From positions 73,829 to 137,828 of the forward strand of contig JBAZJY010000003.1 of NCBI GenBank assembly GCA_041651115.1: a stretch of DNA of 64,000 bases, read 5' to 3'. A program made the position numbers and the translations under genes. This document shows, piece after piece, positions 1-64,000 of the stretch (position 1 is the stretch's first letter; each line of letters opens with the position of its first letter). The notes below the pieces were generated by a model that saw nothing but the letters and a program-made list of their open reading frames with translations, was not told the DNA's origin and made no database searches. Source of the stretch: Candidatus Omnitrophota bacterium (GTDB lineage Bacteria; Omnitrophota; Gorgyraeia; Gygaellales; Profunditerraquicolaceae).

Positions 1-396
1 GCGCTTGAACTTTTCGTCGGTATCCTCGATCTTCTTTGCCAGATCAATCTCGTTTTCACGGGAAAGCAGCGATATCGAACCCATCTGCTTGAGATACATC
101 TTTACCGGGTCATCCAGGGGCATAAACCGTTCTGCCGCGGCAACGCTCTCATTCATTGCCTCTTCTTTTAATGCCAGTGCCTGCTGTGTTTGCTGCGCCG
201 GAGATTTCTCTTCGACATTTTCCACTACTTGGATATCCTCATTACCAAGAAGCTCAAATATCTTATCTATCTCTTCAGACGAAGATACGTCATCCGCCAG
301 CAGGTCATTTACTTCGTCATAGGTGAGATATCCTTTTTGCCTGCCTAAGGCAATGATCTTCTCAACATTCTTTTTATTCAGTTCCTTCTTCTTCAT
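1..396 (-). CDS. rpoD: RNA polymerase sigma-70 RpoD. N-terminal part only; the gene runs off the window start.
   Basis: Reverse-strand translation from the ATG at 394-396 gives MKKKELNKKNVEKIIALGRQKGYLTYDEVNDLL...VKMYLKQMGSISLLSRENEIDLAKKIE, the typical sigma-70 region 1.1/1.2. It lies immediately downstream of dnaG, the conserved dnaG-rpoD arrangement. The frame stays open to position 1. Confidence 0.85.
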   Translation of the reverse strand, partial: MKKKELNKKNVEKIIALGRQKGYLTYDEVNDLLADDVSSSEEIDKIFELLGNEDIQVVENVEEKSPAQQTQQALALKEEAMNESVAAAERFMPLDDPVKMYLKQMGSISLLSRENEIDLAKKIEDTDEKFKR

Positions 397-401
397 GGCG
401 C

Positions 402-2165
402 TTACCCCTTTTTTATTAAAAGATGGAATTCCTGCATTAGTGAATTGAGCCGTTTATTATCGCCCAAACGCTGCGCAGCCTTGATCTGATCATGCAAATC
501 ATGCTGCCTTGATTTTATTTTCTCGCTCTTTAACCTGCGGATACATTCTCCGACGACTTTTTCCCGCTGCTCATCGGAAACTTCCGGCATGAACGCCGAT
601 TCACAGACAACGTGCAAGATATCTTCATCGCCGAAATGATCTATTAATACGGCTTTATTTATATCCCTGCCTTTACCGGCCAGGTCGTACATCGCAGAAA
701 CGATCTTGCAAGTCAGCGCGCCTTGAAAATCTTCCGGGCTAAGGTGCTGCCGGACATGGTCAATAAGGTTATCCTCTTCCAGCATCAACTTTATCAGCAG
801 CTTTTCCGTCGGGTTGACATCTGCCGCTTTTTTCCTGTCCGCGTAAGACGTTGAAGCCGGAAAGCCGGGCTTAATTTCCTTAAGCTTACCTATCTCCGCA
901 AGCAGGGCATCTTCATTAACGCTTAATTCATCGGCAAGCTTTTTAATATATTCCGACTTTAAGACCGCGTCCGTGAATTTATTTATCGTCGGAAGCATTT
1001 CCGCGGATATCTTCGCCTTGCCTTCTATGCCCTTGGAGCCGTATTGCGCCCTTAATATCTTAAGCTTATAATCAAAGAGATTTTCGGCGTTGGCAATCTT
1101 TTCCCTGAACGCGGCAATGCCGTGCTTGCGCACAAAAGTATCCGGGTCAAAGCCTTCGGGAAGCGGCGCCACCCTGACAGTTAAACCTTCCGCGATGAAC
1201 ATATCCAGCGCGCGTAAAGTCGCCATCTGGCCGGCAGAATCGCCGTCATAAACCATGACGATGTTATGGGTAAACCTTTTTAAAAGCCGGATCTGTTCTT
1301 CAGTAAGCGCAGTGCCGGATGAAGCAACAATATTTTTCAGGCCTTCCTGATAGGGAATGATAAAATCGAGATAACCTTCAACAACTACCGCGGAATCTTC
1401 CTGCCTTATGGCGTCTTTGGCAAAATTCAGGCCGAAAAGGCATTTGCCCTTGACGTAAACCGGGGTTTCCGGCGAATTCATATATTTGGGCATGGAGGCG
1501 TCCAGCACCCTGGCGCCAAAACCCACGACCTTGGACTTTATGTCAAAAATCGGAAAGATTATCCGGTTACGGAACCGGTCATAATACCCGCCGCCGTCTT
1601 TGGCAAGGATCAGCCCTGCCTTTTCTAAAAGTGACAGCGGCGCATTTTTCTGCCTTAGGTGATTGATCAGTCCGTCCCATTTATCAAAAGAAAAACCCAA
1701 TTTGAATAATTTCGCCGTATCCTCTTTTATACCCCGGCTGATCAGGTATTTCCTGGGCCCGGAAGCATCCGGCGAATGCAGATTAGTTTCATAGAACGCT
1801 GCTGCCAGTTCATTGATCTTATAAAGCTGGGATGAGATACTTGCGCTGGCAGGCGAAACATCCGGGTTTTGAGGAAGGATCACCCCGGTCTTTCTTGCCA
1901 GCTGCTCCACTGCCTCAGGGAATTCAAGGCGCTCATAGCGCATCAAGAACTTAAAGGCATTCCCCGATTCTCCGCAGCCAAAACAATGGTAGATCTGGCG
2001 GTCAGGCGAAACCATAAAAGACGCTGTTTTCTCGTGATGAAAAGGACAGTTAGCCTTAAAGTTCCTGCCTGCGCGCTTAAGCGGTATATAGCCGGAAATA
2101 ACTTCAACAATATCTACCCGGCTTAAAACATCCTCTAATATATTTTCCGGAATAAGGCCGGCCAT
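402..2165 (-). CDS. dnaG: DNA primase DnaG
   Basis: 587 aa. N-terminal CHC2 zinc finger (NCPFHHEKTASFMVSPDRQIYHCFGCGESGN), followed by the TOPRIM region (VVVEGYLDFI ... VYDGDSAGQ). Confidence 0.92.
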   Translation of the reverse strand: MAGLIPENILEDVLSRVDIVEVISGYIPLKRAGRNFKANCPFHHEKTASFMVSPDRQIYHCFGCGESGNAFKFLMRYERLEFPEAVEQLARKTGVILPQNPDVSPASASISSQLYKINELAAAFYETNLHSPDASGPRKYLISRGIKEDTAKLFKLGFSFDKWDGLINHLRQKNAPLSLLEKAGLILAKDGGGYYDRFRNRIIFPIFDIKSKVVGFGARVLDASMPKYMNSPETPVYVKGKCLFGLNFAKDAIRQEDSAVVVEGYLDFIIPYQEGLKNIVASSGTALTEEQIRLLKRFTHNIVMVYDGDSAGQMATLRALDMFIAEGLTVRVAPLPEGFDPDTFVRKHGIAAFREKIANAENLFDYKLKILRAQYGSKGIEGKAKISAEMLPTINKFTDAVLKSEYIKKLADELSVNEDALLAEIGKLKEIKPGFPASTSYADRKKAADVNPTEKLLIKLMLEEDNLIDHVRQHLSPEDFQGALTCKIVSAMYDLAGKGRDINKAVLIDHFGDEDILHVVCESAFMPEVSDEQREKVVGECIRRLKSEKIKSRQHDLHDQIKAAQRLGDNKRLNSLMQEFHLLIKKG

Positions 2166-2174
2166 GTTTGGCTC

Positions 2175-3041
2175 CTAATTCCTGCTGAACCTGGTAAATC
2201 CCGAACAACTGATGATGGAAAACTTTTCTTTCTTCTCCAGTTTATCCAAGATAAGATTCAGCCCCAAAGTGTCCGAAGATATGTGCCCGGCGATCACAAC
2301 GTTAAGGTCGCCGTCTTTGATCTTGCGAAAATGCTCTTCGCTTAAATGCATTGAAACAATGGTCCGCACGCCGTTTTTATAAAGGCTATCAAATGCCTCT
2401 TTCGGGCCTTCAGTGCCGCCGGTCATTTCTACGAAGACCTTCCCTACTGCCCGCTTGGGATTGCCTAAGATCACTTTTGGCCCGGCTGACTGTTCTTGCG
2501 CATGTTTATACTCGGGTTCAGCCAATAGTATATCCACGATATCAGCCACTTTCTTAGGCCTGGCATCGCGCATCAACTTTTCAATGAAAAAGGACGCGTG
2601 GTTATCCGCCGGAGTATGACAACAGGCAAACGGCAAGTCCAAAAGCCTTGCCGCATCCACTGCGCGCGTATGGTTATTGGGCAGAAGCTTTCTCTCCACT
2701 TCCCTTTTGCGCTCGACAAGCATTCCTTCGGCAGCCCTGCGACTGACACCTGCCTTTATCAAAAGGTCAACCTGCAGCTGCATCACATCATAAAGCGCTG
2801 CCCATGCCTTTCCTTCCGGATGATGCGATAAAACAAGGTCCAGGCTTGATTCTCTGCGTATCTTATCCGCCAGGAGCAACTCGCCTACTTCAATGTCTAT
2901 GCCGACGAGGATCTTATTGACCTGCGTATCGGCTGAACCGTAGAGTATGGCAGTATCGGCGTAAGAGCTTATTTTACGGCAACGAGGGTCTAAATCGCTG
3001 CCGGCCTTTACCAGGCTTGCGTAAAAATCGGATAATTTCAT
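2175..3041 (-). CDS. Nif3-family dinuclear metal-centre protein (GTP cyclohydrolase 1 type 2 homologue)
   Basis: 288 aa. HHP motif (LVLSHHPEG) and a C-terminal GH motif (IAGHISSD) resemble the NIF3/YbgI/YqfO metal-binding motifs. Nif3 genes are commonly linked to dnaG/sigA. Confidence 0.5.
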   Translation of the reverse strand: MKLSDFYASLVKAGSDLDPRCRKISSYADTAILYGSADTQVNKILVGIDIEVGELLLADKIRRESSLDLVLSHHPEGKAWAALYDVMQLQVDLLIKAGVSRRAAEGMLVERKREVERKLLPNNHTRAVDAARLLDLPFACCHTPADNHASFFIEKLMRDARPKKVADIVDILLAEPEYKHAQEQSAGPKVILGNPKRAVGKVFVEMTGGTEGPKEAFDSLYKNGVRTIVSMHLSEEHFRKIKDGDLNVVIAGHISSDTLGLNLILDKLEKKEKFSIISCSGFTRFSRN

Positions 3042-3632
3042 TTATTGTATTTCTGCGAAATAGCTTTGCTGGATTTCGGTAACCGTATTGTTATACTTTT
3101 CTTTCGGGGCAAGCTTGTTCATTAAGCCATCCCAGACCGCAGTATAAGTAGAAATACTGACATTGAATATCCGGCGGCCGATATAGGAATCTTTGGCGCT
3201 GGCGCTCAAATAATTAGTCGTGGAAACAAACATCATAAAAACTACCAGGCTTGCGGCAATAAGCCCCCTGCCGATACCCAAAATAAGCCCGCCCCATTTG
3301 CTTAGCGTCGGCACTGCCTCCATCTTTACAAAATGGCAAAAAAGGCTGCGCAGGAATACAGAAACCAGGTAAACGCTGACCAAAAGTGCGAGGCAAACTA
3401 CATAATCCATGAATTCCAGCGGAAAACCATGCTCTTCAGGCACGCGCCTCATGAAGAAATCGGAAAGAATCGTAAAATAATGAAAGGCGATATAAACAGA
3501 AAAAACGGTTCCCAAGAACTTAAACAGTTCCACGATGAAACCGTTTTTTACAGCGGCGTAAATTATTTTCAATAAAAGGAATACGATAAAAACGTCAAGC
3601 CAATTGAACTGCCGGAAAATCCCTAAGAGCAT
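3042..3632 (-). CDS. CvpA-family membrane protein
   Basis: 196 aa with four predicted TM helices. The N-terminus (NWLDVFIVFLLLKIIYAAVKNGF) is typical of colicin V production protein CvpA. Confidence 0.5.
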   Translation of the reverse strand: MLLGIFRQFNWLDVFIVFLLLKIIYAAVKNGFIVELFKFLGTVFSVYIAFHYFTILSDFFMRRVPEEHGFPLEFMDYVVCLALLVSVYLVSVFLRSLFCHFVKMEAVPTLSKWGGLILGIGRGLIAASLVVFMMFVSTTNYLSASAKDSYIGRRIFNVSISTYTAVWDGLMNKLAPKEKYNNTVTEIQQSYFAEIQ

Positions 3633-3699
3633 GCGTTTACTCCGTTAAATTTTTAAAAGTATAACATATTGTAGGTAAGTTGTCAAGGAAAGCGCTTTC

Positions 3700-4470
3700 C
3701 TAAAAATCCAGGGACATGCCGTCATAGGCAGCTACAACTTCTATACCCAGCTTGCGCGATAATGCCTCGGCTTGCAGGTGCGGTTTTGCCTTAAGCATGG
3801 TCATCCCAAAATGCGTCAGGATGGCTTTTTTAGGCCTGATTTTACGGATTATCTCTTCTGCCTCCGGCAGCGAAAGATGGGCAATCTCCGGGCGCGGCTC
3901 CAAAAAGACTACGCTGATAATCAGGATATCGGACTTATAAAAATCCGTAAGCGCCGAAAATGACCTGGTATCCGTGATTAAGCCTACCGTAGTTTTTTTG
4001 ATCTTGAACTTCAGGCCATAGGTAGCGCAAGGATGGATATGCTCCATTGAGGTTTGAAACTTAAAACCTTTTACGCTGTAGCTGCGCTTTGCTTCCAACT
4101 CAATGATACTCTCCGGAAATTTCCTCAGGTATTTCAGGACTACGGGATCATCCTGCAGCGCATCTTTTGGGCAAAAAACGATTCCCCGCTTTTTAAAGCC
4201 CCCTTCAGTCATTGCCTCAATGATCACGTTAATATCTCCGGAATGATCAAGGTGCCGGTGGGTCAGGATTACCGCGTCTAAAAGCGAAGGGTTCAATTTT
4301 GGCCGGCTGGCTGCGCAGCGGACAATGCTGCCCGGCCCGGGATCGATCAAGATATTTACCCCGGCGCAAGACACCCAAATGCCTCCGGAAGCGCGCAGCT
4401 GTTTGATCATTACAAAGCGCGCGCCGGCAGTGCCGAGGAATTTTATAAAGTCACCCTTCACTTCAACCAT
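3700..4470 (-). CDS. MBL-fold metallo-hydrolase
   Basis: 256 aa with the HxHxDH motif (THRHLDHSGD) and a C-terminal His (ILTHFG) characteristic of the metallo-beta-lactamase superfamily. Confidence 0.7.
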   Translation of the reverse strand: MVEVKGDFIKFLGTAGARFVMIKQLRASGGIWVSCAGVNILIDPGPGSIVRCAASRPKLNPSLLDAVILTHRHLDHSGDINVIIEAMTEGGFKKRGIVFCPKDALQDDPVVLKYLRKFPESIIELEAKRSYSVKGFKFQTSMEHIHPCATYGLKFKIKKTTVGLITDTRSFSALTDFYKSDILIISVVFLEPRPEIAHLSLPEAEEIIRKIRPKKAILTHFGMTMLKAKPHLQAEALSRKLGIEVVAAYDGMSLDF

Positions 4471-4946
4471 AGTTTTTTAAGCTCTTCGTTAATTTTGGCT
4501 GTCTGGCTGTAATTCAACACGGGCTTTGTGTCATTTTCCCGCGCCTGCCTCTGCGCAGCCGAGCGCCGCGGCAAACCGATAAATTCTTCCACGCTCATTG
4601 CCTTTGCCCCGCAGTGCCTGGCAAAAGAAGCTATTTCCCTGTCGTCGGAGACAACAACGGTATTTTTTCTGTCCTGCAGATTTTCAAGCATACTCTTTAT
4701 TTTCTCATCTGCGCTGGAGTCCCCGGAAAAAACCACGCTGAAACGGCCCTCTTGCCGCTTGAGGCCCGGCTCGGAAGCATAACCGTCAAAGACCAGCGTT
4801 GCTTTATTCTTCAGGCTCCCGCAGAGGTTATTTGTTGTGATCAGGTTTATCAGCGAAGACGCAGAGTTCCGCGTTTTTCTACTTGGCCGGGGAAACAGGC
4901 GGTGATTTGTGATATTGTAGCCGTCGATTACGAACTGTAAAGACAT
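4458..4946 (-). CDS. NYN-domain (YacP-like) protein
   Basis: An N-terminal FVIDGYNIT motif and a later LVFDG motif resemble the YacP/LabA NYN nuclease fold. The start is placed at the internal Met ([12 protein letters not shown]); the ORF track extends it to 4988. Confidence 0.5.
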   Translation of the reverse strand: MSLQFVIDGYNITNHRLFPRPSRKTRNSASSLINLITTNNLCGSLKNKATLVFDGYASEPGLKRQEGRFSVVFSGDSSADEKIKSMLENLQDRKNTVVVSDDREIASFARHCGAKAMSVEEFIGLPRRSAAQRQARENDTKPVLNYSQTAKINEELKKLWLK

Positions 4947-5886
4947 AAATAATGCCTCCGAGGCTCCCGCAGATGAGAATGAATACAAAGTTCAAAAGCG
5001 ACATCGCAAAAGCCAGGTCTTTACCCACTCCTGCCTTGGCAAAGAAATATATCATGCTGGCATCGCGCAGGCCCAGGCCGCCGATGGAAAGCGGCAGGAG
5101 CGTGATCGCTCCGACGATCGGCACAAATACGAGAAAATAAGTAAAACTTATCTTAATGCCCAGCGACAGACCGATAAGATAAAATGCCAGCGGCCCGGTA
5201 AATTGGATCAATATGGACAACCCGATGTTCTTAATGACCAGTCTTTTGTCTTTCCCAAAAAGGTGCATCTCCTGGTGCAGGCTGGTTATTGCCTCCCTTA
5301 TCCTTCCGGCAGTGGGCGAATCCAAAAATTTATTCACTTTAGAATGCGCGAAATTATTAAAAAGAACCAGCAGGATAACAACAAGAAGCCCTGCGATTAT
5401 CAGGACGGGGACAACCACGGATACGTCTCCCACCAATCTCCAGCCAAGAATGACCGCTGCCAGCGCAACCAGCGCCAGGGCAATGTAGCCACTAAGCCGG
5501 TCCAGGAGCACAGTGGCAACGATCTGGCGGGGTTTTTTGGTATGTGAGGCAAGATCGACGCTGCGCACAAGGTCTCCGCCGATAGTGGAAGGCAGGAATA
5601 AATTAAAAAATATGCCGCCGGCATAAGATATAATCACCCGTTTAAGCGGCAGGCGGATCTGGGCTGCTTTAAGCAGCATTTCCCAACGGAAAAGGCACAG
5701 CGGGTAGGCGATAAAAAAAATAATAAAACCGAAAAACAAGAGCGGCTTATCGGCATTCCTGACCAGTTCCAGCAGGACTTTTTCATCGGCCTTACGAAAA
5801 ATGAATACCAGGAGCGCGATACTGATCGCTACCCGGAAAATGATCGACAAGGTTTTTTTTAGGATTGCCATTACTTTAGGCCTCAA
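4879..5886 (-). CDS. Flippase-like (lysylphosphatidylglycerol synthase TM region / UPF0104) integral membrane protein
   Basis: 335 aa with about 8 TM helices. N-terminal RKADxxxL followed by GGFxNxxLPSxxGGDxxR is typical of the YbhN/MprF-C flippase-like domain. Confidence 0.5.
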
Positions 5887-6772
5887 GCTTTCTACCGGTC
5901 AGGCGCTGGTAAGCTTCGAGGTATTTTTGGCTGGTCTTCTCTATGATCTCCGGAGGCAATGCCGGGGCAGGCGAAGTTTTATTCCAATCCAGGCTCTCAA
6001 GATAATCCCGCACAAACTGTTTATCAAAGCTCGGCTGCGATTGTCCCGGTTTATACTCATCAGCCGGCCAGAAACGCGAAGAATCCGGGGTCAATACTTC
6101 ATCAATAATAATGATCTCATCGCGGTATATGCCGAATTCAAATTTCGTATCGGCAATGATAATGCCTTTATCGCGGGCATAGCGGCTTGCTTTTTCATAA
6201 ACCGCGATGCTCAACTGCTTTAATTTATCAGCGACAGTTTTGCCTAATAGACCCTCTACGTGTTCCTGGCTGACATTAATATCATGGCCCTTATCTTCTT
6301 TTGTGGATGGCGTAAAGATGGTCTGGGGAAGCTTATCCGACTCAACCAGCCCGGCAGGCAGCTTTATGCCGCAGATAGAGCCGTTTGCCTTGTATTCTTT
6401 CCATCCCGAGCCGGACAAATACCCCCTGACAATGCATTCCACAGGAAGCGGTTTGGTTTTTTTAACCAGCATTGACCTGCCGGAAAGTTCGGCTGTATAT
6501 TCGCGCGCCTCGGCAGGATATTTGTTTACATCAGAAGTTATGAAATGATGCGGGACTATGCCCTTTATGAGGCCAAACCAAAAAGCGGAAATACTGGTAA
6601 GCACCTTGCCTTTATGGGGAATACCGTTGGAAAGAACAACGTCAAAACAGGAAATGCGGTCAGTAGAGACGATCAACAACTCATCGCCCAGGTCATACAC
6701 ATCCCTGACCTTACCGCGGCGGCAAAGCTTTAAGTCTTTAAAATCCGTATATAGTAAAACGTCTTTATCCAT
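5876..6772 (-). CDS. purC: Phosphoribosylaminoimidazole-succinocarboxamide synthase (SAICAR synthetase)
   Basis: 298 aa. The N-terminal motifs ([49 protein letters not shown]) are diagnostic of PurC. Confidence 0.9.
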
Positions 6773-8566
6773 TTAACCGGCTTTCAGCCGCCTGAACAAA
6801 TCTTCATATTCCTGCCATAATTCCGGCGGCAGATCTTTTTTGAACTGTGTAAAAAAGTGTTTTATGCCCTTGAGCTCTTCCAACCACTCGTTATTATTAA
6901 CGCTAAAAAGTTTTTCCATGGTTTCCCGGCTGATCTTTAAACCCGTAAGGTCAAGGTCGTATGCTGCTGGGACAAAACCTATAGGCGTATTTACCGCTTC
7001 CACGCGGTTGTTGCAACGGTCAAGTATCCATTCCAGCACGCGTAAATTCTCCCCAAATCCCGGCCAGAGGAATTTTCCCGATGCTTCGGTCCTGAACCAA
7101 TTCACGTTGAAAATCTTTGGCGGTTTTTTCATCTGTTTGCCGATCTTCAGCCAATGCCGGAAATAATCCGCCATATTGTAGCCGCAGAAAGGGATCATTG
7201 CCATGGGATCGCGCCTTACCTGGCCAAGCTTTCCCACCTGCGCTGCCGTAAGCTCCGAAGACATGATCGCGCCCACAAATACGCCATGCTGCCAGCTGAA
7301 AGATTCATAAACTAAAGGCGCGAGATGCGCTCTCCTGCCGCCAAAAACAATCGCGGAAATCGGCACGCCGTGATGCTGATCAAGGCGGAATGATGCTGTC
7401 GGGCAATTTACGATCGGAGTAGTAAAGCGGCTGTTAGGATGCGCGCCTTTTACGGGATTACCGCTTGCGTCAACCATGCCCGGTTTCCAAGCCCTGCCTT
7501 GCCAGTCTATGCCTTCAGACGGAACAGGGCCGTCTGAACCCTCCCACCAGACAGTGCGGTCAGGCTTAAATAAAACATTAGTATAAATGGTATCTTTACG
7601 GATCGTCGCAACCATATTTGGGTTAGTCTTAGAATTAGTGCCCGGCGCAACCCCAAAAAATCCGGTTTCCGGATTGATTGCCCACAAAGAACCATCGGAA
7701 TCTATCCTCATCCAGGCGATATCATCGCCTACGGTCCAGATCCGGTAACCTTTTACCTTAAGCCCTTCCGGCGGGATGAGCATGGCAAGATTGGTCTTTC
7801 CGCAGGCGCTGGGAAATGCCGCGGCAATATATTCAACATGGCCGTTAGGTTCCTCAATGCCCATGATCAACATATGCTCGGCAAGCCAGTTTTCTCTCTT
7901 TCCCATATGGCTGGCAATGCGCAGCGACAGGCATTTTTTACCCAATAGCACGTTCCCGCCATAGCCTGAACCCACGCTCCAAATAGTATTATCTTCGGGA
8001 AAATGCAGGATCAGCCTTTTATTTATATCAAGTTCCGCCTTTGAATGCAGGCATTTAGTGAAGCTGGTGTCGTCTTTTTCCAGCTGGCGCAGCACGCTTG
8101 AGCCGCAGCGCGTCATAACCAGCATATTCAATACTACGTACTTGGAATCGGTCAGCTCCACGCCGATCTTGCTGAAAGGCGAACCTACCGGGCCCATGGA
8201 AAACGGGATCACGTACATGGTCCTTCCGGCCATCGAGCCTTTAAAGATCGCCGTGGCTTTACGATAAGCCGCGAAAGGCGACATCCAATTATTCGTCGGT
8301 CCGGCATCACTCTTTTTCTTCGTACAGATAAACGTAAGATGTTCCGTGCGCGCGACATCGTCGGGGCTGGTGCGGTGCAGGAAACATCCGGGAAGTTTTT
8401 CCTGGTTCAGCTTGATCAGCTCTCCGCCGGCAACGCATTCATCTTCAAGCCGTAGCTTTTGCTCAAGTGAGCCATCAACCCAAACAATTTCATCCGGCTG
8501 ACAAAGCCGCGCCATCTTGCTCACCCAATCGCTAAGCCTCTTGCTGCTGGTAAGAGAATTTTTCAT
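6773..8566 (-). CDS. pckG: Phosphoenolpyruvate carboxykinase (GTP)
   Basis: 597 aa. Characteristic GTP-PEPCK motifs: the kinase-1a P-loop AFPSACGKTNLAM, GDDIAWM and FGGRRA. Confidence 0.9.
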   Translation of the reverse strand: MKNSLTSSKRLSDWVSKMARLCQPDEIVWVDGSLEQKLRLEDECVAGGELIKLNQEKLPGCFLHRTSPDDVARTEHLTFICTKKKSDAGPTNNWMSPFAAYRKATAIFKGSMAGRTMYVIPFSMGPVGSPFSKIGVELTDSKYVVLNMLVMTRCGSSVLRQLEKDDTSFTKCLHSKAELDINKRLILHFPEDNTIWSVGSGYGGNVLLGKKCLSLRIASHMGKRENWLAEHMLIMGIEEPNGHVEYIAAAFPSACGKTNLAMLIPPEGLKVKGYRIWTVGDDIAWMRIDSDGSLWAINPETGFFGVAPGTNSKTNPNMVATIRKDTIYTNVLFKPDRTVWWEGSDGPVPSEGIDWQGRAWKPGMVDASGNPVKGAHPNSRFTTPIVNCPTASFRLDQHHGVPISAIVFGGRRAHLAPLVYESFSWQHGVFVGAIMSSELTAAQVGKLGQVRRDPMAMIPFCGYNMADYFRHWLKIGKQMKKPPKIFNVNWFRTEASGKFLWPGFGENLRVLEWILDRCNNRVEAVNTPIGFVPAAYDLDLTGLKISRETMEKLFSVNNNEWLEELKGIKHFFTQFKKDLPPELWQEYEDLFRRLKAG

Positions 8567-9492
8567 TACTTTAGATTAAGTAAATACCTGTGCGCGGAAT
8601 CCGCGGCTGCCGCGGCCTCTCCGCAGGCATTGACTACTTGATAAAGATTTTTCTTTATACAATCGCCGCAGGCAAACACTCCTTTGGCCGACGTCTTCAT
8701 ATCCTGTTCGGTAACTATAAAATTTGCTTCATCCAGGTGTAACAGGTTTTTTGCGAAGTCCGTATTTGGTTTTATTCCGACGAAAATAAAAACGCCCTGG
8801 CAGGAATAATCTTCGGTTGCCCCGGATGAAACGTTCTTTATTTTTATGGCTTCAACTTTATTCGTGCCGGTTATTTTTTCAATGACGCTGTCCAGCTTAA
8901 AATTTATCCCGGGGTTTTGCCTTGCCTTTTCTTCCAGTATTCTAGACGCCCGCAGTTCCTGCCGACGGTGGATAAGCGTAACCTTGGAAGCATATCCGGC
9001 CAAAAATATCGCCTCTTCCACGGCGCGGTCGCCTCCGCCGACAACCACGATTTCTTTATTCTTAAAAAACGGCGCGTCGCAGGTGCCGCAATAAGAAACC
9101 CCCCGGCCGATGAATTCTCCCTCTCCGGGCACAGCCAGTTTCTTGGAATAAGCGCCGCTGGCAATGATAACGGTTTTTGCCTGGTAATTATTATCGGGCG
9201 TTTTCACGGTGTAAACCGGAATGCCGGAATTATCAGCCGCGGAAACCTCCAAAACGCCTTCCGTAACCATCCGCACGCCTACCTCATCAACCTGCTTCTT
9301 GATCCTTTCGATCAATTCAGCGGTAGATACACCCGAAGGAAACCCCGGAAAATTTTCTATCGTCGGAGAAAGCACGATCTGTCCGCCGGCATTTATTTTT
9401 TCAATGATCAGGGTATTCAGCCTGAACCTGCCGCAGTAAAGCCCGGCAACAAGGCCGGCAGGGCCGGCGCCGATAATGATCACATCATACAT
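8566..9492 (-). CDS. trxB: Thioredoxin-disulfide reductase
   Basis: 308 aa. FAD site GAGPAG, redox-active CxxC (SYCGTCDAPF), NADPH site GGGDRAVEEA and C-terminal GDC motifs. Confidence 0.88.
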   Translation of the reverse strand: MYDVIIIGAGPAGLVAGLYCGRFRLNTLIIEKINAGGQIVLSPTIENFPGFPSGVSTAELIERIKKQVDEVGVRMVTEGVLEVSAADNSGIPVYTVKTPDNNYQAKTVIIASGAYSKKLAVPGEGEFIGRGVSYCGTCDAPFFKNKEIVVVGGGDRAVEEAIFLAGYASKVTLIHRRQELRASRILEEKARQNPGINFKLDSVIEKITGTNKVEAIKIKNVSSGATEDYSCQGVFIFVGIKPNTDFAKNLLHLDEANFIVTEQDMKTSAKGVFACGDCIKKNLYQVVNACGEAAAAADSAHRYLLNLK

Positions 9493-10316
9493 TTCACTGC
9501 TCCTTCATACAGATGTTTTGCTTCGTAAGAGCTTCTTGCCAGGGGCGCTGAAGAGGCTGCTTTAAAACCTAAGGATAACGCAATGTCCCTGTAATTTAAA
9601 AATTGCTCCGGCCGGACAAATTCTTTTACCGGATAATGCAGCGGAGAAGGCGCCAAATACTGCCCCAGGACAATGATATCGCAATCAACGCTTTTTAAAT
9701 CCCGCATTGCCGCGATGACTTCCGCTTTGCTTTCGCCAAGCCCGAGCATAACCGATGATTTCGTGACCAACTGCCGGTTATATTTTTTTGCCAGCCTTAA
9801 TACATCCAGCGAACGCCGGTAATCTGCCTGCGGGCGCAATTCCGGGGTAAGCCGTTTTACAGTTTCAAGGTTATGGCCAAATACCTGCGGCAAAGCATCA
9901 ATGATTGCCTTAACCGCTGACGGCCTGCCTTGAAAATCAGGTGTTAAAACCTCTACGCCGGCCTTGTTATTCAGGCTGCGAATTGCCTTTATTGTCCGGA
10001 CAAAATAGCCTGCTCCGCCGTCGGAAAGATCATCCCTGGTAACCGACGTGACTACCGCGTAATCCAATCCGATCCGGCTTACCGCTTCCGCGACCCTTTC
10101 CGGCTCAGTTTCATCAACGCTTAAACTGCGGCCAACGGCTTTTTCTACCGCGCAAAAACGGCAGTTACGCGTGCATGCATCGCCGAGAATGATAAAGGTC
10201 AACTCGCGGTTATTAAAACAACGGTTCAGATTGGGGCAACGCGCCTTAGCGCATACGGTGTTAAGCTTTAAGCCGGCAAGCAGCTCTTTACTCTCCCGCG
10301 CCAAAGCAGCCGGCAT
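9480..10316 (-). CDS. lipA: Lipoyl synthase
   Basis: 278 aa. N-terminal auxiliary-cluster cysteines (CxxxxCxxxxxC: CAKARCPNLNRC) plus the radical-SAM CTRNCRFC motif. Confidence 0.9.
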   Translation of the reverse strand: MPAALARESKELLAGLKLNTVCAKARCPNLNRCFNNRELTFIILGDACTRNCRFCAVEKAVGRSLSVDETEPERVAEAVSRIGLDYAVVTSVTRDDLSDGGAGYFVRTIKAIRSLNNKAGVEVLTPDFQGRPSAVKAIIDALPQVFGHNLETVKRLTPELRPQADYRRSLDVLRLAKKYNRQLVTKSSVMLGLGESKAEVIAAMRDLKSVDCDIIVLGQYLAPSPLHYPVKEFVRPEQFLNYRDIALSLGFKAASSAPLARSSYEAKHLYEGAVKCMM

Positions 10317-10341
10317 TTCCTGCCTGAACCAACCGGGTAAA

Positions 10342-10833
10342 TTAGATTTCCTTGATCTTTTTGCCGTATTTTATCCTGTCAATCAATGACGCGTGGTCAA
10401 CGATCAACGTGCCGTTCAAATGGTCTATTTCATGCTGAAACACGCAGGCAAGCAAGCCTTCTGCTTCAATAGTCACGGGTTTGCCGTTCTCATCTAACCC
10501 TTCCACCACTACGGATTGCGCGCGTTTGACCCTTACCCCGACTTCCGGCACACTTAAACATCCCTCTTCGCTTACCTGCTGGCCGCGGGTTTCCACGATC
10601 CGCGGGTTTACCAGTTTATAGAGCCCGCTTCCCGCGTCAACCACGATCAGCGATTCAGTAATGCCTACCTGCGGAGCGGCAAGGCCAATGCCGGAAACCG
10701 CATACATCAGCCGCGCCATTTCGCTTAAAAGCCTACGGTGGTTATCGGTTACTTTTTCAACCTGCTGCACGCCGTTCTTCAAAACTTTATCGCCCAGCGT
10801 CCTAATTTTTAATTCGGTTTCTTTCATCGACAT
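10342..10833 (-). CDS. def: Peptide deformylase
   Basis: 163 aa. [17 protein letters not shown] and QHEIDHLNG motifs. Confidence 0.92.
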
Positions 10834-11152
10834 TGACTATTTTAGGTAAAACTTTTTTTGCCTCTTTATCTTCAATAATGGCATAGGACAAAACGATCAC
10901 CTGATCGCCGACGCATACCCCGCGTGCTGACGGGCCATTAAGGCAGATTATGCCTGAACCGGCCTTACCTTCTATCGCGTATGTTTCAAGCCGGTGCCCG
11001 TTATTGAGGTTAAGCACTTCCACTTTTTCACCCGGCAAGATATCCGCTTTTTTCATCAGCTTCGCGTCAATGGTAATGCTGCCTTTATAATAGAGGTTGG
11101 CCTCAGTCACCCTGGCACGATGGATCTTTGATTTTAGCATAGTTCTTAACAT
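10802..11152 (-). CDS. panD: Aspartate 1-decarboxylase
   Basis: The [30 protein letters not shown]-terminus includes the Gly-Ser self-processing site. The start is taken at the conserved MLRTML rather than at the ORF-track Met at 11179, which would lie inside the palindromic element. Confidence 0.88.
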
Positions 11153-11163
11153 ATTTACTCCTT

Positions 11164-11239
11164 TAGGGACGGTTCTCAAGCCAAGGGAAAAGTGTCCCCA
11201 TGCGGGGACATTTTTCTCCTTGGTTGAGAACCGTCCCTA
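11164..11239. mobile_element. MITE/REP-like palindromic element, family A copy 1: TA-flanked, 16-nt terminal inverted repeats TAGGGACGGTTCTCAA
   Basis: 76-nt near-perfect hairpin: tagggacggttctcaa-gccaagggaaaa-gtgtcccc-atgc-ggggacat-ttttctccttgg-ttgagaaccgtcccta. A second copy with identical termini is at 45771. It sits in the ackA 3' end / panD RBS junction. Confidence 0.7.
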
Positions 11240-12291
11240 ATCGTTATTAAATGTACTGCCTTACGCGCGATCATTAATTCTTCGTTTGTCGGGACAACCA
11301 GCACCTTGGGTTTTTTCCTTAAATGCGAAAATGCCCCGCTTGATACGCGGTCGCGGATGCTCTTCTGATTCTCTCCGATACCGGCGGTAAATATCAGCGC
11401 GTCGCATCCTGCCATTACCGCGGTATAGGCGCCGATATATTTCTTGATCCGGTAGACAAAGATCTCCAATGCCAGCTTTGCCCGCTTATTCCCCGCTTTG
11501 GAAGCAGCCTCCAGCATACGCATATCATTGCTGATGCCGGAAACGCCCTTAAGCCCGCTCTCTTTATTCAAAATGCCGTCTATCCGGGAAGCGGTCAATT
11601 TAGCTTTATTCATAATATGGGTTACCAGCGCAGGGTCAAGATCTCCGCAGCGCGTACCCATTAAAAGCCCTTCCAGCGGAGTAAAACCCATGCTGGTATC
11701 AATTGATTTACCTTTATCCACTGCCGTAATGCTGCAGCCATTGCCCAAATGACAGGTGATCATCTTTAAACCGGCAAGAGGCTTATGTAAAATTTTTGCC
11801 GCCTCATGCGCAACGTATTCATGGCTGGTGCCGTGAAAGCCGTATTTCCTTATCCCGAATTTACGGTAATACGCATAAGGCAAGCCGTAAATATAAGCGT
11901 ACTCCGGAAGGGTCTGGTGAAAGGCAGTATCAAATACCGCCACCTGTGTTACTCCGGGCAATAATTTTTTACAGGCAAGGATGCCGGTAAGATTTGCCGG
12001 ATTGTGTAATGGCGCAAGGCTCGAACATTGCTTGATCTTATTGATCACTGCCGCATTGATCACTACCGGCCGGCGGAATTTTTCCGCGCCGTGCACTACG
12101 CGGTGGCCGATCAGATGGACGCCGTCAACTTTTTCTAAAATTATTTCCAAGCCCCTATGATGGTCTTTTATTTCCGAGCCTTTTTCTCCGATATGCTCAA
12201 CAAGGCCTTTTGATATAAGCCTGCCCCTGGGCATATCAAAAAGCTTGTATTTTATTGAAGAACTGCCGCAGTTAATAACAAGTACTTTCAT
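11176..12291 (-). CDS. ackA: Acetate kinase, with a C-terminal tail encoded by a palindromic repeat insertion
   Basis: [16 protein letters not shown]-terminus and the later FHGTSH and GNGCS ... EELMIAR motifs. The start ATG overlaps the pta stop (TAATG). The last ~21 codons are read from repeat element A1. Confidence 0.85.
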
Positions 12292-13220
12292 TACTGAGCC
12301 CTGATCGCGGTTACTGCCACACAATCAACCACATCATCAACAGAACAGCCGCGCGAAAGGTCGCTGCACGGCTTATTTAACCCTAAAAGCAGCGGGCCTA
12401 AGGCGCGCGCGTTAGCCAGGCGCTGCACCAGCTTGTAGCCGATATTGCCGGCTTCCAGGTCCGGGAAAACCAATACGTTTGCCTGGCCGGCGATAGGGCT
12501 ATCGGGATATTTTATCTGCGCTACCTCCGGCACGATCGCCGCGTCAACCTGCAGCTCTCCGTCAACCAAAAGTTCCGGGGACATTGTTTTTACTGTCTTC
12601 AGGGCCTCGGTAATCGTATCAATATTTTTTCCCTTTGCCGAACCTTTTGTGGAATAACTTAAAAATGCCACCTTCGGCTTGATGTCTAAAACTTTTTCCG
12701 CCAACTCTGCCGAAGCAACGGCAATACAGGCAAGCTGCCGGGAATTCGGGTCCGGGATAATGCCGCAATCGGCAAAAACGAAGTTCCCTTTTTCGCCGTA
12801 CGGACAGTCCGGCACGGCCATGATAAAACAACTGCAGACAATACTGATGCGCTGGTCGATCTCCAGACAATGGATTGCCGCTCTTGCCACGTCCGGAGTG
12901 GTATGGCTTGCTCCGGCGACAAAACCGTCGGCTTTGCCTTCGCGGGTCATCATTGCCGCGTAATAAAGCGTATCATCAAACATCTTCCTTGCTTCATCCG
13001 GGGTAATGCCTTTGGCTTTACGCAGGTTGTAATATTGCTCAATATACTTTTCTTTAGCCTGCGGATCCATCATCTCTTTAGTCAACAGAATGACGTTCGC
13101 AATGCCTTCCCGCTCAATGATTTTTGCCGCTTCCGCTACGCGGCTATCGTGATATTCCGGCAGGATGATCGTCTTCCTTTTTGCTCCTGCGCGCTGGCGT
13201 ATTAATCCGATAGTATCCAT
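12291..13220 (-). CDS. pta: Phosphate acetyltransferase (short-form Pta/Ptb)
   Basis: 309 aa. The ILPEYHDSRVAEAA and C-terminal SRGCSVDDVVDCVAVTAI motifs match short phosphotransacetylases. It sits immediately upstream of ackA. Confidence 0.85.
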   Translation of the reverse strand: MDTIGLIRQRAGAKRKTIILPEYHDSRVAEAAKIIEREGIANVILLTKEMMDPQAKEKYIEQYYNLRKAKGITPDEARKMFDDTLYYAAMMTREGKADGFVAGASHTTPDVARAAIHCLEIDQRISIVCSCFIMAVPDCPYGEKGNFVFADCGIIPDPNSRQLACIAVASAELAEKVLDIKPKVAFLSYSTKGSAKGKNIDTITEALKTVKTMSPELLVDGELQVDAAIVPEVAQIKYPDSPIAGQANVLVFPDLEAGNIGYKLVQRLANARALGPLLLGLNKPCSDLSRGCSVDDVVDCVAVTAIRAQ

Positions 13221-13222
13221 TT

Positions 13223-14311
13223 TTACATCCCTTTCAATATCTTATCCATATCTACGTTATTCCTGACCAATCTAACGGCAGTCTTGATCTTTTCGCTGTC
13301 TTGCGGCGTGATCTTTACCGTCAGGTCGTGCACGGAAGAAGCAACATCGTAAGTGTCAGATTTGGCAAGCATGACCGGAACAGCGGCGTTCTTTAAAGAC
13401 TCCATTGTCTGTGACTCAAGGGTAATACCGCCGGTAAGAATGACTCCGGCAATTTTAAGTTTCTTTTTCGCGCTGTCACGGAAACAATCCAGAGCAGCGG
13501 TGATGATATCGTCGCGGTCCCCGGGAGTAATAAGCAGGCTGTCGTCTACGATATATTTTACCGCATCCTGGGGCTTCATTGCCCCGACAATGACTCTGGC
13601 GACGTAATTAGCAAGGTACTCCCTGCCGCAGAGCAGCTCAAAACTGGTCTCATCCAGCACTTGTTTTATCGTCGGCCAGGCCAGCGAAGGATCGTAGGGA
13701 ATAATACCCAGGACCGGAACACCTTTTCTCTCCAGCCCCTTCCTTACCAGTTGGCTGATCCTGTCAAATTTTGCAGGAAGGACCTTGTTGACAATAACGC
13801 CGAGGACCTTGACCCCTTCTTTTTCAAAAAGCGCCTTGTTCAGCACTATCTCATCAATCGGCCTGCCAATGCCGCCGGAAGAGATGATAATTACTTTTGA
13901 GCCCAAGAGCCTGGCGACCGTGGCGTTTGAATGGTCAAATACCGAGCCCACTCCGGCATGGCCCGTGCCTTCAATAATTACCAGGTCATTGCCCTGGGAA
14001 ACGCGCTTAAACGACTTCTTTATTTGTTCGGTGATCGATTTCTTATCGGGCCGGCTGATGTATTTTTCCGTAAAACCCTTTTCTACCGCGATCGGGCTCA
14101 TATCTTTAAGCCCGCATTTTATCTTGCAAACTTCTTCAATAAGGTAGGAATCTTCGTCGAACTTTACGCCTTCTTCCTCAAGGTAGCGCTGGCCGATCGG
14201 CTTGATAAACCCGACCTTTTTAAACCGGCTTTGAAAATTACAGACCAAACCCAGCGATGCTGTGGTTTTACCGTCATTCTGCTTGGTGGCAGCGATAAAT
14301 ATGCGCTTCAT
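13223..14311 (-). CDS. Pta N-terminal-like regulatory protein (BioD/CobQ-like P-loop plus DRTGG domain), encoded separately
   Basis: 362 aa. The N-terminal IFIAATKQNDGKTTASLGL P-loop, a central segment and a C-terminal DRTGG-type region resemble the N-terminal half of long E. coli-type Pta. It is directly adjacent to the short pta. Confidence 0.55.
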   Translation of the reverse strand: MKRIFIAATKQNDGKTTASLGLVCNFQSRFKKVGFIKPIGQRYLEEEGVKFDEDSYLIEEVCKIKCGLKDMSPIAVEKGFTEKYISRPDKKSITEQIKKSFKRVSQGNDLVIIEGTGHAGVGSVFDHSNATVARLLGSKVIIISSGGIGRPIDEIVLNKALFEKEGVKVLGVIVNKVLPAKFDRISQLVRKGLERKGVPVLGIIPYDPSLAWPTIKQVLDETSFELLCGREYLANYVARVIVGAMKPQDAVKYIVDDSLLITPGDRDDIITAALDCFRDSAKKKLKIAGVILTGGITLESQTMESLKNAAVPVMLAKSDTYDVASSVHDLTVKITPQDSEKIKTAVRLVRNNVDMDKILKGM

Positions 14312-14316
14312 CCAGC

Positions 14317-14637
14317 TTAAAGGTTTTCCTGGATCTTCTTTTTCAATTCCGGCTTGCTTAAGGCTCCGACGGACTGGTCCATGACTTTGCCGGCCTTAAA
14401 GAACATCAGCGTCGGTATGGACATGATGCCGTATTGCGTGGCAACGGCCGGGCTTTCGTCAACATTGACCTGGGCAACTTTAAGTTTTCCTTCGAATTCC
14501 CTGGCTGACTCTTCCACCAGCGGCCCGATCATTTTGCATGGCCCGCACCACGGCGCCCAGAAATCAACCAAAACAGGCAAATCCGATTCCAAGACTTCTT
14601 TCTTGAAACTATCATCAGTTAAATGCACTAGAGCCAT
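14317..14637 (-). CDS. trxA: Thioredoxin
   Basis: 106 aa with the WCGPC active site. Confidence 0.95.
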   Translation of the reverse strand: MALVHLTDDSFKKEVLESDLPVLVDFWAPWCGPCKMIGPLVEESAREFEGKLKVAQVNVDESPAVATQYGIMSIPTLMFFKAGKVMDQSVGALSKPELKKKIQENL

Positions 14638-14731
14638 ATTGACCTTCTTTTTTAAAAAGGGTTAATAAACATCGGTAGGATAGGTTATTACATTATCATA
14701 AAAGAGGCGGATTTGCAATACCCTTTTTACT

Positions 14732-16174
14732 TCAACTCCGGGTCAAAAGAAGCCCGCGGAATTGCCTGAGCGTCCTCTTTGGCTCAACTCTCAACCTGCA
14801 GATAAAGTCGCGGACTCTCCGGAGAAAATAAAGCGGGACCAGCCCCCTCCTGAACCTGGCGCAAGCTGCTTTAAGCTCCTCCCTTGTAAAACCCTCCGGG
14901 AGAAAACTTGGAATGCAAGGATGCGCGAAAAATGACGGGCTTGTTACCTCGGGCGTATATATATATTCCTGCCAGTTCTTTACCGGCTGCAGCTGTTCAA
15001 GCTTTGTGCCGGGATAAACCCAGGCAATGCCAACGCCTGATTCGCTGGCTTTAAGCTCCCGGACAAACTTGCGGGTTATTCTAATTGTCTCCCTTGTCTC
15101 TCCGGGATGGCCGATCATGAAAAAGGCATACGCGTCCATTTTGGCAGCCCGGATAATCGCTACTGCCTTGCGTGCCTGTTCCAGGCTGATGCGCTTATTT
15201 ATATTCTTGAGGATCTCCGGCGAGCCGCTTTCAATGCCCAAATATACCATTGCGCAGCCTGCTGACCTTAAGGCATGCGCTATCTCTTCGTCTATCTGGT
15301 CCACACGCGACTGGCACATCCACCTGTGCTTATGCAATCCTGCTGCCTTTAACAAAGCGCAAAAACGCAAAGTCCTTTGCCTGTCCCCGGTAAAATCATC
15401 GTCCATAAAAGTGAACGAAGCGGCTTTGGGGTAATTGGCAAATATCCATTTGATCTCGGCAATGATATTTTCCGGGCTCCGCGGCCTCCATTTACCAAAA
15501 AAATGCGCGGAAGCGCAGAATACACAGCGGTTGGTACAGCCGCGCGAAGAGACTATGCTCACGTTTTTTTCTAATATCCCGAAATACTGGACATAGCGGC
15601 TAAAATCTACCAGCTCCCTTGCGGGAAAAGGCAGGCTGTCCAGATCTTCTATCAGCGGACGGCCCGGGGTTTTTATGATCCTCTTATTGCCGTCGCGGTA
15701 AGCAATTCCTTTTATGTCTTCTGTTGATTCATGCTTTTTAATTTTTTCGCAGAGCTCAAGAAAAGTATATTCTCCCTCTCCGACCACGGCATAATCTATA
15801 AAATCCAGGCTTAACAAGCCTGCATAATCGTAAGTGGCATGCGGGCCGCCGAATATCACCTTGGTCTGTTTATCGTGCTGTTTTATTTTTGCCGCCAGCT
15901 CCAATGCGCTTTTTAAGAGATGGGTCAGGCAGGAAATACCGACCACATCGGGGTTAAAACGTTTTATTTCCGCGATAAGGCCGTCCATAGAAAGACGCCA
16001 GTCAAAAAGCGAGCTGTCCAGGATAGAAACAGTAAAGCCGTTCTGCTTGAGAACGGCTGCAATGTAACCTAACCCAATGGGAAAACCCCAGTCTAAAAGC
16101 GGCGGTTTTTTCGGGGATGATTTAAACGGCTCAACAAAGCTGACATCAGGAGGCAGGACCAGCATTACGCGCAT
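14732..16174 (-). CDS. B12-binding-domain radical SAM enzyme (class B)
   Basis: 480 aa. N-terminal cobalamin-binding Rossmann-like region, then a CxxxCxxC radical SAM motif (GCTNRCVFCAS). Confidence 0.8.
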   Translation of the reverse strand: MRVMLVLPPDVSFVEPFKSSPKKPPLLDWGFPIGLGYIAAVLKQNGFTVSILDSSLFDWRLSMDGLIAEIKRFNPDVVGISCLTHLLKSALELAAKIKQHDKQTKVIFGGPHATYDYAGLLSLDFIDYAVVGEGEYTFLELCEKIKKHESTEDIKGIAYRDGNKRIIKTPGRPLIEDLDSLPFPARELVDFSRYVQYFGILEKNVSIVSSRGCTNRCVFCASAHFFGKWRPRSPENIIAEIKWIFANYPKAASFTFMDDDFTGDRQRTLRFCALLKAAGLHKHRWMCQSRVDQIDEEIAHALRSAGCAMVYLGIESGSPEILKNINKRISLEQARKAVAIIRAAKMDAYAFFMIGHPGETRETIRITRKFVRELKASESGVGIAWVYPGTKLEQLQPVKNWQEYIYTPEVTSPSFFAHPCIPSFLPEGFTREELKAACARFRRGLVPLYFLRRVRDFICRLRVEPKRTLRQFRGLLLTRS

Positions 16175-16190
16175 TTACCGCGCTCCGGGA

Positions 16191-16682
16191 TCAATAAGAA
16201 CTTGCAGGCGGCGCAAGCTGAGGATACCCCGGCGTTGGCGTCAGCTCTTCCGGCGGAGAATTACGGTCGGAAAAGCTCCCGCCTTTATATTCTTTATATT
16301 TCAGGTCGGGCTTGTCTTCCTGCTTGAGCGTGTAATACACAAAGAGATCAGTAGAGGCGTCAAAATTGGGGAAACGCGGGACAAACAGCTTAAGAATACC
16401 GTCAACGGATTTCTTGAGATTTTCATCTGTCGCCTGTGCCGCTTGGCCGTTGGCATAAACCACGACTTTTCTCATCTTCCTATCGTATTGTATTTTGTCT
16501 AAGGTAAACGGATCGGTCGGGGTTGTGGTACCGCGATAAGCAGCAGTCCAGTTCAAGATAACCCATTCAATTTGTGAAATATCATATGGATAGGTATAGC
16601 CTTTAAGTTTTGCCTGGGCAGGGAAAGCAGAAAATAGAAATAACAAAATAAAAAGTGCGGAAATTTTTAAACCGGTCTTCAT
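16191..16682 (-). CDS. Secreted hypothetical protein
   Basis: 163 aa with an N-terminal signal peptide (LFILLFLFSAFPAQA). There is an AAGGAGG RBS before the ATG and a sigma-70-like promoter 15 nt upstream. Confidence 0.4.
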   Translation of the reverse strand: MKTGLKISALFILLFLFSAFPAQAKLKGYTYPYDISQIEWVILNWTAAYRGTTTPTDPFTLDKIQYDRKMRKVVVYANGQAAQATDENLKKSVDGILKLFVPRFPNFDASTDLFVYYTLKQEDKPDLKYKEYKGGSFSDRNSPPEELTPTPGYPQLAPPASSY

Positions 16683-16704
16683 CGCGCCTCCTTATGTTCC
16701 TTTA

Positions 16705-16733
16705 TTCTACTGCCGGATTAAAAATAGGTCAAC
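16705..16733 (-). promoter_or_regulatory. Sigma-70-like promoter TTGACC-N17-TAGAAT, copy 1, upstream of the secreted-protein gene
   Basis: The minus-strand sequence reads ctgTTGACCtatttttaatccggcagTAGAATaaag. The ATG at 16682 follows about 22 nt later with an AAGGAGG RBS. Confidence 0.5.
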
Positions 16734-16797
16734 AGAAATGATTTTACTTCAGGCCGTTGTTCAGATGAGAACATTTTGGGCGCAAGATAATTTACTC

Positions 16798-17280
16798 TTA
16801 ATAGTCAAATTGATTAGACGGATAACCAAAACAGGCAGAACCGTTGTCTTCATAATAACAGTTCCAAATAGACCGCTGTGATTGTGGATAATACTCTAAC
16901 CAGAAGACATACTCCCTTGAGACATCCGGGGCTTTCCCGTCACTAGTGCATCTGCGCGCTACAAGGCAAAATCTTCCATCGGGGTCGTTAGTAGTACACT
17001 CCAAGGAATACCGATAGAAACTACTTGGGCCGCATGAGGTTAAATCTTCTCCCAGATCATCAATGGTTACAGTTTCCGCAGTACCATGTTCCATATAATA
17101 TGCGCAAATATGCTGGCGCATAGCGCCTAGGTGCATTATAGCTTCCGCAAGGCGGGAATTTTCTATTACTCTGCTGTATTGAAAAACACCCAAGGTAGCA
17201 AGGATGCCTAAGACCACTATTACAATAATTAGCTCAAGCAGAGTAAAAGACCTACGGGAAGATTTTGAAGTTAGGCTCAT
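16798..17280 (-). CDS. Prepilin-type N-terminal cleavage/methylation-domain protein (type IV pilin or pseudopilin)
   Basis: The N-terminal RRSFTLLELIIVIVVLGILATL is the classic class III signal peptide (G/FTLxE). The body is Cys-rich and about 160 aa. Confidence 0.75.
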   Translation of the reverse strand: MSLTSKSSRRSFTLLELIIVIVVLGILATLGVFQYSRVIENSRLAEAIMHLGAMRQHICAYYMEHGTAETVTIDDLGEDLTSCGPSSFYRYSLECTTNDPDGRFCLVARRCTSDGKAPDVSREYVFWLEYYPQSQRSIWNCYYEDNGSACFGYPSNQFDY

Positions 17281-17397
17281 CTTTTGCCATTTATGAATTT
17301 ATTTTATAACTTCATAAATCATATCAACTTGTGTAAAGCGTCTTAAACCTTACTTGCACAGAAAGTACACACAACCTATCTTTTTAGGTTTAGCTAT

Positions 17398-17426
17398 ATT
17401 CTACTGCCGGTTTAAAAATAGGTCAA
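17398..17426 (-). promoter_or_regulatory. Sigma-70-like promoter TTGACC-N17-TAGAAT, copy 2, upstream of the pilin gene
   Basis: The 32-nt block (attctactgccggNttaaaaataggtcaaNag) is near-identical to the one at 16704-16735. It lies about 118 nt upstream of the pilin ATG and overlaps the stop of the BNR gene. Confidence 0.45.
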
Positions 17427-18955
17427 GAGCTATTGCGGGAAAAATACCCGCCGGTAAGGCCGTCAAGCATTGCCGTCAGCTCGCGCAAGCGCAGTTCCTT
17501 TTCAAACCTCTTCTTCCTGTCTTCGATCGCCAGATTATCCAGTTCGGCCTTGACGCGGATGCGCTCAAAATACAGCTTTGTTACTTCATCAAGTATGTCG
17601 CCGCGCAGCTGCACCATCAGCCTGGAGCGCGTATCAATTGATGTCTGCTCACTATTCCAGACGATCTCACTCAAATCCCAACTTAATGATACATCCCAGC
17701 CGATACTATCCCTGCCCCGCATTAATACATCATCGCAGGTTTTTGTGCTGGAGCCCGATTCCCAATGCCAGAGATCGCCGGTGTCTCTGTCGATACCTAC
17801 GGTAAATCTAGGCATGAATGCTTTTTTGGCAGCCTGCCTTCTCCAACGGATGATCTTTTCCGGTTCAACTTCCGCGTATTTGATCGCGGCTTTCTGGACC
17901 TTATCAATCTCCGGTTCGCCGTTAAGATACAAAGCTTCTATTTTATTGCCGCTATTGTCTACGCAGGAACCAATACGGCCTTTAAACAAACCGCTGTTGC
18001 AGGCAGCATATATATTGCCCTGCCTGTCAGAATCAAGCCCGCGGATATCCTGCGCAATTAAGCCGACAGATACCTCAAACCACCGATCATCCTGCAAAAG
18101 AAATATGCCTTTCTTTACGCAGGCAAAGAGCCGGGAATCAATAGATATTAACAGCAGATTTATATATTTATCGAACAAACCGTAATCCGGCAACAATTCC
18201 CATGTATTTCCGCTGTCAATGCTTTCATAAGTCTTCCCTGCTGCAGCAAGATACAAATGCCCTGGTTTACGGTAATCAACGGCTAAAGAACATGTTTCGC
18301 TAACTTCATCTGCGGCTTCTTCAGCCGCTTCTTCCGGAGCCTCATTATCAATTCCGGCAGAAGGAACAAAAACTCTTTGCCAATTACCTGTGCCGGATTG
18401 CATCTTAAATACTCCCTGTGCGGAAGCAGCATAAATATTGCCTGCGTCAACGCTAATCGTGCATATCCGGCTGTTTGCTAAAATGCCGGCTTCTTTTTGC
18501 CAGCTGCGGCAGTTATCTTTACTGACAAATAATCCTGCTTTTGTCCCTAAATAGATACGATTATTAAACAGCGCAACAGAGCTACAATTACTTTCCAGAT
18601 AATCCCTGCCCTTAAATACCCTTTTCCAATTTGAGCCCTGATCACGGCTTAAATATAACCCATTCCCCGTAGCTGCCAGTAAAAGGTTGGTTCCGCTTAC
18701 CGCAACAAAAAAATTGACCTGCTGCCTTACGGTTAAAACATGTCTCCATTGTTTACCGGCATTCTCGGTTTTTATGATCCCGCCTGCTGAACCGGCTACG
18801 ATCACTGATGCGTTATCAGGATTCACCCAAACCGCGCTGAAGCGCAAGTTACCACCTCCGATATCCTGCCATTCTGCCTGTTGCGCTGCCAGGCTGTTTG
18901 CCACAGTCACGGCTATTAAAAACATGACCGTAAAAATAAGTTCACGTTTCTTCAT
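17423..18955 (-). CDS. Secreted BNR/Asp-box repeat protein with a C-terminal coiled-coil region
   Basis: 510 aa. Signal peptide, then several SxDxGxxW Asp-box motifs (SRDQGSNW, SKDNCRSW, SIDSGNTW). Confidence 0.5.
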   Translation of the reverse strand: MKKRELIFTVMFLIAVTVANSLAAQQAEWQDIGGGNLRFSAVWVNPDNASVIVAGSAGGIIKTENAGKQWRHVLTVRQQVNFFVAVSGTNLLLAATGNGLYLSRDQGSNWKRVFKGRDYLESNCSSVALFNNRIYLGTKAGLFVSKDNCRSWQKEAGILANSRICTISVDAGNIYAASAQGVFKMQSGTGNWQRVFVPSAGIDNEAPEEAAEEAADEVSETCSLAVDYRKPGHLYLAAAGKTYESIDSGNTWELLPDYGLFDKYINLLLISIDSRLFACVKKGIFLLQDDRWFEVSVGLIAQDIRGLDSDRQGNIYAACNSGLFKGRIGSCVDNSGNKIEALYLNGEPEIDKVQKAAIKYAEVEPEKIIRWRRQAAKKAFMPRFTVGIDRDTGDLWHWESGSSTKTCDDVLMRGRDSIGWDVSLSWDLSEIVWNSEQTSIDTRSRLMVQLRGDILDEVTKLYFERIRVKAELDNLAIEDRKKRFEKELRLRELTAMLDGLTGGYFSRNSS

Positions 18956-19046
18956 TTCTCCACCTCTCTACGTGGACCCCGCCTTTGGCGGGGTAAGTTC
19001 GGACATATGAGTTATGTCGCCCTGCTCCATAACTCATGTCCTCACT

Positions 19047-19076
19047 TAATAGACGAAAAAGGTGGCGAAATCTAAC
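19047..19076 (-). promoter_or_regulatory. Copy 2 of the TAATAGACGAA-N11-AATCTAAC motif, about 90 nt upstream of the BNR-repeat gene
   Basis: Same two conserved blocks and spacing as copy 1. It is located downstream of the CHAT gene. Confidence 0.35.
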
Positions 19077-19086
19077 TAAAAAATAT

Positions 19087-19137
19087 GGGGACGGTTCTAT
19101 TTTTCAACTAAAAATAGAACCGTCCCCGGTTTTTCAA
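19087..19137. repeat. Perfect 18-bp-stem hairpin related to the family A termini
   Basis: ggggacggttctattttt-caact-aaaaatagaaccgtcccc. It shares the GGGACGGTTCT core with family A. It lies in a 334-nt hairpin-rich intergenic region. Confidence 0.6.
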
Positions 19138-19289
19138 ATAAAAACGGCAAGGGGGAAATTGGAAAGTTTTTGCTTTTTGCCGGGCATTGCCTGCCCGCTG
19201 GTAGTTTCACCCCTCGCCGCACTCTTACTCTACAGCTAAAGCATAACACATTAACCGCTGATTTTCAAGGGGACGGAGAAAATATTTTT

Positions 19290-21503
19290 TCAGCTGTTTT
19301 CTAAATCAATGAATTCCTTGCGGATATTTTCATGCGCCGGCGTATCTATGCGGCGGTAGATTTCCTGCGCCTGCCGGAAATATTCCTTTGCCGCTGCCTT
19401 ACGGTTTTTGGACTTTTCCAGCAACCCTAAATTATAATATGCTCCCGCAAGATCAGGCATCAGGCTTATTTCTTTGGAAACGGCAACCGCTTTATCAAAA
19501 TATTTTTCCGCCTCCTGAAGATTGCCCATTTTCATATATAATTCTCCGATCATATTATAATCAGAAGCAAAAGCAAGACGGTTACCATGAGATTCATCTA
19601 TCTTCAGACCTTTAAGATAACATTCCATTGCCTGGCTATATTGCTTTTCCAGAAGATGCATTTCACCCAGGTTAAAATAATAATCGCTAAGCTCGCTCTT
19701 CAGGTCCATTTTTTCAAATATCTGCAGGCTTTTTTGATAAAATTCCCTGGCAGCGCTATAATCGTTTTTATTAGAAAAAACCAGCCCAAGATCAAAATAA
19801 TCACAGGCAAGATTATATCTGTACCGGCGGTCAGACTGGTTCTCCCGGTTGATCTCGGCGCTTTTAGTTAAAAGCTCAAGCGCTTTATCATAGTCCTCTT
19901 TATCAATATACCATACGGCAAGCTTACGCAAACCGGAAGCTTCATTCAATCGGTCCTTTGCCCCCTTGCTGGTTGAGATCGCTTTATTATAAAATTCAAA
20001 TGCCTTGGGGTAATCTCCGAATAGATGATGGATCCAGCCTATACCTATATATGCTTCGGAAAGATTCTTCCAATCACCCCTTTTCTGACTGTATAACGCA
20101 TAGTCAAAATAGTACTTTAATGCGTTTTCCCGTTCACCCATCCGCTGATAGGTATTCGCCAGCAGGGAATACGCCGGCAGGAACATCGGGTCATTTTTAA
20201 TAATCTTACGCGAAAGCGCGATGATCTCTGCATTACCGCCTTTTTCAAACAGTTTATTTGCCCTCAAATATAAGGGGTATGACGCCGGATTACGAAAAGG
20301 CAGGATAGAATATAAATACGCACCGGCTCCGATGAACAGCGCAATCACAGCCAGTTTCAAGATCCTGCTTTTACTACTGCGTATTGCCTTGCGTATCTTT
20401 GCCGGCGCCTGCGCAGGCATTTTTTGCTTAAATAAACGAAACGCCGGATCTCCGTAAAGAATATATCCTGCCCAACAAACTGCTGCCGGGCCATATTCTT
20501 TAACTAAACGCTGCCGGCTTAAGCGTATGCATTCTCCGATTGACGCGCCTTTGATCAGCCGGTCGTAGAATTCTTTGGCGAACATAAGGCTCACCGGGTC
20601 CTCTATCTGCCAGATCGTGCCGATATAATGCCTGACCCCGGAAAATAAAAATGCCGCTGCCAAACTGTACGTCTTCTCCTGGTAATCATCATTCATCAAG
20701 CCATTAGACGACTTTGCTGAACTACAGGCATTAGAAAAAATAAGGCCTGGCAGAGAAAGATTTTGATTTTCTCCCAATGCAAGTATATCCTGGGCGGTAA
20801 ATCTGCCGTCGCTTAACAGCCATCCTCCGGCAGCATGGCCGCCGGAGCCGTATTCACAATGCCCGGCAAAATGCACAATGTCGTAATCGCGCAGGTTTTT
20901 CTTTACGTAAACCGTATCTATGTCCGTAGACTTAAAATCAATCCTCACCTGCTGCCTGAGCCGGTCAAACTGGTTTCTTATATGCACGCCTTCAAGGTAG
21001 GCAGACTTTAAGTCTGCCGTGGGATCAGCGAGCACAAGCATCTTCAGCACGTTGCTCACCGATGACCGGTATTGCACAACTTTCTCCTGCTGCTGCGTCT
21101 TTACTAACCTGCCTAAATTAAACTTAAGGCAAAGGAAATCGTTTCCGTCATACAAAAGTTCCCACGGAATGCCGATCAGGTCTTCGTCTAAAGAAAGGAT
21201 AAGCTCCCTGCCTTCCGCGTTTCTTAACCGGCTTTTTACCTGACTGGTAAGCAGATGGTCCCAAAGGAATTGGCCTGCCTTTTGCATGCGATTAAGCTGT
21301 TCGGGCTCACAACGGAATTTTCCGGATTCGCCAAGTATTGAGGTGATTTCCCGGCAAAGCCGGTTGATTTGAGGAAAGGATACGGGGATCTGGCTGTAAT
21401 GTTTAAGTGTCGGAGAAAGGCTTCCTGAATTAAAAATGCCCATTATCAGGATGCCGGGCTGCCGAGCCACTTCCAGGACATAAGCGTTTTTCTCTGCGGG
21501 CAT
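19290..21503 (-). CDS. CHAT-domain (caspase-like protease) protein with one TM helix and C-terminal TPR repeats
   Basis: 737 aa. CHAT His/Cys dyad context (DIVHFAGHCEYGSGG ... LIFSNACSSAK), a TM segment (ILKLAVIALFIGAGAYLYSIL), then about 8 TPR-like repeats (e.g. AYYNLGLL). Confidence 0.75.
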   Translation of the reverse strand: MPAEKNAYVLEVARQPGILIMGIFNSGSLSPTLKHYSQIPVSFPQINRLCREITSILGESGKFRCEPEQLNRMQKAGQFLWDHLLTSQVKSRLRNAEGRELILSLDEDLIGIPWELLYDGNDFLCLKFNLGRLVKTQQQEKVVQYRSSVSNVLKMLVLADPTADLKSAYLEGVHIRNQFDRLRQQVRIDFKSTDIDTVYVKKNLRDYDIVHFAGHCEYGSGGHAAGGWLLSDGRFTAQDILALGENQNLSLPGLIFSNACSSAKSSNGLMNDDYQEKTYSLAAAFLFSGVRHYIGTIWQIEDPVSLMFAKEFYDRLIKGASIGECIRLSRQRLVKEYGPAAVCWAGYILYGDPAFRLFKQKMPAQAPAKIRKAIRSSKSRILKLAVIALFIGAGAYLYSILPFRNPASYPLYLRANKLFEKGGNAEIIALSRKIIKNDPMFLPAYSLLANTYQRMGERENALKYYFDYALYSQKRGDWKNLSEAYIGIGWIHHLFGDYPKAFEFYNKAISTSKGAKDRLNEASGLRKLAVWYIDKEDYDKALELLTKSAEINRENQSDRRYRYNLACDYFDLGLVFSNKNDYSAAREFYQKSLQIFEKMDLKSELSDYYFNLGEMHLLEKQYSQAMECYLKGLKIDESHGNRLAFASDYNMIGELYMKMGNLQEAEKYFDKAVAVSKEISLMPDLAGAYYNLGLLEKSKNRKAAAKEYFRQAQEIYRRIDTPAHENIRKEFIDLENS

Positions 21504-21512
21504 AGACGAAGA

Positions 21513-22214
21513 TCAGGTTTTGATATCGAGTAAAATTGCCGCGAGCTTTTCCTTAAGGTCCGCTATCTCTACGGTGTATTTACCCAGCGTCACATGCTCA
21601 AAAACTACTTTTCCCGAATCATTTATATAAGATTCAAGCTCTGTATCGCCTTTTAAGAGAGTAATTCTTAAATCTTTAATCACCCGTAAATTTTGCTTGT
21701 CCCTGACGCTGACTGACAAACCAAATGCTGAACCGCCCCTTTTCTCTACTTTCATTTCCACGCGAATACCGGCAAAATCTTTTAATATCAACACTTCGTC
21801 CTTAAAACCTTTTATTTGACGGCTGCGCAGTACCGGCGCAGGGATCAATTCCTGCCCGACCAGGACATCGCCATTGGTAGCCAAGAGATCCATCAACCCT
21901 TCCTTAAGCTGCAAAAGCACCTCTAACACCGGAATTATTTTTGCTTGAGGGAAAAGGCTCTTTGTTTTAATAATCAAGTCATCTGATATCTCCGGAGCCG
22001 ATGAGATATCCAGATTGATCTGCGCTAAAAACACTTCGGCGCACAGGCTGCATTCTACCAGGTGGCGGCGGATATTCTGTTCTTCTGCCGGGCTAAGTTT
22101 TCCCTCCACAAAACAAGCCATAGTTTCTTCATCCGGATGCTCCTTGGGTATAGGGCTTCCGGACTTATGTTTCCTATATACAAGCTTAATCAGTTTTTCC
22201 AGGTCATTCGGCAT
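21513..22214 (-). CDS. Anti-sigma factor, zf-HC2 type
   Basis: 233 aa. N-terminal HxxxCxxC motif (HLVECSLCAEVF). It lies directly downstream of the ECF sigma gene with a 35-nt gap. Confidence 0.55.
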   Translation of the reverse strand: MPNDLEKLIKLVYRKHKSGSPIPKEHPDEETMACFVEGKLSPAEEQNIRRHLVECSLCAEVFLAQINLDISSAPEISDDLIIKTKSLFPQAKIIPVLEVLLQLKEGLMDLLATNGDVLVGQELIPAPVLRSRQIKGFKDEVLILKDFAGIRVEMKVEKRGGSAFGLSVSVRDKQNLRVIKDLRITLLKGDTELESYINDSGKVVFEHVTLGKYTVEIADLKEKLAAILLDIKT

Positions 22215-22232
22215 AGTTTTATCCTTCCAACA

Positions 22233-22262
22233 TAATAGACGAAGCAGGACTAATAATCTAAC
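22233..22262 (-). promoter_or_regulatory. Conserved 30-nt motif TAATAGACGAA-N11-AATCTAAC (minus-strand reading GTTAGATT-N11-TTCGTCTATTA), copy 1, between the ECF sigma and anti-sigma genes
   Basis: The motif recurs at 19047-19076 with identical flanking blocks and the same 11-nt spacing. Confidence 0.35.
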
Positions 22263-22858
22263 GTAAATCCCTTGGATTTAAAACAGTCTCTTAACCGGCT
22301 GACGATCCGCGATTTGCGCATGTCTATTGCACCGCGGGAAACCCTGAACAGGCCTTTCATTGCCTCCAGGCTCAAGCCGCGGCTGATATGAAACTCAAGA
22401 AAATACTTATCATCCGCATCCAGCGCCTCTATGCATTCTTCAAGCCCGGTGATTTTTTCTTCCACTGCAGCCGTATCCCGGGCAGAAGCCGAATTATCGG
22501 AAAGCTTGCCTGCCAGGGTCAAGCCGTCGTCGTCTTCTTGGTCCAAAGACAACATGGCCCTTTGCTTTCTTAAATAATCCAGGGTGTAATTTACCGTTAC
22601 CTGCCTTAGCCAACTGGCAAGGCTACAGCCGTTCTTTGCTTTAAAAGTCTTGAGTTTTTTGAAATTATCCCGGGAGAGGATAACAACGATCTCGTGAAAG
22701 ATATCGTCGGTATTTTCTTCGGTGGCAAGAGCGGGGTTATTTTGCCTTAAAGCGGAGTTGATATACCTATAGATGAGGCGAAAATATTTATCTACGAATC
22801 CATCCCAAGCTTGCTTGTCGCCTGAAGCGCAGCGCTGGACAAACTCCAGATCCGTCAT
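22250..22858 (-). CDS. RNA polymerase ECF-type sigma factor
   Basis: 202 aa. Sigma region 2 (FVDKYFRLIYRYI, DIFHEIVVIL) and a region 4 HTH (LSLEAMKGLFRVSRGAIDMRKSRIVSRLRD). It contains an acidic insertion between the regions. Confidence 0.8.
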   Translation of the reverse strand: MTDLEFVQRCASGDKQAWDGFVDKYFRLIYRYINSALRQNNPALATEENTDDIFHEIVVILSRDNFKKLKTFKAKNGCSLASWLRQVTVNYTLDYLRKQRAMLSLDQEDDDGLTLAGKLSDNSASARDTAAVEEKITGLEECIEALDADDKYFLEFHISRGLSLEAMKGLFRVSRGAIDMRKSRIVSRLRDCFKSKGFTLDY

Positions 22859-22902
22859 GACTTTATTTTAACACCAAAAACACAAAGCGTAAAACAAATA
22901 AA

Positions 22903-22950
22903 TAGGGACAGAGCCTACTTTTCTGTACAGAAAAGTAGGCTCTGTCCCTA
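22903..22950. repeat. Palindromic element family B copy 1 (TAGGGACAGAG...); likely bidirectional intrinsic terminator
   Basis: tagggacagagcctacttttctg-taca-gaaaagtaggctctgtcccta, flanked by an A-tract upstream and a T-tract downstream. It lies directly after the hppA stop. Confidence 0.65.
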
Positions 22951-22957
22951 TTTATTA

Positions 22958-25063
22958 TTATTTAAACAACGAATTCTTGACGATAAACGAAGCAAAGACT
23001 ATGGAAACCATGGACATCAGCTTGATCAGGATGTTTAAGCTGGGGCCGGAGGTATCCTTGAACGGGTCGCCCACGGTATCGCCGACAACACCGGCTTTAT
23101 GCGCTGCCGAGCCCTTGCCGCCATGATGCCCCTCTTCTATGTATTTCTTGGCATTATCCCAGGCGCCGCCGGAATTTGCCATCATAACCGCTAATACAAA
23201 CCCGCAAACCGTAGCGCCGATCAATAAGCCGCCTGCTGCTTCGATGCCGACTAAAAACCCTACGATGATGGGAGTGGCGATTGCCAGAAGCGAAGGCACG
23301 ATCATTTCCTTCTGCGCTGCGGCAGTAGCAATGCTCACGCAACGCGCGTAATCAGGCTTGCTCTTGCCTTCCATAATGCCTGCAATTTCCTTAAACTGCC
23401 TGCGCACCTCAACCACGATCTTTCCTGCAGCCCTTCCGACTGCGCGCATGGTCATTGAACAAAACAGGAACGGCATCATTCCGCCGATAAACAAACCCAC
23501 TAAAACATTGGGATTCATCAGGCTTAAGGTCATTTCCTTGCCGAATATGGCTACCTGATCACGGTAAGCAGCGATCAAAGCCAGGGCTGTCAAGGCAGCT
23601 GAGCCAATGGCAAAGCCCTTGCCGGTTGCGGCAGTAGTATTGCCTAAAGAATCCAATGCATCTGTTCTCTTCCTTACTTCCGGGGGTAAATGCGACATTT
23701 CCGCGTTACCGCCGGCATTATCAGCTACCGGGCCATAAGCATCGGTTGCCAAGGTTATGCCTAAAGTTGAAAGCATACCTACTGCGGAAATCGCTATGCC
23801 GTATAATCCGGCATTGTAATCCGCTGCTCCGCCTGATAAAAAGAAGCTCAACAATATTGCAACACAGACAATAATCACCGGAACCGCCGTAGACATCATC
23901 CCCACAGCCATACCGGCAATAATTACGGTTGCCGGGCCGGTTAAAGAAGCGTCGGCAATTGAACGCGTAGGCGAAGAACCGCTGGAAGTATAATATTCAG
24001 TGCAAAGGCCGATCAGAACGCCGGCAACTAAACCGGCGATCACTGACCAATAAACTCCCATGTGCTGCGCGCCTAAAGTGTACTTAACGAGAAAGTAAGA
24101 AGCGATCGCCACGATAAATGAGCTGGCAAAAACGCCTTTTCTTAATGCTGCCAGCAGGACTTTTTGGCTTGCCTCTTCCCTGCTTTTTACAAAGAACGTT
24201 CCTATGATCGAAGAAAACACGCCTACTGCTGCCATAACCATCGGGACTGTCACGCCTGCTACGCCTAATCCTGCGGCAACGCCTAATGCCGAAGTAGCCA
24301 CGATCGAACCGACATATGATTCATAAAGGTCGGCGCCCATGCCTGCCACATCGCCGACGTTGTCGCCTACATTATCGGCAATAACTGCCGGGTTACGCGG
24401 GTCATCTTCAGGAATGCCTGCCTCTACCTTACCTACTAAATCAGCCCCCACGTCCGCGGCTTTGGTAAAAATACCGCCGCCAACACGGGCAAAAAGCGCC
24501 ATTGAACTTGCGCCCATGCCAAAACATAACATCGTGGAAGTGATTGCCGCGATCTTATCCGTGCCCAGCGGCGTAGGATTAAAAGAATAATACCAATTAA
24601 GGAAATAATACCAGACGCTTAAATCAAGCAGGCCAAGGCCGACTACGGTCAGGCCCATAACCGCGCCGCTTGAGAATGCCACGCGCAAGCCGGAGTTCAG
24701 GCTCTTCATTGCCGCGGCTGCAGTACGGTTTGAAGACTCGGTAGCAATTGTCATTCCGATAAAACCGGAAAGCCCGGAGAAGAACCCGCCGGTCAGGAAG
24801 GCAAACGGCACAAACATTACTAAATACCCCTTAAATGCCATTGCCATAAGGATAAAAAAGACTACCACAAAGAAAAGCGACACGCCCAGATATTGCCTCT
24901 TTAAATACGCCCTTGCCCCGATCTTTACTGCGAGGGCAATTTCCTGCATCCGGTCGCTTCCCTTATCTTGTCTTAAAAGAAAAGGGACAAGATACAAAAA
25001 CGCAAAACCCAGCGCTACTATTGAGCCGATCGGTGCAAGAAGTAAGAAATCAAAACCTGCCAT
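22958..25063 (-). CDS. hppA: Membrane-bound proton/sodium-translocating pyrophosphatase
   Basis: 701 aa, polytopic. Diagnostic motifs GGxxxNAKK ([12 protein letters not shown]), [12 protein letters not shown] and [19 protein letters not shown]. Confidence 0.95.
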
Positions 25064-25153
25064 TTTGCTACCTCCTAAGCTTAGTTATTATATAGGGGAA
25101 TTCTTGAATTAAACGAGGTGTAATCTAACACACCGGGATATTATTGTCAATAT

Positions 25154-25561
25154 TTATTCTGCCTTTGCTGCGATGTTGAGCTTTCTTATGCCAAGGCCGT
25201 TCAAGGTGTCTAATACCGCGACAATGTCCTTAAAACGCACCAGCTTGTCGGAAAACAGGACTACCTCGATACCCGGGTTACCTTCGCGCAGGGCGTGGAT
25301 CCGCTCTTTAAATTCTTTACGCGTTACCAGGATATCGTCAACATAAATAGTCCCCTCATTTGTTACCGTGATATTTACCTGCTGCCGGGCGTTTTCGTTA
25401 GGCTTGGCGCTGGCGGCGTTAGGGAGATTAACCTTGATACCCGAGTGGACGATCAGCGGAGTAGTGATCATAAATATGATCAACAACGTGAGGGCAATAT
25501 CGGTAAGCGGCGTGATATTGATTTCCGTGATCAGTTTTTGTTTTCTGGCGTTGACGTTCAT
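25154..25561 (-). CDS. exbD: Biopolymer transport protein ExbD/TolR
   Basis: 135 aa. A single N-terminal TM helix with the INITPLTDIALTLLIIFM motif. Confidence 0.8.
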   Translation of the reverse strand: MNVNARKQKLITEINITPLTDIALTLLIIFMITTPLIVHSGIKVNLPNAASAKPNENARQQVNITVTNEGTIYVDDILVTRKEFKERIHALREGNPGIEVVLFSDKLVRFKDIVAVLDTLNGLGIRKLNIAAKAE

Positions 25562-25562
25562 T

Positions 25563-26174
25563 TTATTTAGGCGCGGTCAGGTCCATTGTTTCGGAAGCGC
25601 AAAGCTCCATATCTTTGATAAAACTGTCGATCTTCTTAATAAAATAATTATAGGCGGTAATTGCCGGGACAGCAACGCAAAGCCCGGCCGCGGTGGTAAC
25701 AAGCGCTTCGGATATACCATTAATCACTACGCCTACCCCTCCGGTGCCGCTTGCGGAAAGGTCATGAAAAACCCGCATTATGCCTAATACCGTGCCAAAA
25801 AGCCCGATATATACCGCAACGCTGGCGATCGTCCCGATGATGGCGGTAAACCTTTCCAGGGTGGTCGTTTCTACGACGATCTCGCGGTCCATATTATTGG
25901 ATATTTCCTTTTCGCTGTGATTATAGAAGCTCAAGCCGGCGTAAACCACGCTGGAAAACGGAGTATCGCTTTTCTTGCATATTGAGAGGGCTGTTTCAAC
26001 GCTCCCTTTCTCCAGCTCTTTTCTTACTTTTTTCATAAAATCAAGCCTTTTAACCCGCGAGCGCCTGCGGTAATACAGATACCTCTCAATAATAATCGCC
26101 AGGGAAACGATTGAACAAAACAAGAGTATTATTAAGGTAAAGCCGCCGGTCCGGAATAATTGCCACGTTGACAT
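25563..26174 (-). CDS. exbB: MotA/TolQ/ExbB proton-channel protein
   Basis: 203 aa with three TM helices. Conserved GLFGTVLGIM and EALVTTAAGL motifs. Confidence 0.8.
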   Translation of the reverse strand: MSTWQLFRTGGFTLIILLFCSIVSLAIIIERYLYYRRRSRVKRLDFMKKVRKELEKGSVETALSICKKSDTPFSSVVYAGLSFYNHSEKEISNNMDREIVVETTTLERFTAIIGTIASVAVYIGLFGTVLGIMRVFHDLSASGTGGVGVVINGISEALVTTAAGLCVAVPAITAYNYFIKKIDSFIKDMELCASETMDLTAPK

Positions 26175-26193
26175 ACGATCACCCCCAGATTGT

Positions 26194-26685
26194 TTATTGT
26201 TCTAAAGCCGTATTAATCGCGCTGCAAACCTGCGTTATAGCCGCTGCAACTGCCTTTGTCGGCCGGCTGCAGAAAGTAAAGCTCTTCGGCTGGATGCCGA
26301 TAACTATTATCTCACACTTAAGCAAACGGACAAGATATTCAATCATTATTTTAAGCGGAAGCTTATGCGTGCAAAACGACGCTCCGCCGAAATCCTGCGT
26401 TTCAATCAGCTTTACCCTGCCTGCCGGCTTGCCGAAATCCGCGGAATCCACGATAATCAAGTGGCTTGGCTTAAATTGCCTTATCTGGCCGGTCAGGTTC
26501 TCGGGAGCAGTTGCCCCGATAAAAACCCGGAATTTCCTGCGGCGATTAGCCATTTTCCTGCCGAGCCGCTCTGCCACGATCACCCCGGCTGCGTCATCTC
26601 CCCGGATATCAGAGCCTACGCCAAGGACAGCAACCCTGTCGGCTCCTTTAAGTTTATTTTTCAGGGTTTTCTTTAGGGGCAACAT
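26194..26685 (-). CDS. Hydrogenase maturation endopeptidase (HycI/HyaD family)
   Basis: 163 aa. The VLGVGSDIRGDDAAG motif (GxGNxxxxDDGxG) matches this family. It is the last gene of the hydrogenase operon. Confidence 0.7.
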   Translation of the reverse strand: MLPLKKTLKNKLKGADRVAVLGVGSDIRGDDAAGVIVAERLGRKMANRRRKFRVFIGATAPENLTGQIRQFKPSHLIIVDSADFGKPAGRVKLIETQDFGGASFCTHKLPLKIMIEYLVRLLKCEIIVIGIQPKSFTFCSRPTKAVAAAITQVCSAINTALEQ

Positions 26686-27067
26686 TTAAAATTACTTTTA
26701 GTTTTCCGGAATTCAGCTCTGCCAGCTCAAATTCATCCGTTACTGCCAATGCCTTTTTAAGGCAGGAGTCCACGCACTGGCCGCAAAATATGCATTTACC
26801 AAGGTCTATCTCGGCAACGATCTTTTTATCCTCTGTTTGCCGGATGGTTATTGCCTTTGCCGGGCAGTCTCTCATGCATAATTTACAACCCACGCATTTT
26901 TCCGCAGAGAACTTGATCTTGCCGCGGGAGCCCTTGATCGCGCCGGATTTCACATAGGGATACCTGGTCGTAGCCGGTTTTTTAAACAATGAAAACAAAA
27001 CCGCCTTGATCATTTTTCCCGGCCTTCTCATTTTCATCTTGATTCCTTTTATCTTACTACGAACCAT
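26654..27067 (-). CDS. Hydrogenase 2x[4Fe-4S] ferredoxin subunit (NuoI/HycF/MbhN-like)
   Basis: Two CxxCxxCxxxCP motifs (CVGCKLCMRDCP, CIFCGQCVDSC). The true start is probably the internal Met at about 27013 (MIKAVLFSLFKKPATTRYP). Confidence 0.75.
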   Translation of the reverse strand: MVRSKIKGIKMKMRRPGKMIKAVLFSLFKKPATTRYPYVKSGAIKGSRGKIKFSAEKCVGCKLCMRDCPAKAITIRQTEDKKIVAEIDLGKCIFCGQCVDSCLKKALAVTDEFELAELNSGKLKVILNVAPKENPEK

Positions 27068-27990
27068 TTTACCGTCAGGTCAACGAGCACCTGTAAAAAT
27101 GCCAGCGGCGCAATATATTTCCAGCATAAATTAACCATCTGGTCTATGCGCAGCCGCGCCAACACTGTGCGGAATAAAGAAATTATACTCACGATCAGGA
27201 ATATCTTAACTAAAAAAAGGAGAAAACCGACAGCCGGGCCAAGGTCAAGCCCGAACGGCAGGAAAACCGCTGCCAAGAGGCTTGCGCCGACTATCATTTC
27301 TACGTCAATAGTAAGCCGGAACATCCCCAGCAGCCTCCCGCTATATTCTGTCAGGCTTCCGGCAACGATCTCGGTCTCCGCTTCAGGTATGTCAAACGGC
27401 CCTTTTTCCAGTTTACCCATTAGCGCGACTACGGAGATCGCAAAACCAAGGAGATTAAACGCCCAAAGCCCCGGGTGCCGGCTGTAAAAAACCGTGATCT
27501 CGCTTAATGTCCAGGTATTTGCCAGAAGCGCGGAAGCTAAAACGCTGCTCAATAACGGTATCTCGTAAGCAAATAACTGCGTCAATGAGCGCATAGATCC
27601 GATCGTAGAATAGACCGAACGCGAATACCAGCCTGCCAAAAACAAAGTCATTGTCGGGATGGTCAAAAGATAAAGCACGACGATAACATCGCCCTGAAAA
27701 GAAAACAAGGCTTGCGTTTTCCAGAGCGGTATATAGAGGAACGCCGTAACCGTTGAGGCAAAGGCGAATATCGGCATCAGCCTGAACGGCCGCGGGTCCG
27801 CTTCTTCGGGGATAAGGTCTTCTTTCCCTGCCAGCTTTATAAAATCCGCAAACGGCTGGAACCACGGCGGCCCGACCCTGTTTTGCATCCGCGCGTAAAC
27901 CTTGCGGTCGTAGAATTCAACAATAAACCCGAAGACGATCAAAAACAGCGCCCCGGGGAAAATAATGATCTCAAATAACGCCTTAAACAT
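27049..27990 (-). CDS. Hydrogenase membrane subunit (NuoH/HycD/MbhM-like)
   Basis: 313 aa with about 8 TM helices. The N-terminal E..DRK..AR.Q.R.GP motif (EFYDRKVYARMQNRVGPP) defines the complex-I subunit-1 family. Confidence 0.8.
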   Translation of the reverse strand: MFKALFEIIIFPGALFLIVFGFIVEFYDRKVYARMQNRVGPPWFQPFADFIKLAGKEDLIPEEADPRPFRLMPIFAFASTVTAFLYIPLWKTQALFSFQGDVIVVLYLLTIPTMTLFLAGWYSRSVYSTIGSMRSLTQLFAYEIPLLSSVLASALLANTWTLSEITVFYSRHPGLWAFNLLGFAISVVALMGKLEKGPFDIPEAETEIVAGSLTEYSGRLLGMFRLTIDVEMIVGASLLAAVFLPFGLDLGPAVGFLLFLVKIFLIVSIISLFRTVLARLRIDQMVNLCWKYIAPLAFLQVLVDLTVKWFVVR

Positions 27991-27993
27991 CGG

Positions 27994-29217
27994 TTAACCC
28001 GCTTTACTTTTTAGTTTTTTGTTCAACTTCGTAAAATCGATGCCCTGCCTGCTGTACCATTCTATGCCTTCTACGCGCAGGCTTTCCCAGGTAACGATCT
28101 TTCTGCCTTTTTTCTCATGGTTTTTAAGCGCGATCAGCCGGTCTGTGCAGGAGAAACAGGGATCGATCGCTGCCACAACAATAGGCATATCTGCCAGATA
28201 ACGGTCTTCAAGCATAAAAGCTACGGTTTGGATATTGGCAAGGGTAGGCGCCCTTACTTTTACCCTTTCGGGCTTATCCGTTCCGTTAGCCTTGACATAA
28301 TGCAGGTCCTCTCCGCGCGGCGCCTCATAGCGGCTTACTGCTTCGCCGGCAGGGATCTTGCGCGGCACTTTTACGGCGATCTCGCCGCCGGGAAGATTCT
28401 TTAAAACTTTTCGGATAATACTATAGCTTTCCATCAACTCGCCTAAACGCACGATGGTGCGGCCGTAAATATCATTATGGCTGTCCGTGATCACCTTAAA
28501 ATCGATTTCCGCGTAAGCAGCATACGGATCGTCTTTTCTCACATCCCTTGCCACGCCGGATGCGCGGGCAGTCGGGCCGACCGCACCTAAACGCAAGACA
28601 TCTTCCTTAGACATCACCCCAACCCCGGAAAGCCGCTTTATCAAAGTAGTTTCTCCGGTGGCTACCTCAATATAATACTTGGTCCTTTCTTCCAGGGTAT
28701 CCATTGCCTTAAGCATGTCCTTCACCTGCTCAGCTGAAATATCGCGCCTGACCCCGCCCAGACAATTTATGCCGTAATTCACGCGGTTACCCGTAAGCCC
28801 GGCAAGGATATCCATGACGATCTCGCGGTCGCTCCACGTATACATCAATAAGGTATCAAATCCAACTTCATGGCCTGCCACTCCCAGCCATAAAAGATGG
28901 CTGTGGATCCTTTCCAGCTCGCCTACCAGCGTGCGGATGTATTCCGCGCGCTTAGGGACACTGATGCCGACGATCTCTTCTACTGCCTGCGCAAAACAAG
29001 TGGAATGCGCGTGCGAACAAATGCCGCAGATGCGCTCAATAAGATAAAGGCCCTGAATATACGTCCTCTCTTCACAAGCCTTCTCAATGCCGCGGTGATT
29101 ATAGCCAAGCCGCACGCCTGCTTCCAATATTTTTTCCCCGCTTAAAAGCAGGCTGAAACTGGCCGGTTCCTTTAAAGCCGGGTGCTGCGGCCCAACGGGT
29201 ATTTTTATGTCATGCAT
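27994..29217 (-). CDS. [NiFe]-hydrogenase large subunit, group 4 (membrane-bound, energy-converting)
   Basis: 407 aa. N-terminal RxCGxCxxxH (RICGICSHAHS) and C-terminal DPCxxCxxR (DPCFSCTDR) are both present, so the NiFe-binding cysteines are retained. This distinguishes it from NuoD. Confidence 0.9.
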   Translation of the reverse strand: MHDIKIPVGPQHPALKEPASFSLLLSGEKILEAGVRLGYNHRGIEKACEERTYIQGLYLIERICGICSHAHSTCFAQAVEEIVGISVPKRAEYIRTLVGELERIHSHLLWLGVAGHEVGFDTLLMYTWSDREIVMDILAGLTGNRVNYGINCLGGVRRDISAEQVKDMLKAMDTLEERTKYYIEVATGETTLIKRLSGVGVMSKEDVLRLGAVGPTARASGVARDVRKDDPYAAYAEIDFKVITDSHNDIYGRTIVRLGELMESYSIIRKVLKNLPGGEIAVKVPRKIPAGEAVSRYEAPRGEDLHYVKANGTDKPERVKVRAPTLANIQTVAFMLEDRYLADMPIVVAAIDPCFSCTDRLIALKNHEKKGRKIVTWESLRVEGIEWYSRQGIDFTKLNKKLKSKAG

Positions 29218-29689
29218 TTTTACTGCCCTCCTGCAACATTTCTTTTTTCCAGTCTTTACGCAAGGGGTATTGGCCTTCAGGCCAATTATCCGGCAAAGGA
29301 TAACGCTTGCCTTTCTTAAGCCCTTCTACCTTTGTCCCCAATAGATCAACCAATTCTCTTTCATAAATTTCCGCGCCGGGAAAATAACTTGTTATTGTCT
29401 TTATAACCGGATCATTTTTGGCTACGCCGGTCTTAATGCTCAAGACAATCCCGTTTTCGCTGGACAAATGGTAAATAAATGAAAGTTTTTCGCCCTCGTC
29501 CATGCCGGTAATACCGGAAAGTATGCAAAAACCTAGAGCTTCTATCGCGTAGTCAAATACATTGAAGAATTTATCCGGAGAAACTTCGGCATAGATCCTC
29601 CTTTGCCTCTGGACCCTTATGCCATTTCCCAGAAAATTAAAATTCTTCAGCAATTCCTGCCGTATTCTTTCTTCTTCTGACATGTTCAC
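29210..29689 (-). CDS. Hydrogenase NuoC-like (30 kDa) subunit
   Basis: 159 aa. The central ERExxDxxG motif (ERELVDLLG) is shared by NuoC, the HycE N-terminus and MbhK. Confidence 0.7.
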   Translation of the reverse strand: MNMSEEERIRQELLKNFNFLGNGIRVQRQRRIYAEVSPDKFFNVFDYAIEALGFCILSGITGMDEGEKLSFIYHLSSENGIVLSIKTGVAKNDPVIKTITSYFPGAEIYERELVDLLGTKVEGLKKGKRYPLPDNWPEGQYPLRKDWKKEMLQEGSKNA

Positions 29690-30135
29690 TTTTTTACCGC
29701 TTCTTTTTCTTCCAGGCTTGCCAGCAGCTTTACTATCCCGTCAATTATTGCTTCCGGGCTTGCCGGGCATCCCGGGATATAGGCAGCCACGGGGATCACG
29801 GAGTCTATGCCGTGCTCAACATTATAACAGCCTTCAAAAACGCCTCCGGAAGCAGCGCAAGAGCCTACGGCAACCACAAGCTTGGGTTCAGGCATTTGCT
29901 CATAGATCCTGACCACCCTGTCGGCGGTCTGGCGGGTGATCGGCCCGGAACAGACAAGAATGTCCACGTGCCGGGGCGTAGCTTTTAACTGCACGCCAAA
30001 ACGCTCAAGGTCATAACGCGGAGTGAGCGCGGCAATGATCTCTATGTCGCAGGCATTGCAGGCGCCGGTATTAAAATGAAGTATCCACGGCGACTTCAAC
30101 CTTGACCAGTTTACCATTTTTTTGATCAATCCCAT
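29686..30135 (-). CDS. Hydrogenase small subunit (NuoB/MbhJ-like, [4Fe-4S] N2-type)
   Basis: 149 aa. The N-terminal region, GSCAASGG and GCPASP motifs carry the cysteines of the proximal cluster. Confidence 0.85.
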   Translation of the reverse strand: MGLIKKMVNWSRLKSPWILHFNTGACNACDIEIIAALTPRYDLERFGVQLKATPRHVDILVCSGPITRQTADRVVRIYEQMPEPKLVVAVGSCAASGGVFEGCYNVEHGIDSVIPVAAYIPGCPASPEAIIDGIVKLLASLEEKEAVKK

Positions 30136-30140
30136 TGCTG

Positions 30141-30476
30141 CTATCTCCTAAAAAGAATCACCAGCCCGGTGATCGCGCCGACAATATAAACCACGGCGAT
30201 AAAAAAAGAATCTATCGTTTCTATAGGCACGGTAGCGACGATCAAAGCGACTACGTGCAGGATAGTAAAGAAAAAGGCAAACGGGAAAAACTGCCCGTAG
30301 TTAACCTGTACCCTGTGTTCAGGCAGGTCTTCGCCGCAGGCATACGCCTTTCTTGAGCCGCTTTTTAAGACAGTGCTGCGCCGGAAGGCAAGCCTGGACA
30401 ATGAGCCGGAAAGGGTCAGGGTCAACCCGAGGATGATTATAAAAGCTATGGGAGGAAAAAGCAGCCATTCATACAT
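30141..30476 (-). CDS. Small membrane subunit (NuoA/MbhI-like)
   Basis: 111 aa with 3 TM helices. Its position immediately upstream of the NuoB-like gene matches the mbhI-mbhJ order. Confidence 0.4.
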   Translation of the reverse strand: MYEWLLFPPIAFIIILGLTLTLSGSLSRLAFRRSTVLKSGSRKAYACGEDLPEHRVQVNYGQFFPFAFFFTILHVVALIVATVPIETIDSFFIAVVYIVGAITGLVILFRR

Positions 30477-30484
30477 AACGATAC

Positions 30485-30805
30485 CTATCCCTTAAGGTTC
30501 CTGAGATTATCCACGTCCAGCGATTCATCGTGCCGGTAAACACTTAAGATCACGCCTCCGGCAACGACAATGAGCACAACTTCAATTACGATCATCGTGA
30601 TCACGAATGCCTGCACCAGCGGCTCCTGCTTAGTAATGTGGCCGATGACCACAAAAAGTAAGGTTACGCCTTTATTCAGGATCTCCAGGCCGATCAACAC
30701 CTTGATCATATTACGCGTCACCAGCATGCAGTAAACGCCGGTTGCGCAAAGCATGATTATAAAAATAACGAATGTCCAGAATAATACCAGAACATCACCA
30801 CTCAT
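30485..30805 (-). CDS. NuoK/MnhC-like membrane subunit
   Basis: 106 aa with 3 TM helices. The LIGLEILNKGVTLLFVVIG motif resembles NuoK/MrpC. Confidence 0.65.
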   Translation of the reverse strand: MSGDVLVLFWTFVIFIIMLCATGVYCMLVTRNMIKVLIGLEILNKGVTLLFVVIGHITKQEPLVQAFVITMIVIEVVLIVVAGGVILSVYRHDESLDVDNLRNLKG

Positions 30806-31292
30806 TGTCTTCTCTTTCTTTAAATAACATTACCGCGCCAAAACCTCCGGCAAGTAAGATAATGATCTGGCCGAAGAGGTCTAACTGCCGCAGATTCCAA
30901 AGCACGTGCCGGGGATCGGTCTCTACTGTCCGCTGCACAAAAATTATGGTGATCGGCAGCCCTACAAGAAATAAGGCCATTACCCCGGAACAGATTATCC
31001 ACAGCGGCAGGTAACGATAACGCTTCAAGCGCTCTTTTGTCACAGAGCTAAGCTGTTCTCCGGAAATCGGCTTAGTCAGGCCTATGGTGCTTAAGAATAT
31101 CACGGTGATCAGGCCGGTACATACGGAAAGCTCAAAAACCGCTGCCAATGGAGAATTAAAACGGAACATAAAAATGCTGACTATGGCGCTGACAACTGCC
31201 AGTCCGATAGCGGTCTTCAGCAGGCTCCTGACCATCACGCCCCAGACTGCCGCTACCACCATAATTACCAAAAGTGTTAAAATTAAGATCAT
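30795..31292 (-). CDS. NuoJ/MnhB-like membrane subunit
   Basis: 165 aa with 4-5 TM helices. It is located between the antiporter-like and NuoK-like genes. Confidence 0.4.
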   Translation of the reverse strand: MILILTLLVIMVVAAVWGVMVRSLLKTAIGLAVVSAIVSIFMFRFNSPLAAVFELSVCTGLITVIFLSTIGLTKPISGEQLSSVTKERLKRYRYLPLWIICSGVMALFLVGLPITIIFVQRTVETDPRHVLWNLRQLDLFGQIIILLAGGFGAVMLFKEREDNEW

Positions 31293-32722
31293 GGCAATAA
31301 AATTTGTTTTACCGGTTCAAACACAGACACGAATACCGCGGGGAAAAATAATCCCGCCATTATTGTGACCAATGCCAACGCTATAGAAACCAGCGAAAAA
31401 CCCAAACCTGCCTCTTTTACGCTTTCCAGGCCCGGCGCAAGCTTTCCAAAAAAAACTTTCCTTTGCATAATCAGCAGATAAGCCAAAGTAAGGATGCTTG
31501 CCAGGGCTGCTGCCAGCGCATAAAAATGCTGGCCAGCGCTCCACAGCGCGATGATAATGAGCAGCTTGCTCCAAAATCCGGACAAAGGCGGAATGCCGCT
31601 TGCGGAAAGAAAACCGATGATCGAAGTAACGGAAGTAACCGGCATCCTTGATGAAAGGCCTCCCAGATCATCCATTTCAGTCGTCCCTGCCTGTAAACCG
31701 ACTGCCGCAGAATTTACGAATAAAAGAGATTTGAACATTGAATGATTAAACAGGTGGAATACCGCAGCAATCACCCCAAGGCCGGTGCCGCTTCCTAATG
31801 CCAATATTATATAACCGACCTGGCTGATACTTGAATAAGCCAGCATCCGTTTAAAATCAGTTTGGCCCAAAGCTGCCAGCGCAGCGGTAATAATCGAAAC
31901 TAACCCTACGAATAAGAGCAACGCATTAAGCCCCGGGCTAAACCCGAAAACCCCGGTTACCAGCCTGATCAAAGTGTAAACGCCGCATACTTTTGTTACG
32001 ATCCCGGCCAATAATACCGATACTGCCGGCGGCGCGCTGGAATAAGCGTCCGGCAGCCAGCCGTGGAAAGGCATCAGTCCGCCCTTGATAAAAAGCCCGC
32101 AGATAAAAATCGCGATACTGAAAATAACAACATAATTATGCTTGGAATTCGCCAAGGCGCTCTGCAGCCCGGGAAAAGAAGTATCTCCGGAAGTAAATAA
32201 AAGCAGCGCGATGGAAGTAAGCATCATTATGGTCGCCACCGAAGAAAGAACCGTATATTTGAACGCGCCTTCAAGGCTGGCCCTGCCCCTGCGAAAAGCG
32301 ATCAGGATAAACGAAGATATCGCGGTGATCTCAAGGAATACGTATAATGAAAACATGTCTTTTGTCATCGCAATACCGTTCATGCCGATAAAAGCGATGA
32401 TCAGGACATTAATAAAATTAAACCTTTGCTTCTTATCGGTAAGGGTGTACCTGCCGATGATCAGGCTCACCAGGCAGACAGCCGCGATACAGAAAAGCAT
32501 GATCAGCGCCAGGCGATCCGCTCCAAGGTGGACCGTAAAGAATGAATTGATGCGGTCAAGCCCGGGATTATAAAAAAAGTAATTATGCATCAGCACAGCC
32601 AGGATCTGGAAGACAAACAACGCGGCAGCAGACCATAGCGCTATCCTGGTCATTTGGATGCCGAAGAAAAGATTAAAAAATATGATTTCCAGCAGCGGAA
32701 CCAAGATCAACAAAGAAGGCAT
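31289..32722 (-). CDS. Proton-conducting antiporter-like subunit (NuoM/MrpD family)
   Basis: 477 aa, polytopic. Conserved SSISQVGYI and FxGxxxxxLxxxxLP motifs of the NuoL/M/N-MrpA/D family. Confidence 0.8.
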   Translation of the reverse strand: MPSLLILVPLLEIIFFNLFFGIQMTRIALWSAAALFVFQILAVLMHNYFFYNPGLDRINSFFTVHLGADRLALIMLFCIAAVCLVSLIIGRYTLTDKKQRFNFINVLIIAFIGMNGIAMTKDMFSLYVFLEITAISSFILIAFRRGRASLEGAFKYTVLSSVATIMMLTSIALLLFTSGDTSFPGLQSALANSKHNYVVIFSIAIFICGLFIKGGLMPFHGWLPDAYSSAPPAVSVLLAGIVTKVCGVYTLIRLVTGVFGFSPGLNALLLFVGLVSIITAALAALGQTDFKRMLAYSSISQVGYIILALGSGTGLGVIAAVFHLFNHSMFKSLLFVNSAAVGLQAGTTEMDDLGGLSSRMPVTSVTSIIGFLSASGIPPLSGFWSKLLIIIALWSAGQHFYALAAALASILTLAYLLIMQRKVFFGKLAPGLESVKEAGLGFSLVSIALALVTIMAGLFFPAVFVSVFEPVKQILLP

Positions 32723-32741
32723 TGCTTATTCTTCTCCTAAG

Positions 32742-34574
32742 CTAAACCGATTTCAATAAAAATACCACTACCATCGCGGCGCCGGTAATGGCCCAGATAA
32801 CATAAAGAGAATAATTACCGTTATGCGCTTTTCTTATTCCATAACTGAACGCAAAGGCAAGCTTTACCGCAAATACGTCATACATCCAGTCTATTGTCCG
32901 GTCAAAACACCATGCGGCATGCGCAAATATCCTGACTAATCCCATGCCGATATTATAGGGATCAAAATACCCGCGCTGCGCTTTATCATATATCCAGCCC
33001 AAGAGCGGGGCATAATGAATATGGTCTACCGCCCTTAAGCCGCTTCCGGTTTTCCTTACTCCGTATAAATGATCCAGCAGCGCAGCGATCAAGACGGCGA
33101 TCGTAACCGCAAAGAGAAAAACATTCACGTGCAATCCGCTGAAATCATGGCCCCCGAGCCTCTCCTGCCCGATTACCGGCTGGATAAGATAGCGTAACGG
33201 AATAAAATTCAGCAGGCCGAAAATAACGCAGGTCGCGGCAACCACAAGCATCGGCGCCAACATGCGCAGCGGCGCTTCCTTTACTGCCTTGTTTTTCTCA
33301 TTTAACCTGCCCAGGAACGCGGCATGCCCAAGTTTTAAGAATGAAGCCGCGGTAAGAAAAGACCCGCCAACCGCAGCCAGGTAAAATATCCAGCCTCTTT
33401 CCAGCGCCCCGCCATAAATCAGCTCTTTGGAGAAAAACCCGTTAAACGGCGGCACGCCGGATATTGATAAGGCGGCTATAGTAAAACAAATAAAAGTTAT
33501 CGGCATCTTCAGCCTCAAGCCTCCGAGGCTCTCTAAGTCTGTGCTGCCGGCTTGTTTCTCCACGGAACCCGCAGAGAGGAACAAACAGCTTTTATATAAA
33601 GCGTTATTAATCAAATGGAATAGGCCGCCGACAATGCCTGCCGGGACTAAAGTGCCGATGCCCAAAATCATATAGCCTACCTGGCTGACCGCGTGGTAAG
33701 AAAGCAGGCGTTTAAAATCTTTCTGCACCAGGGCCATCATTACCGCAAACAAGATCGTCACTGACCCAACGATCATCAGCAGGCTGCTTGCCCATGAACC
33801 GGCAGCAAGCTTAAACATATCCAAAGATATCCGGGCAAGAAAATAAATACCTAGTAATTTTTCCAGCGATGCCGGCAGGATCGCCATGAACGGCAATGGC
33901 GCGTTTTCCGCTGCGTCAGGGATCCAGCTATGGAAAGGCATTGATCCGGCTTTAGAAATTGCTCCGATCACCAGGAGAATAAAGGCAACTCCGGCAAGGC
34001 CGCTTAAAGGAAGGCTGATCCTGGAGATCGTCAGCGTTCCCGCGAGATGGCCGGTCATGATAATACCCAGCATCAGGCAAAAGTCTGAAGCCCCGGCAAT
34101 GATCAGGGCCTTTGTTGCCGCCTTAAACGCATTTCTGCCGCCTATGGCGATCAGGCCAAAAAGAGTAAGCAGCAGGCCTTCCCAGAAAAACAACATCAAC
34201 AAAAGATTATCCGCCAGTAAAGCGGCATTAATAAAAGCGAGTGTTATCAGGATGTAGGCATAAAACTGGTTCAGGTAATCCCTGCCGCGCATAAATACGC
34301 TTGAATATAGAATGACCAGGAATCCGAATACTGCCGCGGCAAGAATCATGAACGAACTGAAATTATAGAGCCTTAGAGAAAATTCTCCTGCCTGCCCCAA
34401 TAAAGGTAAAGAATAAACCGCCCGGCTGTTTAAAAATAATACTGCCAAGAGAAGATTTACCAACCCGGCAAACAAAGCAGTTACTTCCCTTAAGCCGGCC
34501 AGCCTGCGCATCAACAGGCACAATACGCCTGCCGATAAAGGCGCTAATATAAATAACAACAGTATCTTTTCCAT
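32742..34574 (-). CDS. Proton-conducting antiporter-like subunit (NuoL/MrpA family), longest of three
   Basis: 610 aa. Antiporter-family motifs (LSYHAVSQVGYMILGIG, GSMPFHSWIPDA) plus a C-terminal extension typical of NuoL/MrpA. Confidence 0.8.
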   Translation of the reverse strand: MEKILLLFILAPLSAGVLCLLMRRLAGLREVTALFAGLVNLLLAVLFLNSRAVYSLPLLGQAGEFSLRLYNFSSFMILAAAVFGFLVILYSSVFMRGRDYLNQFYAYILITLAFINAALLADNLLLMLFFWEGLLLTLFGLIAIGGRNAFKAATKALIIAGASDFCLMLGIIMTGHLAGTLTISRISLPLSGLAGVAFILLVIGAISKAGSMPFHSWIPDAAENAPLPFMAILPASLEKLLGIYFLARISLDMFKLAAGSWASSLLMIVGSVTILFAVMMALVQKDFKRLLSYHAVSQVGYMILGIGTLVPAGIVGGLFHLINNALYKSCLFLSAGSVEKQAGSTDLESLGGLRLKMPITFICFTIAALSISGVPPFNGFFSKELIYGGALERGWIFYLAAVGGSFLTAASFLKLGHAAFLGRLNEKNKAVKEAPLRMLAPMLVVAATCVIFGLLNFIPLRYLIQPVIGQERLGGHDFSGLHVNVFLFAVTIAVLIAALLDHLYGVRKTGSGLRAVDHIHYAPLLGWIYDKAQRGYFDPYNIGMGLVRIFAHAAWCFDRTIDWMYDVFAVKLAFAFSYGIRKAHNGNYSLYVIWAITGAAMVVVFLLKSV

Positions 34575-34582
34575 AGCTTATT

Positions 34583-36022
34583 TTACCCGCCGGTTATTTG
34601 CCGGACGATCACTTCAGCGAAACCAAAAGGATACTTAATGAAAATGCCGGCGGCAAGGGATAACAGCGCCAGAAGCGCTACGCTTGCGGTCATTAATGAA
34701 GAACCCTCTCTCTGGCTTTGCGCTTTAGGCTCGCCGAGAAATACCATATTAAAGGCCCTTAAAAGATATAATACCGTTAAAACTGCTCCGGCTAAAAACA
34801 CAAAAGCGCTGGAATACTGCTTTGCCCCCACCGCTCCGGCAAAAACCATATATTTGCTCCAGAAACCGCCCAACGGCGGCAACCCCATCACGGAAAACGC
34901 GCAAAGTAAAAAAGATGCGGCGGTAACCGGCATCGTATGGATAAGGCCGCCAAGCTCTGTAATATTTTTAGTCTTTGCCTTTTGTTCAACTATGCCTGCG
35001 CAAAGAAACAAACCTGCTTTTGACAGGCCGTGCATCAAGATATATAAAAGCCCGCCGATGATCCCGATATCATTGCCGGTAGAGAGCCCAAAAAAGATAA
35101 AACCGATCTGACTGACCGTAGAATAGGCAATGATGCGTTTTAGGTCGGTTTCAATAAGCGCTGCGCCCGCGCAAACAAGCGCGCTTATCGCGGCAACTGC
35201 CGCTACGTCAGAATACCACAGCGCCGATAAAGTGATCGTGGCGATAAAAAGCCGGGCAAAGGCATAAACACCGATCTTAACTAATAACGCCGCGTGCAGC
35301 AGCGCAGTAACCGGCGAGGGCGCCACGCCTGCATCCGGCAGCCAGGTGTGGAACGGTAAAGTGGCGGATTTGGAAAATATACCGATAAGGATCAGCAATA
35401 CGGCAAAACCGGGTGCGTTACCGGCTTTAAAACTTTCTTTTACCACTGCCAGGTCAAACGACCCGCATTGCTGGTATATGCCGATAAACCCGATGAGCAT
35501 TGCCAGCGCGCCAAAGCCGGTTACCAAAAAGGATTTATCCGCTTTTAAAACATGCGTTTTTTCCCGGAAAAACCCGATCAAGCGCCAGCTGGTAACTGCC
35601 GTAAGCTCCCAGAATATGTACATAAATATCAAGTTAGCCGAAAAGATCAAACCCATCATCGCGCCGAGGAACAGCGCCACCATAGAATAATATTCGTTCT
35701 GGTTTTCATAATGGCTGATATAGCTGAAAGAATACAGGATGATCACCGCGCTGATCAGCCCGGAAACGCAGCCCATGAATACAGCCAGGCTGTCTGCGCT
35801 AAATGCGGTATTGAACCACGGGGCAAGGCTTCCGGGAATGATTACTATTTTTGCGGATGAAGCCAGGGGCAGCATTGTTAACAGTAAGGCAAGCGGGACC
35901 AAAACAAAAAGCAGCGCCGCCAGGTTCCTTAATGCCGCAGAGACCCTTCCTGCTATCGGCAGAATAAAAGCCCCGGCAAGCGGGATGAAAATAATGCTTA
36001 AAAGCATTGCTCCATAATTCAT
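34583..36022 (-). CDS. Proton-conducting antiporter-like subunit (NuoN/MrpD family)
   Basis: 479 aa. The AYSTVSQIGFIFFG and LPFHTWLPDA motifs. Confidence 0.8.
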   Translation of the reverse strand: MNYGAMLLSIIFIPLAGAFILPIAGRVSAALRNLAALLFVLVPLALLLTMLPLASSAKIVIIPGSLAPWFNTAFSADSLAVFMGCVSGLISAVIILYSFSYISHYENQNEYYSMVALFLGAMMGLIFSANLIFMYIFWELTAVTSWRLIGFFREKTHVLKADKSFLVTGFGALAMLIGFIGIYQQCGSFDLAVVKESFKAGNAPGFAVLLILIGIFSKSATLPFHTWLPDAGVAPSPVTALLHAALLVKIGVYAFARLFIATITLSALWYSDVAAVAAISALVCAGAALIETDLKRIIAYSTVSQIGFIFFGLSTGNDIGIIGGLLYILMHGLSKAGLFLCAGIVEQKAKTKNITELGGLIHTMPVTAASFLLCAFSVMGLPPLGGFWSKYMVFAGAVGAKQYSSAFVFLAGAVLTVLYLLRAFNMVFLGEPKAQSQREGSSLMTASVALLALLSLAAGIFIKYPFGFAEVIVRQITGG

Positions 36023-36026
36023 CTAT

Positions 36027-36254
36027 TTATTTAATTACCTTTCCCTCGGTATCAATGACATTGCCGCGGCCCTTACCTGAACGTTTACCCGGACGGCCGT
36101 AACGCAAAGTTACCCTCTTTATTAAGATAAACCCGCTTAGCGCAAAAAGGATGACCAACACGGCCTCAAGCAGCAGCCAGTGCAGCGGCTTTAAAAAAAT
36201 CCAGCCAAAAAATAAGTTAAAGATTATTAAAAACGGCAGGAGGCACCCGGACAT
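36027..36254 (-). CDS. Small 2-TM membrane protein, first gene of the hydrogenase membrane-arm block
   Basis: 75 aa. Two hydrophobic helices and a basic C-terminus. There is a 5-nt gap to the following antiporter gene. Confidence 0.3.
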   Translation of the reverse strand: MSGCLLPFLIIFNLFFGWIFLKPLHWLLLEAVLVILFALSGFILIKRVTLRYGRPGKRSGKGRGNVIDTEGKVIK

Positions 36255-36260
36255 ATTGTT

Positions 36261-37022
36261 TTATTCCCCGGTGCCGTGGACGATCCTGAGGACCTCTTCT
36301 GCTTCTTCCAGCTTTTTCTTAAGCGCCTCGTATTCCTTTCTCGGCACAGAATCCTGCGGCTCAATCTTCGGCGCAGCAGCCGCCTCTTGCGCGGCCTTAT
36401 CTATTTCTTTCCTGTATTGTACGATTTGCGTTTCCAGCATTTTGATCTTATTTAAAGCGTCCTCGTGATCTTTTTTCAACGCCTCTTCGCCTTTATTCTG
36501 TTGATTTTGCATGTCCGTCTTTAAAGAAGCTGTTTCTGTTTCTAACGCCTTTACTTTTTCCAGCGCGGCAACAAGCTTATTGTTTATTTCCTCGTGTTCT
36601 TTGCGCGAAACCTGCTCTTTAGACTGTTGCTGCTGCTTGGCAAGCTGTTCCTCTAATGCCGTAACTTTTTCTTTGGCCGCGGCCAATTCATTGCTTAGGC
36701 CGGGATCCGGGATGGATGCCTTTTCCAGTTCCCTGCTTTTTGCCAGCATTTCTTCCTTTAACTGCGTATTCTCCGCCTTAAGCCGGCTGCTCTCGTCACT
36801 CATCTGGTTGTTCTCTTTTTTTAACTGGTCAACATCCAGCTTGAGCTGCTGCAATTCGGCGTTATTAACCGGGGCCTTCGGTACTGCCGCGACATGCGGA
36901 AAGCGCAGGCCAGTTGGCTCTGCGCGTTCTTTTTCGCCAGCTCCCTCCTGCCGGTTCGGCAAAAACGCGTATACCGCAAGGGCTATGCCTACGAGAAAAA
37001 TAGCTGAAAGAAGAATAATCAT
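36261..37022 (-). CDS. Membrane-anchored coiled-coil protein, paralogous to the N-terminus of the EF-G fusion ORF
   Basis: 253 aa. The N-terminal anchor MIILLSAIFLVGIALAVYAFLP (compare [22 protein letters not shown] at 49845) is followed by about 200 aa of heptad-rich, E/K/Q-rich sequence. Confidence 0.5.
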   Translation of the reverse strand: MIILLSAIFLVGIALAVYAFLPNRQEGAGEKERAEPTGLRFPHVAAVPKAPVNNAELQQLKLDVDQLKKENNQMSDESSRLKAENTQLKEEMLAKSRELEKASIPDPGLSNELAAAKEKVTALEEQLAKQQQQSKEQVSRKEHEEINNKLVAALEKVKALETETASLKTDMQNQQNKGEEALKKDHEDALNKIKMLETQIVQYRKEIDKAAQEAAAAPKIEPQDSVPRKEYEALKKKLEEAEEVLRIVHGTGE

Positions 37023-37423
37023 GCCCGATCCACCTCCTGCGGCACCAAGGCCAGCTTTTTCTTAAGCTCTTCGGGAATAGCTTTGGGTTTTATCGCGGTA
37101 TCTACGCAAACCATTACCGCCTTTGCAGTATTAACAAGCTGGTTGTTTTGGTTTCTTGTTTCGTGGCTAAATTCTATCTTCGCGGTGGTCACGGCAGTTA
37201 TAGCCGTAGATATATCCAAAATGTCTCCGTAAAAAGCCGGCAGCTTATAATCTATTTCCTGGCGCGCCACGACGAATAAAGTACCGGAAGCCGCGAGCTC
37301 ACGGATAAAGATACCCCGTTGCTCGAAGAACTCCGTGCGTGCCTCTTCCATATATTTCAGGTAATTGGCGTAGTATACTACGCCGCCGGCGTCAGTGTCA
37401 TGATAATAGATTCTCTTTTTCAT
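37019..37423 (-). CDS. Acyl-CoA thioester hydrolase, YbgC/4HBT family
   Basis: The YYHDTDAGGVVYYANYLKYMEEARTEFF motif is the hot-dog fold 4HBT signature. The start is placed at the internal Met (MKKRIYYHDTD). Confidence 0.75.
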   Translation of the reverse strand: MKKRIYYHDTDAGGVVYYANYLKYMEEARTEFFEQRGIFIRELAASGTLFVVARQEIDYKLPAFYGDILDISTAITAVTTAKIEFSHETRNQNNQLVNTAKAVMVCVDTAIKPKAIPEELKKKLALVPQEVDRA

Positions 37424-37841
37424 TCTCCAGAACTTTCTCGGAACGCTGCGCTTTGCGTTTTTCGGCCCTGAAAACATTCAAGGCAACGTCAAAATCATAG
37501 ACATCTTCAAAATCGGACTTTTTGTCTTCTTCGGTGCTGCGCATCAACCCGGCATCTACCATATTAAAGACGATCTCTCCGAAGTCAGCCGTAACCCTGA
37601 CTCCCCAATGCCCGAATACCGTCTTTGCCATCGGGCCGTATTGACGGATGGCGAATTTCCTGATGCCGTCCAAAAGCTGCCTGCCGCTGACATGGCCTGA
37701 CTGCTTTAACTTTTTTTGCGTAAACCACAATGCCTGCATAACGAATTCATACGCATCGGGCTTATAGCGGCTGTCCTTGTTTGCAATCTCTTCTATTTTA
37801 CGAAAAAAATTAGCGTCCATTATGTTAATCGGTGATATCAA
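37398..37841 (-). CDS. Conserved hypothetical protein
   Basis: 147 aa, soluble. It contains KPDAYEFVMQAL ... FGHWGV ... VYDFD motifs. The family could not be assigned from sequence alone. Confidence 0.35.
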   Translation of the reverse strand: MISPINIMDANFFRKIEEIANKDSRYKPDAYEFVMQALWFTQKKLKQSGHVSGRQLLDGIRKFAIRQYGPMAKTVFGHWGVRVTADFGEIVFNMVDAGLMRSTEEDKKSDFEDVYDFDVALNVFRAEKRKAQRSEKVLENEKENLLS

Positions 37842-38055
37842 TGACCTTATCCCTGCTCTTTTCTCCTCTTACTATTATAATCCTACTTTTCGGGATGTCA
37901 AAATATTCGCTTAATAATTTTATTGCCGCTGTATTGGCCTTGCCTTCGTGCGCCGCGGCTTTGACGCGGATAAGAAAACTTACCTCTGTGAGCTTTTCAA
38001 TCTCTTCCTGCCGCGATCCCGGCTTGACTTTTACGGAAATCCTCGTTGCAGCCAT
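37825..38055 (-). CDS. DUF167 (YggU-like) protein
   Basis: ISVKVKPGS ... HEGKAN ... IVRGEKSRDKVI matches the DUF167 pattern. The start is taken at MAATRIS. Confidence 0.6.
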   Translation of the reverse strand: MAATRISVKVKPGSRQEEIEKLTEVSFLIRVKAAAHEGKANTAAIKLLSEYFDIPKSRIIIVRGEKSRDKVIDITD

Positions 38056-38056
38056 C

Positions 38057-38437
38057 TTATACCAGCACGGTTTCAACCAAAGGATTGGATTTTAAAGTAT
38101 TATGGACAGGACAGTTCTTTGTAAATTCCAAAAGCGCTTTTTGCCTGCGTTCATCAAGCTGTAGGCCTTTGAGATCCACAACCACTTTTATGGTTTTAAA
38201 GCGCAGCGGCGGCTCAGCGCTGAATTCCGATTCCACGCTGACGCTGAATTTACCTAAAGCCAATCCCGCTCCATCTGTATATTTACGTATATAAACGCCT
38301 ATGCAGCTGCCAAGCGCGGCAAGTAAGGCATCAGGCGGAGTAACTCCCTTATTTTTCATGTCCATGACAAACGAACCGCTTCCGGCTTTTACGCTAAATG
38401 CCCCATCAGGGCTGCTTTCGATATCAACGCGGTACAT
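38057..38437 (-). CDS. OsmC/Ohr-family peroxiredoxin-like protein
   Basis: 126 aa. Contains the two conserved Cys contexts (LGSCIGVY and NCPVHNTL). Confidence 0.8.
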   Translation of the reverse strand: MYRVDIESSPDGAFSVKAGSGSFVMDMKNKGVTPPDALLAALGSCIGVYIRKYTDGAGLALGKFSVSVESEFSAEPPLRFKTIKVVVDLKGLQLDERRQKALLEFTKNCPVHNTLKSNPLVETVLV

Positions 38438-38528
38438 AAAAACTCCTTAATATGTAAAGTAACATCTAATTTTAACACAACAAAATAGCACTGCAACTCT
38501 TATTTGACGATTTTAAATATGCGAGAAA

Positions 38529-39833
38529 TTAAGGAAGGTTTGTGTTTGAATCAAGCGCGGGCAGCCAGTGCAAACTTCGGTTACGCGATAACCATGTCTT
38601 CAATATCGCATGGCCCATAAAACGGAACATCGCGTTACGCAGATGCAGCTTAAATAAGAGCATAAAAGACCAGGAAAGCGAATAGAACTTAAGATAGACC
38701 GCAAGCACGGATAGCTGCAGTTCCTTGGCCCCAAGCAATTTTGGCTGAAAGACAATGTGCTGGCCGTCATAAAGGTCCCAGTCGCGGCTAAAAATACGTT
38801 TCTCGGCTTCCAGGTCAGCGTTAACTTTTGTACCGGGGAATGGCGTAAGGATGGACATCTGAATAGTGTCTATTTTTTGCTTTACGGCAAACCTGAAAGT
38901 GTCCCAGACAGTATTAGTATCGTCGTTATCGCTCCCCAGAACGAACATACCATGCACCTTAATCCGCTTTTCATGAAAAGAATGGATGGCATTGACGATA
39001 TCCCCCACTGACTGCTTCTTTTCGTATGCCTCCAGCGTCTTACTGTTTATGGATTCAAACCCGACACAGACTACCTTGCAGCCTGCATGGGCCATCAGCT
39101 CAAGCATTTCTTTGTTCCTGGTGACATCGCAGCGCACCTGGCAAGCCCATCTGCGGATCTTAAGCTTAAGCATCTGGCTCAATAATGCATGCGCGCGTTT
39201 GGGATACGCGGTAAAATTGTCATCGCAGAAGAAGAATTGCGCCGCTTCCCTTGATCGCAACTCCTCAATAACATTCTCTGCGCTGCGAAAACGGAATTTA
39301 CGGCCGAACATTTTTGTCACCGAGCAAAAACTGCAATCAAACGGGCAGCCGCGCGATGTAGAAATAGGCACAAGCCCGGACGCATTATAGCCCTTTATCA
39401 GGGAAAAATCCGGAATAGGCAGACTGTCTAAGTCCTGGATCGGCTTGGCATGGACGATCGAATCCTTGATAGTGCCTTCCGCGACAGCCGTAATCACTTC
39501 TTCCGCTTCCCCGACCACTATCTGCCGGGCATATTGGCTGGCCTCTTGAGGCATAAGGCTGGCATGCACGCCGCCGATGATCACTTTGTCACGCGGGAAC
39601 TTTTTCGCTATTTCATAGCCGCGCTTGGCAGTAGACGTCAAAATAGAGATCCCGACAAGATCGGCATCTAATTTTGAATAATCCGGAGCGCATATGTCTT
39701 CATGATAAACCCTTACTTCATGCCCGCGGTCCCTAAGTATCGTTGCTAAGTACACCGGGCCTAATAGCGGCATATGCAGCTTGCTATATACGCTTGCTCC
39801 TGAAGAACGCGGCTCAATAAATACTACTTTCAT
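38529..39833 (-). CDS. B12-binding-domain radical SAM enzyme (class B), second copy
   Basis: 434 aa. N-terminal B12-binding region, then a CxxxCxxC motif (GCPFDCSFCS). Confidence 0.8.
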   Translation of the reverse strand: MKVVFIEPRSSGASVYSKLHMPLLGPVYLATILRDRGHEVRVYHEDICAPDYSKLDADLVGISILTSTAKRGYEIAKKFPRDKVIIGGVHASLMPQEASQYARQIVVGEAEEVITAVAEGTIKDSIVHAKPIQDLDSLPIPDFSLIKGYNASGLVPISTSRGCPFDCSFCSVTKMFGRKFRFRSAENVIEELRSREAAQFFFCDDNFTAYPKRAHALLSQMLKLKIRRWACQVRCDVTRNKEMLELMAHAGCKVVCVGFESINSKTLEAYEKKQSVGDIVNAIHSFHEKRIKVHGMFVLGSDNDDTNTVWDTFRFAVKQKIDTIQMSILTPFPGTKVNADLEAEKRIFSRDWDLYDGQHIVFQPKLLGAKELQLSVLAVYLKFYSLSWSFMLLFKLHLRNAMFRFMGHAILKTWLSRNRSLHWLPALDSNTNLP

Positions 39834-39852
39834 TCCTATTTATAGTTTAGCC

Positions 39853-40059
39853 TTATTCAGCGAGTATTTTAACGTTTATCGCGCGCGGCCCTTTATTTGA
39901 AGTCTCAACGTCAAATTCAACCTTTTGCTCTTCGGTCAGGCTGTCGAATTTGGAATCCATCACGCCGGACTGATGAAAAAACACTTCCCTGCCGTCCGTA
40001 TCGCTGATAAACCCGAAGCCTCTGTCGCGGATTATCTTTTTGATCTTACCAGTATGCAT
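39853..40059 (-). CDS. Cold-shock protein (CspA family)
   Basis: 68 aa. RNP1-like GFGFI and a FFH RNP2-like motif. Confidence 0.9.
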   Translation of the reverse strand: MHTGKIKKIIRDRGFGFISDTDGREVFFHQSGVMDSKFDSLTEEQKVEFDVETSNKGPRAINVKILAE

Positions 40060-40087
40060 TTACCCCTCCTGTTTTTCTTAAAAGACA

Positions 40088-40122
40088 GGCCCGGCGGAAA
40101 GCCCGCCGGGCCGCTGTTTTTT
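40088..40122 (-). terminator. Rho-independent terminator after the upstream csp gene (stem symmetric, so possibly bidirectional)
   Basis: ggcccggcgg-aaagc-ccgccgggcc followed by gctgtttttt. The reverse strand has tgtctttt after the stem. Confidence 0.6.
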
Positions 40123-40126
40123 AAGG

Positions 40127-40327
40127 TTATAACCTGACTACTTTCGTAGCCTGTTCTCCCTTGGGGCCTTTTTCGATGTCGAATTCGACCTCTTCGCCTT
40201 CTGCTAAAGTCTTGTAACCATCGCCTTGTATCGCGGTATGGTGCACAAAGACATCGCTTCCGGACTCAGGAGTGATAAAACCATAACCCTTCTGGTTATT
40301 GAACCACTTCACTTTACCTCTTGCCAT
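40127..40327 (-). CDS. Cold-shock protein (CspA family)
   Basis: 66 aa. [20 protein letters not shown] ... VFVHH is the canonical cold-shock-domain sequence. It is preceded by a 160-nt 5' leader. Confidence 0.95.
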
Positions 40328-40487
40328 TACTTACTACCTCCTTTCTACGATATTCTGTATAGTAAATAATGGCAGAAACTAAAAAACCGCAAAGGCTAGT
40401 TATCCCCTGCGGCACAAGATTTCTAATCCTTTATTTACTACTACTACAAGCGTAAGTATACCACATTTATGCCCTTTGTCAAAGGAT

Positions 40488-40769
40488 TTAATAGCCGCCT
40501 TCGATCATTATCTCATACCTGTCTATCGCCGTAATTTTAACGGCAGTATCCATGGCAACATAAGCGCGGAAGGGCTTGGTCATGTCTCTTTTAAAATCAT
40601 ATACCTTTATTACCCCTGAGCCGACAAGCTTATGCCTGCTGTATAAAACGATCTTAAACATCGCCATATTATAGTCCCGGCTGGAGTCGTTCTTGATGTC
40701 TCCGGTTACGACCACGGATTCATCAAAACCGCTCTTCTCAAATTGGACTTCATAAGTCGGAAAGATCAT
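40488..40769 (-). CDS. Hypothetical protein
   Basis: 93-aa ORF with no recognisable motif. It occupies the gap between the helicase and the csp genes. Confidence 0.3.
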   Translation of the reverse strand: MIFPTYEVQFEKSGFDESVVVTGDIKNDSSRDYNMAMFKIVLYSRHKLVGSGVIKVYDFKRDMTKPFRAYVAMDTAVKITAIDRYEIMIEGGY

Positions 40770-40780
40770 ACTTATCCTTC

Positions 40781-42805
40781 CTAAAAGTAACCGGAGGCGC
40801 GCTCAAGCAGGGACTTCTTGCTATATAATGACCGGCCCGCGCCTGCCCATTCCTCTATTTCATCGTCGTCAATATCCGGCTCGAATATTGCCTGATTATT
40901 CAGCCGCGCCATGATGTTCGGCGAGTCGATAAAACGGCATATCCGGTTAAACTGCGAGATGCCCGGCCTGCTTGCTTCATGGTGCAGCGATAAGAACAGA
41001 TTATTGCGCGGCCGGGTCACGGCAACGTAAAATAACCTGTGCTCTTCTTCAATTTCTGATTCATCATCCAGCGCAAAACTTACCGGCAAAACGCCTTCCG
41101 CCAGCCCCAGGACAAACACGCAATCCCATTCCAGGCCCTTGGCAGAATGTATGGTAGAAAGTGTCAGCGGCCTCTCGTCTTCCGGAACACCGGGGTCTAC
41201 CCGGCTCACTCCTGCTTCCGGAGATTCAATGGTAAAATCCGCCAGCAACTGCTCCAATGAATCATACCTGCAGGCGATCTGCCTTAAAGTTTCCAGGTCG
41301 TTCAACCGCAGGCTCCAATCATCAAATTTTTCTTTTAACAATGGTATGTAGTAATCAAGCGCGGCTCCGAACCTCTCACCCACGCCGATATCTTTGGCAG
41401 AAGCGCTCTTTAAGGCTGACTCCAGCTTACCTAAACCCGCGCCGAATTTATTCTTGTCATAAGCGGAAAACGACTTGTCAAGGATATCTCCGAGCCTCGC
41501 ATTGATAGAAATACCCCCCATTACCTTATCTGCGGTTTTCGGTCCGATGCCGGGGATCAGCATTAAAATGCGCAGCCAGCTTAATTCGTCTTTCGGATTG
41601 GAAATTACGCGCAGGTGCGCTAACAAGTCTTTTACATGCGCGGTTTCATAGAATTTCAGGCCGCCAAATACCCGATAGGGGATATTTCTTTTGCTCAATT
41701 CTGCCTGAAGCGGAATAGAAATATATGCGGAGCGAAAAAGCACTGCCTGCTCGCAGAGATGCACGCCTTCATCCCTCAGCTCTTTGATCTTAGAGGCAAT
41801 CCACTCTGCCTCGTTATAGGCATTATTAAAAAAAAGCATTTCCGGTTTATCGCCGGATGATTTCCTCGCCGAAACAAGGCACTTAGAGTATTTATTGCGC
41901 ATATTTTCCAGCACGGAATTCGCTAAATCAAGTATTGACTGGCTGCTGCGGTAATTTTCTTCAAGCTTGATGATCTTGCATTCCTTGAACCGGGTGGGAA
42001 ATCCCATAATGTTCTCATGGGAAGCGCCGCGGAAGCCGTAAATACTCTGGGCATCATCTCCGACTACCATAATGTTATTATGCCCATGGGCAAGCAGACA
42101 GGCAATATCCGCCTGCAATTTATTCGTATCCTGATATTCATCCACCATAACATAGCGGTAGCGCGCGGATATCCGCTGCCTGATCCGGGGATTCTCCAAA
42201 AGCAGCTTCAGGTAAATCAGAAGATCGTCGTAATCAAAAAGGTTTCTCTCAAGTTTATATGCCGCGTATTTTTTACCAAGCTGCTCGATCTCCGGGGCAT
42301 AAACGATAAAATCCGGGTATTCTTTTTCCAGTATCGCCGCCACCTGCAGGTTGCGGTTTATGCAGCCGCTTAAGATCGCGCGCAGCGTATCTTTTTTGGG
42401 AAAGCGTTTTTCCTTATCAAACAGGCCCATGCTCGCGGCACAGCGCTGGATCGCTTCGCCGGCGTCATTCTCATCGATCACGGAAAACGATTCTGCCATT
42501 CCCATTGCCCGGCTGTATTTTTTCAGGGTTTTGTAGGCAAACGAATGGAACGTGCCGCCGTCAACCAATTCGCAGCGGCTGTCATGCTGCGTGGCGCGGC
42601 TAAGCATGCGACGGGAGGCTTCCCGGGTAAAGGTCAGCAGAAGTATGGACGACGGCGCGATATTATGCCTAATGAGGTTTAAGACACGGTATTCAATGAC
42701 CCGGGTCTTGCCTGAGCCTGCGCCGGCAATCACCAGCACCGGGCCGTCAATCACGCTTACCGCTTCCAACTGCGCGGGATTAAGCTTATCTTTCAGTTCA
42801 ATCAT
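40781..42805 (-). CDS. ATP-dependent DNA helicase, UvrD/PcrA/Rep family
   Basis: 674 aa. Walker A (AGAGSGKT), motifs II (VMVDEYQDTN), III (VGDDAQSIYGFRGA) and VI (VAVTRPRN). Confidence 0.85.
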   Translation of the reverse strand: MIELKDKLNPAQLEAVSVIDGPVLVIAGAGSGKTRVIEYRVLNLIRHNIAPSSILLLTFTREASRRMLSRATQHDSRCELVDGGTFHSFAYKTLKKYSRAMGMAESFSVIDENDAGEAIQRCAASMGLFDKEKRFPKKDTLRAILSGCINRNLQVAAILEKEYPDFIVYAPEIEQLGKKYAAYKLERNLFDYDDLLIYLKLLLENPRIRQRISARYRYVMVDEYQDTNKLQADIACLLAHGHNNIMVVGDDAQSIYGFRGASHENIMGFPTRFKECKIIKLEENYRSSQSILDLANSVLENMRNKYSKCLVSARKSSGDKPEMLFFNNAYNEAEWIASKIKELRDEGVHLCEQAVLFRSAYISIPLQAELSKRNIPYRVFGGLKFYETAHVKDLLAHLRVISNPKDELSWLRILMLIPGIGPKTADKVMGGISINARLGDILDKSFSAYDKNKFGAGLGKLESALKSASAKDIGVGERFGAALDYYIPLLKEKFDDWSLRLNDLETLRQIACRYDSLEQLLADFTIESPEAGVSRVDPGVPEDERPLTLSTIHSAKGLEWDCVFVLGLAEGVLPVSFALDDESEIEEEHRLFYVAVTRPRNNLFLSLHHEASRPGISQFNRICRFIDSPNIMARLNNQAIFEPDIDDDEIEEWAGAGRSLYSKKSLLERASGYF

Positions 42806-43193
42806 AATTTAATAGATTTTGCGTCTACCTTGTCTTGCTTCTCGCAGCAACGCTCGTCCCGCCCCTGCGAGGCGGGACTTCGCTCGGAAGTCGGCTTTCG
42901 CTCTGCCCACGGAAAATAAAGGCATCCATGCCCGCTCAAGCCTCCTACGTGCTGCTCAAAGCAAGCCAAGTCAGCCGTAAAATCAGTAGCGCTAGAGCGT
43001 ATTGATAAATTTACGCTTTTTTGTTCGCAGGCGCATTTGCAAACTTCTGCCAACTCGTTTTTAGGGTTCGGTCGGCAAGGCTTTACGGCGAGCGGAAGCT
43101 CTAATGTTACGAAAGTATGCCTGAGAGCGAGCTGTAAACCGTAGCCGACGGCAGAATGTTTGCAGCGCCGAGAACAAAAAGGCGGAAATTAGA
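42806..43193. other. 388-nt non-coding, structure-rich region between pgi and the helicase gene; candidate ncRNA
   Basis: There is no credible ORF here; track ORFs either overlap pgi or are short. Several stems are visible (gtcccgcc-cctgcga-ggcgggac at 42856-42878; a long-range inverted repeat gcgcatttgcaaacttctgcc at 43031-43051 pairing with ggcagaatgtttgcagcgc at 43150-43168). GC content is higher than in the surrounding sequence. Confidence 0.3.
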
Positions 43194-44690
43194 TCAAATA
43201 ATATACCGCGAATGCTTAACCAGCGGATTGTTTTTGATCTCTTCGGTGATTGCCGGGGCAATGCCGGGTTTGCGCAGTTTATAGTACATATAATTCTTAT
43301 AGCCTTCCACTCCCGGCTGATCAAAGGCATTGACGTCAAGTAGCTCGCCCTCATAGGCAGTTGCCATCTCAAAAAAGAACAGCAGACCTCCCCAGTAAAA
43401 CGGATTGATCTCCGGCATGATCACCGTGCAATTGGGCCGCTCTTGCCTTACCAGCGCCCATTCGGTTGCTTCCTGCGCCAGGTTAAGCAATTCGGAAAAT
43501 TTCTTTCCGGCGAGAAGATCGCCTTTTTTAGCGCTAACTTTAATATCGCTGCTAAATTTCCCCACGCGAATAAAAGTAATAACCTTGTCATTCTCCCCTT
43601 CGATATTATTCTGCTGGATGGAATGCAGGTCGTTTGTTCCGCGGCTGGATACCGGGGTGCGGCCGACATTAACAATGCGATTCAAATCCTTGAGCCATTC
43701 TTCCGTGCCGTCCGGCTTAATCCGTATCCTGCGGCCGTATTTTTTCCCCAGGCTTTCCGCCAAGAGCTGGCAATACCAATCGGCGGTAGATTTAAGGGTT
43801 TCGGAAAACGGCATCATGATCGCGATCGGCTTGGCTTTGTTCTTATAAAGAATGGTGTGCAGCGTAGCATACATCAATGCCGGATTCTTAGATAATTCCG
43901 CTGTTGCGCATTTTTTTGCCATTGCTGCTGCCCCATCCAAGACTGCCTGCAGGTTAACGCCTGCAACTGCCAGATGCAACAGCCCCATATTTAATTCGGA
44001 AAACCTGCCACCTACCCCTTTTAATAAAGGCAGGCTGCGGAAACTCCGCTTGTCTTTTACCTGCGCTGCGTTGACTTTTTTGCGTAAAGACCCGGAAGCC
44101 GGATCAGTGATCGCGATTATTTGCCGGCCATAGTTCTTGCCTGCTCCCTTTTTCAACCAACCTTCAACGATCTCAAATGCCGCCTTGGTTTCCGTGGTTT
44201 CTCCGGATTTTGAGATCACCACCACAAATGTCTTTTTGGCTTTAAGATTTTTCAACAGCGCGCTTAAAGTATCAGGATCAAGGTTATTGCCTTCAAAATA
44301 TATCTTTGGGGTGCCTTTCCTTAATGTAGAAAATTCATTGTGATACGGCTTAAGCAAGGCGTCCTGCGCTGCCTTAAGGCCGAGATATGAGCCGCCAATA
44401 CCCAAGAATACGGCATTTTCATATTTCCTGATCTCTCTTGCCAATGAATTGATCCGGCTTAAAACCTGCTTGCTTTGAAAAGGAAGCTGTGTCCATTCAA
44501 GGGAGAGATCAACCCGGTTGCGGTTGTCTTTAAGTAAACCGCTGAAGTGCCGATGCGCCTTTTTTGCGGCTACTGCCATTGCCGAAAGGTCTTCTGCGCT
44601 GACCCCGTGGCTTGAGCCTATGCTTTCGCTGAACATATTATTAAAGTCAAACTTGATATCCTTCATTACCATATCCTTTCTTCTATCCAA
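43194..44690 (-). CDS. pgi: Glucose-6-phosphate isomerase
   Basis: 498 aa. SIS-domain motifs (FLGIGGSYLG, VISKSGETTET) characteristic of PGI. The true start may be an internal Met (MVMKDIKFDF). Confidence 0.85.
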   Translation of the reverse strand: MDRRKDMVMKDIKFDFNNMFSESIGSSHGVSAEDLSAMAVAAKKAHRHFSGLLKDNRNRVDLSLEWTQLPFQSKQVLSRINSLAREIRKYENAVFLGIGGSYLGLKAAQDALLKPYHNEFSTLRKGTPKIYFEGNNLDPDTLSALLKNLKAKKTFVVVISKSGETTETKAAFEIVEGWLKKGAGKNYGRQIIAITDPASGSLRKKVNAAQVKDKRSFRSLPLLKGVGGRFSELNMGLLHLAVAGVNLQAVLDGAAAMAKKCATAELSKNPALMYATLHTILYKNKAKPIAIMMPFSETLKSTADWYCQLLAESLGKKYGRRIRIKPDGTEEWLKDLNRIVNVGRTPVSSRGTNDLHSIQQNNIEGENDKVITFIRVGKFSSDIKVSAKKGDLLAGKKFSELLNLAQEATEWALVRQERPNCTVIMPEINPFYWGGLLFFFEMATAYEGELLDVNAFDQPGVEGYKNYMYYKLRKPGIAPAITEEIKNNPLVKHSRYII

Positions 44691-44728
44691 GCTGATCCTT
44701 AAACACTAATTTTAACACAAGTCAACGG

Positions 44729-45763
44729 CTAAGCAAGCAAAAAGGGGAAATTGCCCTTTTTTATACCAACTATCCTTCGGGCAACTGCGGTGATGACGCC
44801 GAATGCGGAAATCAAATGCTCAATATAGGTAAATAGGAAAGATAATATCTTAAAAACCGGTTTTTGGCCTTTCCATTGGAAGCGCCAAAAATCAAAATTG
44901 GAGATCGCTGTAATGGCTGCAAGGACCACCCCTATCGCAACAAACCCGACCGAAGGAAAAAACGGCAATAAACAAAGATCAATAAATAACAGGAACGTTG
45001 CTACTGTCGCAAACATCTGGCTGCGGCTGATAGACAAAATCCCTTTTTCACCGGGATGCCGGCGGATCGCACCGCGGCGGTTTAAAAAAAGATGCGCCAT
45101 GTTTACCGCTTTTATGAAATCGTCGCTGATCAGGCCGGGCAATGAAAAATAACGGCTGTGCACCACTTCAAGGCCTTTATCGTTATAGATATTAAATCCG
45201 GCCGCGGCAAAGCGCTGACTGAATTCAAAATCCTCGCAGGTAAGCATATCCGGGTTAAACCCGCCGGTTTTCTCAAAACTTACCTTCCTTACTGCCAGCA
45301 AAGCAGTATTTGCAGTGCAGGTAAACTCCGCTGCATTGGCAAATTTATACCTTAAATAAAGGTTTTTATAACGGCTGGAAAAATTTGTATACGCCGGCTG
45401 AACGGAATATAGCCCGGTTATCGCGTCCGCGCCGTTACTTGCGCCCAGGAAATCCGCAACGCGCTGCATGGTATCCGGCGCAATAAAGATATCCGCATCA
45501 ATGAATAATAATATTTCACCGCGGGCATTTTGGCTGGCAATATTACGCGCTGCTGCCGGCCCCTGCCTCTGCCCAAGCCTGATTATAAAAAAAGGGACGT
45601 CTCTATAAAAACGCCCCTTGTCCGCGATTTGGCTTGAAGCATCGGAAGAACAATCATCCACTATGATGATCTCATAGTCTTTATACGTTGAAATAAAGAT
45701 ATGCTTCAGGCAATCTTCCAGGTGCTTTTGACCATTATAGACAGGAATAACGATCGAGATCAT
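44729..45763 (-). CDS. Family 2 glycosyltransferase
   Basis: N-terminal ISIVIPVYNG ... IIIVDDCSSD and a later DAD motif form the GT-A fold. C-terminal TM helices are present. Confidence 0.8.
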   Translation of the reverse strand: MISIVIPVYNGQKHLEDCLKHIFISTYKDYEIIIVDDCSSDASSQIADKGRFYRDVPFFIIRLGQRQGPAAARNIASQNARGEILLFIDADIFIAPDTMQRVADFLGASNGADAITGLYSVQPAYTNFSSRYKNLYLRYKFANAAEFTCTANTALLAVRKVSFEKTGGFNPDMLTCEDFEFSQRFAAAGFNIYNDKGLEVVHSRYFSLPGLISDDFIKAVNMAHLFLNRRGAIRRHPGEKGILSISRSQMFATVATFLLFIDLCLLPFFPSVGFVAIGVVLAAITAISNFDFWRFQWKGQKPVFKILSFLFTYIEHLISAFGVITAVARRIVGIKKGNFPFLLA

Positions 45764-45770
45764 TTTAATG

Positions 45771-45847
45771 TAGGGACGGTTCTCAACTCAAAGCTAAAGT
45801 GTCCCCTTTATGGGGACACTTTAAGATTGGCTTGAGAACCGTCCCTA
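45771..45847. mobile_element. MITE/REP-like palindromic element, family A copy 2
   Basis: 77 nt. Termini are identical to copy 1 (tagggacggttctcaa ... ttgagaaccgtcccta) and the inner gtgtcccc/ggggacac stem is the same. The internal loop sequence differs. It is intergenic and TA-flanked. Confidence 0.7.
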
Positions 45848-45850
45848 AAA

Positions 45851-46792
45851 CTAAATGGTTATGTCGACACGGAATTCCGAATACATGCCGCTGTCCACGC
45901 TCACTTTGCCTAAACTGTCGCGATACTGCATCCTGCGGCCGAATACCCCGCCTACGGAAACAGAACTCTCAATATGCTTATTAAATTTATAGTTAATCCC
46001 TGCGCCTCCGCGGTAGGATTTATACTCTAAAACGACATTTTTTCTGCCGTCCTTATCCACTTCAAATTCGTCGCAGAGCATGCCGCCTTCGGCAAATAAA
46101 GTGATCTTGTCATTAAGCATATAGTTTATACTCGGGTTATCCGGGATGATATTGAATAATAATTTATCATTTGGCTTATAAATAAACCCCAGTATCGGGC
46201 AGACCTTATTGCGGTAATCCGGAAAAGTTGCCACCCCGGCGACAAACGTCCATTTCTTATCCGGCTGGTAGATCATAAAAGTATGTATCGGCATACGGAA
46301 AGCCGATGACCGGGCATTCCAATTCTCCGAGCGAAAAGAAGGATATAGGCTTAAGCGGAAATATGTTTTATCAATGCCGAAAAACGGAAGCGTTGTTTGA
46401 ATACCGGCGATCAAGCTGGTCAGATGCGACGGAAGCTTAACTTCAGCGGAATTATTGATACTGATATAGCCGGTTTCAAAAGAAAGTTCCATCGGCAGTT
46501 TACCGAAAGCCTTTAGATTATAGCTGCATTCATTGCCCGACTCGATGATTCCGACCTTGCCTGCCATGGCATCTACGCGGCGCTGCGGCATGTACCTTAC
46601 AAAGGTATCTGCCTCAAAAGGCATTTCTTTCTCTTCTTCCGGCTCTTCGCTGATCAATGATTCCAGGCGCTGGCGATATTCCTTCTGAGCGCCGCTATCA
46701 GATTCTTCAGCGGCAATAAGCGCGCATGGACAAATAAAAACGGAAATAATAATAGCGCACGCCAACCCTACCCATTTCTTATTTTGTAACAT
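45851..46792 (-). CDS. Secreted hypothetical protein, possibly an outer-membrane beta-barrel
   Basis: 313 aa. Signal peptide (VGLACAIIISVFICPCALIAAEE), alternating hydrophobic beta-strand-like segments and a C-terminal aromatic residue context (EFRVDITI). Confidence 0.4.
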   Translation of the reverse strand: MLQNKKWVGLACAIIISVFICPCALIAAEESDSGAQKEYRQRLESLISEEPEEEKEMPFEADTFVRYMPQRRVDAMAGKVGIIESGNECSYNLKAFGKLPMELSFETGYISINNSAEVKLPSHLTSLIAGIQTTLPFFGIDKTYFRLSLYPSFRSENWNARSSAFRMPIHTFMIYQPDKKWTFVAGVATFPDYRNKVCPILGFIYKPNDKLLFNIIPDNPSINYMLNDKITLFAEGGMLCDEFEVDKDGRKNVVLEYKSYRGGAGINYKFNKHIESSVSVGGVFGRRMQYRDSLGKVSVDSGMYSEFRVDITI

Positions 46793-46806
46793 AACCCCCT
46801 CCAGCG

Positions 46807-49800
46807 TTAAGCATTCTCTTTTCTCTTCTTTTTCTCTTCCAATATCTTCGCGGCGATCTCAAAAGGAACCTGCATATATTTTTCAAAATGCATGGACGCG
46901 TTTGCCCTGCCGCTGGACAAAGAACGGAAATTCGTGGCATAGCCGAACATTTCTGCCAGCGGCGCTTCCGCATCAATGATCTTTTGTTTGCCCTTGGTGT
47001 CCATGCCAAGGATCTTACCGCGGCAGGAACAGATGTATCCGACAACGGCATTGACATATTCTTCGGGAGTAACGACTTCCAACGACATATATGGCTCAAG
47101 CAAAACCGGATCTGCCCGCATAAACGTCTCTTTAAAACAGCCGATCGCCGCCAGCTTAAACGCCAGTTCCGAAGAATCAACATCGTGAAAAGAACCGTCG
47201 GTAAGGTTAACTTTAATATTTACCACCGGATACCCGGCGTAAGCTCCGTTACGCATTGCCTCAACAACGCCTTTTTCTACTGCCGGGATGAACGACCGGG
47301 GGATCGCACCGCCCTTGATGCTGTTAATAAATTCAAATTCTTCTCCGGGTTCAGCCGGGATCAATTCCATCACTACGTGGCCGTATTGGCCGCGTCCGCC
47401 TGACTGCTTGATGTGCTTATATTCGCCCGAGACTTTCTTTAGTATGGTTTCCCGGTAAGCGACCTTGGGTTTGCCGACAACCGCGTCAACGCCGAATTCT
47501 ACTTTTAGCCGGTCGACAATAATCTCAAGATGCAGCTCGCCCATGCCGGTAAGGATCGTCTCTTTCGTTTCTTCGTCGGTTTCTACCTTGAATGTCGGGT
47601 CCTCTTCGGTAAGCTTTGCCAGGCCTTTGCCAAGCTTGTCCTGGTCTGCCTTGCCGGCCGGAGTAATACTAAGCGAAACTACCGGCACAGGGAACTCGAT
47701 CGCTTCCAGGAGCACCGGATGCTCCGGATCGCAAAGCGTATCGCCGGTTACAGTATTGCCGAGGCCGATCACTGCCACGATCTCTCCGGCAAGCGCCCTA
47801 TCCCTTGCTTCACGCTGATTAGCATGCATCTGCAATATCCTGCCGATGCGTTCCTTTTTATTTTTCGTAACATTAAAGACATAGGATCCGGTATCAAGGA
47901 ATCCGGAGTAGATCCTTAAATAAACAAGCTTGCCCATATGCGGGTCTGACTGGATCTTAAACGCCAGCGCGGAAAACGGCTCGCCGGTATCGGGCTTACG
48001 GCTGATCACCTTTTGCGCGTCATTTGGATCATGGCCGTCTACCGGAGGGACATCTAACGGCGAAGGCAAATAAGCGACAACCGCGTCCAAGAGTTTCTGC
48101 ACGCCCTTGTTCTTGAAAGACGCGCCGCAAAGCACCGGCACCATTTTATTGGCAACCGTTCCCTTGCGAATAGCCTGGGATAATTCTTCCGCGGTCAGCG
48201 AATCCGCGGACTCAAGGTATTTTTTCATCAGGGTATCGTCAAAGGCAGCCACGCGTTCAACCATGATATGCCGGTATTTGGCAGCAGCTTCCTTGTAATC
48301 CGCGGGGATCTCTTCAACCCTGTAACTCTTGCCCAGCGATTCGTCTTCATAATAATAAGCCTTCATTTCCAAAAGATCTACTACTCCCTGGAAATTCTCT
48401 TCCGCGCCGATGGGGATTTCAAGCGGAATGACGTTACCGCCCAGCTCCTCTTCGATCCCTTTGATCACCGCGAAAAAATCCGCGCCCATGCGGTCCATTT
48501 TATTGATAAAGGCGATCTTGGGGACGTTATATTTATTGGACTGATGCCAGACAGTTTCCGATTGCGGCTCGACTCCGCCTACGGCGCAAAATACCGCTAC
48601 TGCCCCGTCTAATACGCGCAGGCTGCGCTCGACCTCCGCGGTAAAATCAACGTGGCCGGGCGTATCGATGATATTAATCCGGTAATCCTTCCAGTAACAG
48701 GTAGTTGCCGCGGAAGTAATGGTAATGCCGCGCTCCTGCTCCTGCTTCATCCAATCCATCTGTGCCTTGCCTTCATGGACCTCGCCGATCTTGTGCGACC
48801 TGCCGGTATAAAAAAGAATACGTTCTGTTGTGGTAGTCTTACCGGCGTCGATATGCGCCATGATCCCGATATTGCGCACCATATTTAAATCTACTTTAGG
48901 AGCAGGCGCAGCTTCTTTGGGTGTTTCCGGGGCTGGCGGCTCGGACTCCGGAGTTTCAGGCTGCGGTTCAGGCGCAGATGGTTCAGGTTGCGGCTCCGGT
49001 ACAGCTGGCTCAGGCTGCGGTTCAGGTACGGTTAATTCAGGCTGCGGGGCTTCTTCCGGAACGGGCGCCGGGGTTTCTTCCGGAGTTGGCTGCGCGGTTT
49101 CTTCCTGCGCTGGTTGCGGAAGCTCTTCTTGCGCAGGCTGCGGCTGCGCCTTAAACTTCATCAGCTCATCAAATAATGCCTGCGCTTTATTCTCCTGCGC
49201 TTCCAGTTCCTTTTCCAGATCGCTGTATTCTTCGTTAAGCTTGACAAATTCCTGCTTCGGGACCCACTCGCTGGTTTCCTGCTGTTTTTTAAATACGGTG
49301 ATCGTATTAAGATGGTCTTTTAATTCTTTACTGAATTCATCAACCTGAAGCTTCAAGCGCTGGTTTTCTTCGTCTAACTTTTTATTTTTTTCTTCCAACG
49401 ACTGGTATTTTAAGTCAGCTTCGCGCATCTGCCGCGTTAAATCCACATTTTTGGCAAATTCATCCTGCAGGTCTTTTTCCTTTTTTATAAATCTTTTTTC
49501 CAGTTCATCAAATTGCGCTTTAAGTTTTACCGCCAACTCTTCTTCTTTAGCAACCCAGTCCTGCCTCCTGGCAAGTTCTGCTTTAAGGTCAGCTTCTCTT
49601 TTTAAAGCTGCGTCCAGTTCCGGACGAAGATTTTCCTGGGCGGGCTTTTGCTCTTGTGTATCCGGCAGAACAACGGCAGGCAACTCTTCTTTGTGTTTGC
49701 CAAACGAAAAGACTGGGGCCGGCTTAACCGGCTTGGGAGTTTTTGGGGGTTTTTTTGCCTTTTTGGAAGATGTATCTGACGGCAACAGGGCATAAGTTGC

Positions 49801-49845
49801 CAAGCCTACGCCGCAGAGGAATAGCGCCGCAAGTAATATGATCAT
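46807..49845 (-). CDS. fusA: Elongation factor G with a 320-aa N-terminal extension: TM anchor, coiled coil and Pro/Glu-rich linker
   Basis: 1012-aa continuous ORF. Residues ~325-1012 are canonical EF-G (G1 [10 protein letters not shown]3 DTPGHVDF, G4 NKMD, domain IV HDVDSSE). Residues 1-22 form a hydrophobic anchor, ~60-260 are heptad coiled coil, and ~262-320 are the (PEPQPEP)n repeat. Confidence 0.85.
48955..49060 (-). repeat. Imperfect tandem repeat of about 24-27 nt inside the EF-G-fusion ORF, encoding the (PEPQPEPxxP)n linker
   Basis: Plus-strand units ggctgcggttcaggcgcagatggttcaggttgcggctccggtacagctggctcaggctgcggttcaggtacgg. These translate on the minus strand to [24 protein letters not shown]. 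Confidence 0.6.
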
Positions 49846-49855
49846 ATGCTAGTGC

Positions 49856-52333
49856 CTAGACCGGAACATTCCATATTTCTTTGGCGTATTCCTTTATTGT
49901 CCGGTCGCTGGAAAATTTTCCGGACTTTGCAACGTTGATGATCGATTTTTTGGTCCACGCGGTCTTATCGTGGTAAAGCGCTGAAACTTTCTCTTGCACC
50001 GCGCAATATTGGTCAAAATCCGCGCAGATAAAATACGGATCCGAAAAAATAATGCTGTCCACAATCGGGCCAAAGAGGTTATAGTCTACGGGAGAAAAGA
50101 AATTGCTCTTGATCAGCTGTATTACCTCTTTTAACACCGGCGAGCGCTCAATATATTGCTGCGGGTCATAGCCGCCCTGCCTTATTTTTTCTATCTCTTC
50201 CACGGTCAGCCCGAAAATGAATATGTTATCATTACCCACAGCCTCCGCGATCTCTATGTTAGCTCCGTCAAAGGTGCCCACGGTAAGCGCGCCGTTCATC
50301 ATAAATTTCATGCACCCCGTGCCTGAGGCTTCGGTACCGGCAGTGGATATCTGCTCGGAAAGTTCGGATGCCGGAAATATTTTTTCCGCCAGCGACACGC
50401 GGTAATTTTCCAGAAAAACCACCTTCAACCGGTCATTTATATCTTTATCTTTATTGACTACGCCGGCAATGCTATTGATGAATTTAATGATCAGCTTGGC
50501 CATAAAATAACCCGGGGCGGCCTTGCCGCTGACAATGAACGTGCGCGGGATAATCGCGGCATGCGGGTTCTTTTTTATCCTTAAATACTGCGCGATGATA
50601 AAAAGGCCGAACAAAAGCTGGCGCTTATACTCATGGATCCTTTTTATGTGCACGTCAAACATTGATTCCGGATGCACGGAAATACCGGTTGTTTTATGGA
50701 TATAATCCACCAGGGCTTTTTTGTTTACTTTTTTAACCTCCTGCCAGCGCTTGCGAAAGGCATCGTCCTCTGTCAGGGGAAGCAGCTTTTCCAGCTCGAA
50801 CAGGTCGGATATCCACTTGTCCCCGATCGTATCCGAAATCAGGCCGGAAAGCCGGATATTGGATTTTTGCAGCCACCGTCGCTGGGTGATGCCGTTAGTC
50901 TTATTATTGAACCGTTCGGGAAAAAATTCAAAGAAATCTTTAAAGAGCTGCGTCTTTAAAAGTTCGCTGTGCAGGCGGGAAACCCCGTTAACCGAATGCG
51001 AGCCGATCAGAGAAAGAAAAGCCATACGGATCCGCTTGGGGTCGCCCTCTTCAATGATCGACATCCTGCGGATGCGGTCGGTATCGCCGGGGAAACGCGT
51101 GGCCACTTCGTGCAGAAAACGCATGTTTATTTCATAGATCAATTGCAGGTGGCGCGGCAGCAGTTTTTCAAATAAATTCACCTTCCATGACTCCAGGGCC
51201 TCCGGCATCACGGTGTGATTGGTATAGGCGAACGTGCGGACCGTGATATCCCAAGCCGTATCCCAATCAAGGTTTTCTTCGTCTATAAGGATGCGCATCA
51301 GCTCGACGATTGCCAGGGATGGGTGCGTATCGTTAAGCTGTATCGCCACCTTATCGGGGAAAGAACGGAAATCGGAATTCTCCATCTTGAACCGGCGGAT
51401 AATATCGGCAATGGAAGCGGCAGTAAAGAAATATTCCTGCTTTAAACGCAGCTCCCTGCCCTGGCTGACACTGTCATTGGGATAAAGGACTTTGGAGATA
51501 TTTTCCGAAAATACTTTATTATATACTGCGTGCTCATAATCGCCGTCGTTAAAATATTTCAGGTCAAACTCTTCGGTACTGCGCGCCGACCAAAGGCGCA
51601 GGGTATTAACGACATCGCTCTTAAACCCTGCTACCGGGATATCATAAGGGCTTGCCAATACATCTTCCGTATCCACCCATTTTACGCGCAGCTTCCCCTT
51701 ACCGTCGTTAAACATATAGGTATGGCCGTTAAAATGCACCTTTACCGTATATTCCGGCCGGGCAAATTCCCAGGGGCTGCCGCGCCGCAGCCATTCATCG
51801 GGAAATTCAATCTGATAACCGTTGATTATCCGTTGGTTAAATATCCCGTATTCATATCTTATGCCGTAGCCGTGCGCGGGAATGCCCATCGTAGCCATTG
51901 AATCAAGAAAACATGCCGCCAGCCTGCCCAAACCGCCGTTACCCAAGCCGGCGTCAGGCTCGCAATCTCGTATTTCCTCAAGGTTAAAACCGAGGTCTTC
52001 CATCGCCTCCCGCACCTCATCCCAAAGCCCTAAATTCAGGATATTTGTGCCTAAAAGCCTGCCGATAAGGAATTCAAGCGAAAAGTAATAGACCCTTTTC
52101 ACGTTATCGCGATGGTATCTTTGCTGGGTGGCGATCCAGCGCTCAATCAGCCTGTCCCTGATGCCGATTGCCAGCGCCCAGAAATCATCGGTAAGAGTAG
52201 CAGTATACTGATCTTTGGCAAGGGTATATTCCCGGTTGGCAAGGAAAGAGCGCTCCACTCCTTCCTTGGTCATGTCTTTATGAATGCTTACCCAACTGGT
52301 ATCGTTACGGTTATCCATCTTTACCCGCTCCAC
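49856..52333 (-). CDS. glgP: Glycogen/alpha-glucan phosphorylase
   Basis: 825 aa. The PLP-site motif EASGTGCMKFMMNGA is diagnostic. Confidence 0.95.
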   Translation of the reverse strand: MERVKMDNRNDTSWVSIHKDMTKEGVERSFLANREYTLAKDQYTATLTDDFWALAIGIRDRLIERWIATQQRYHRDNVKRVYYFSLEFLIGRLLGTNILNLGLWDEVREAMEDLGFNLEEIRDCEPDAGLGNGGLGRLAACFLDSMATMGIPAHGYGIRYEYGIFNQRIINGYQIEFPDEWLRRGSPWEFARPEYTVKVHFNGHTYMFNDGKGKLRVKWVDTEDVLASPYDIPVAGFKSDVVNTLRLWSARSTEEFDLKYFNDGDYEHAVYNKVFSENISKVLYPNDSVSQGRELRLKQEYFFTAASIADIIRRFKMENSDFRSFPDKVAIQLNDTHPSLAIVELMRILIDEENLDWDTAWDITVRTFAYTNHTVMPEALESWKVNLFEKLLPRHLQLIYEINMRFLHEVATRFPGDTDRIRRMSIIEEGDPKRIRMAFLSLIGSHSVNGVSRLHSELLKTQLFKDFFEFFPERFNNKTNGITQRRWLQKSNIRLSGLISDTIGDKWISDLFELEKLLPLTEDDAFRKRWQEVKKVNKKALVDYIHKTTGISVHPESMFDVHIKRIHEYKRQLLFGLFIIAQYLRIKKNPHAAIIPRTFIVSGKAAPGYFMAKLIIKFINSIAGVVNKDKDINDRLKVVFLENYRVSLAEKIFPASELSEQISTAGTEASGTGCMKFMMNGALTVGTFDGANIEIAEAVGNDNIFIFGLTVEEIEKIRQGGYDPQQYIERSPVLKEVIQLIKSNFFSPVDYNLFGPIVDSIIFSDPYFICADFDQYCAVQEKVSALYHDKTAWTKKSIINVAKSGKFSSDRTIKEYAKEIWNVPV

Positions 52334-52641
52334 ATTGAAAGGTGCTTACCGTCGTCAAACCAAAGCGTAATGTTTTTACCGGAATCCGGCCGGTAGATCA
52401 ATCTTACTATACAGCCGGCAATAAGCATATCATCCGCGTTGCCGTATTCTGAACGAATGCTATCCAGGGTCGCGCCGACTGCTATTTTACCCGAAGTCAA
52501 GTCCTGTAACAGGCTGTTTTTTGAGGCTGCGGTTGACGCGGCATAAGTCTTTACAATATCCTCTTTCTGACACGGAATGCCTGCCGTAGTGCACCCGGAC
52601 AAAAATAACCCGATAACCAGCAAAATAACCGCCTTTTTCAT
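52321..52641 (-). CDS. Hypothetical lipoprotein
   Basis: 106 aa. Signal peptide with lipobox LSGC. Confidence 0.45.
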   Translation of the reverse strand: MKKAVILLVIGLFLSGCTTAGIPCQKEDIVKTYAASTAASKNSLLQDLTSGKIAVGATLDSIRSEYGNADDMLIAGCIVRLIYRPDSGKNITLWFDDGKHLSMWSG

Positions 52642-52716
52642 CTTTAGCCCCTCCGATTATAGAAAACACCGTACTTTAGTGTTCTATTATATCACTTTAT
52701 CGCCAAAAAAAAAGCA

Positions 52717-53850
52717 TTATGCCATTCGTTTCCTGAACCGCAAAGTGCTAAGGGTGATCACGATAAAACCGGTAACCAAAAGCGGGATAAATTGCGGCCA
52801 AAGTACCTCTATGCCCACGCCCTTTAAAAATATACCCCTGATTATCGTCAGAAAATAACGCATTGGATTAATCAATGTGAACCATTGTATCACCTGCGGC
52901 ATATTCGCGATCGGATAGGCAAACCCGGAAAGCAGGAAAGTCGGCATATAAAAAAGAAACACCGACATCATTGCTTCCTGCTGGGTGGAAGCAATCGTAG
53001 AAATGAACAGGCCTGCCCCTAAAGTAGTAAACAGGTAGGTGCAGGTGGCAAGGAACAATAAAAATAAACTGCCTCTAAAAGGTATATGGAACCAGAAAAT
53101 TCCCAGAGAAGTAATAAGTGTGGACTGGATCAGCGCGATCACGCCGAAAGGCAGGAGCTTGCCGAAGATAAGTTCAAGCGGTTTTAAAGGGCTAACGATC
53201 AACTGCTCCATCGTGCCGATCTCTTTTTCCCTGACAATCGCCATAGCCGTAAGCAAAAGCGACATGATCGTGACGATAGAAGCAATTACTCCCGGCAGAT
53301 AATAATTGCGGGAGATGAGGTTCTCGTTGAACCAGGCGCGGTCCCTTAGATCAACGTTCGGCAGGCTGATCTCTTTGCCTGTTTCGGCAATCCGCTCCTT
53401 AACCAGGTCAGACTGGTATTTGCTGATGATCGTGCCGGCATAGCCTGAAATGATCATTGCGGTGTTTGAATCAGTACCGTCAACGATCAGTTGGATATCC
53501 GCGTTCTTCCCGGCCTTCACGTTGCGGCCAAAACCGCGGTCAATGCGTAACACCGCGCTTACCTGGCTTTTATCAATCACGCGGTCCTGTTCGCCTTCGC
53601 TGTGAATATAATATTTCGGCACAAAATATTTGGAATAAGTGAACCTGCGCAGGAGCTGGCGGCTTTCTTTAGTATTATCCTGGTCATAAATTACAGTGGG
53701 AATAAAATCAATGTCTTTGTTGGCGGCATAGCCAAAAAGGATGATCTGGATAAGCGGAGAAATAAAAATAACCGTCTTCATCCGCGGGTCGCGCAAGACC
53801 TGCTTGAATTCTTTGATCAATACAGCTTTTGCCCTTTCAAAACTGAACAT
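52717..53850 (-). CDS. ABC-2 type transporter permease
   Basis: 377 aa. N-terminal TM helix, large periplasmic loop, then 5 C-terminal TM helices (YbhR/YbhS-like topology). Confidence 0.75.
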   Translation of the reverse strand: MFSFERAKAVLIKEFKQVLRDPRMKTVIFISPLIQIILFGYAANKDIDFIPTVIYDQDNTKESRQLLRRFTYSKYFVPKYYIHSEGEQDRVIDKSQVSAVLRIDRGFGRNVKAGKNADIQLIVDGTDSNTAMIISGYAGTIISKYQSDLVKERIAETGKEISLPNVDLRDRAWFNENLISRNYYLPGVIASIVTIMSLLLTAMAIVREKEIGTMEQLIVSPLKPLELIFGKLLPFGVIALIQSTLITSLGIFWFHIPFRGSLFLLFLATCTYLFTTLGAGLFISTIASTQQEAMMSVFLFYMPTFLLSGFAYPIANMPQVIQWFTLINPMRYFLTIIRGIFLKGVGIEVLWPQFIPLLVTGFIVITLSTLRFRKRMA

Positions 53851-53851
53851 T

Positions 53852-54985
53852 TTATGCTACCTTTTTTTTGAACCCTCTGATCGCCAGGCTGAACATCAAA
53901 AGCGCGAACAAAAACAAAAAAACCGCCTCATCCCACATCACGTCTATGCCGTTACCTTTCAGGAACAACCCCCTTAAGATAATAATATAATAACGCGCGG
54001 GAATGAAATAAGTCACTCCCTGGATCACCTGCGGCATATTAAAGATCGGATAAATGAACCCAGACAAAAGCATAGTCGGAATAAAGGTGGTCAGGGTCGC
54101 CAGCTGGCTGGCTAATAATTGCGTGCGGGTAACCGTAGAGATCAATATTCCCTGCGACAGGGCTCCGATCAGAAATAATGCGCTTAGAATGACCAATACG
54201 ATATAGCTGCCCCTGAACGGGACGCCGAATAAGAACCTGGCCATGATCACGCCCACAAAAAGGTCAAAAAAACCAATAGTAAAATACGGCAGGAATTTCC
54301 CGATCACAAGCTCCGGCGGCTTAACAGGCGTAGAGATCAGCTGCTCCATTGTGCCTCTTTCCCATTCCTTGGCAATACAGATAGAAGTAAGCAGCGCTGC
54401 GATGATCATAATAATCATCGCGATCACGCCGGGGACAATGAACCATCTGCTATTTAAGCCCATATTAAACCAAACCCGCGAACGCATATCTACTGCCGCA
54501 GCAGGCTTAATGCCGTAATGGGCAAGCGTGTCCGACAATAACCGCACATTATACCTGGAAACTACCGCGCGCACGTAATTCATGGCAATGGTAGCGGTAT
54601 TAGAGTCGCTGCCGTCAACCAAGAGCTGCAGCGGAGCGGTCTTGCCGGAATCAAGATAATGGGAAAAATCTTTAGGGATAACCAGCGCCATCATTGCCTC
54701 GCCGCTGTTGATCAGGCGTTCAATCTCTCTATAGTTATCCGTATAGCGGATTATTTTAAAATATTTGGAATATTTGAAATTAAGCAAAAAATCTCGGGTA
54801 ACCTGCGAAGAAGCATCCTGGTTCCATACCACTGTGCGCACCCGGTCAATATCCAGGGACAAACCGTAGCCAAAGATCAAAAGCAGGATCACCGGGATAA
54901 CTATTGCCAGGCCTAAAGAACGCGGGTCGCGCTTGATCTGGATGAATTCTTTACTGGAGATGGCCAATATTCTTTTTAAGTTCAT
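53852..54985 (-). CDS. ABC-2 type transporter permease (second paralogue)
   Basis: 377 aa, same topology. It is paralogous to the preceding gene, sharing MEQLIxxPxKPxELxxGK. Confidence 0.75.
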   Translation of the reverse strand: MNLKRILAISSKEFIQIKRDPRSLGLAIVIPVILLLIFGYGLSLDIDRVRTVVWNQDASSQVTRDFLLNFKYSKYFKIIRYTDNYREIERLINSGEAMMALVIPKDFSHYLDSGKTAPLQLLVDGSDSNTATIAMNYVRAVVSRYNVRLLSDTLAHYGIKPAAAVDMRSRVWFNMGLNSRWFIVPGVIAMIIMIIAALLTSICIAKEWERGTMEQLISTPVKPPELVIGKFLPYFTIGFFDLFVGVIMARFLFGVPFRGSYIVLVILSALFLIGALSQGILISTVTRTQLLASQLATLTTFIPTMLLSGFIYPIFNMPQVIQGVTYFIPARYYIIILRGLFLKGNGIDVMWDEAVFLFLFALLMFSLAIRGFKKKVA

Positions 54986-55932
54986 GTTGCCTTATGCTCC
55001 GCGTCGTAATTTTCAATCAGGGAAACAAAGACATCTTCCAGGGAAGCCTTGATCTTAAGGATAGAAAAACCTGTTGCCCCTTCCTTCTCTAAAAGGCTTT
55101 TTATTTCCCGGCCGGCTTTTTGGGCCTCATAGACCACGGCATGAATATTCACCCCGAAAAGCGCGACCTCCTTGACCGACTCAAGCCCGGAAATCTTCTC
55201 TGTCCATTTTTCGGCCTGCGGCATGATTATTTCAAGGATATCATTCTGCATGATCCTGGTCTTCATCTCTTCGGGGCTGCCCATCGCGATCATCGTGCCG
55301 TGATAGATCATTACCAGGCGGTTGCAGTTCTCCGCTTCATCCATATAATGCGTGGTCACAAAGATCGTCCTGCCCTGCGAAGCCATTTCCCTGATGATCT
55401 TCCAGAAATTACTGCGGGTGATCGGGTCAACCCCGGACGTCGGCTCATCCAAAAAAATAATATTCGGCTGATGGATGATCGCGCATCCTAATGCCAGGCG
55501 CTGTTTCCATCCTCCGGAAAGCGTGCTGGTCAGGCTTGAGCGGAATTCTTCAATGCCGGCTAATTTTATCGTTTCATCACTGCGTTTTTTTCTTTCGTTT
55601 TCAGGGATGCCGTAAATGCGGCTGTAAAAATCAACGTTCTCTTCCACGGTAAGGTCGTCATAAAGAGAAAACTTCTGGGACATATAGCCGATGTGCTGCT
55701 TGATCTTATACTGCTCTTTGATTATGTCAAAGCCGCCTACCGTACCGCTTCCGGAAGTAGGCGAGTAAATGCCGCAGAGCATCCTGATAGTCGTGGATTT
55801 TCCCGCGCCGTTAGGGCCGAGAAACCCAAAGATCTCCCCCTGCCTTACTTCAAAATTGATCTGGTTAACCGCGATAAATTCCCCAAACCTTTTTTCCAGG
55901 TTTTTTACGCTTACCGCGATATTATCGTTCAT
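54982..55932 (-). CDS. ABC transporter ATP-binding protein
   Basis: Walker A (GPNGAGKST), signature (LSGGWKQR) and Walker B (IIFLDEPTSGVD). Confidence 0.9.
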   Translation of the reverse strand: MNDNIAVSVKNLEKRFGEFIAVNQINFEVRQGEIFGFLGPNGAGKSTTIRMLCGIYSPTSGSGTVGGFDIIKEQYKIKQHIGYMSQKFSLYDDLTVEENVDFYSRIYGIPENERKKRSDETIKLAGIEEFRSSLTSTLSGGWKQRLALGCAIIHQPNIIFLDEPTSGVDPITRSNFWKIIREMASQGRTIFVTTHYMDEAENCNRLVMIYHGTMIAMGSPEEMKTRIMQNDILEIIMPQAEKWTEKISGLESVKEVALFGVNIHAVVYEAQKAGREIKSLLEKEGATGFSILKIKASLEDVFVSLIENYDAEHKAT

Positions 55933-56714
55933 GCCTTGTTTGCCTCATAATCACCGACGATCTTAATAAACGCCTCTTCCAAAGTCTTGACATTGTATTC
56001 CTGTTTGATCTTATCCGGGGTCTCGCATCTTAAAAGCCTGCCTTTATGGATCAAGCCGACCCTGCGGCAGCGCTCTGCCTCATCAAGATAAGAAGTAGAA
56101 TACAATATGGTTACTTTTTCTTTTAAAAGGTCGTAGAGTATTTTCCAGAAATCGCGGCGGGAAACCGGGTCAACGCCATTGGTCGGTTCATCAAGGAATA
56201 AAACTTTGGGGGTATGGATCAACGCGCAGGAAAGCCCGAGTTTTTGCTTCATGCCTCCGGAAAGCTTGCCTGCCAGCCGCTGTTTAAAAGGAGTCAGCCC
56301 GGAGAAACCCAAGAGCCTTTCAATGGTAGCTCCGCGGCTTTGTTTCGGCACGCAGAAAACATCGGCATAAAAATTAATATTTTCTAAAACCGTCAATTCT
56401 TCATAAAGCCCGAAGCGTTGAGACATATAAGCGATATTCTCTTTCAACGCTTCAGCTTCCTTGACGATGTGTTTATTATATACCCAGCCTTCGCCTTCCG
56501 TGGGGTCAAGTATGCCGGTCAAAAGCCGCATAGTCGTGGTCTTGCCTGCGCCGTCAGGCCCGACCAGCCCGAAGATCTCGCCTTCCTCGATCTCAAGGTC
56601 AAGCTTATTTACGGCAGTATTATTGCCGAATTTTCTTGTCAGGCCGGTTGCTTTTATGGTTATCATACTATTCGATGATATAGGCGTCCGCAGGCATGCC
56701 GGGCTTAAGCTCAA
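55929..56714 (-). CDS. ABC transporter ATP-binding protein (second)
   Basis: Walker A (GPDGAGKTT), signature (LSGGMKQK) and Walker B (VLFLDEPTNGVD). Confidence 0.9.
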   Translation of the reverse strand: MSLSPACLRTPISSNSMITIKATGLTRKFGNNTAVNKLDLEIEEGEIFGLVGPDGAGKTTTMRLLTGILDPTEGEGWVYNKHIVKEAEALKENIAYMSQRFGLYEELTVLENINFYADVFCVPKQSRGATIERLLGFSGLTPFKQRLAGKLSGGMKQKLGLSCALIHTPKVLFLDEPTNGVDPVSRRDFWKILYDLLKEKVTILYSTSYLDEAERCRRVGLIHKGRLLRCETPDKIKQEYNVKTLEEAFIKIVGDYEANKA

Positions 56715-57519
56715 GGCTGGAATTATCTACTCTCACCTTTATCCTGTAAACTAGCTTTACCCTTTCTTCCGTGGTCTGGATGGTCTTGGGAGTGAATTCT
56801 GCTTCGCTGGAAATGAAAGAAACCCTGCCCTTATATTTCTTTCCCGGATACGTATCAGTAACAACCTCTGCCTCCTGATTAAGTTTTACCCTGGCCAGGT
56901 CTGTCTCATTAATATAAGCAGTAACCCATATATTATTCAAATCAATGGCGGTAAATACGGGCGTACCCGGCTGGACTACCTCTCCGGCAAGAGAACTTTT
57001 CACTAGAACAAAACCGTTTAACGGCGAGGCCAGCTCCGCAAAACCAAGCCGTGTCTCAGCAAGCTCCAAAGAAGCTTTTAACTGTTCAACATCTGCCCTG
57101 TCCGCGTCAAATTTTGTCTGCGCCTCGTCTCTTTTTTGGGCGGAAACTGCCCCGGCCTCAAAAAGGTTTTTTGCCCTTTGGTAATCAAGCCGCGATAATT
57201 CATAATCATATTCCGCAGCTTTCAGGCTTGCCGCTGCTTCGTTCCTTATCTTGCTCAATTCATCGGTATTCAAGCGGGCTACTGTCTCGCCCTGCTTGAC
57301 TACCTTGCCTTCGTCGGTCAAGAGCTCAATGATCTGGCCGTTGACGCGGAAAGAAATACGCACGTCATCACCTTCAATGTTACCGGAAACTTTTATCCAT
57401 TTATCATGGATCCTCTTCTTAATGAAAGATCCCGCGCCCCAGAATAACGCAGCGATGCCTAACGCGATGATCACGATCACCCGGATAGACTTCTTATCTA
57501 ATTTAATCGGTTTTTTCAT
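56668..57519 (-). CDS. HlyD-family membrane fusion protein
   Basis: 283 aa. N-terminal TM anchor, coiled-coil hairpin and beta-barrel-like C-terminus. It sits upstream of the two ABC ATPase and two ABC-2 permease genes, as in YbhG. Confidence 0.8.
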   Translation of the reverse strand: MKKPIKLDKKSIRVIVIIALGIAALFWGAGSFIKKRIHDKWIKVSGNIEGDDVRISFRVNGQIIELLTDEGKVVKQGETVARLNTDELSKIRNEAAASLKAAEYDYELSRLDYQRAKNLFEAGAVSAQKRDEAQTKFDADRADVEQLKASLELAETRLGFAELASPLNGFVLVKSSLAGEVVQPGTPVFTAIDLNNIWVTAYINETDLARVKLNQEAEVVTDTYPGKKYKGRVSFISSEAEFTPKTIQTTEERVKLVYRIKVRVDNSSLELKPGMPADAYIIE

Positions 57520-59047
57520 TACCTGCCTCCTTAATAAGGCTTTCTGCCATATTCCTGTCCAAATATGCCTTGGCCATCAGATAATTATATGTTCCCTCTG
57601 CAAGGTTCTTCTGTATTTGCGCCAAAGAGACCTGCGCATCCAATACGTCAAGATTGATCGCCACCCCGTTATCATAACTCACCTCGGCGATCCTTAATGC
57701 CTCGGCAGCTTCTTCAATATTGTCTTTCTGCGAAATAATGATCGCTTCTGCCTCTCTCAAGTCAAGACAGCCTTTACGGATATCTACGGCGATCTGGTCA
57801 GTCAGATTGTCTTTATCTAAAAGCGCCTGCGCATACTGCGCTTTTGCCGCATCTACTTTCGCCTTAGTGGAAAATCCTTCAAATATGGGAACGGTAACCG
57901 ACACCCCGGCATTCCAATTCCTGTGTTTTGCGTCAAAAATATTACCCGTATTATTTGAGCGTTGAAGTAGCTCCGCCTGTATGCTGATATCCGGCCGGTA
58001 GCCTGACTTAGCCATGCTGATCGACCACTTATTTATATCCACGCCTAATTCTTTAAGGATCAATTCCGGCTTTTTCAAATATGCGGTTTTCAGGAACTCG
58101 TCTTCCCTTATCTCAATGGGAGCGTATTCCAATTTTTCCTCTGTCTCTATCGGGGTATTTACCTTCCGGCTAAAAAGCTTATTTAATTCGGCTTTTATAT
58201 AATTAATATCATTGCCGGCCTGGATTAATTGCGGTATCAGCAAAGAAACCTGTACCTTTGACTGCAGCACGTCAAAACGCGAAGCTGTGCCGTGGGTAAA
58301 TTTATCTTCCACGTTTTGATAGTGCTCTTTTGCCTGGCCGACTAAATCCCTGGCAATCCGCTCCGATTCATAAGCCAGAAGCAGACCGTAATAAAGCCGC
58401 TTTGCTTCAAATTCCACGTCTAATTTTTTGGCGCGTAATGTTTCTTCCGCCACCTGCAGATTGATCCGGGACTGCTTAAGGTTGGCAAGATTAGCCCCTC
58501 CATTATAGACCGATTCATTAATGAACAGGCCTATCTGATTGTCGTTATGAAAACCGGTAACGATAGTCTCGGCAAAGACTTTATCGTTATGAGTATAGGA
58601 TGCGCCTAAGTTTATGTGCGGCAGGAACCGGCTGCGCGCGTCAAGGATATTTGCCTTGGCTACCGCGATCCCCTGTTCCTGTATCTGGATATCTTTATTG
58701 CCCTGGAAAGCAATGGTGATCGCATCTTTAAGGGTAAGCGGCTGTTCCTGTGCGTATAAAAGCGGGGCACAGAAAAGTAAGACGATCAGGCACATCTTCG
58801 CGGATTTGGAAACTATGCTTTTTAATTCATTATATATAGGATAGCCTTTATTGATGCGGAAAAACCGGGCATTGGCCTTATATTCGCTCAAAAGCAGCCC
58901 TTCCTTATGCAGGCTGTATAAAGCAGACTGGAACACGCCTGGCCGCTTGCCCAGCCGGCGGCCGATTTCCTGTATATAGAACTGCTGCTCCGGATGCGCG
59001 TAAAACAGCTTAAGCAGATTAAGTTTATTCTTGCCTAATAGCTTCAT
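57503..59047 (-). CDS. TolC-like outer-membrane efflux protein whose ORF begins in frame with an 84-aa winged-HTH domain
   Basis: Residues 85-514 have a signal peptide (MCLIVLLFCAPLLYAQE) and TolC/OprM-type coiled-coil/beta-barrel repeats. Residues 1-84 (MKLLGKNKLNLLKLFYAHPEQQFYIQEIGRRLGKRPGVFQSALYSLHKEGLL...) look like a wHTH DNA-binding domain. There is no stop codon between them. A start for the TolC part alone would be at 58795. Confidence 0.65.
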   Translation of the reverse strand: MKLLGKNKLNLLKLFYAHPEQQFYIQEIGRRLGKRPGVFQSALYSLHKEGLLLSEYKANARFFRINKGYPIYNELKSIVSKSAKMCLIVLLFCAPLLYAQEQPLTLKDAITIAFQGNKDIQIQEQGIAVAKANILDARSRFLPHINLGASYTHNDKVFAETIVTGFHNDNQIGLFINESVYNGGANLANLKQSRINLQVAEETLRAKKLDVEFEAKRLYYGLLLAYESERIARDLVGQAKEHYQNVEDKFTHGTASRFDVLQSKVQVSLLIPQLIQAGNDINYIKAELNKLFSRKVNTPIETEEKLEYAPIEIREDEFLKTAYLKKPELILKELGVDINKWSISMAKSGYRPDISIQAELLQRSNNTGNIFDAKHRNWNAGVSVTVPIFEGFSTKAKVDAAKAQYAQALLDKDNLTDQIAVDIRKGCLDLREAEAIIISQKDNIEEAAEALRIAEVSYDNGVAINLDVLDAQVSLAQIQKNLAEGTYNYLMAKAYLDRNMAESLIKEAGNEKTD

Positions 59048-59060
59048 CTCTCTTTTCCCA

Positions 59061-59121
59061 TATATGCTTTTAGCATATAATTATATTATCTTAAATACAA
59101 TTATATGCTTTTTTCATATAT
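59061..59121. promoter_or_regulatory. Two operator-like palindromes, TATATGC-N5-GCATATA (59061-59079) and TATATG-N7-CATATA (59103-59121)
   Basis: Both are seen directly in the sequence. One sits inside the promoter spacer and one in the 5' UTR, about 20 nt before the ATG at 59047, which is the classic autorepressor layout. Confidence 0.45.
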
Positions 59122-59127
59122 TGTCAA
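59100..59127 (-). promoter_or_regulatory. Perfect consensus sigma-70 promoter TTGACA-N16-TATAAT upstream of the wHTH-TolC ORF
   Basis: The minus strand reads tgcTTGACAatatatgaaaaaagcaTATAATtg. The 16-nt spacer consists of the palindrome TATATG-N7-CATATA. Confidence 0.55.
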
Positions 59128-59135
59128 GCAAAAAA

Positions 59136-59184
59136 TAGGGACAGAGACTACTTTTCTATAATAGAAAAGTAGTCTCTGTCCCTA
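59136..59184. repeat. Palindromic element family B copy 2
   Basis: tagggacagagactacttttct-ataata-gaaaagtagtctctgtcccta flanked by aaaaa/ttttt. It differs from copy 1 by paired compensatory changes (agcc/ggct versus agac/gtct) that keep the stem intact. Confidence 0.65.
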
Positions 59185-59598
59185 TTTTTTCCTACGCATT
59201 AAAAGCCGGATAGTAAATAGCAAAAGCATAACAAATATCGCTGCCGTACGCAGGTTTTTCAACATCATGACCGTGTTTCTTTTTTCCGAAACAATATTTT
59301 TCAGGTATCCTTGAGGGTCTTCTATGCCTGGCAGCTGGCTTTGGAACTGCCTTGCCAGTTTTGATACACGGGGCATGCTATTATTGGAAAGTATTGCCGT
59401 AAGCTCTTTTTCCATGCCTTCGGCTGAACCGATATCATAGGCAACCGAAAGCCTGTCATAGAAAAGAAGGTCCAGGCCGTAACGCTCCATTTTTCTTACA
59501 GCGTAAAAGTTGGCAAAGAGCACGCAGAAAAAAAACATCACGGTAAGGGCGATCTTCATTTTAAGATGCCTCCTACTTTCCATTTCCGAGAAAAACAT
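59182..59598 (-). CDS. Hypothetical small membrane protein
   Basis: 138 aa with N- and C-terminal hydrophobic helices and no recognisable motif. Confidence 0.3.
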   Translation of the reverse strand: MFFSEMESRRHLKMKIALTVMFFFCVLFANFYAVRKMERYGLDLLFYDRLSVAYDIGSAEGMEKELTAILSNNSMPRVSKLARQFQSQLPGIEDPQGYLKNIVSEKRNTVMMLKNLRTAAIFVMLLLFTIRLLMRRKK

Positions 59599-61723
59599 CT
59601 TTAAAGGTCTTTATAATATCCACTACCGCGGTCTTAAATTTAAATTTAGGCTCTTTAAGGGTGCCGCTGACCCTGATCACCCCTACTTTGGTGGCTTGGC
59701 CGAGGATGGCGGTAGTAAAATCTTTTATTGTACCGGTCAGCGGAGCATCCGGCATGACTTCAGTATTCAGTTCAGCCTCAAGCGAGCCGTTAAAGCCGAT
59801 CCTTGCCTGCCCGGTGATCGCCATGAGCTGGCTTTGCATCTTTATGCTATCGGTAGAAACATATTCATTTTGAATAACAAAACCGCATGAGCCTTCGCTA
59901 AACATGACATTGGTAAAATCGCTGGTAAAGAGAAGCGCGCCAATGCCTTTAAAGAAATTCAGTTCCCAGAGCTTGCCTTCGGTGACCGCGATGGCGCCTG
60001 CGCCGCTTAATTTGGAAAGGTCGTTAGAAAAACCGTTTATCTTAACCTGCGCCTTTATTGAGCCGGCAATGTTATTTGAAGCCAACGCGGTATCGTTCTT
60101 TAATTTCTCTATTTTTACCCCCTCAATGCCGGCGCTTATCCAATATGGAAGGTTTTCCGATTTTAAGTTCATTTTCGCAGATGCCTCAATAAAGCCGTCA
60201 TATAGAGCCATGCGCATTGTCGGGATATCGGCAATGCCATTATCCTGCGTATAATGCATAACAAAATCGCCGGATTTCAAGCCATAAAAACCTACGGAGC
60301 CGGAAGACAGGCCTGCTTCAATAAAACATGATTTGATGTCCTTTATGTTGCCGTCAAGCCTTCCCTCTACGGCCAGGATCCCCCGAAGATTTATCTTATC
60401 CAGCATCTCCTTATGTTTTCTTAACGGCTCTCTTATATCATCAAGATTAACATTCATCCGGTATGAAGCAGATGTTTCAATAACGGAGGGCTCGCTAAAA
60501 TCAAGGTCAGCCAAACAGGAGAACTCTGATCCGGCGTAACGTCCGTTAAGACTTGAGACGGTTAGTTTTTTCCCGGCAACTGTAAATGCCGATTCCAGGG
60601 TTAATTTATCCGAACCCAGCCTGAGCTGCACCTGCGGAGAATTAAAATTGGTAAGTTCTCCGGATGACATGTAGACCTGGTCCGCATATTTAAAATTAAT
60701 GTTTTCCCAAGCGAGATGATCCGGCCTAAGCTTAAGCGCGCCATTAAGAGAACTGATTCCGGCTGCGGAATCCCCGAACTTTATGTCCGCGTCTGAAATT
60801 CCCATATCCGCTGAATAATCAAACTTTCCGGCATCCGGGCCATACCGCGCATCGACTCTCACAGCCGAAACAATGCGCCCGCTTACTCCATCTTTCACAA
60901 AAGATATTTGTTGCGGCTTGATATTCAGATCTGCGGACACGACATTGTCTTTGAAGCGTATGTTTGCCGTGGCGTCAATACTGCCTTCGGTCAGGCAAAC
61001 CCCTAATCCGCGGCAATAAGTATTAAGACTGCCTGCCACCAGCCCCTTGACCGCGGCCTCAACTGCCAATGCCTTATCGGCAATAACATATTCTCCGGAG
61101 GCAACTACCCTGGCTGCGGGGCCAACGATGCTCTCGTGCCTGGCTTCAAACTGCAAATTAAATTTTATTTTTGCCGGCAGCGATAAAAATACGGATAAAT
61201 TAACCTTATCCGCCAGGACGGAAAATGCCGGGCTGCAGGTATTATCGCAGAAATCAACCTTACCTCCGGTAATACTGACCCTTGGGACGAGCAGCTTAAA
61301 ACCGGTACTGCCTGAACCCGGCGCTGGCCGATCGGAAAATAATCCGGAAACGTTGAACGAGCCATCCTGCCTGCGCTCCAGGAACAGCACCGGAGACCTG
61401 ACTTTTAAAGCCGGCACAATAATCTGCTTTTTAAAAAACGGCCAGATAAGAAAAGTACATGAAGCTTCTTTTATTTTTAAGAGTTCTTTATCGCCGTCAT
61501 ATACCGTAATGCCTCGCAATACCAGACCCTTAAAAATATTGAACTGCAGGGATTCTAAAACAGTCCTTTTTTGCAGCGAATCGCTGATCCCCTTGATCAC
61601 CACTGCCTTTAATTTCTGCGGCAGGACTACCTGGTTCAAATAGATGATGCCTCCGGCTGCCAGCAAAAATAAAACTACAAGGCTGAAAATAATCGCCTTC
61701 TTTATCTTCGTCTTTTTTCCCAT
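59573..61723 (-). CDS. AsmA-family (TamB-like) envelope protein
   Basis: 716 aa. N-terminal anchor (IIFSLVVLFLLAAGGIIYLN) followed by a long beta-rich domain. Confidence 0.55.
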   Translation of the reverse strand: MGKKTKIKKAIIFSLVVLFLLAAGGIIYLNQVVLPQKLKAVVIKGISDSLQKRTVLESLQFNIFKGLVLRGITVYDGDKELLKIKEASCTFLIWPFFKKQIIVPALKVRSPVLFLERRQDGSFNVSGLFSDRPAPGSGSTGFKLLVPRVSITGGKVDFCDNTCSPAFSVLADKVNLSVFLSLPAKIKFNLQFEARHESIVGPAARVVASGEYVIADKALAVEAAVKGLVAGSLNTYCRGLGVCLTEGSIDATANIRFKDNVVSADLNIKPQQISFVKDGVSGRIVSAVRVDARYGPDAGKFDYSADMGISDADIKFGDSAAGISSLNGALKLRPDHLAWENINFKYADQVYMSSGELTNFNSPQVQLRLGSDKLTLESAFTVAGKKLTVSSLNGRYAGSEFSCLADLDFSEPSVIETSASYRMNVNLDDIREPLRKHKEMLDKINLRGILAVEGRLDGNIKDIKSCFIEAGLSSGSVGFYGLKSGDFVMHYTQDNGIADIPTMRMALYDGFIEASAKMNLKSENLPYWISAGIEGVKIEKLKNDTALASNNIAGSIKAQVKINGFSNDLSKLSGAGAIAVTEGKLWELNFFKGIGALLFTSDFTNVMFSEGSCGFVIQNEYVSTDSIKMQSQLMAITGQARIGFNGSLEAELNTEVMPDAPLTGTIKDFTTAILGQATKVGVIRVSGTLKEPKFKFKTAVVDIIKTFKDVFLGNGK

Positions 61724-62601
61724 ACGAAAAATTTTCTTATCAGCCGCGGCCGGAATAAAATAATGAATCCCCAGCCAACAAGATCATAGAGGATAATAAA
61801 CGGAAGGCTAAATAAAAATCCAAACAAGCTGTCGTTTTTGATCATCGCCAGATACCTGTTCTTGATCAGGTCAAAATACAGTTCATCGCTTAAATAACGG
61901 CGCGCAAGCCTCTTGCCATGCCCGGCAACAGGCCGGGCAGTGCCTCCCCGGAGATGATAAGCTACGGCCGCGGGCATATAATATCCTTTCCATCCCCGGT
62001 TCTGGCCGCGCCAGGCAATATCCAGGTCTTCATAAAAAAAACCAAAATCTTCGTCAAGATATTCCCCGTTGCGCTTTAACGCTTCCAGCATTTCCCGGCG
62101 ATAAAAAGCCGCTGCACCGCTTACTCCGAATACATAACCCTCGCTTTCAAATCTTCCCGCAGCGGGCTTGCCGTGGCCGCGCTCGCAGGCAGTCCGCGAA
62201 AACGTCAGGAACAACCCGGTAGAATCCAGCGTCTTTTTGTCAAAACGCAGGATCCTGCCTGAAACCATGCCGATCCGCGGATCGCGGCCAAAACCTTTTA
62301 AGGCCTCGGCAATAAAATCCTTTTCCAATACCGCGTCGTCATTCAGGCAAAGTATGAAATCTCCGCTGCTGGCTTCAATGCCTTTATTCAAAGAGCGGCA
62401 ATAAGTCATATTCCGGTTTTCGGAATATATTTTTACCTCCGCATACTGCCGGATGCCATATTCCTCTAACTTACCGCAGGAATTATCAATAACGATTATT
62501 TCCTTATCCGGATGGCTTTGCTGCAATGCCGAATCAAGGCATTGCCGGAAATAACTCTCCTTGCCGGTAGTCGCTATGATAATACTTACTTTACTTGACA
62601 T
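61702..62601 (-). CDS. Family 2 glycosyltransferase
   Basis: VSIIIATTGKESYFRQCLDSALQQ ... CLNDDAVLEKDF carries the GT2 DxD context. Confidence 0.75.
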   Translation of the reverse strand: MSSKVSIIIATTGKESYFRQCLDSALQQSHPDKEIIVIDNSCGKLEEYGIRQYAEVKIYSENRNMTYCRSLNKGIEASSGDFILCLNDDAVLEKDFIAEALKGFGRDPRIGMVSGRILRFDKKTLDSTGLFLTFSRTACERGHGKPAAGRFESEGYVFGVSGAAAFYRREMLEALKRNGEYLDEDFGFFYEDLDIAWRGQNRGWKGYYMPAAVAYHLRGGTARPVAGHGKRLARRYLSDELYFDLIKNRYLAMIKNDSLFGFLFSLPFIILYDLVGWGFIILFRPRLIRKFFVWEKRRR

Positions 62602-62631
62602 TTTTTTTTGCTTTGTTAGAATTATATCACA

Positions 62632-63762
62632 ATGGTTCCGTTCCTGCTAATCCTAATCTTCATCCGGCCATTCATTTCATCACTGGCCTTCCCTGAAATA
62701 AACCTCTGTTTTTCCTTCCTGCTTCTCCTGACGCTGGGCATTTGCCTGGTACAAAAAAAGAATGTGCCCGGGATATCCAATCACTTGAAACTGGCGCTGA
62801 ACTTTTTCTTCCTGGCCCTGTGCGTATCGCTTGTCTTCTCGGCGGACATCATCGCCGGCGTGGCGGAATTATATAAGTACATAACCGCGGTATTAATCTT
62901 AATAACCGTTTCCCGCTTTGACCGCGAAGAAAGAGAAAACACCATCCGCATCATTGCTTTATCCGGGTTGATCGTCAGCATTGTCTCCATATACCAGTAT
63001 TTTTTTGGTTTCCAGCACCTGATTGATTATTTATCCCGGAAAAAGATCAACGATCCCTTCATCCTGGATATCATCAGCCGCAAACGCGTATTTTTCCCCT
63101 TTGTCACGCCGAACACCCTGGCAGGATTCCTGGTAATGGTAATACCTCTTACCATGGCAGTCAAAAGCAGATGGCTATTCCTCGTGCCGATGCTGGCTGC
63201 GCTTTTACTCACTAAATCGTTAAGCGGGCTTTTTTGCCTGCTTTTGGCTTTAGGGCTGTATAGTTACTTAAGGGTGGCGATCGACAGGAAAAAAATCATT
63301 TTCCTGATCGGCATAGCCGTGGCCGGGGTGATCGTGTTGTTTATAAGGTCAAATGCACCCGGCGAACACACCCATCCGCTGTTTTCGTCATTAATGCGCT
63401 GGAATTACTGGAAACAGACCTTTGCGCTGATCAAGTCTTCGCCGTTTACCGGAACAGGGATCGGTAATTTTAACCTTAACCTCTCGCGCTACGCGCATAA
63501 CTCTTATCTGCAGATCTGGGCGGAAATGGGTTTATTGAGCGTGGCAAGTTTTCTGTGGATGGTTTTCTTGAGCTTCCGGGACTGCGCAAATAACTCAAGG
63601 CGGCTGCCTGCCAAAAGCCGGACCCCTCTGGCCGCGGGATTAATGGCTGCCAGCGCCGCTTTCCTTATTCATAACCTGATTGATTTTAGTTTTTTCCTGC
63701 CGGAAGTATCGCTGTTTTGGTGGGTGATCCTGGGGTTAATGTCCTGCGCTCATCTCCAATAA
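62632..63762 (+). CDS. O-antigen ligase-family (Wzy_C) membrane protein
   Basis: 376 aa with about 10 TM helices. The periplasmic loop with the HNSYLQIWAEMGLL motif resembles the Wzy_C signature. It is the only plus-strand gene in the window. Confidence 0.7.
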   Translation: MVPFLLILIFIRPFISSLAFPEINLCFSFLLLLTLGICLVQKKNVPGISNHLKLALNFFFLALCVSLVFSADIIAGVAELYKYITAVLILITVSRFDREERENTIRIIALSGLIVSIVSIYQYFFGFQHLIDYLSRKKINDPFILDIISRKRVFFPFVTPNTLAGFLVMVIPLTMAVKSRWLFLVPMLAALLLTKSLSGLFCLLLALGLYSYLRVAIDRKKIIFLIGIAVAGVIVLFIRSNAPGEHTHPLFSSLMRWNYWKQTFALIKSSPFTGTGIGNFNLNLSRYAHNSYLQIWAEMGLLSVASFLWMVFLSFRDCANNSRRLPAKSRTPLAAGLMAASAAFLIHNLIDFSFFLPEVSLFWWVILGLMSCAHLQ

Positions 63763-64000
63763 TTCGCTTACCGTAACAAAGCGATAACCTTTTTCTTTCA
63801 GCTTTTCAATCAGCCTGGGAAGGGTCTTAGTTGTCTGCTTGCGGTTACCGCCTTCTATTCTAAAAGCGCCTCCGGCATCGTGAAAAAGCACGATGTCTCC
63901 GGGCCGGGCGTTCTTATAGATATAGTTTCTGATATGTTTGTCGTCAAATCTTACCCAATCCTTGGAATTAAGCGACCAAAGGACAGTCGTATAACCAAGG
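63736..64000 (-). CDS. Polysaccharide deacetylase (NodB-homology domain). C-terminal part only; the 5' end lies beyond the window.
   Basis: Reverse translation gives ...TVLWSLNSKDW ... GDIVLFHDAGG ... KGYRFVTVSELLEMSAGH*. LWSxDSxDW and hydrophobic-HD are NodB motifs 4/5. The stop codon is at 63736-63738, inside the 3' end of the convergent ligase gene. Confidence 0.8.
   Translation of the reverse strand, partial: LGYTTVLWSLNSKDWVRFDDKHIRNYIYKNARPGDIVLFHDAGGAFRIEGGNRKQTTKTLPRLIEKLKEKGYRFVTVSELLEMSAGH

Follow-up and report, generated by a model that had tools for sequence, protein, structure and literature searches.

A canonical elongation factor G fused to a predicted membrane anchor and coiled-coil stalk in Omnitrophota

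In textbooks, elongation factor G (EF-G) diffuses freely, binding and leaving the ribosome at each codon. Splits into EF-G1 and EF-G2 occur in mycobacteria, mitochondria and Bacteroides. Two canonical copies, EF-G1A and EF-G1B, are found in one genome in Pseudomonas aeruginosa (PMC3832671). These duplicates offer a precedent for a second copy outside the str operon and for labour divided between translocation and recycling or stress. They are, however, soluble and free of added domains, whereas the protein described here is tethered, is of the canonical type rather than EF-G2-like, and may coexist with a str-operon copy.

Several membrane-associated proteins are comparable in layout. ZipA, the tether of FtsZ, begins with an N-terminal transmembrane (TM) segment oriented N-out/C-in and a charged region, from which a long, flexible Pro-rich linker leads to a globular head in the cytoplasm. 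The tethered EF-G is predicted to share this layout, with a GTPase system held at the membrane; ZipA, however, binds FtsZ non-covalently and has no long heptad stalk, whereas the tethered EF-G carries its GTPase in the same chain. FtsY and LepA/EF4 are translation-associated GTPases located at, or stored on, the cytoplasmic membrane, to which FtsY is targeted by an acidic N-terminal extension. They differ from the tethered EF-G in that they associate with the membrane peripherally and reversibly (only a few lineages have an FtsY with a true TM segment), in that they are not translocases, and in having no coiled-coil stalk. RNase Y resembles it in plan, since an N-terminal TM segment and a coiled coil tether an enzyme of the RNA machinery to the membrane, but the enzyme is a different one, its stalk is non-homologous, and RNase Y is widespread whereas the module described below was found only in Omnitrophota. 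TonB and TolA share an N-terminal TM segment, a long helical or (Glu-Pro)n/(Lys-Pro)n spacer and a C-terminal functional domain; their topology is the opposite, with spacer and head in the periplasm, and sequence similarity to the tethered EF-G is absent. Pfam, NCBIfam and PDB searches revealed no ZipA_C, TonB_C or TolA domain and no similarity to the anchors or linkers of these proteins. Full-text literature searches likewise returned no description of an EF-G with the tethered architecture, in line with the view taken in the initial annotation.

The reading frame and its domains

The analysed window is a stretch of 64,000 nucleotides of contig JBAZJY010000003.1 from a Candidatus Omnitrophota bacterium (assembly GCA_041651115.1). 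The features of the tethered EF-G gene, from the N-terminus onwards, are the following.

46807..49845, minus strand: whole gene, a single open reading frame (ORF) for a 1012-aa membrane-tethered EF-G (TM, basic stretch, coiled coil, Glu/Pro linker, EF-G)
49780..49845, minus strand: predicted N-terminal transmembrane signal-anchor helix, residues 1-22 (Kyte-Doolittle 2.41; AF2 helix 2-20)
49660..49779, minus strand: Lys/Pro-rich basic juxtamembrane segment, residues 23-62, predicted disordered (AF2 pLDDT 40-57, no secondary structure)
49270..49659, minus strand: uninterrupted heptad coiled-coil helix of 130 residues (63-192), ~19 nm, with invariant W97 and an ELQxEFxKNVDL motif (AF2 pLDDT 94-98)
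49255..49269, minus strand: E-W-x-P-K kink motif between the two helices, residues 193-197 (AF2 helix break 193-196)
49147..49257, minus strand: second helix, residues 197-233 (EFxKLNEEYxxLEKELE; AF2 helix 197-233)
48907..49146, minus strand: disordered Glu/Pro/Ala/Lys-rich linker, residues 234-313 (AF2 pLDDT 29-49; tandem repeats)
49040-49118: tandem repeat in the Pro/Glu linker, 24 bp x3.3 (Tandem Repeats Finder)
48955-49047: tandem repeat in the Pro/Glu linker, 27 bp x3.4 (Tandem Repeats Finder)
48880..48882, minus strand: internal ATG (Met322) at the canonical EF-G N-terminus, a start that is not conserved
48061..48879, minus strand: EF-G G domain with G' insert, residues 323-595 (GTP_EFTU PF00009, 224 bits)
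47728..47979, minus strand: EF-G domain II, residues 623-706 (EF-G_D2 PF22042 and GTP_EFTU_D2 PF03144)
47470..47694, minus strand: EF-G domain III, residues 718-792 (EFG_III PF14492, 110 bits)
47113..47469, minus strand: EF-G domain IV, residues 793-911, with tip loops SGGRGQYGH and HDVDSSE (EFG_IV PF03764, 154 bits)
46852..47106, minus strand: EF-G domain V, residues 914-998 (EFG_C PF00679, 88 bits)

ORF analysis confirmed the uninterrupted frame reported initially: the gene starts with ATG and is open throughout its 1012 codons, and an in-frame stop two codons upstream of the ATG rules out any N-terminal lengthening. The neighbours are also those first described, glgP lying upstream (49856-52333; Pfam Phosphorylase, 1116 bits) and the secreted β-barrel-like protein downstream (45851-46792) being a weakly DUF6268-like predicted outer-membrane protein.

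Residues ~314-1012 form a full-length canonical EF-G of five domains (G+G'-II-III-IV-V), with the Pfam domains in order and all far above cut-off. The G1 (AHIDAGKT), G3 (DTPGH, including the catalytic His) and G4 (NKMD) motifs and the tip loops of domain IV are all present, and they are invariant in 18 aligned relatives. The equivalog model TIGR00484 is matched with 1049.2 bits (cut-off 659.4) over model positions 9-690 of 691. An EF-G2-like or Tet-protection identity was considered and is ruled out by scores under the respective cut-offs, given in brackets, for the EF-G2 models NF009377 (498 bits; 890) and NF058620 (494; 1000) and for the Tet(M)/Tet(O) protection model NF012153 (387; 775). 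Direct comparison gave 870 bits with the EF-G of Thermus thermophilus, 859 with that of Escherichia coli, 390 with T. thermophilus EF-G-2 (1WDT) and 234 with TetM. The proposal of an apparently catalytically intact EF-G of ~690 aa is thus upheld by the five Pfam domains together with the G1, G3, G4 and HDVDSSE motifs. The EF-G part is complete and canonical, retains all its catalytic and ribosome-contacting motifs, and appears to be active. Compared with canonical FusA (TIGR00484; T. thermophilus 1DAR/4V5F, E. coli 4V7D), it has the same five domains, GTPase motifs and tip loops, but ~313 residues are added at the N-terminus (anchor, coiled coil and acidic leash) and the gene is located outside rpsL-rpsG-fusA-tuf, mostly after rplT-pheST-rarA and, in the window, after glgP.

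The hydrophobic anchor assigned to residues 1-22 is supported by a mean Kyte-Doolittle value of 2.41 over 19 residues within it and by the AF2 helix at 2-20, and a hydrophobic N-terminus (Kyte-Doolittle ≥1.6) is found in 110 of 120 relatives. The Lys/Pro-rich stretch that follows it, recognised from the beginning, corresponds to residues 23-62; its sequence is weakly conserved and it is basic in every relative aligned. Family-wide, the net charge is -0.15 ahead of the TM helix and +2.67 behind it, which predicts an N-out/C-in orientation.

Conserved hydrophobic positions of the stalk are dominated by a 3.5-residue period (power 2.54, with 0.35 for the next best). In the alignments, the coiled-coil columns W97, E129, F130, K132 and N133 are invariant or nearly so, as are, without exception, the kink residues E193, W194 and K197 (alignments A1 and A2) and F200, L203, N204, E206 and E211 of the second helix; W-V-x-K-x-E is also invariant among distant stand-alone relatives of the module. 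AlphaFold2 (AF2) modelling returned helices at 2-20, 63-192 and 197-233, with disorder over residues 21-62, the TM-coiled-coil module being essentially one long helix; the full-length model is of low confidence (pLDDT 61). A heptad coiled coil had been proposed, and the period and the helices agree with it, but the same helices put its length at about 170 aa and not at the ~200 aa first suggested. The stalk probably oligomerises, as judged from its heptads. Searched against Pfam, NCBIfam and PDB profiles, the extension gave just sub-threshold coiled-coil noise (ATG16, E=0.005; SMC, E~1e-5).

The linker has a median length of 81 aa across the family (range 49-162) and a composition of 25% E, 17% P, 11% A and 11% K, and no conserved sequence was found in it in the family alignment. 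Its reading as a DNA-level tandem repeat in the window is borne out by the two repeats listed above.

Conservation of the fusion and its stand-alone module

The best 120 database matches range in length from 975 to 1172 aa and align with 91-100% of the query, and every one of them bears an N-terminal extension of 285-482 aa; full-length relatives are 59-68% identical. Among GTDB species representatives, 129 matched the module and 80 were kept, nearly all labelled Omnitrophota. The fusion is one ORF in 69 of these 80, and the upstream part is a separate gene in only 11, distributed over at least three lineages, where the module occurs alone in identical synteny and EF-G is absent. The extension is therefore shared by orthologues, and the in-frame fusion of anchor and coiled coil with EF-G, on which the initial annotation was built, is genuine. 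The tethered architecture is vertically conserved across most of Omnitrophota, a phylum of uncultured, nano-sized bacteria.

In relatives, the genes rplT-pheS-pheT-rarA usually stand directly before the tethered EF-G, which ends the translation gene cluster (thrS-)infC-rpmI-rplT-pheST, and the gene for RNase Y follows a few genes further downstream in this conserved locus. Neither RpsL, EF-Tu nor a second EF-G is encoded within ±10 kb of any locus (the window and 80 GTDB-derived loci), which agrees with the non-str setting noted for the window between glgP and the outer-membrane protein. A tblastn search of 1.25 Mb of Omnitrophota loci with E. coli S12 and EF-Tu gave no matches, and a scan of viral contigs for str-operon-type Omnitrophota EF-G on mobile elements detected none. 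The annotation table of Seymour et al. records presence or absence only and thus gives no EF-G copy number, and an EF-G entry is absent from the supplements of the limonene-enrichment metaproteome.

The N-terminal TM-coiled-coil module appears to be an autonomous, Omnitrophota-specific family. Alignments A1, A2 and A3 all contain a TM helix, a basic stretch, a heptad coiled coil with W97 and an [E]W-V/I-x-K-x-E-F/Y kink, and 354 representative proteins match the module at E≤1e-3. Stand-alone relatives of ~210-235 aa are common, and all those bearing organism names belong to Omnitrophota/Omnitrophica. The loci in which the module replaces the fusion comprise a 9-species clade and two further loci (L006 and L010). 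In a neighbour-joining tree, midpoint-rooted without outgroup, this split clade is nested in a group with 100% bootstrap support that holds eight fused species. The topology suggests that the EF-G part was lost repeatedly while the module was retained; a root on the split-clade stem would mean a single gain of the fusion instead.

The window also encodes a second member of the family.

36261..37022, minus strand: distant stand-alone paralogue of the TM-coiled-coil module, 253 aa (hmmsearch A3 E=1e-14, A2 E=1e-9)

The TM helices of this paralogue and the tethered EF-G are almost identical, and the paralogue's conserved C-terminus, AEEVLRIVHG, is common to homologues in loci L010 and L065. Distant stand-alone module genes lie in differing contexts, ahead of aroA, overlapping groES or behind a gene for a TPR protein, and this variation gave no clue to function.

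Proposed role and number of EF-G copies

As the best explanation overall, we lean towards a membrane-tethered accessory EF-G that unites the module and a canonical EF-G in one polypeptide. Translation would begin at the TM-encoding ATG, and the helix would insert as a signal anchor, leaving an N-terminus of 0-9 residues outside and everything from the stalk through the leash to EF-G on the cytoplasmic side. Oligomerisation of the stalk, if it takes place, would provide two or more EF-G heads per anchor. Carried on a rigid stalk of ~20-25 nm and ~120 flexible residues, the heads would typically reach ~35 nm and at maximum ~65 nm. The architecture is solid; from it we infer a function in which translocation is held at the membrane. 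The weakest step of the mechanism is what the heads would do there, namely ordinary GTP-dependent translocation and/or ribosome recycling for ribosomes beside the cytoplasmic membrane. Translocon-docked ribosomes making membrane proteins, secreted proteins and the giant surface proteins characteristic of the phylum would be possible clients, although any connection with giant secreted proteins is speculative. The module would carry a scaffold function of its own.

The accessory EF-G would act alongside an ordinary str-operon EF-G. The EF-G-less lineages retained the module and must obtain EF-G from elsewhere, hence the proposal of an accessory copy. Contiguous S12-S7-EF-G-EF-Tu-S10-L3 operons were reported in a preprint on several complete Omnitrophota chromosomes, and S12-S7-EF-G-EF-Tu operons in 51 Omnitrophota loci (10.64898/2026.06.07.730766). 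Together with the repeated loss of the EF-G part, this report suggests that the tethered EF-G is a paralogue or accessory copy.

It is rather unlikely that the tethered protein is the sole housekeeping EF-G of the fusion-bearing Omnitrophota, with all translocation membrane-anchored and a leash that reaches most ribosomes. The canonical core, with its 1049 bits for TIGR00484 and 870 bits for T. thermophilus EF-G, would be expected of such a protein, as would a locus that closes a cluster of translation genes and the lack of any unextended close relative among the 9 of 19 ~700-aa entries that were traced. Pairs of core sequences have a median identity of 76.6%, similar to the 74% of PheS and the 78% of RarA; since the core is conserved like a housekeeping gene and passes TIGR00484, a sole EF-G fits equally well, and this comparison does not discriminate between a paralogue and a sole copy. 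Cell size also bears on the matter. Omnitrophota cells measure about 0.2 µm (PMC10066038). At a radius of ~100 nm, roughly 75-95% of the cell volume would lie within range of a 35-65 nm leash, so that the reach would be sufficient for a sole EF-G and membrane-restricted translation may not be the point of the tether. This reading is, however, opposed by at least three lineages that retained the module without its EF-G part, and in which no closely related unextended EF-G is visible, and by the str operons with EF-G on several complete chromosomes and in 51 loci (10.64898/2026.06.07.730766); moreover, cycling on and off the ribosome at each codon would make a tether a kinetic burden. Its extension to the whole phylum, in which the only EF-G would be anchored on an oligomeric stalk and all translocation and recycling would be membrane-organised, as in mitochondria, we hold to be rather unlikely.

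A canonical EF-G permanently anchored to the membrane through most of a phylum would represent an unexpected spatial organisation of translation. The tethered EF-G offers a handle on ribosome positioning in ultra-small cells, on whether membrane-docked ribosomes get a dedicated elongation factor, and on the role of a new phylum-specific family of coiled-coil membrane proteins.

Alternative products of the gene

The fusion might be a precursor whose linker is cleaved to yield a soluble EF-G and a membrane module with a job of its own, so that joining the two would serve no purpose beyond co-expression or stoichiometry. In favour of this, the linker is exposed as well as disordered and variable, EF-G homology starts near the normal N-terminus (R324 of the window protein aligns to residue 12 of T. 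thermophilus EF-G), and the module works alone in other lineages. We nevertheless consider this improbable, since sequence conservation, and with it any conserved cleavage motif, is absent from the whole linker, a protease gene does not regularly accompany the locus, and the fusion was kept over deep divergences though plain gene adjacency would suffice for co-expression.

Internal initiation near the junction of linker and EF-G, giving a free EF-G with the long form minor or absent, is very unlikely. In its favour, codons 322 and 323 of the window ORF are ATG and GTG, and the NCBI pipeline (PGAP) often shortens the gene to ~700 aa. The duplex upstream of Met322 amounts to -1.8 kcal/mol, however, so that the initial remark that this methionine has no Shine-Dalgarno (SD) site holds. 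The corresponding position in relatives is mostly Lys, Arg, Leu or Asn, with Met in 4 of 120, and 44 of 70 loci contain no ATG, GTG or TTG within 15 codons upstream of the EF-G core; separate initiation at MVRNIGI is accordingly as improbable as was first supposed. An internal start accompanied by an SD site occurs at 5 of 70 loci, which is the chance level, whereas the start of the fusion gene has one (dG ≤ -4) at 61% of loci, against 46% for genes generally and 25% for random positions. No promoter-like site was found on the minus strand of the linker.

The short database proteins were traced in the same context. Entries named elongation factor G [Candidatus Omnitrophota], 681-718 aa long, were considered as unextended relatives and rejected as evidence for a separate gene: there are 19 of them, and eight of the nine traced are shortened annotations of a ~1000-aa ORF (seven whose DNA lies in the analysed loci, and P0278 at locus L082), with PGAP starts on Leu and other codons inside the continuous frame. 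The ninth, P0281 (locus L081), is a frameshifted fusion. Module and EF-G lie there in different frames, as internal initiation would allow, but the shift coincides with an A8 homopolymer and has no counterpart at other loci.

Surface-located moonlighting EF-Tu and EF-G have been reported from other bacteria, and the hydrophobic N-terminus might be read as a cleavable signal peptide exporting the coiled coil and EF-G. Such secretion is hardly credible and was dismissed on the charge bias around the TM helix, as a positively charged n-region is absent ahead of the hydrophobic core and the basic cluster behind it favours a cytoplasmic C-terminal part; in addition, GTP and ribosomes are absent outside the cell, though the catalytic motifs are strictly conserved. 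An origin by misassembly, a chimeric contig or a frameshift joining two genes, to which the DNA-level repeats of the linker might have disposed the assembly, has a negligible probability and is already refuted by the occurrence of the same single ORF in independent JGI, ENA, NCBI and Logan assemblies, in more than 100 protein clusters and 69 species representatives, and on contigs of up to 1.87 Mb.

Since the NCBI pipeline often cuts the gene to normal EF-G length, the tethered architecture is partly masked in public protein sets, which is relevant to marker-gene and orthology work with Omnitrophota EF-G.

A canonical EF-G behind a long N-terminal extension

The 1012-codon open reading frame with an ATG start found on the minus strand of the window (46807–49845) is preceded by an in-frame TAG 2 codons 5' of the ATG and thus has no room for a longer version. 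Pfam domains place a complete EF-G at residues 323–998 (GTP_EFTU and domains II, III, IV and V), bearing out the single open frame with a complete EF-G proposed in the initial annotation, the motifs and flanking genes of which were likewise all as described. Since R324 aligns with residue 12 of Thermus EF-G, the fusion point corresponds to the normal EF-G N-terminus. Bit scores were 870 for Thermus thermophilus EF-G and 859 for Escherichia coli EF-G, with lower values for mitochondrial EF-G1 (588), T. thermophilus EF-G-2 (390) and TetM (234). The TIGR00484 equivalog was passed with 1049 bits versus a cut-off of 659. An EF-G2 identity was discarded, the protein lying below the EF-G2 model cut-offs, and that of a ribosomal protection protein was rejected as well. 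Judged by its sequence, the protein belongs to the EF-G family, every defining feature tested being present. The median pairwise identity among 29 species was 76.6% for the EF-G core, 74% for PheS, 78% for RarA and 45% for the N-terminal module.

The gene (tethered fusA) lies between glgP and a gene for a DUF6268-like predicted outer-membrane protein (OMP). Its start is 10 nt from the glgP stop codon and the gap to the OMP gene is 14 nt; on their coding strand, the window scan revealed nothing terminator-like between the three genes, which suggests one operon. The first strong terminator-like hairpin is located past the OMP gene:

45794–45824, minus strand: strong intrinsic-terminator-like hairpin (13-bp stem, 6 G-C pairs), directly 3' of the OMP gene

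Together with the absence of a promoter-like site on the coding strand within the Glu/Pro linker, this indicates that glgP, tethered fusA and the OMP gene probably form one transcription unit.

Conservation of the fusion and its translation start

The full-length protein was searched against 5.8 billion clusters and the best 120 matches, from JGI, ENA, NCBI and Logan assemblies, were examined (975–1172 aa, identity 59–68%, query coverage 91–100%). All 120 carry an extension of 285–482 residues ahead of EF-G, beginning in 110 of them with a strongly hydrophobic 19-mer. Alignments of relatives revealed conserved blocks in the extension (W97, ELQxEFxKNVDL and SEWVPKxEFxKLNEEYxxLEKELE), so that it is conserved in sequence as well as in composition. 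An N-terminal-only alignment, scanned against one genome per GTDB species, matched 129 species; of the 80 loci kept, 69 have module and EF-G in one open reading frame. Nearly all are labelled Candidatus Omnitrophota, and the few named 'uncultured Planctomycetales' and the one named Margulisiibacteriota are taken to be loose submitter labels. Orthologues thus share the extension, as the initial annotation had suggested checking, and its structural interpretation, an in-frame membrane-anchored EF-G, is supported by this comparative evidence. An artefact or one-off fusion is ruled out by the occurrence of the same fusion across many independent assemblies and species. In one relative (P0053, 1172 aa) the coiled-coil module is duplicated internally, with two RxxW...K copies ahead of EF-G, indicating that the stalk length can vary by whole-module duplication.

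The internal Met near the canonical EF-G start (Met322, nt 48882–48880) has no Shine-Dalgarno (SD) sequence, as noted initially, and a stand-alone start there indeed looks unlikely: a Met at this position is found in only 4 of the 120 relatives, and a start codon with SD near the core in 5 of 70 loci, which equals chance expectation. No ATG, GTG or TTG occurs in the 15 codons ahead of the core in 44 of the 70 loci. An SD-like site is present at the TM-encoding start in 61% of loci, versus 46% of genes in general and 25% of random positions.

Nineteen NCBI entries of 681–718 aa, under the name 'elongation factor G [Candidatus Omnitrophota]', at first resembled EF-G genes without the extension. 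Of the nine that were traced to DNA, including that of locus L081, eight (seven entries from the loci above and P0278 of locus L082) proved to be suffixes of the long reading frame. The annotated starts of truncated entries often fall on Leu codons, e.g. 'MEKTRNIGI' for 'LEKTRNIGI' in the reading frame. In the NCBI metagenome-assembled contigs L023, L024, L046, L047, L049, L058, L062 and L082 the reading frame of about 1000 aa is annotated as an EF-G of about 700 aa, and the upstream 900 nt or so are unannotated or hold a small hypothetical gene; the GenBank protein sets concerned thus largely conceal the tethered architecture. In the ENA contig L081 (9100–12136), the module (314 aa) is read in another frame than EF-G (711 aa), with an overlap of 44 nt, the shift being located within an A8 homopolymer, gcAAAAAAAAgagg. 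This sole such case among the relatives is probably an assembly indel, and may alternatively be a real frameshift or slippery site.

The membrane coiled-coil module

The extension was modelled with AlphaFold2 using the N-terminal alignment:

Residues 2–20: TM helix
Residues 21–62: disordered basic segment
Residues 63–192: one unbroken helix (pLDDT 94–98)
Residues 193–196: helix break, coinciding precisely with the invariant E-W-x-P-K motif
Residues 197–233: second helix

A full-length model of low confidence (pLDDT 61) had the same layout, with residues 232–319 disordered and the module not docked onto EF-G. Over residues 63–188, the conserved hydrophobic positions recur every 3.5 residues in a single register, the pattern of a true coiled coil, and the stalk is presumably oligomeric. 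Family-wide, the flank ahead of the TM helix has a median of 2 residues and a net charge of −0.15, and the 25 residues after it one of +2.67; by the positive-inside rule, the bulk of the tethered EF-G is predicted to be cytoplasmic. The linker (median 81 aa, range 49–162; E 25%, P 17%, A 11%, K 11%) has no conserved sequence among the aligned relatives, and in the window it is encoded by 27-bp and 24-bp DNA tandem repeats. The stalk would measure about 19 nm (130 aa × 0.15 nm) and helix 2 another 5.5 nm, to which about 120 flexible residues would typically add some 10–15 nm, or up to about 40 nm when fully extended. With Omnitrophota cells about 0.2 µm across (PMC10066038), the EF-G head could sample most of the cytoplasm, some 75–95% by volume.

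A stand-alone module gene without EF-G was found in 11 of 80 species, nine of which form one clade (proteins of 256–349 aa), the others being L006 (285 aa) and L010 (232 aa). The usual synteny is (thrS-infC-rpmI-)rplT ... pheS-pheT-rarA-[module+EF-G]-cyclophilin-uvrD-DUF5981-iscU-MTHFS-rny, and exactly the same order is seen in the nine-species clade with the module alone in place of the fusion. In a strongly conserved form, loci L005, L048, L081, L082 and about 40 others have the order rplT-(trkA-trkA-trkH)-pheS, a secreted cyclophilin, a 5-FTHF cyclo-ligase as MTHFS, and ymdB after rny. In the clade of the window, L001 and L010 the gene has moved to glgP-[gene]-DUF6268-like OMP-(GT2)-PGI-uvrD. 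This order recurs in L010 (glgP-[X]-OMP-PGI-UvrD), where glgP has 78% identity with the window's copy and the gene is the module only, ending directly past helix 2. A neighbour-joining PheS+PheT tree nested the nine-species clade in a group of 100% bootstrap support that also holds eight fused species (78% for the clade's monophyly, 77% for its placement as sister to the L014 group); under midpoint rooting, the EF-G part was lost secondarily and the module kept.

Among 1.84 billion representatives searched with a profile, 354 proteins matched at E ≤ 1e-3, many of them stand-alone relatives of 210–235 aa with TM helix, Trp and an invariant W-V-x-K-x-E motif; all those with an organism name are from Omnitrophota, in varied genomic contexts. 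The window itself encodes a distant homologue:

36261–37022, minus strand: second module paralogue, stand-alone, 253 aa

The tethered EF-G has an almost identical TM helix to that of this paralogue, MIILLSAIFLVGIALAVYAFLP, whose separate conserved C-terminus (...KEYEALKKKLEEAEEVLRIVHG) recurs in L010 9884–11128 and L065 6440–6961; these features may point to a small family of membrane coiled-coil proteins that assemble with one another. The module thus constitutes an autonomous family. In L085 (10001–11043), the gene of a 230-aa distant stand-alone relative and the start of groES (Cpn10) overlap by 4 nt, suggesting translational coupling to the chaperonin gene in that lineage.

Cellular role and neighbouring features

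The tethered protein is rather likely to be an accessory copy beside a second EF-G. EF-G is essential, yet its tethered form appears to have been lost on at least three occasions with the module retained, which was counted for a second copy, as was the failure of the database search to find an unextended EF-G at ≥80% identity for the window's clade. That it is the sole EF-G of fusion-bearing cells seems unlikely, even though no second EF-G was seen within ±10 kb of the fusion loci and the core appears fully housekeeping. Also in favour of a second copy, contiguous S12-S7-EF-G-EF-Tu-S10-L3 operons have been described in a study of 176 complete Omnitrophota genomes, on several chromosomes and in 51 loci (preprint 10.64898/2026.06.07.730766).

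We propose that a signal-anchored, probably oligomeric coiled-coil stalk bears flexible acidic leashes, which would present EF-G heads, catalytically normal as far as their motifs tell, in the membrane-proximal cytoplasm. Their most likely use would be ordinary translocation or recycling on membrane-working ribosomes, and the module would have an additional scaffold role of its own; any connection to the giant secreted proteins of this phylum is speculative. The design is similar to that of ZipA, in which a TM anchor and a Pro-rich linker go with a GTPase at the membrane, and to those of FtsY, LepA and RNase Y. Their anchors are without sequence homology to that of the tethered EF-G. For TonB and TolA, the topology is the reverse of that predicted here. 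Full-text literature searches on this point brought up no account of an EF-G anchored in the membrane. The protein is best described as a lineage-wide domain fusion, which joins a canonical EF-G and a novel membrane coiled-coil module.

Two further features of the window were recorded:

19290–21503, minus strand: protein of 737 aa combining a caspase-like CHAT domain with many TPR repeats
27049–36022, minus strand: complex-I/Mbh/Mrp-like membrane subunit cluster (NADHdh, 49-kDa/NiFe-hydrogenase-like and three Proton_antipo_M proteins)

The CHAT-TPR architecture occurs in systems of the conflict or defence type. At 30–36 kb, a marked shift in AT skew (+0.19 to +0.22) coincides with the membrane subunit cluster and is probably a composition effect of hydrophobic membrane proteins.
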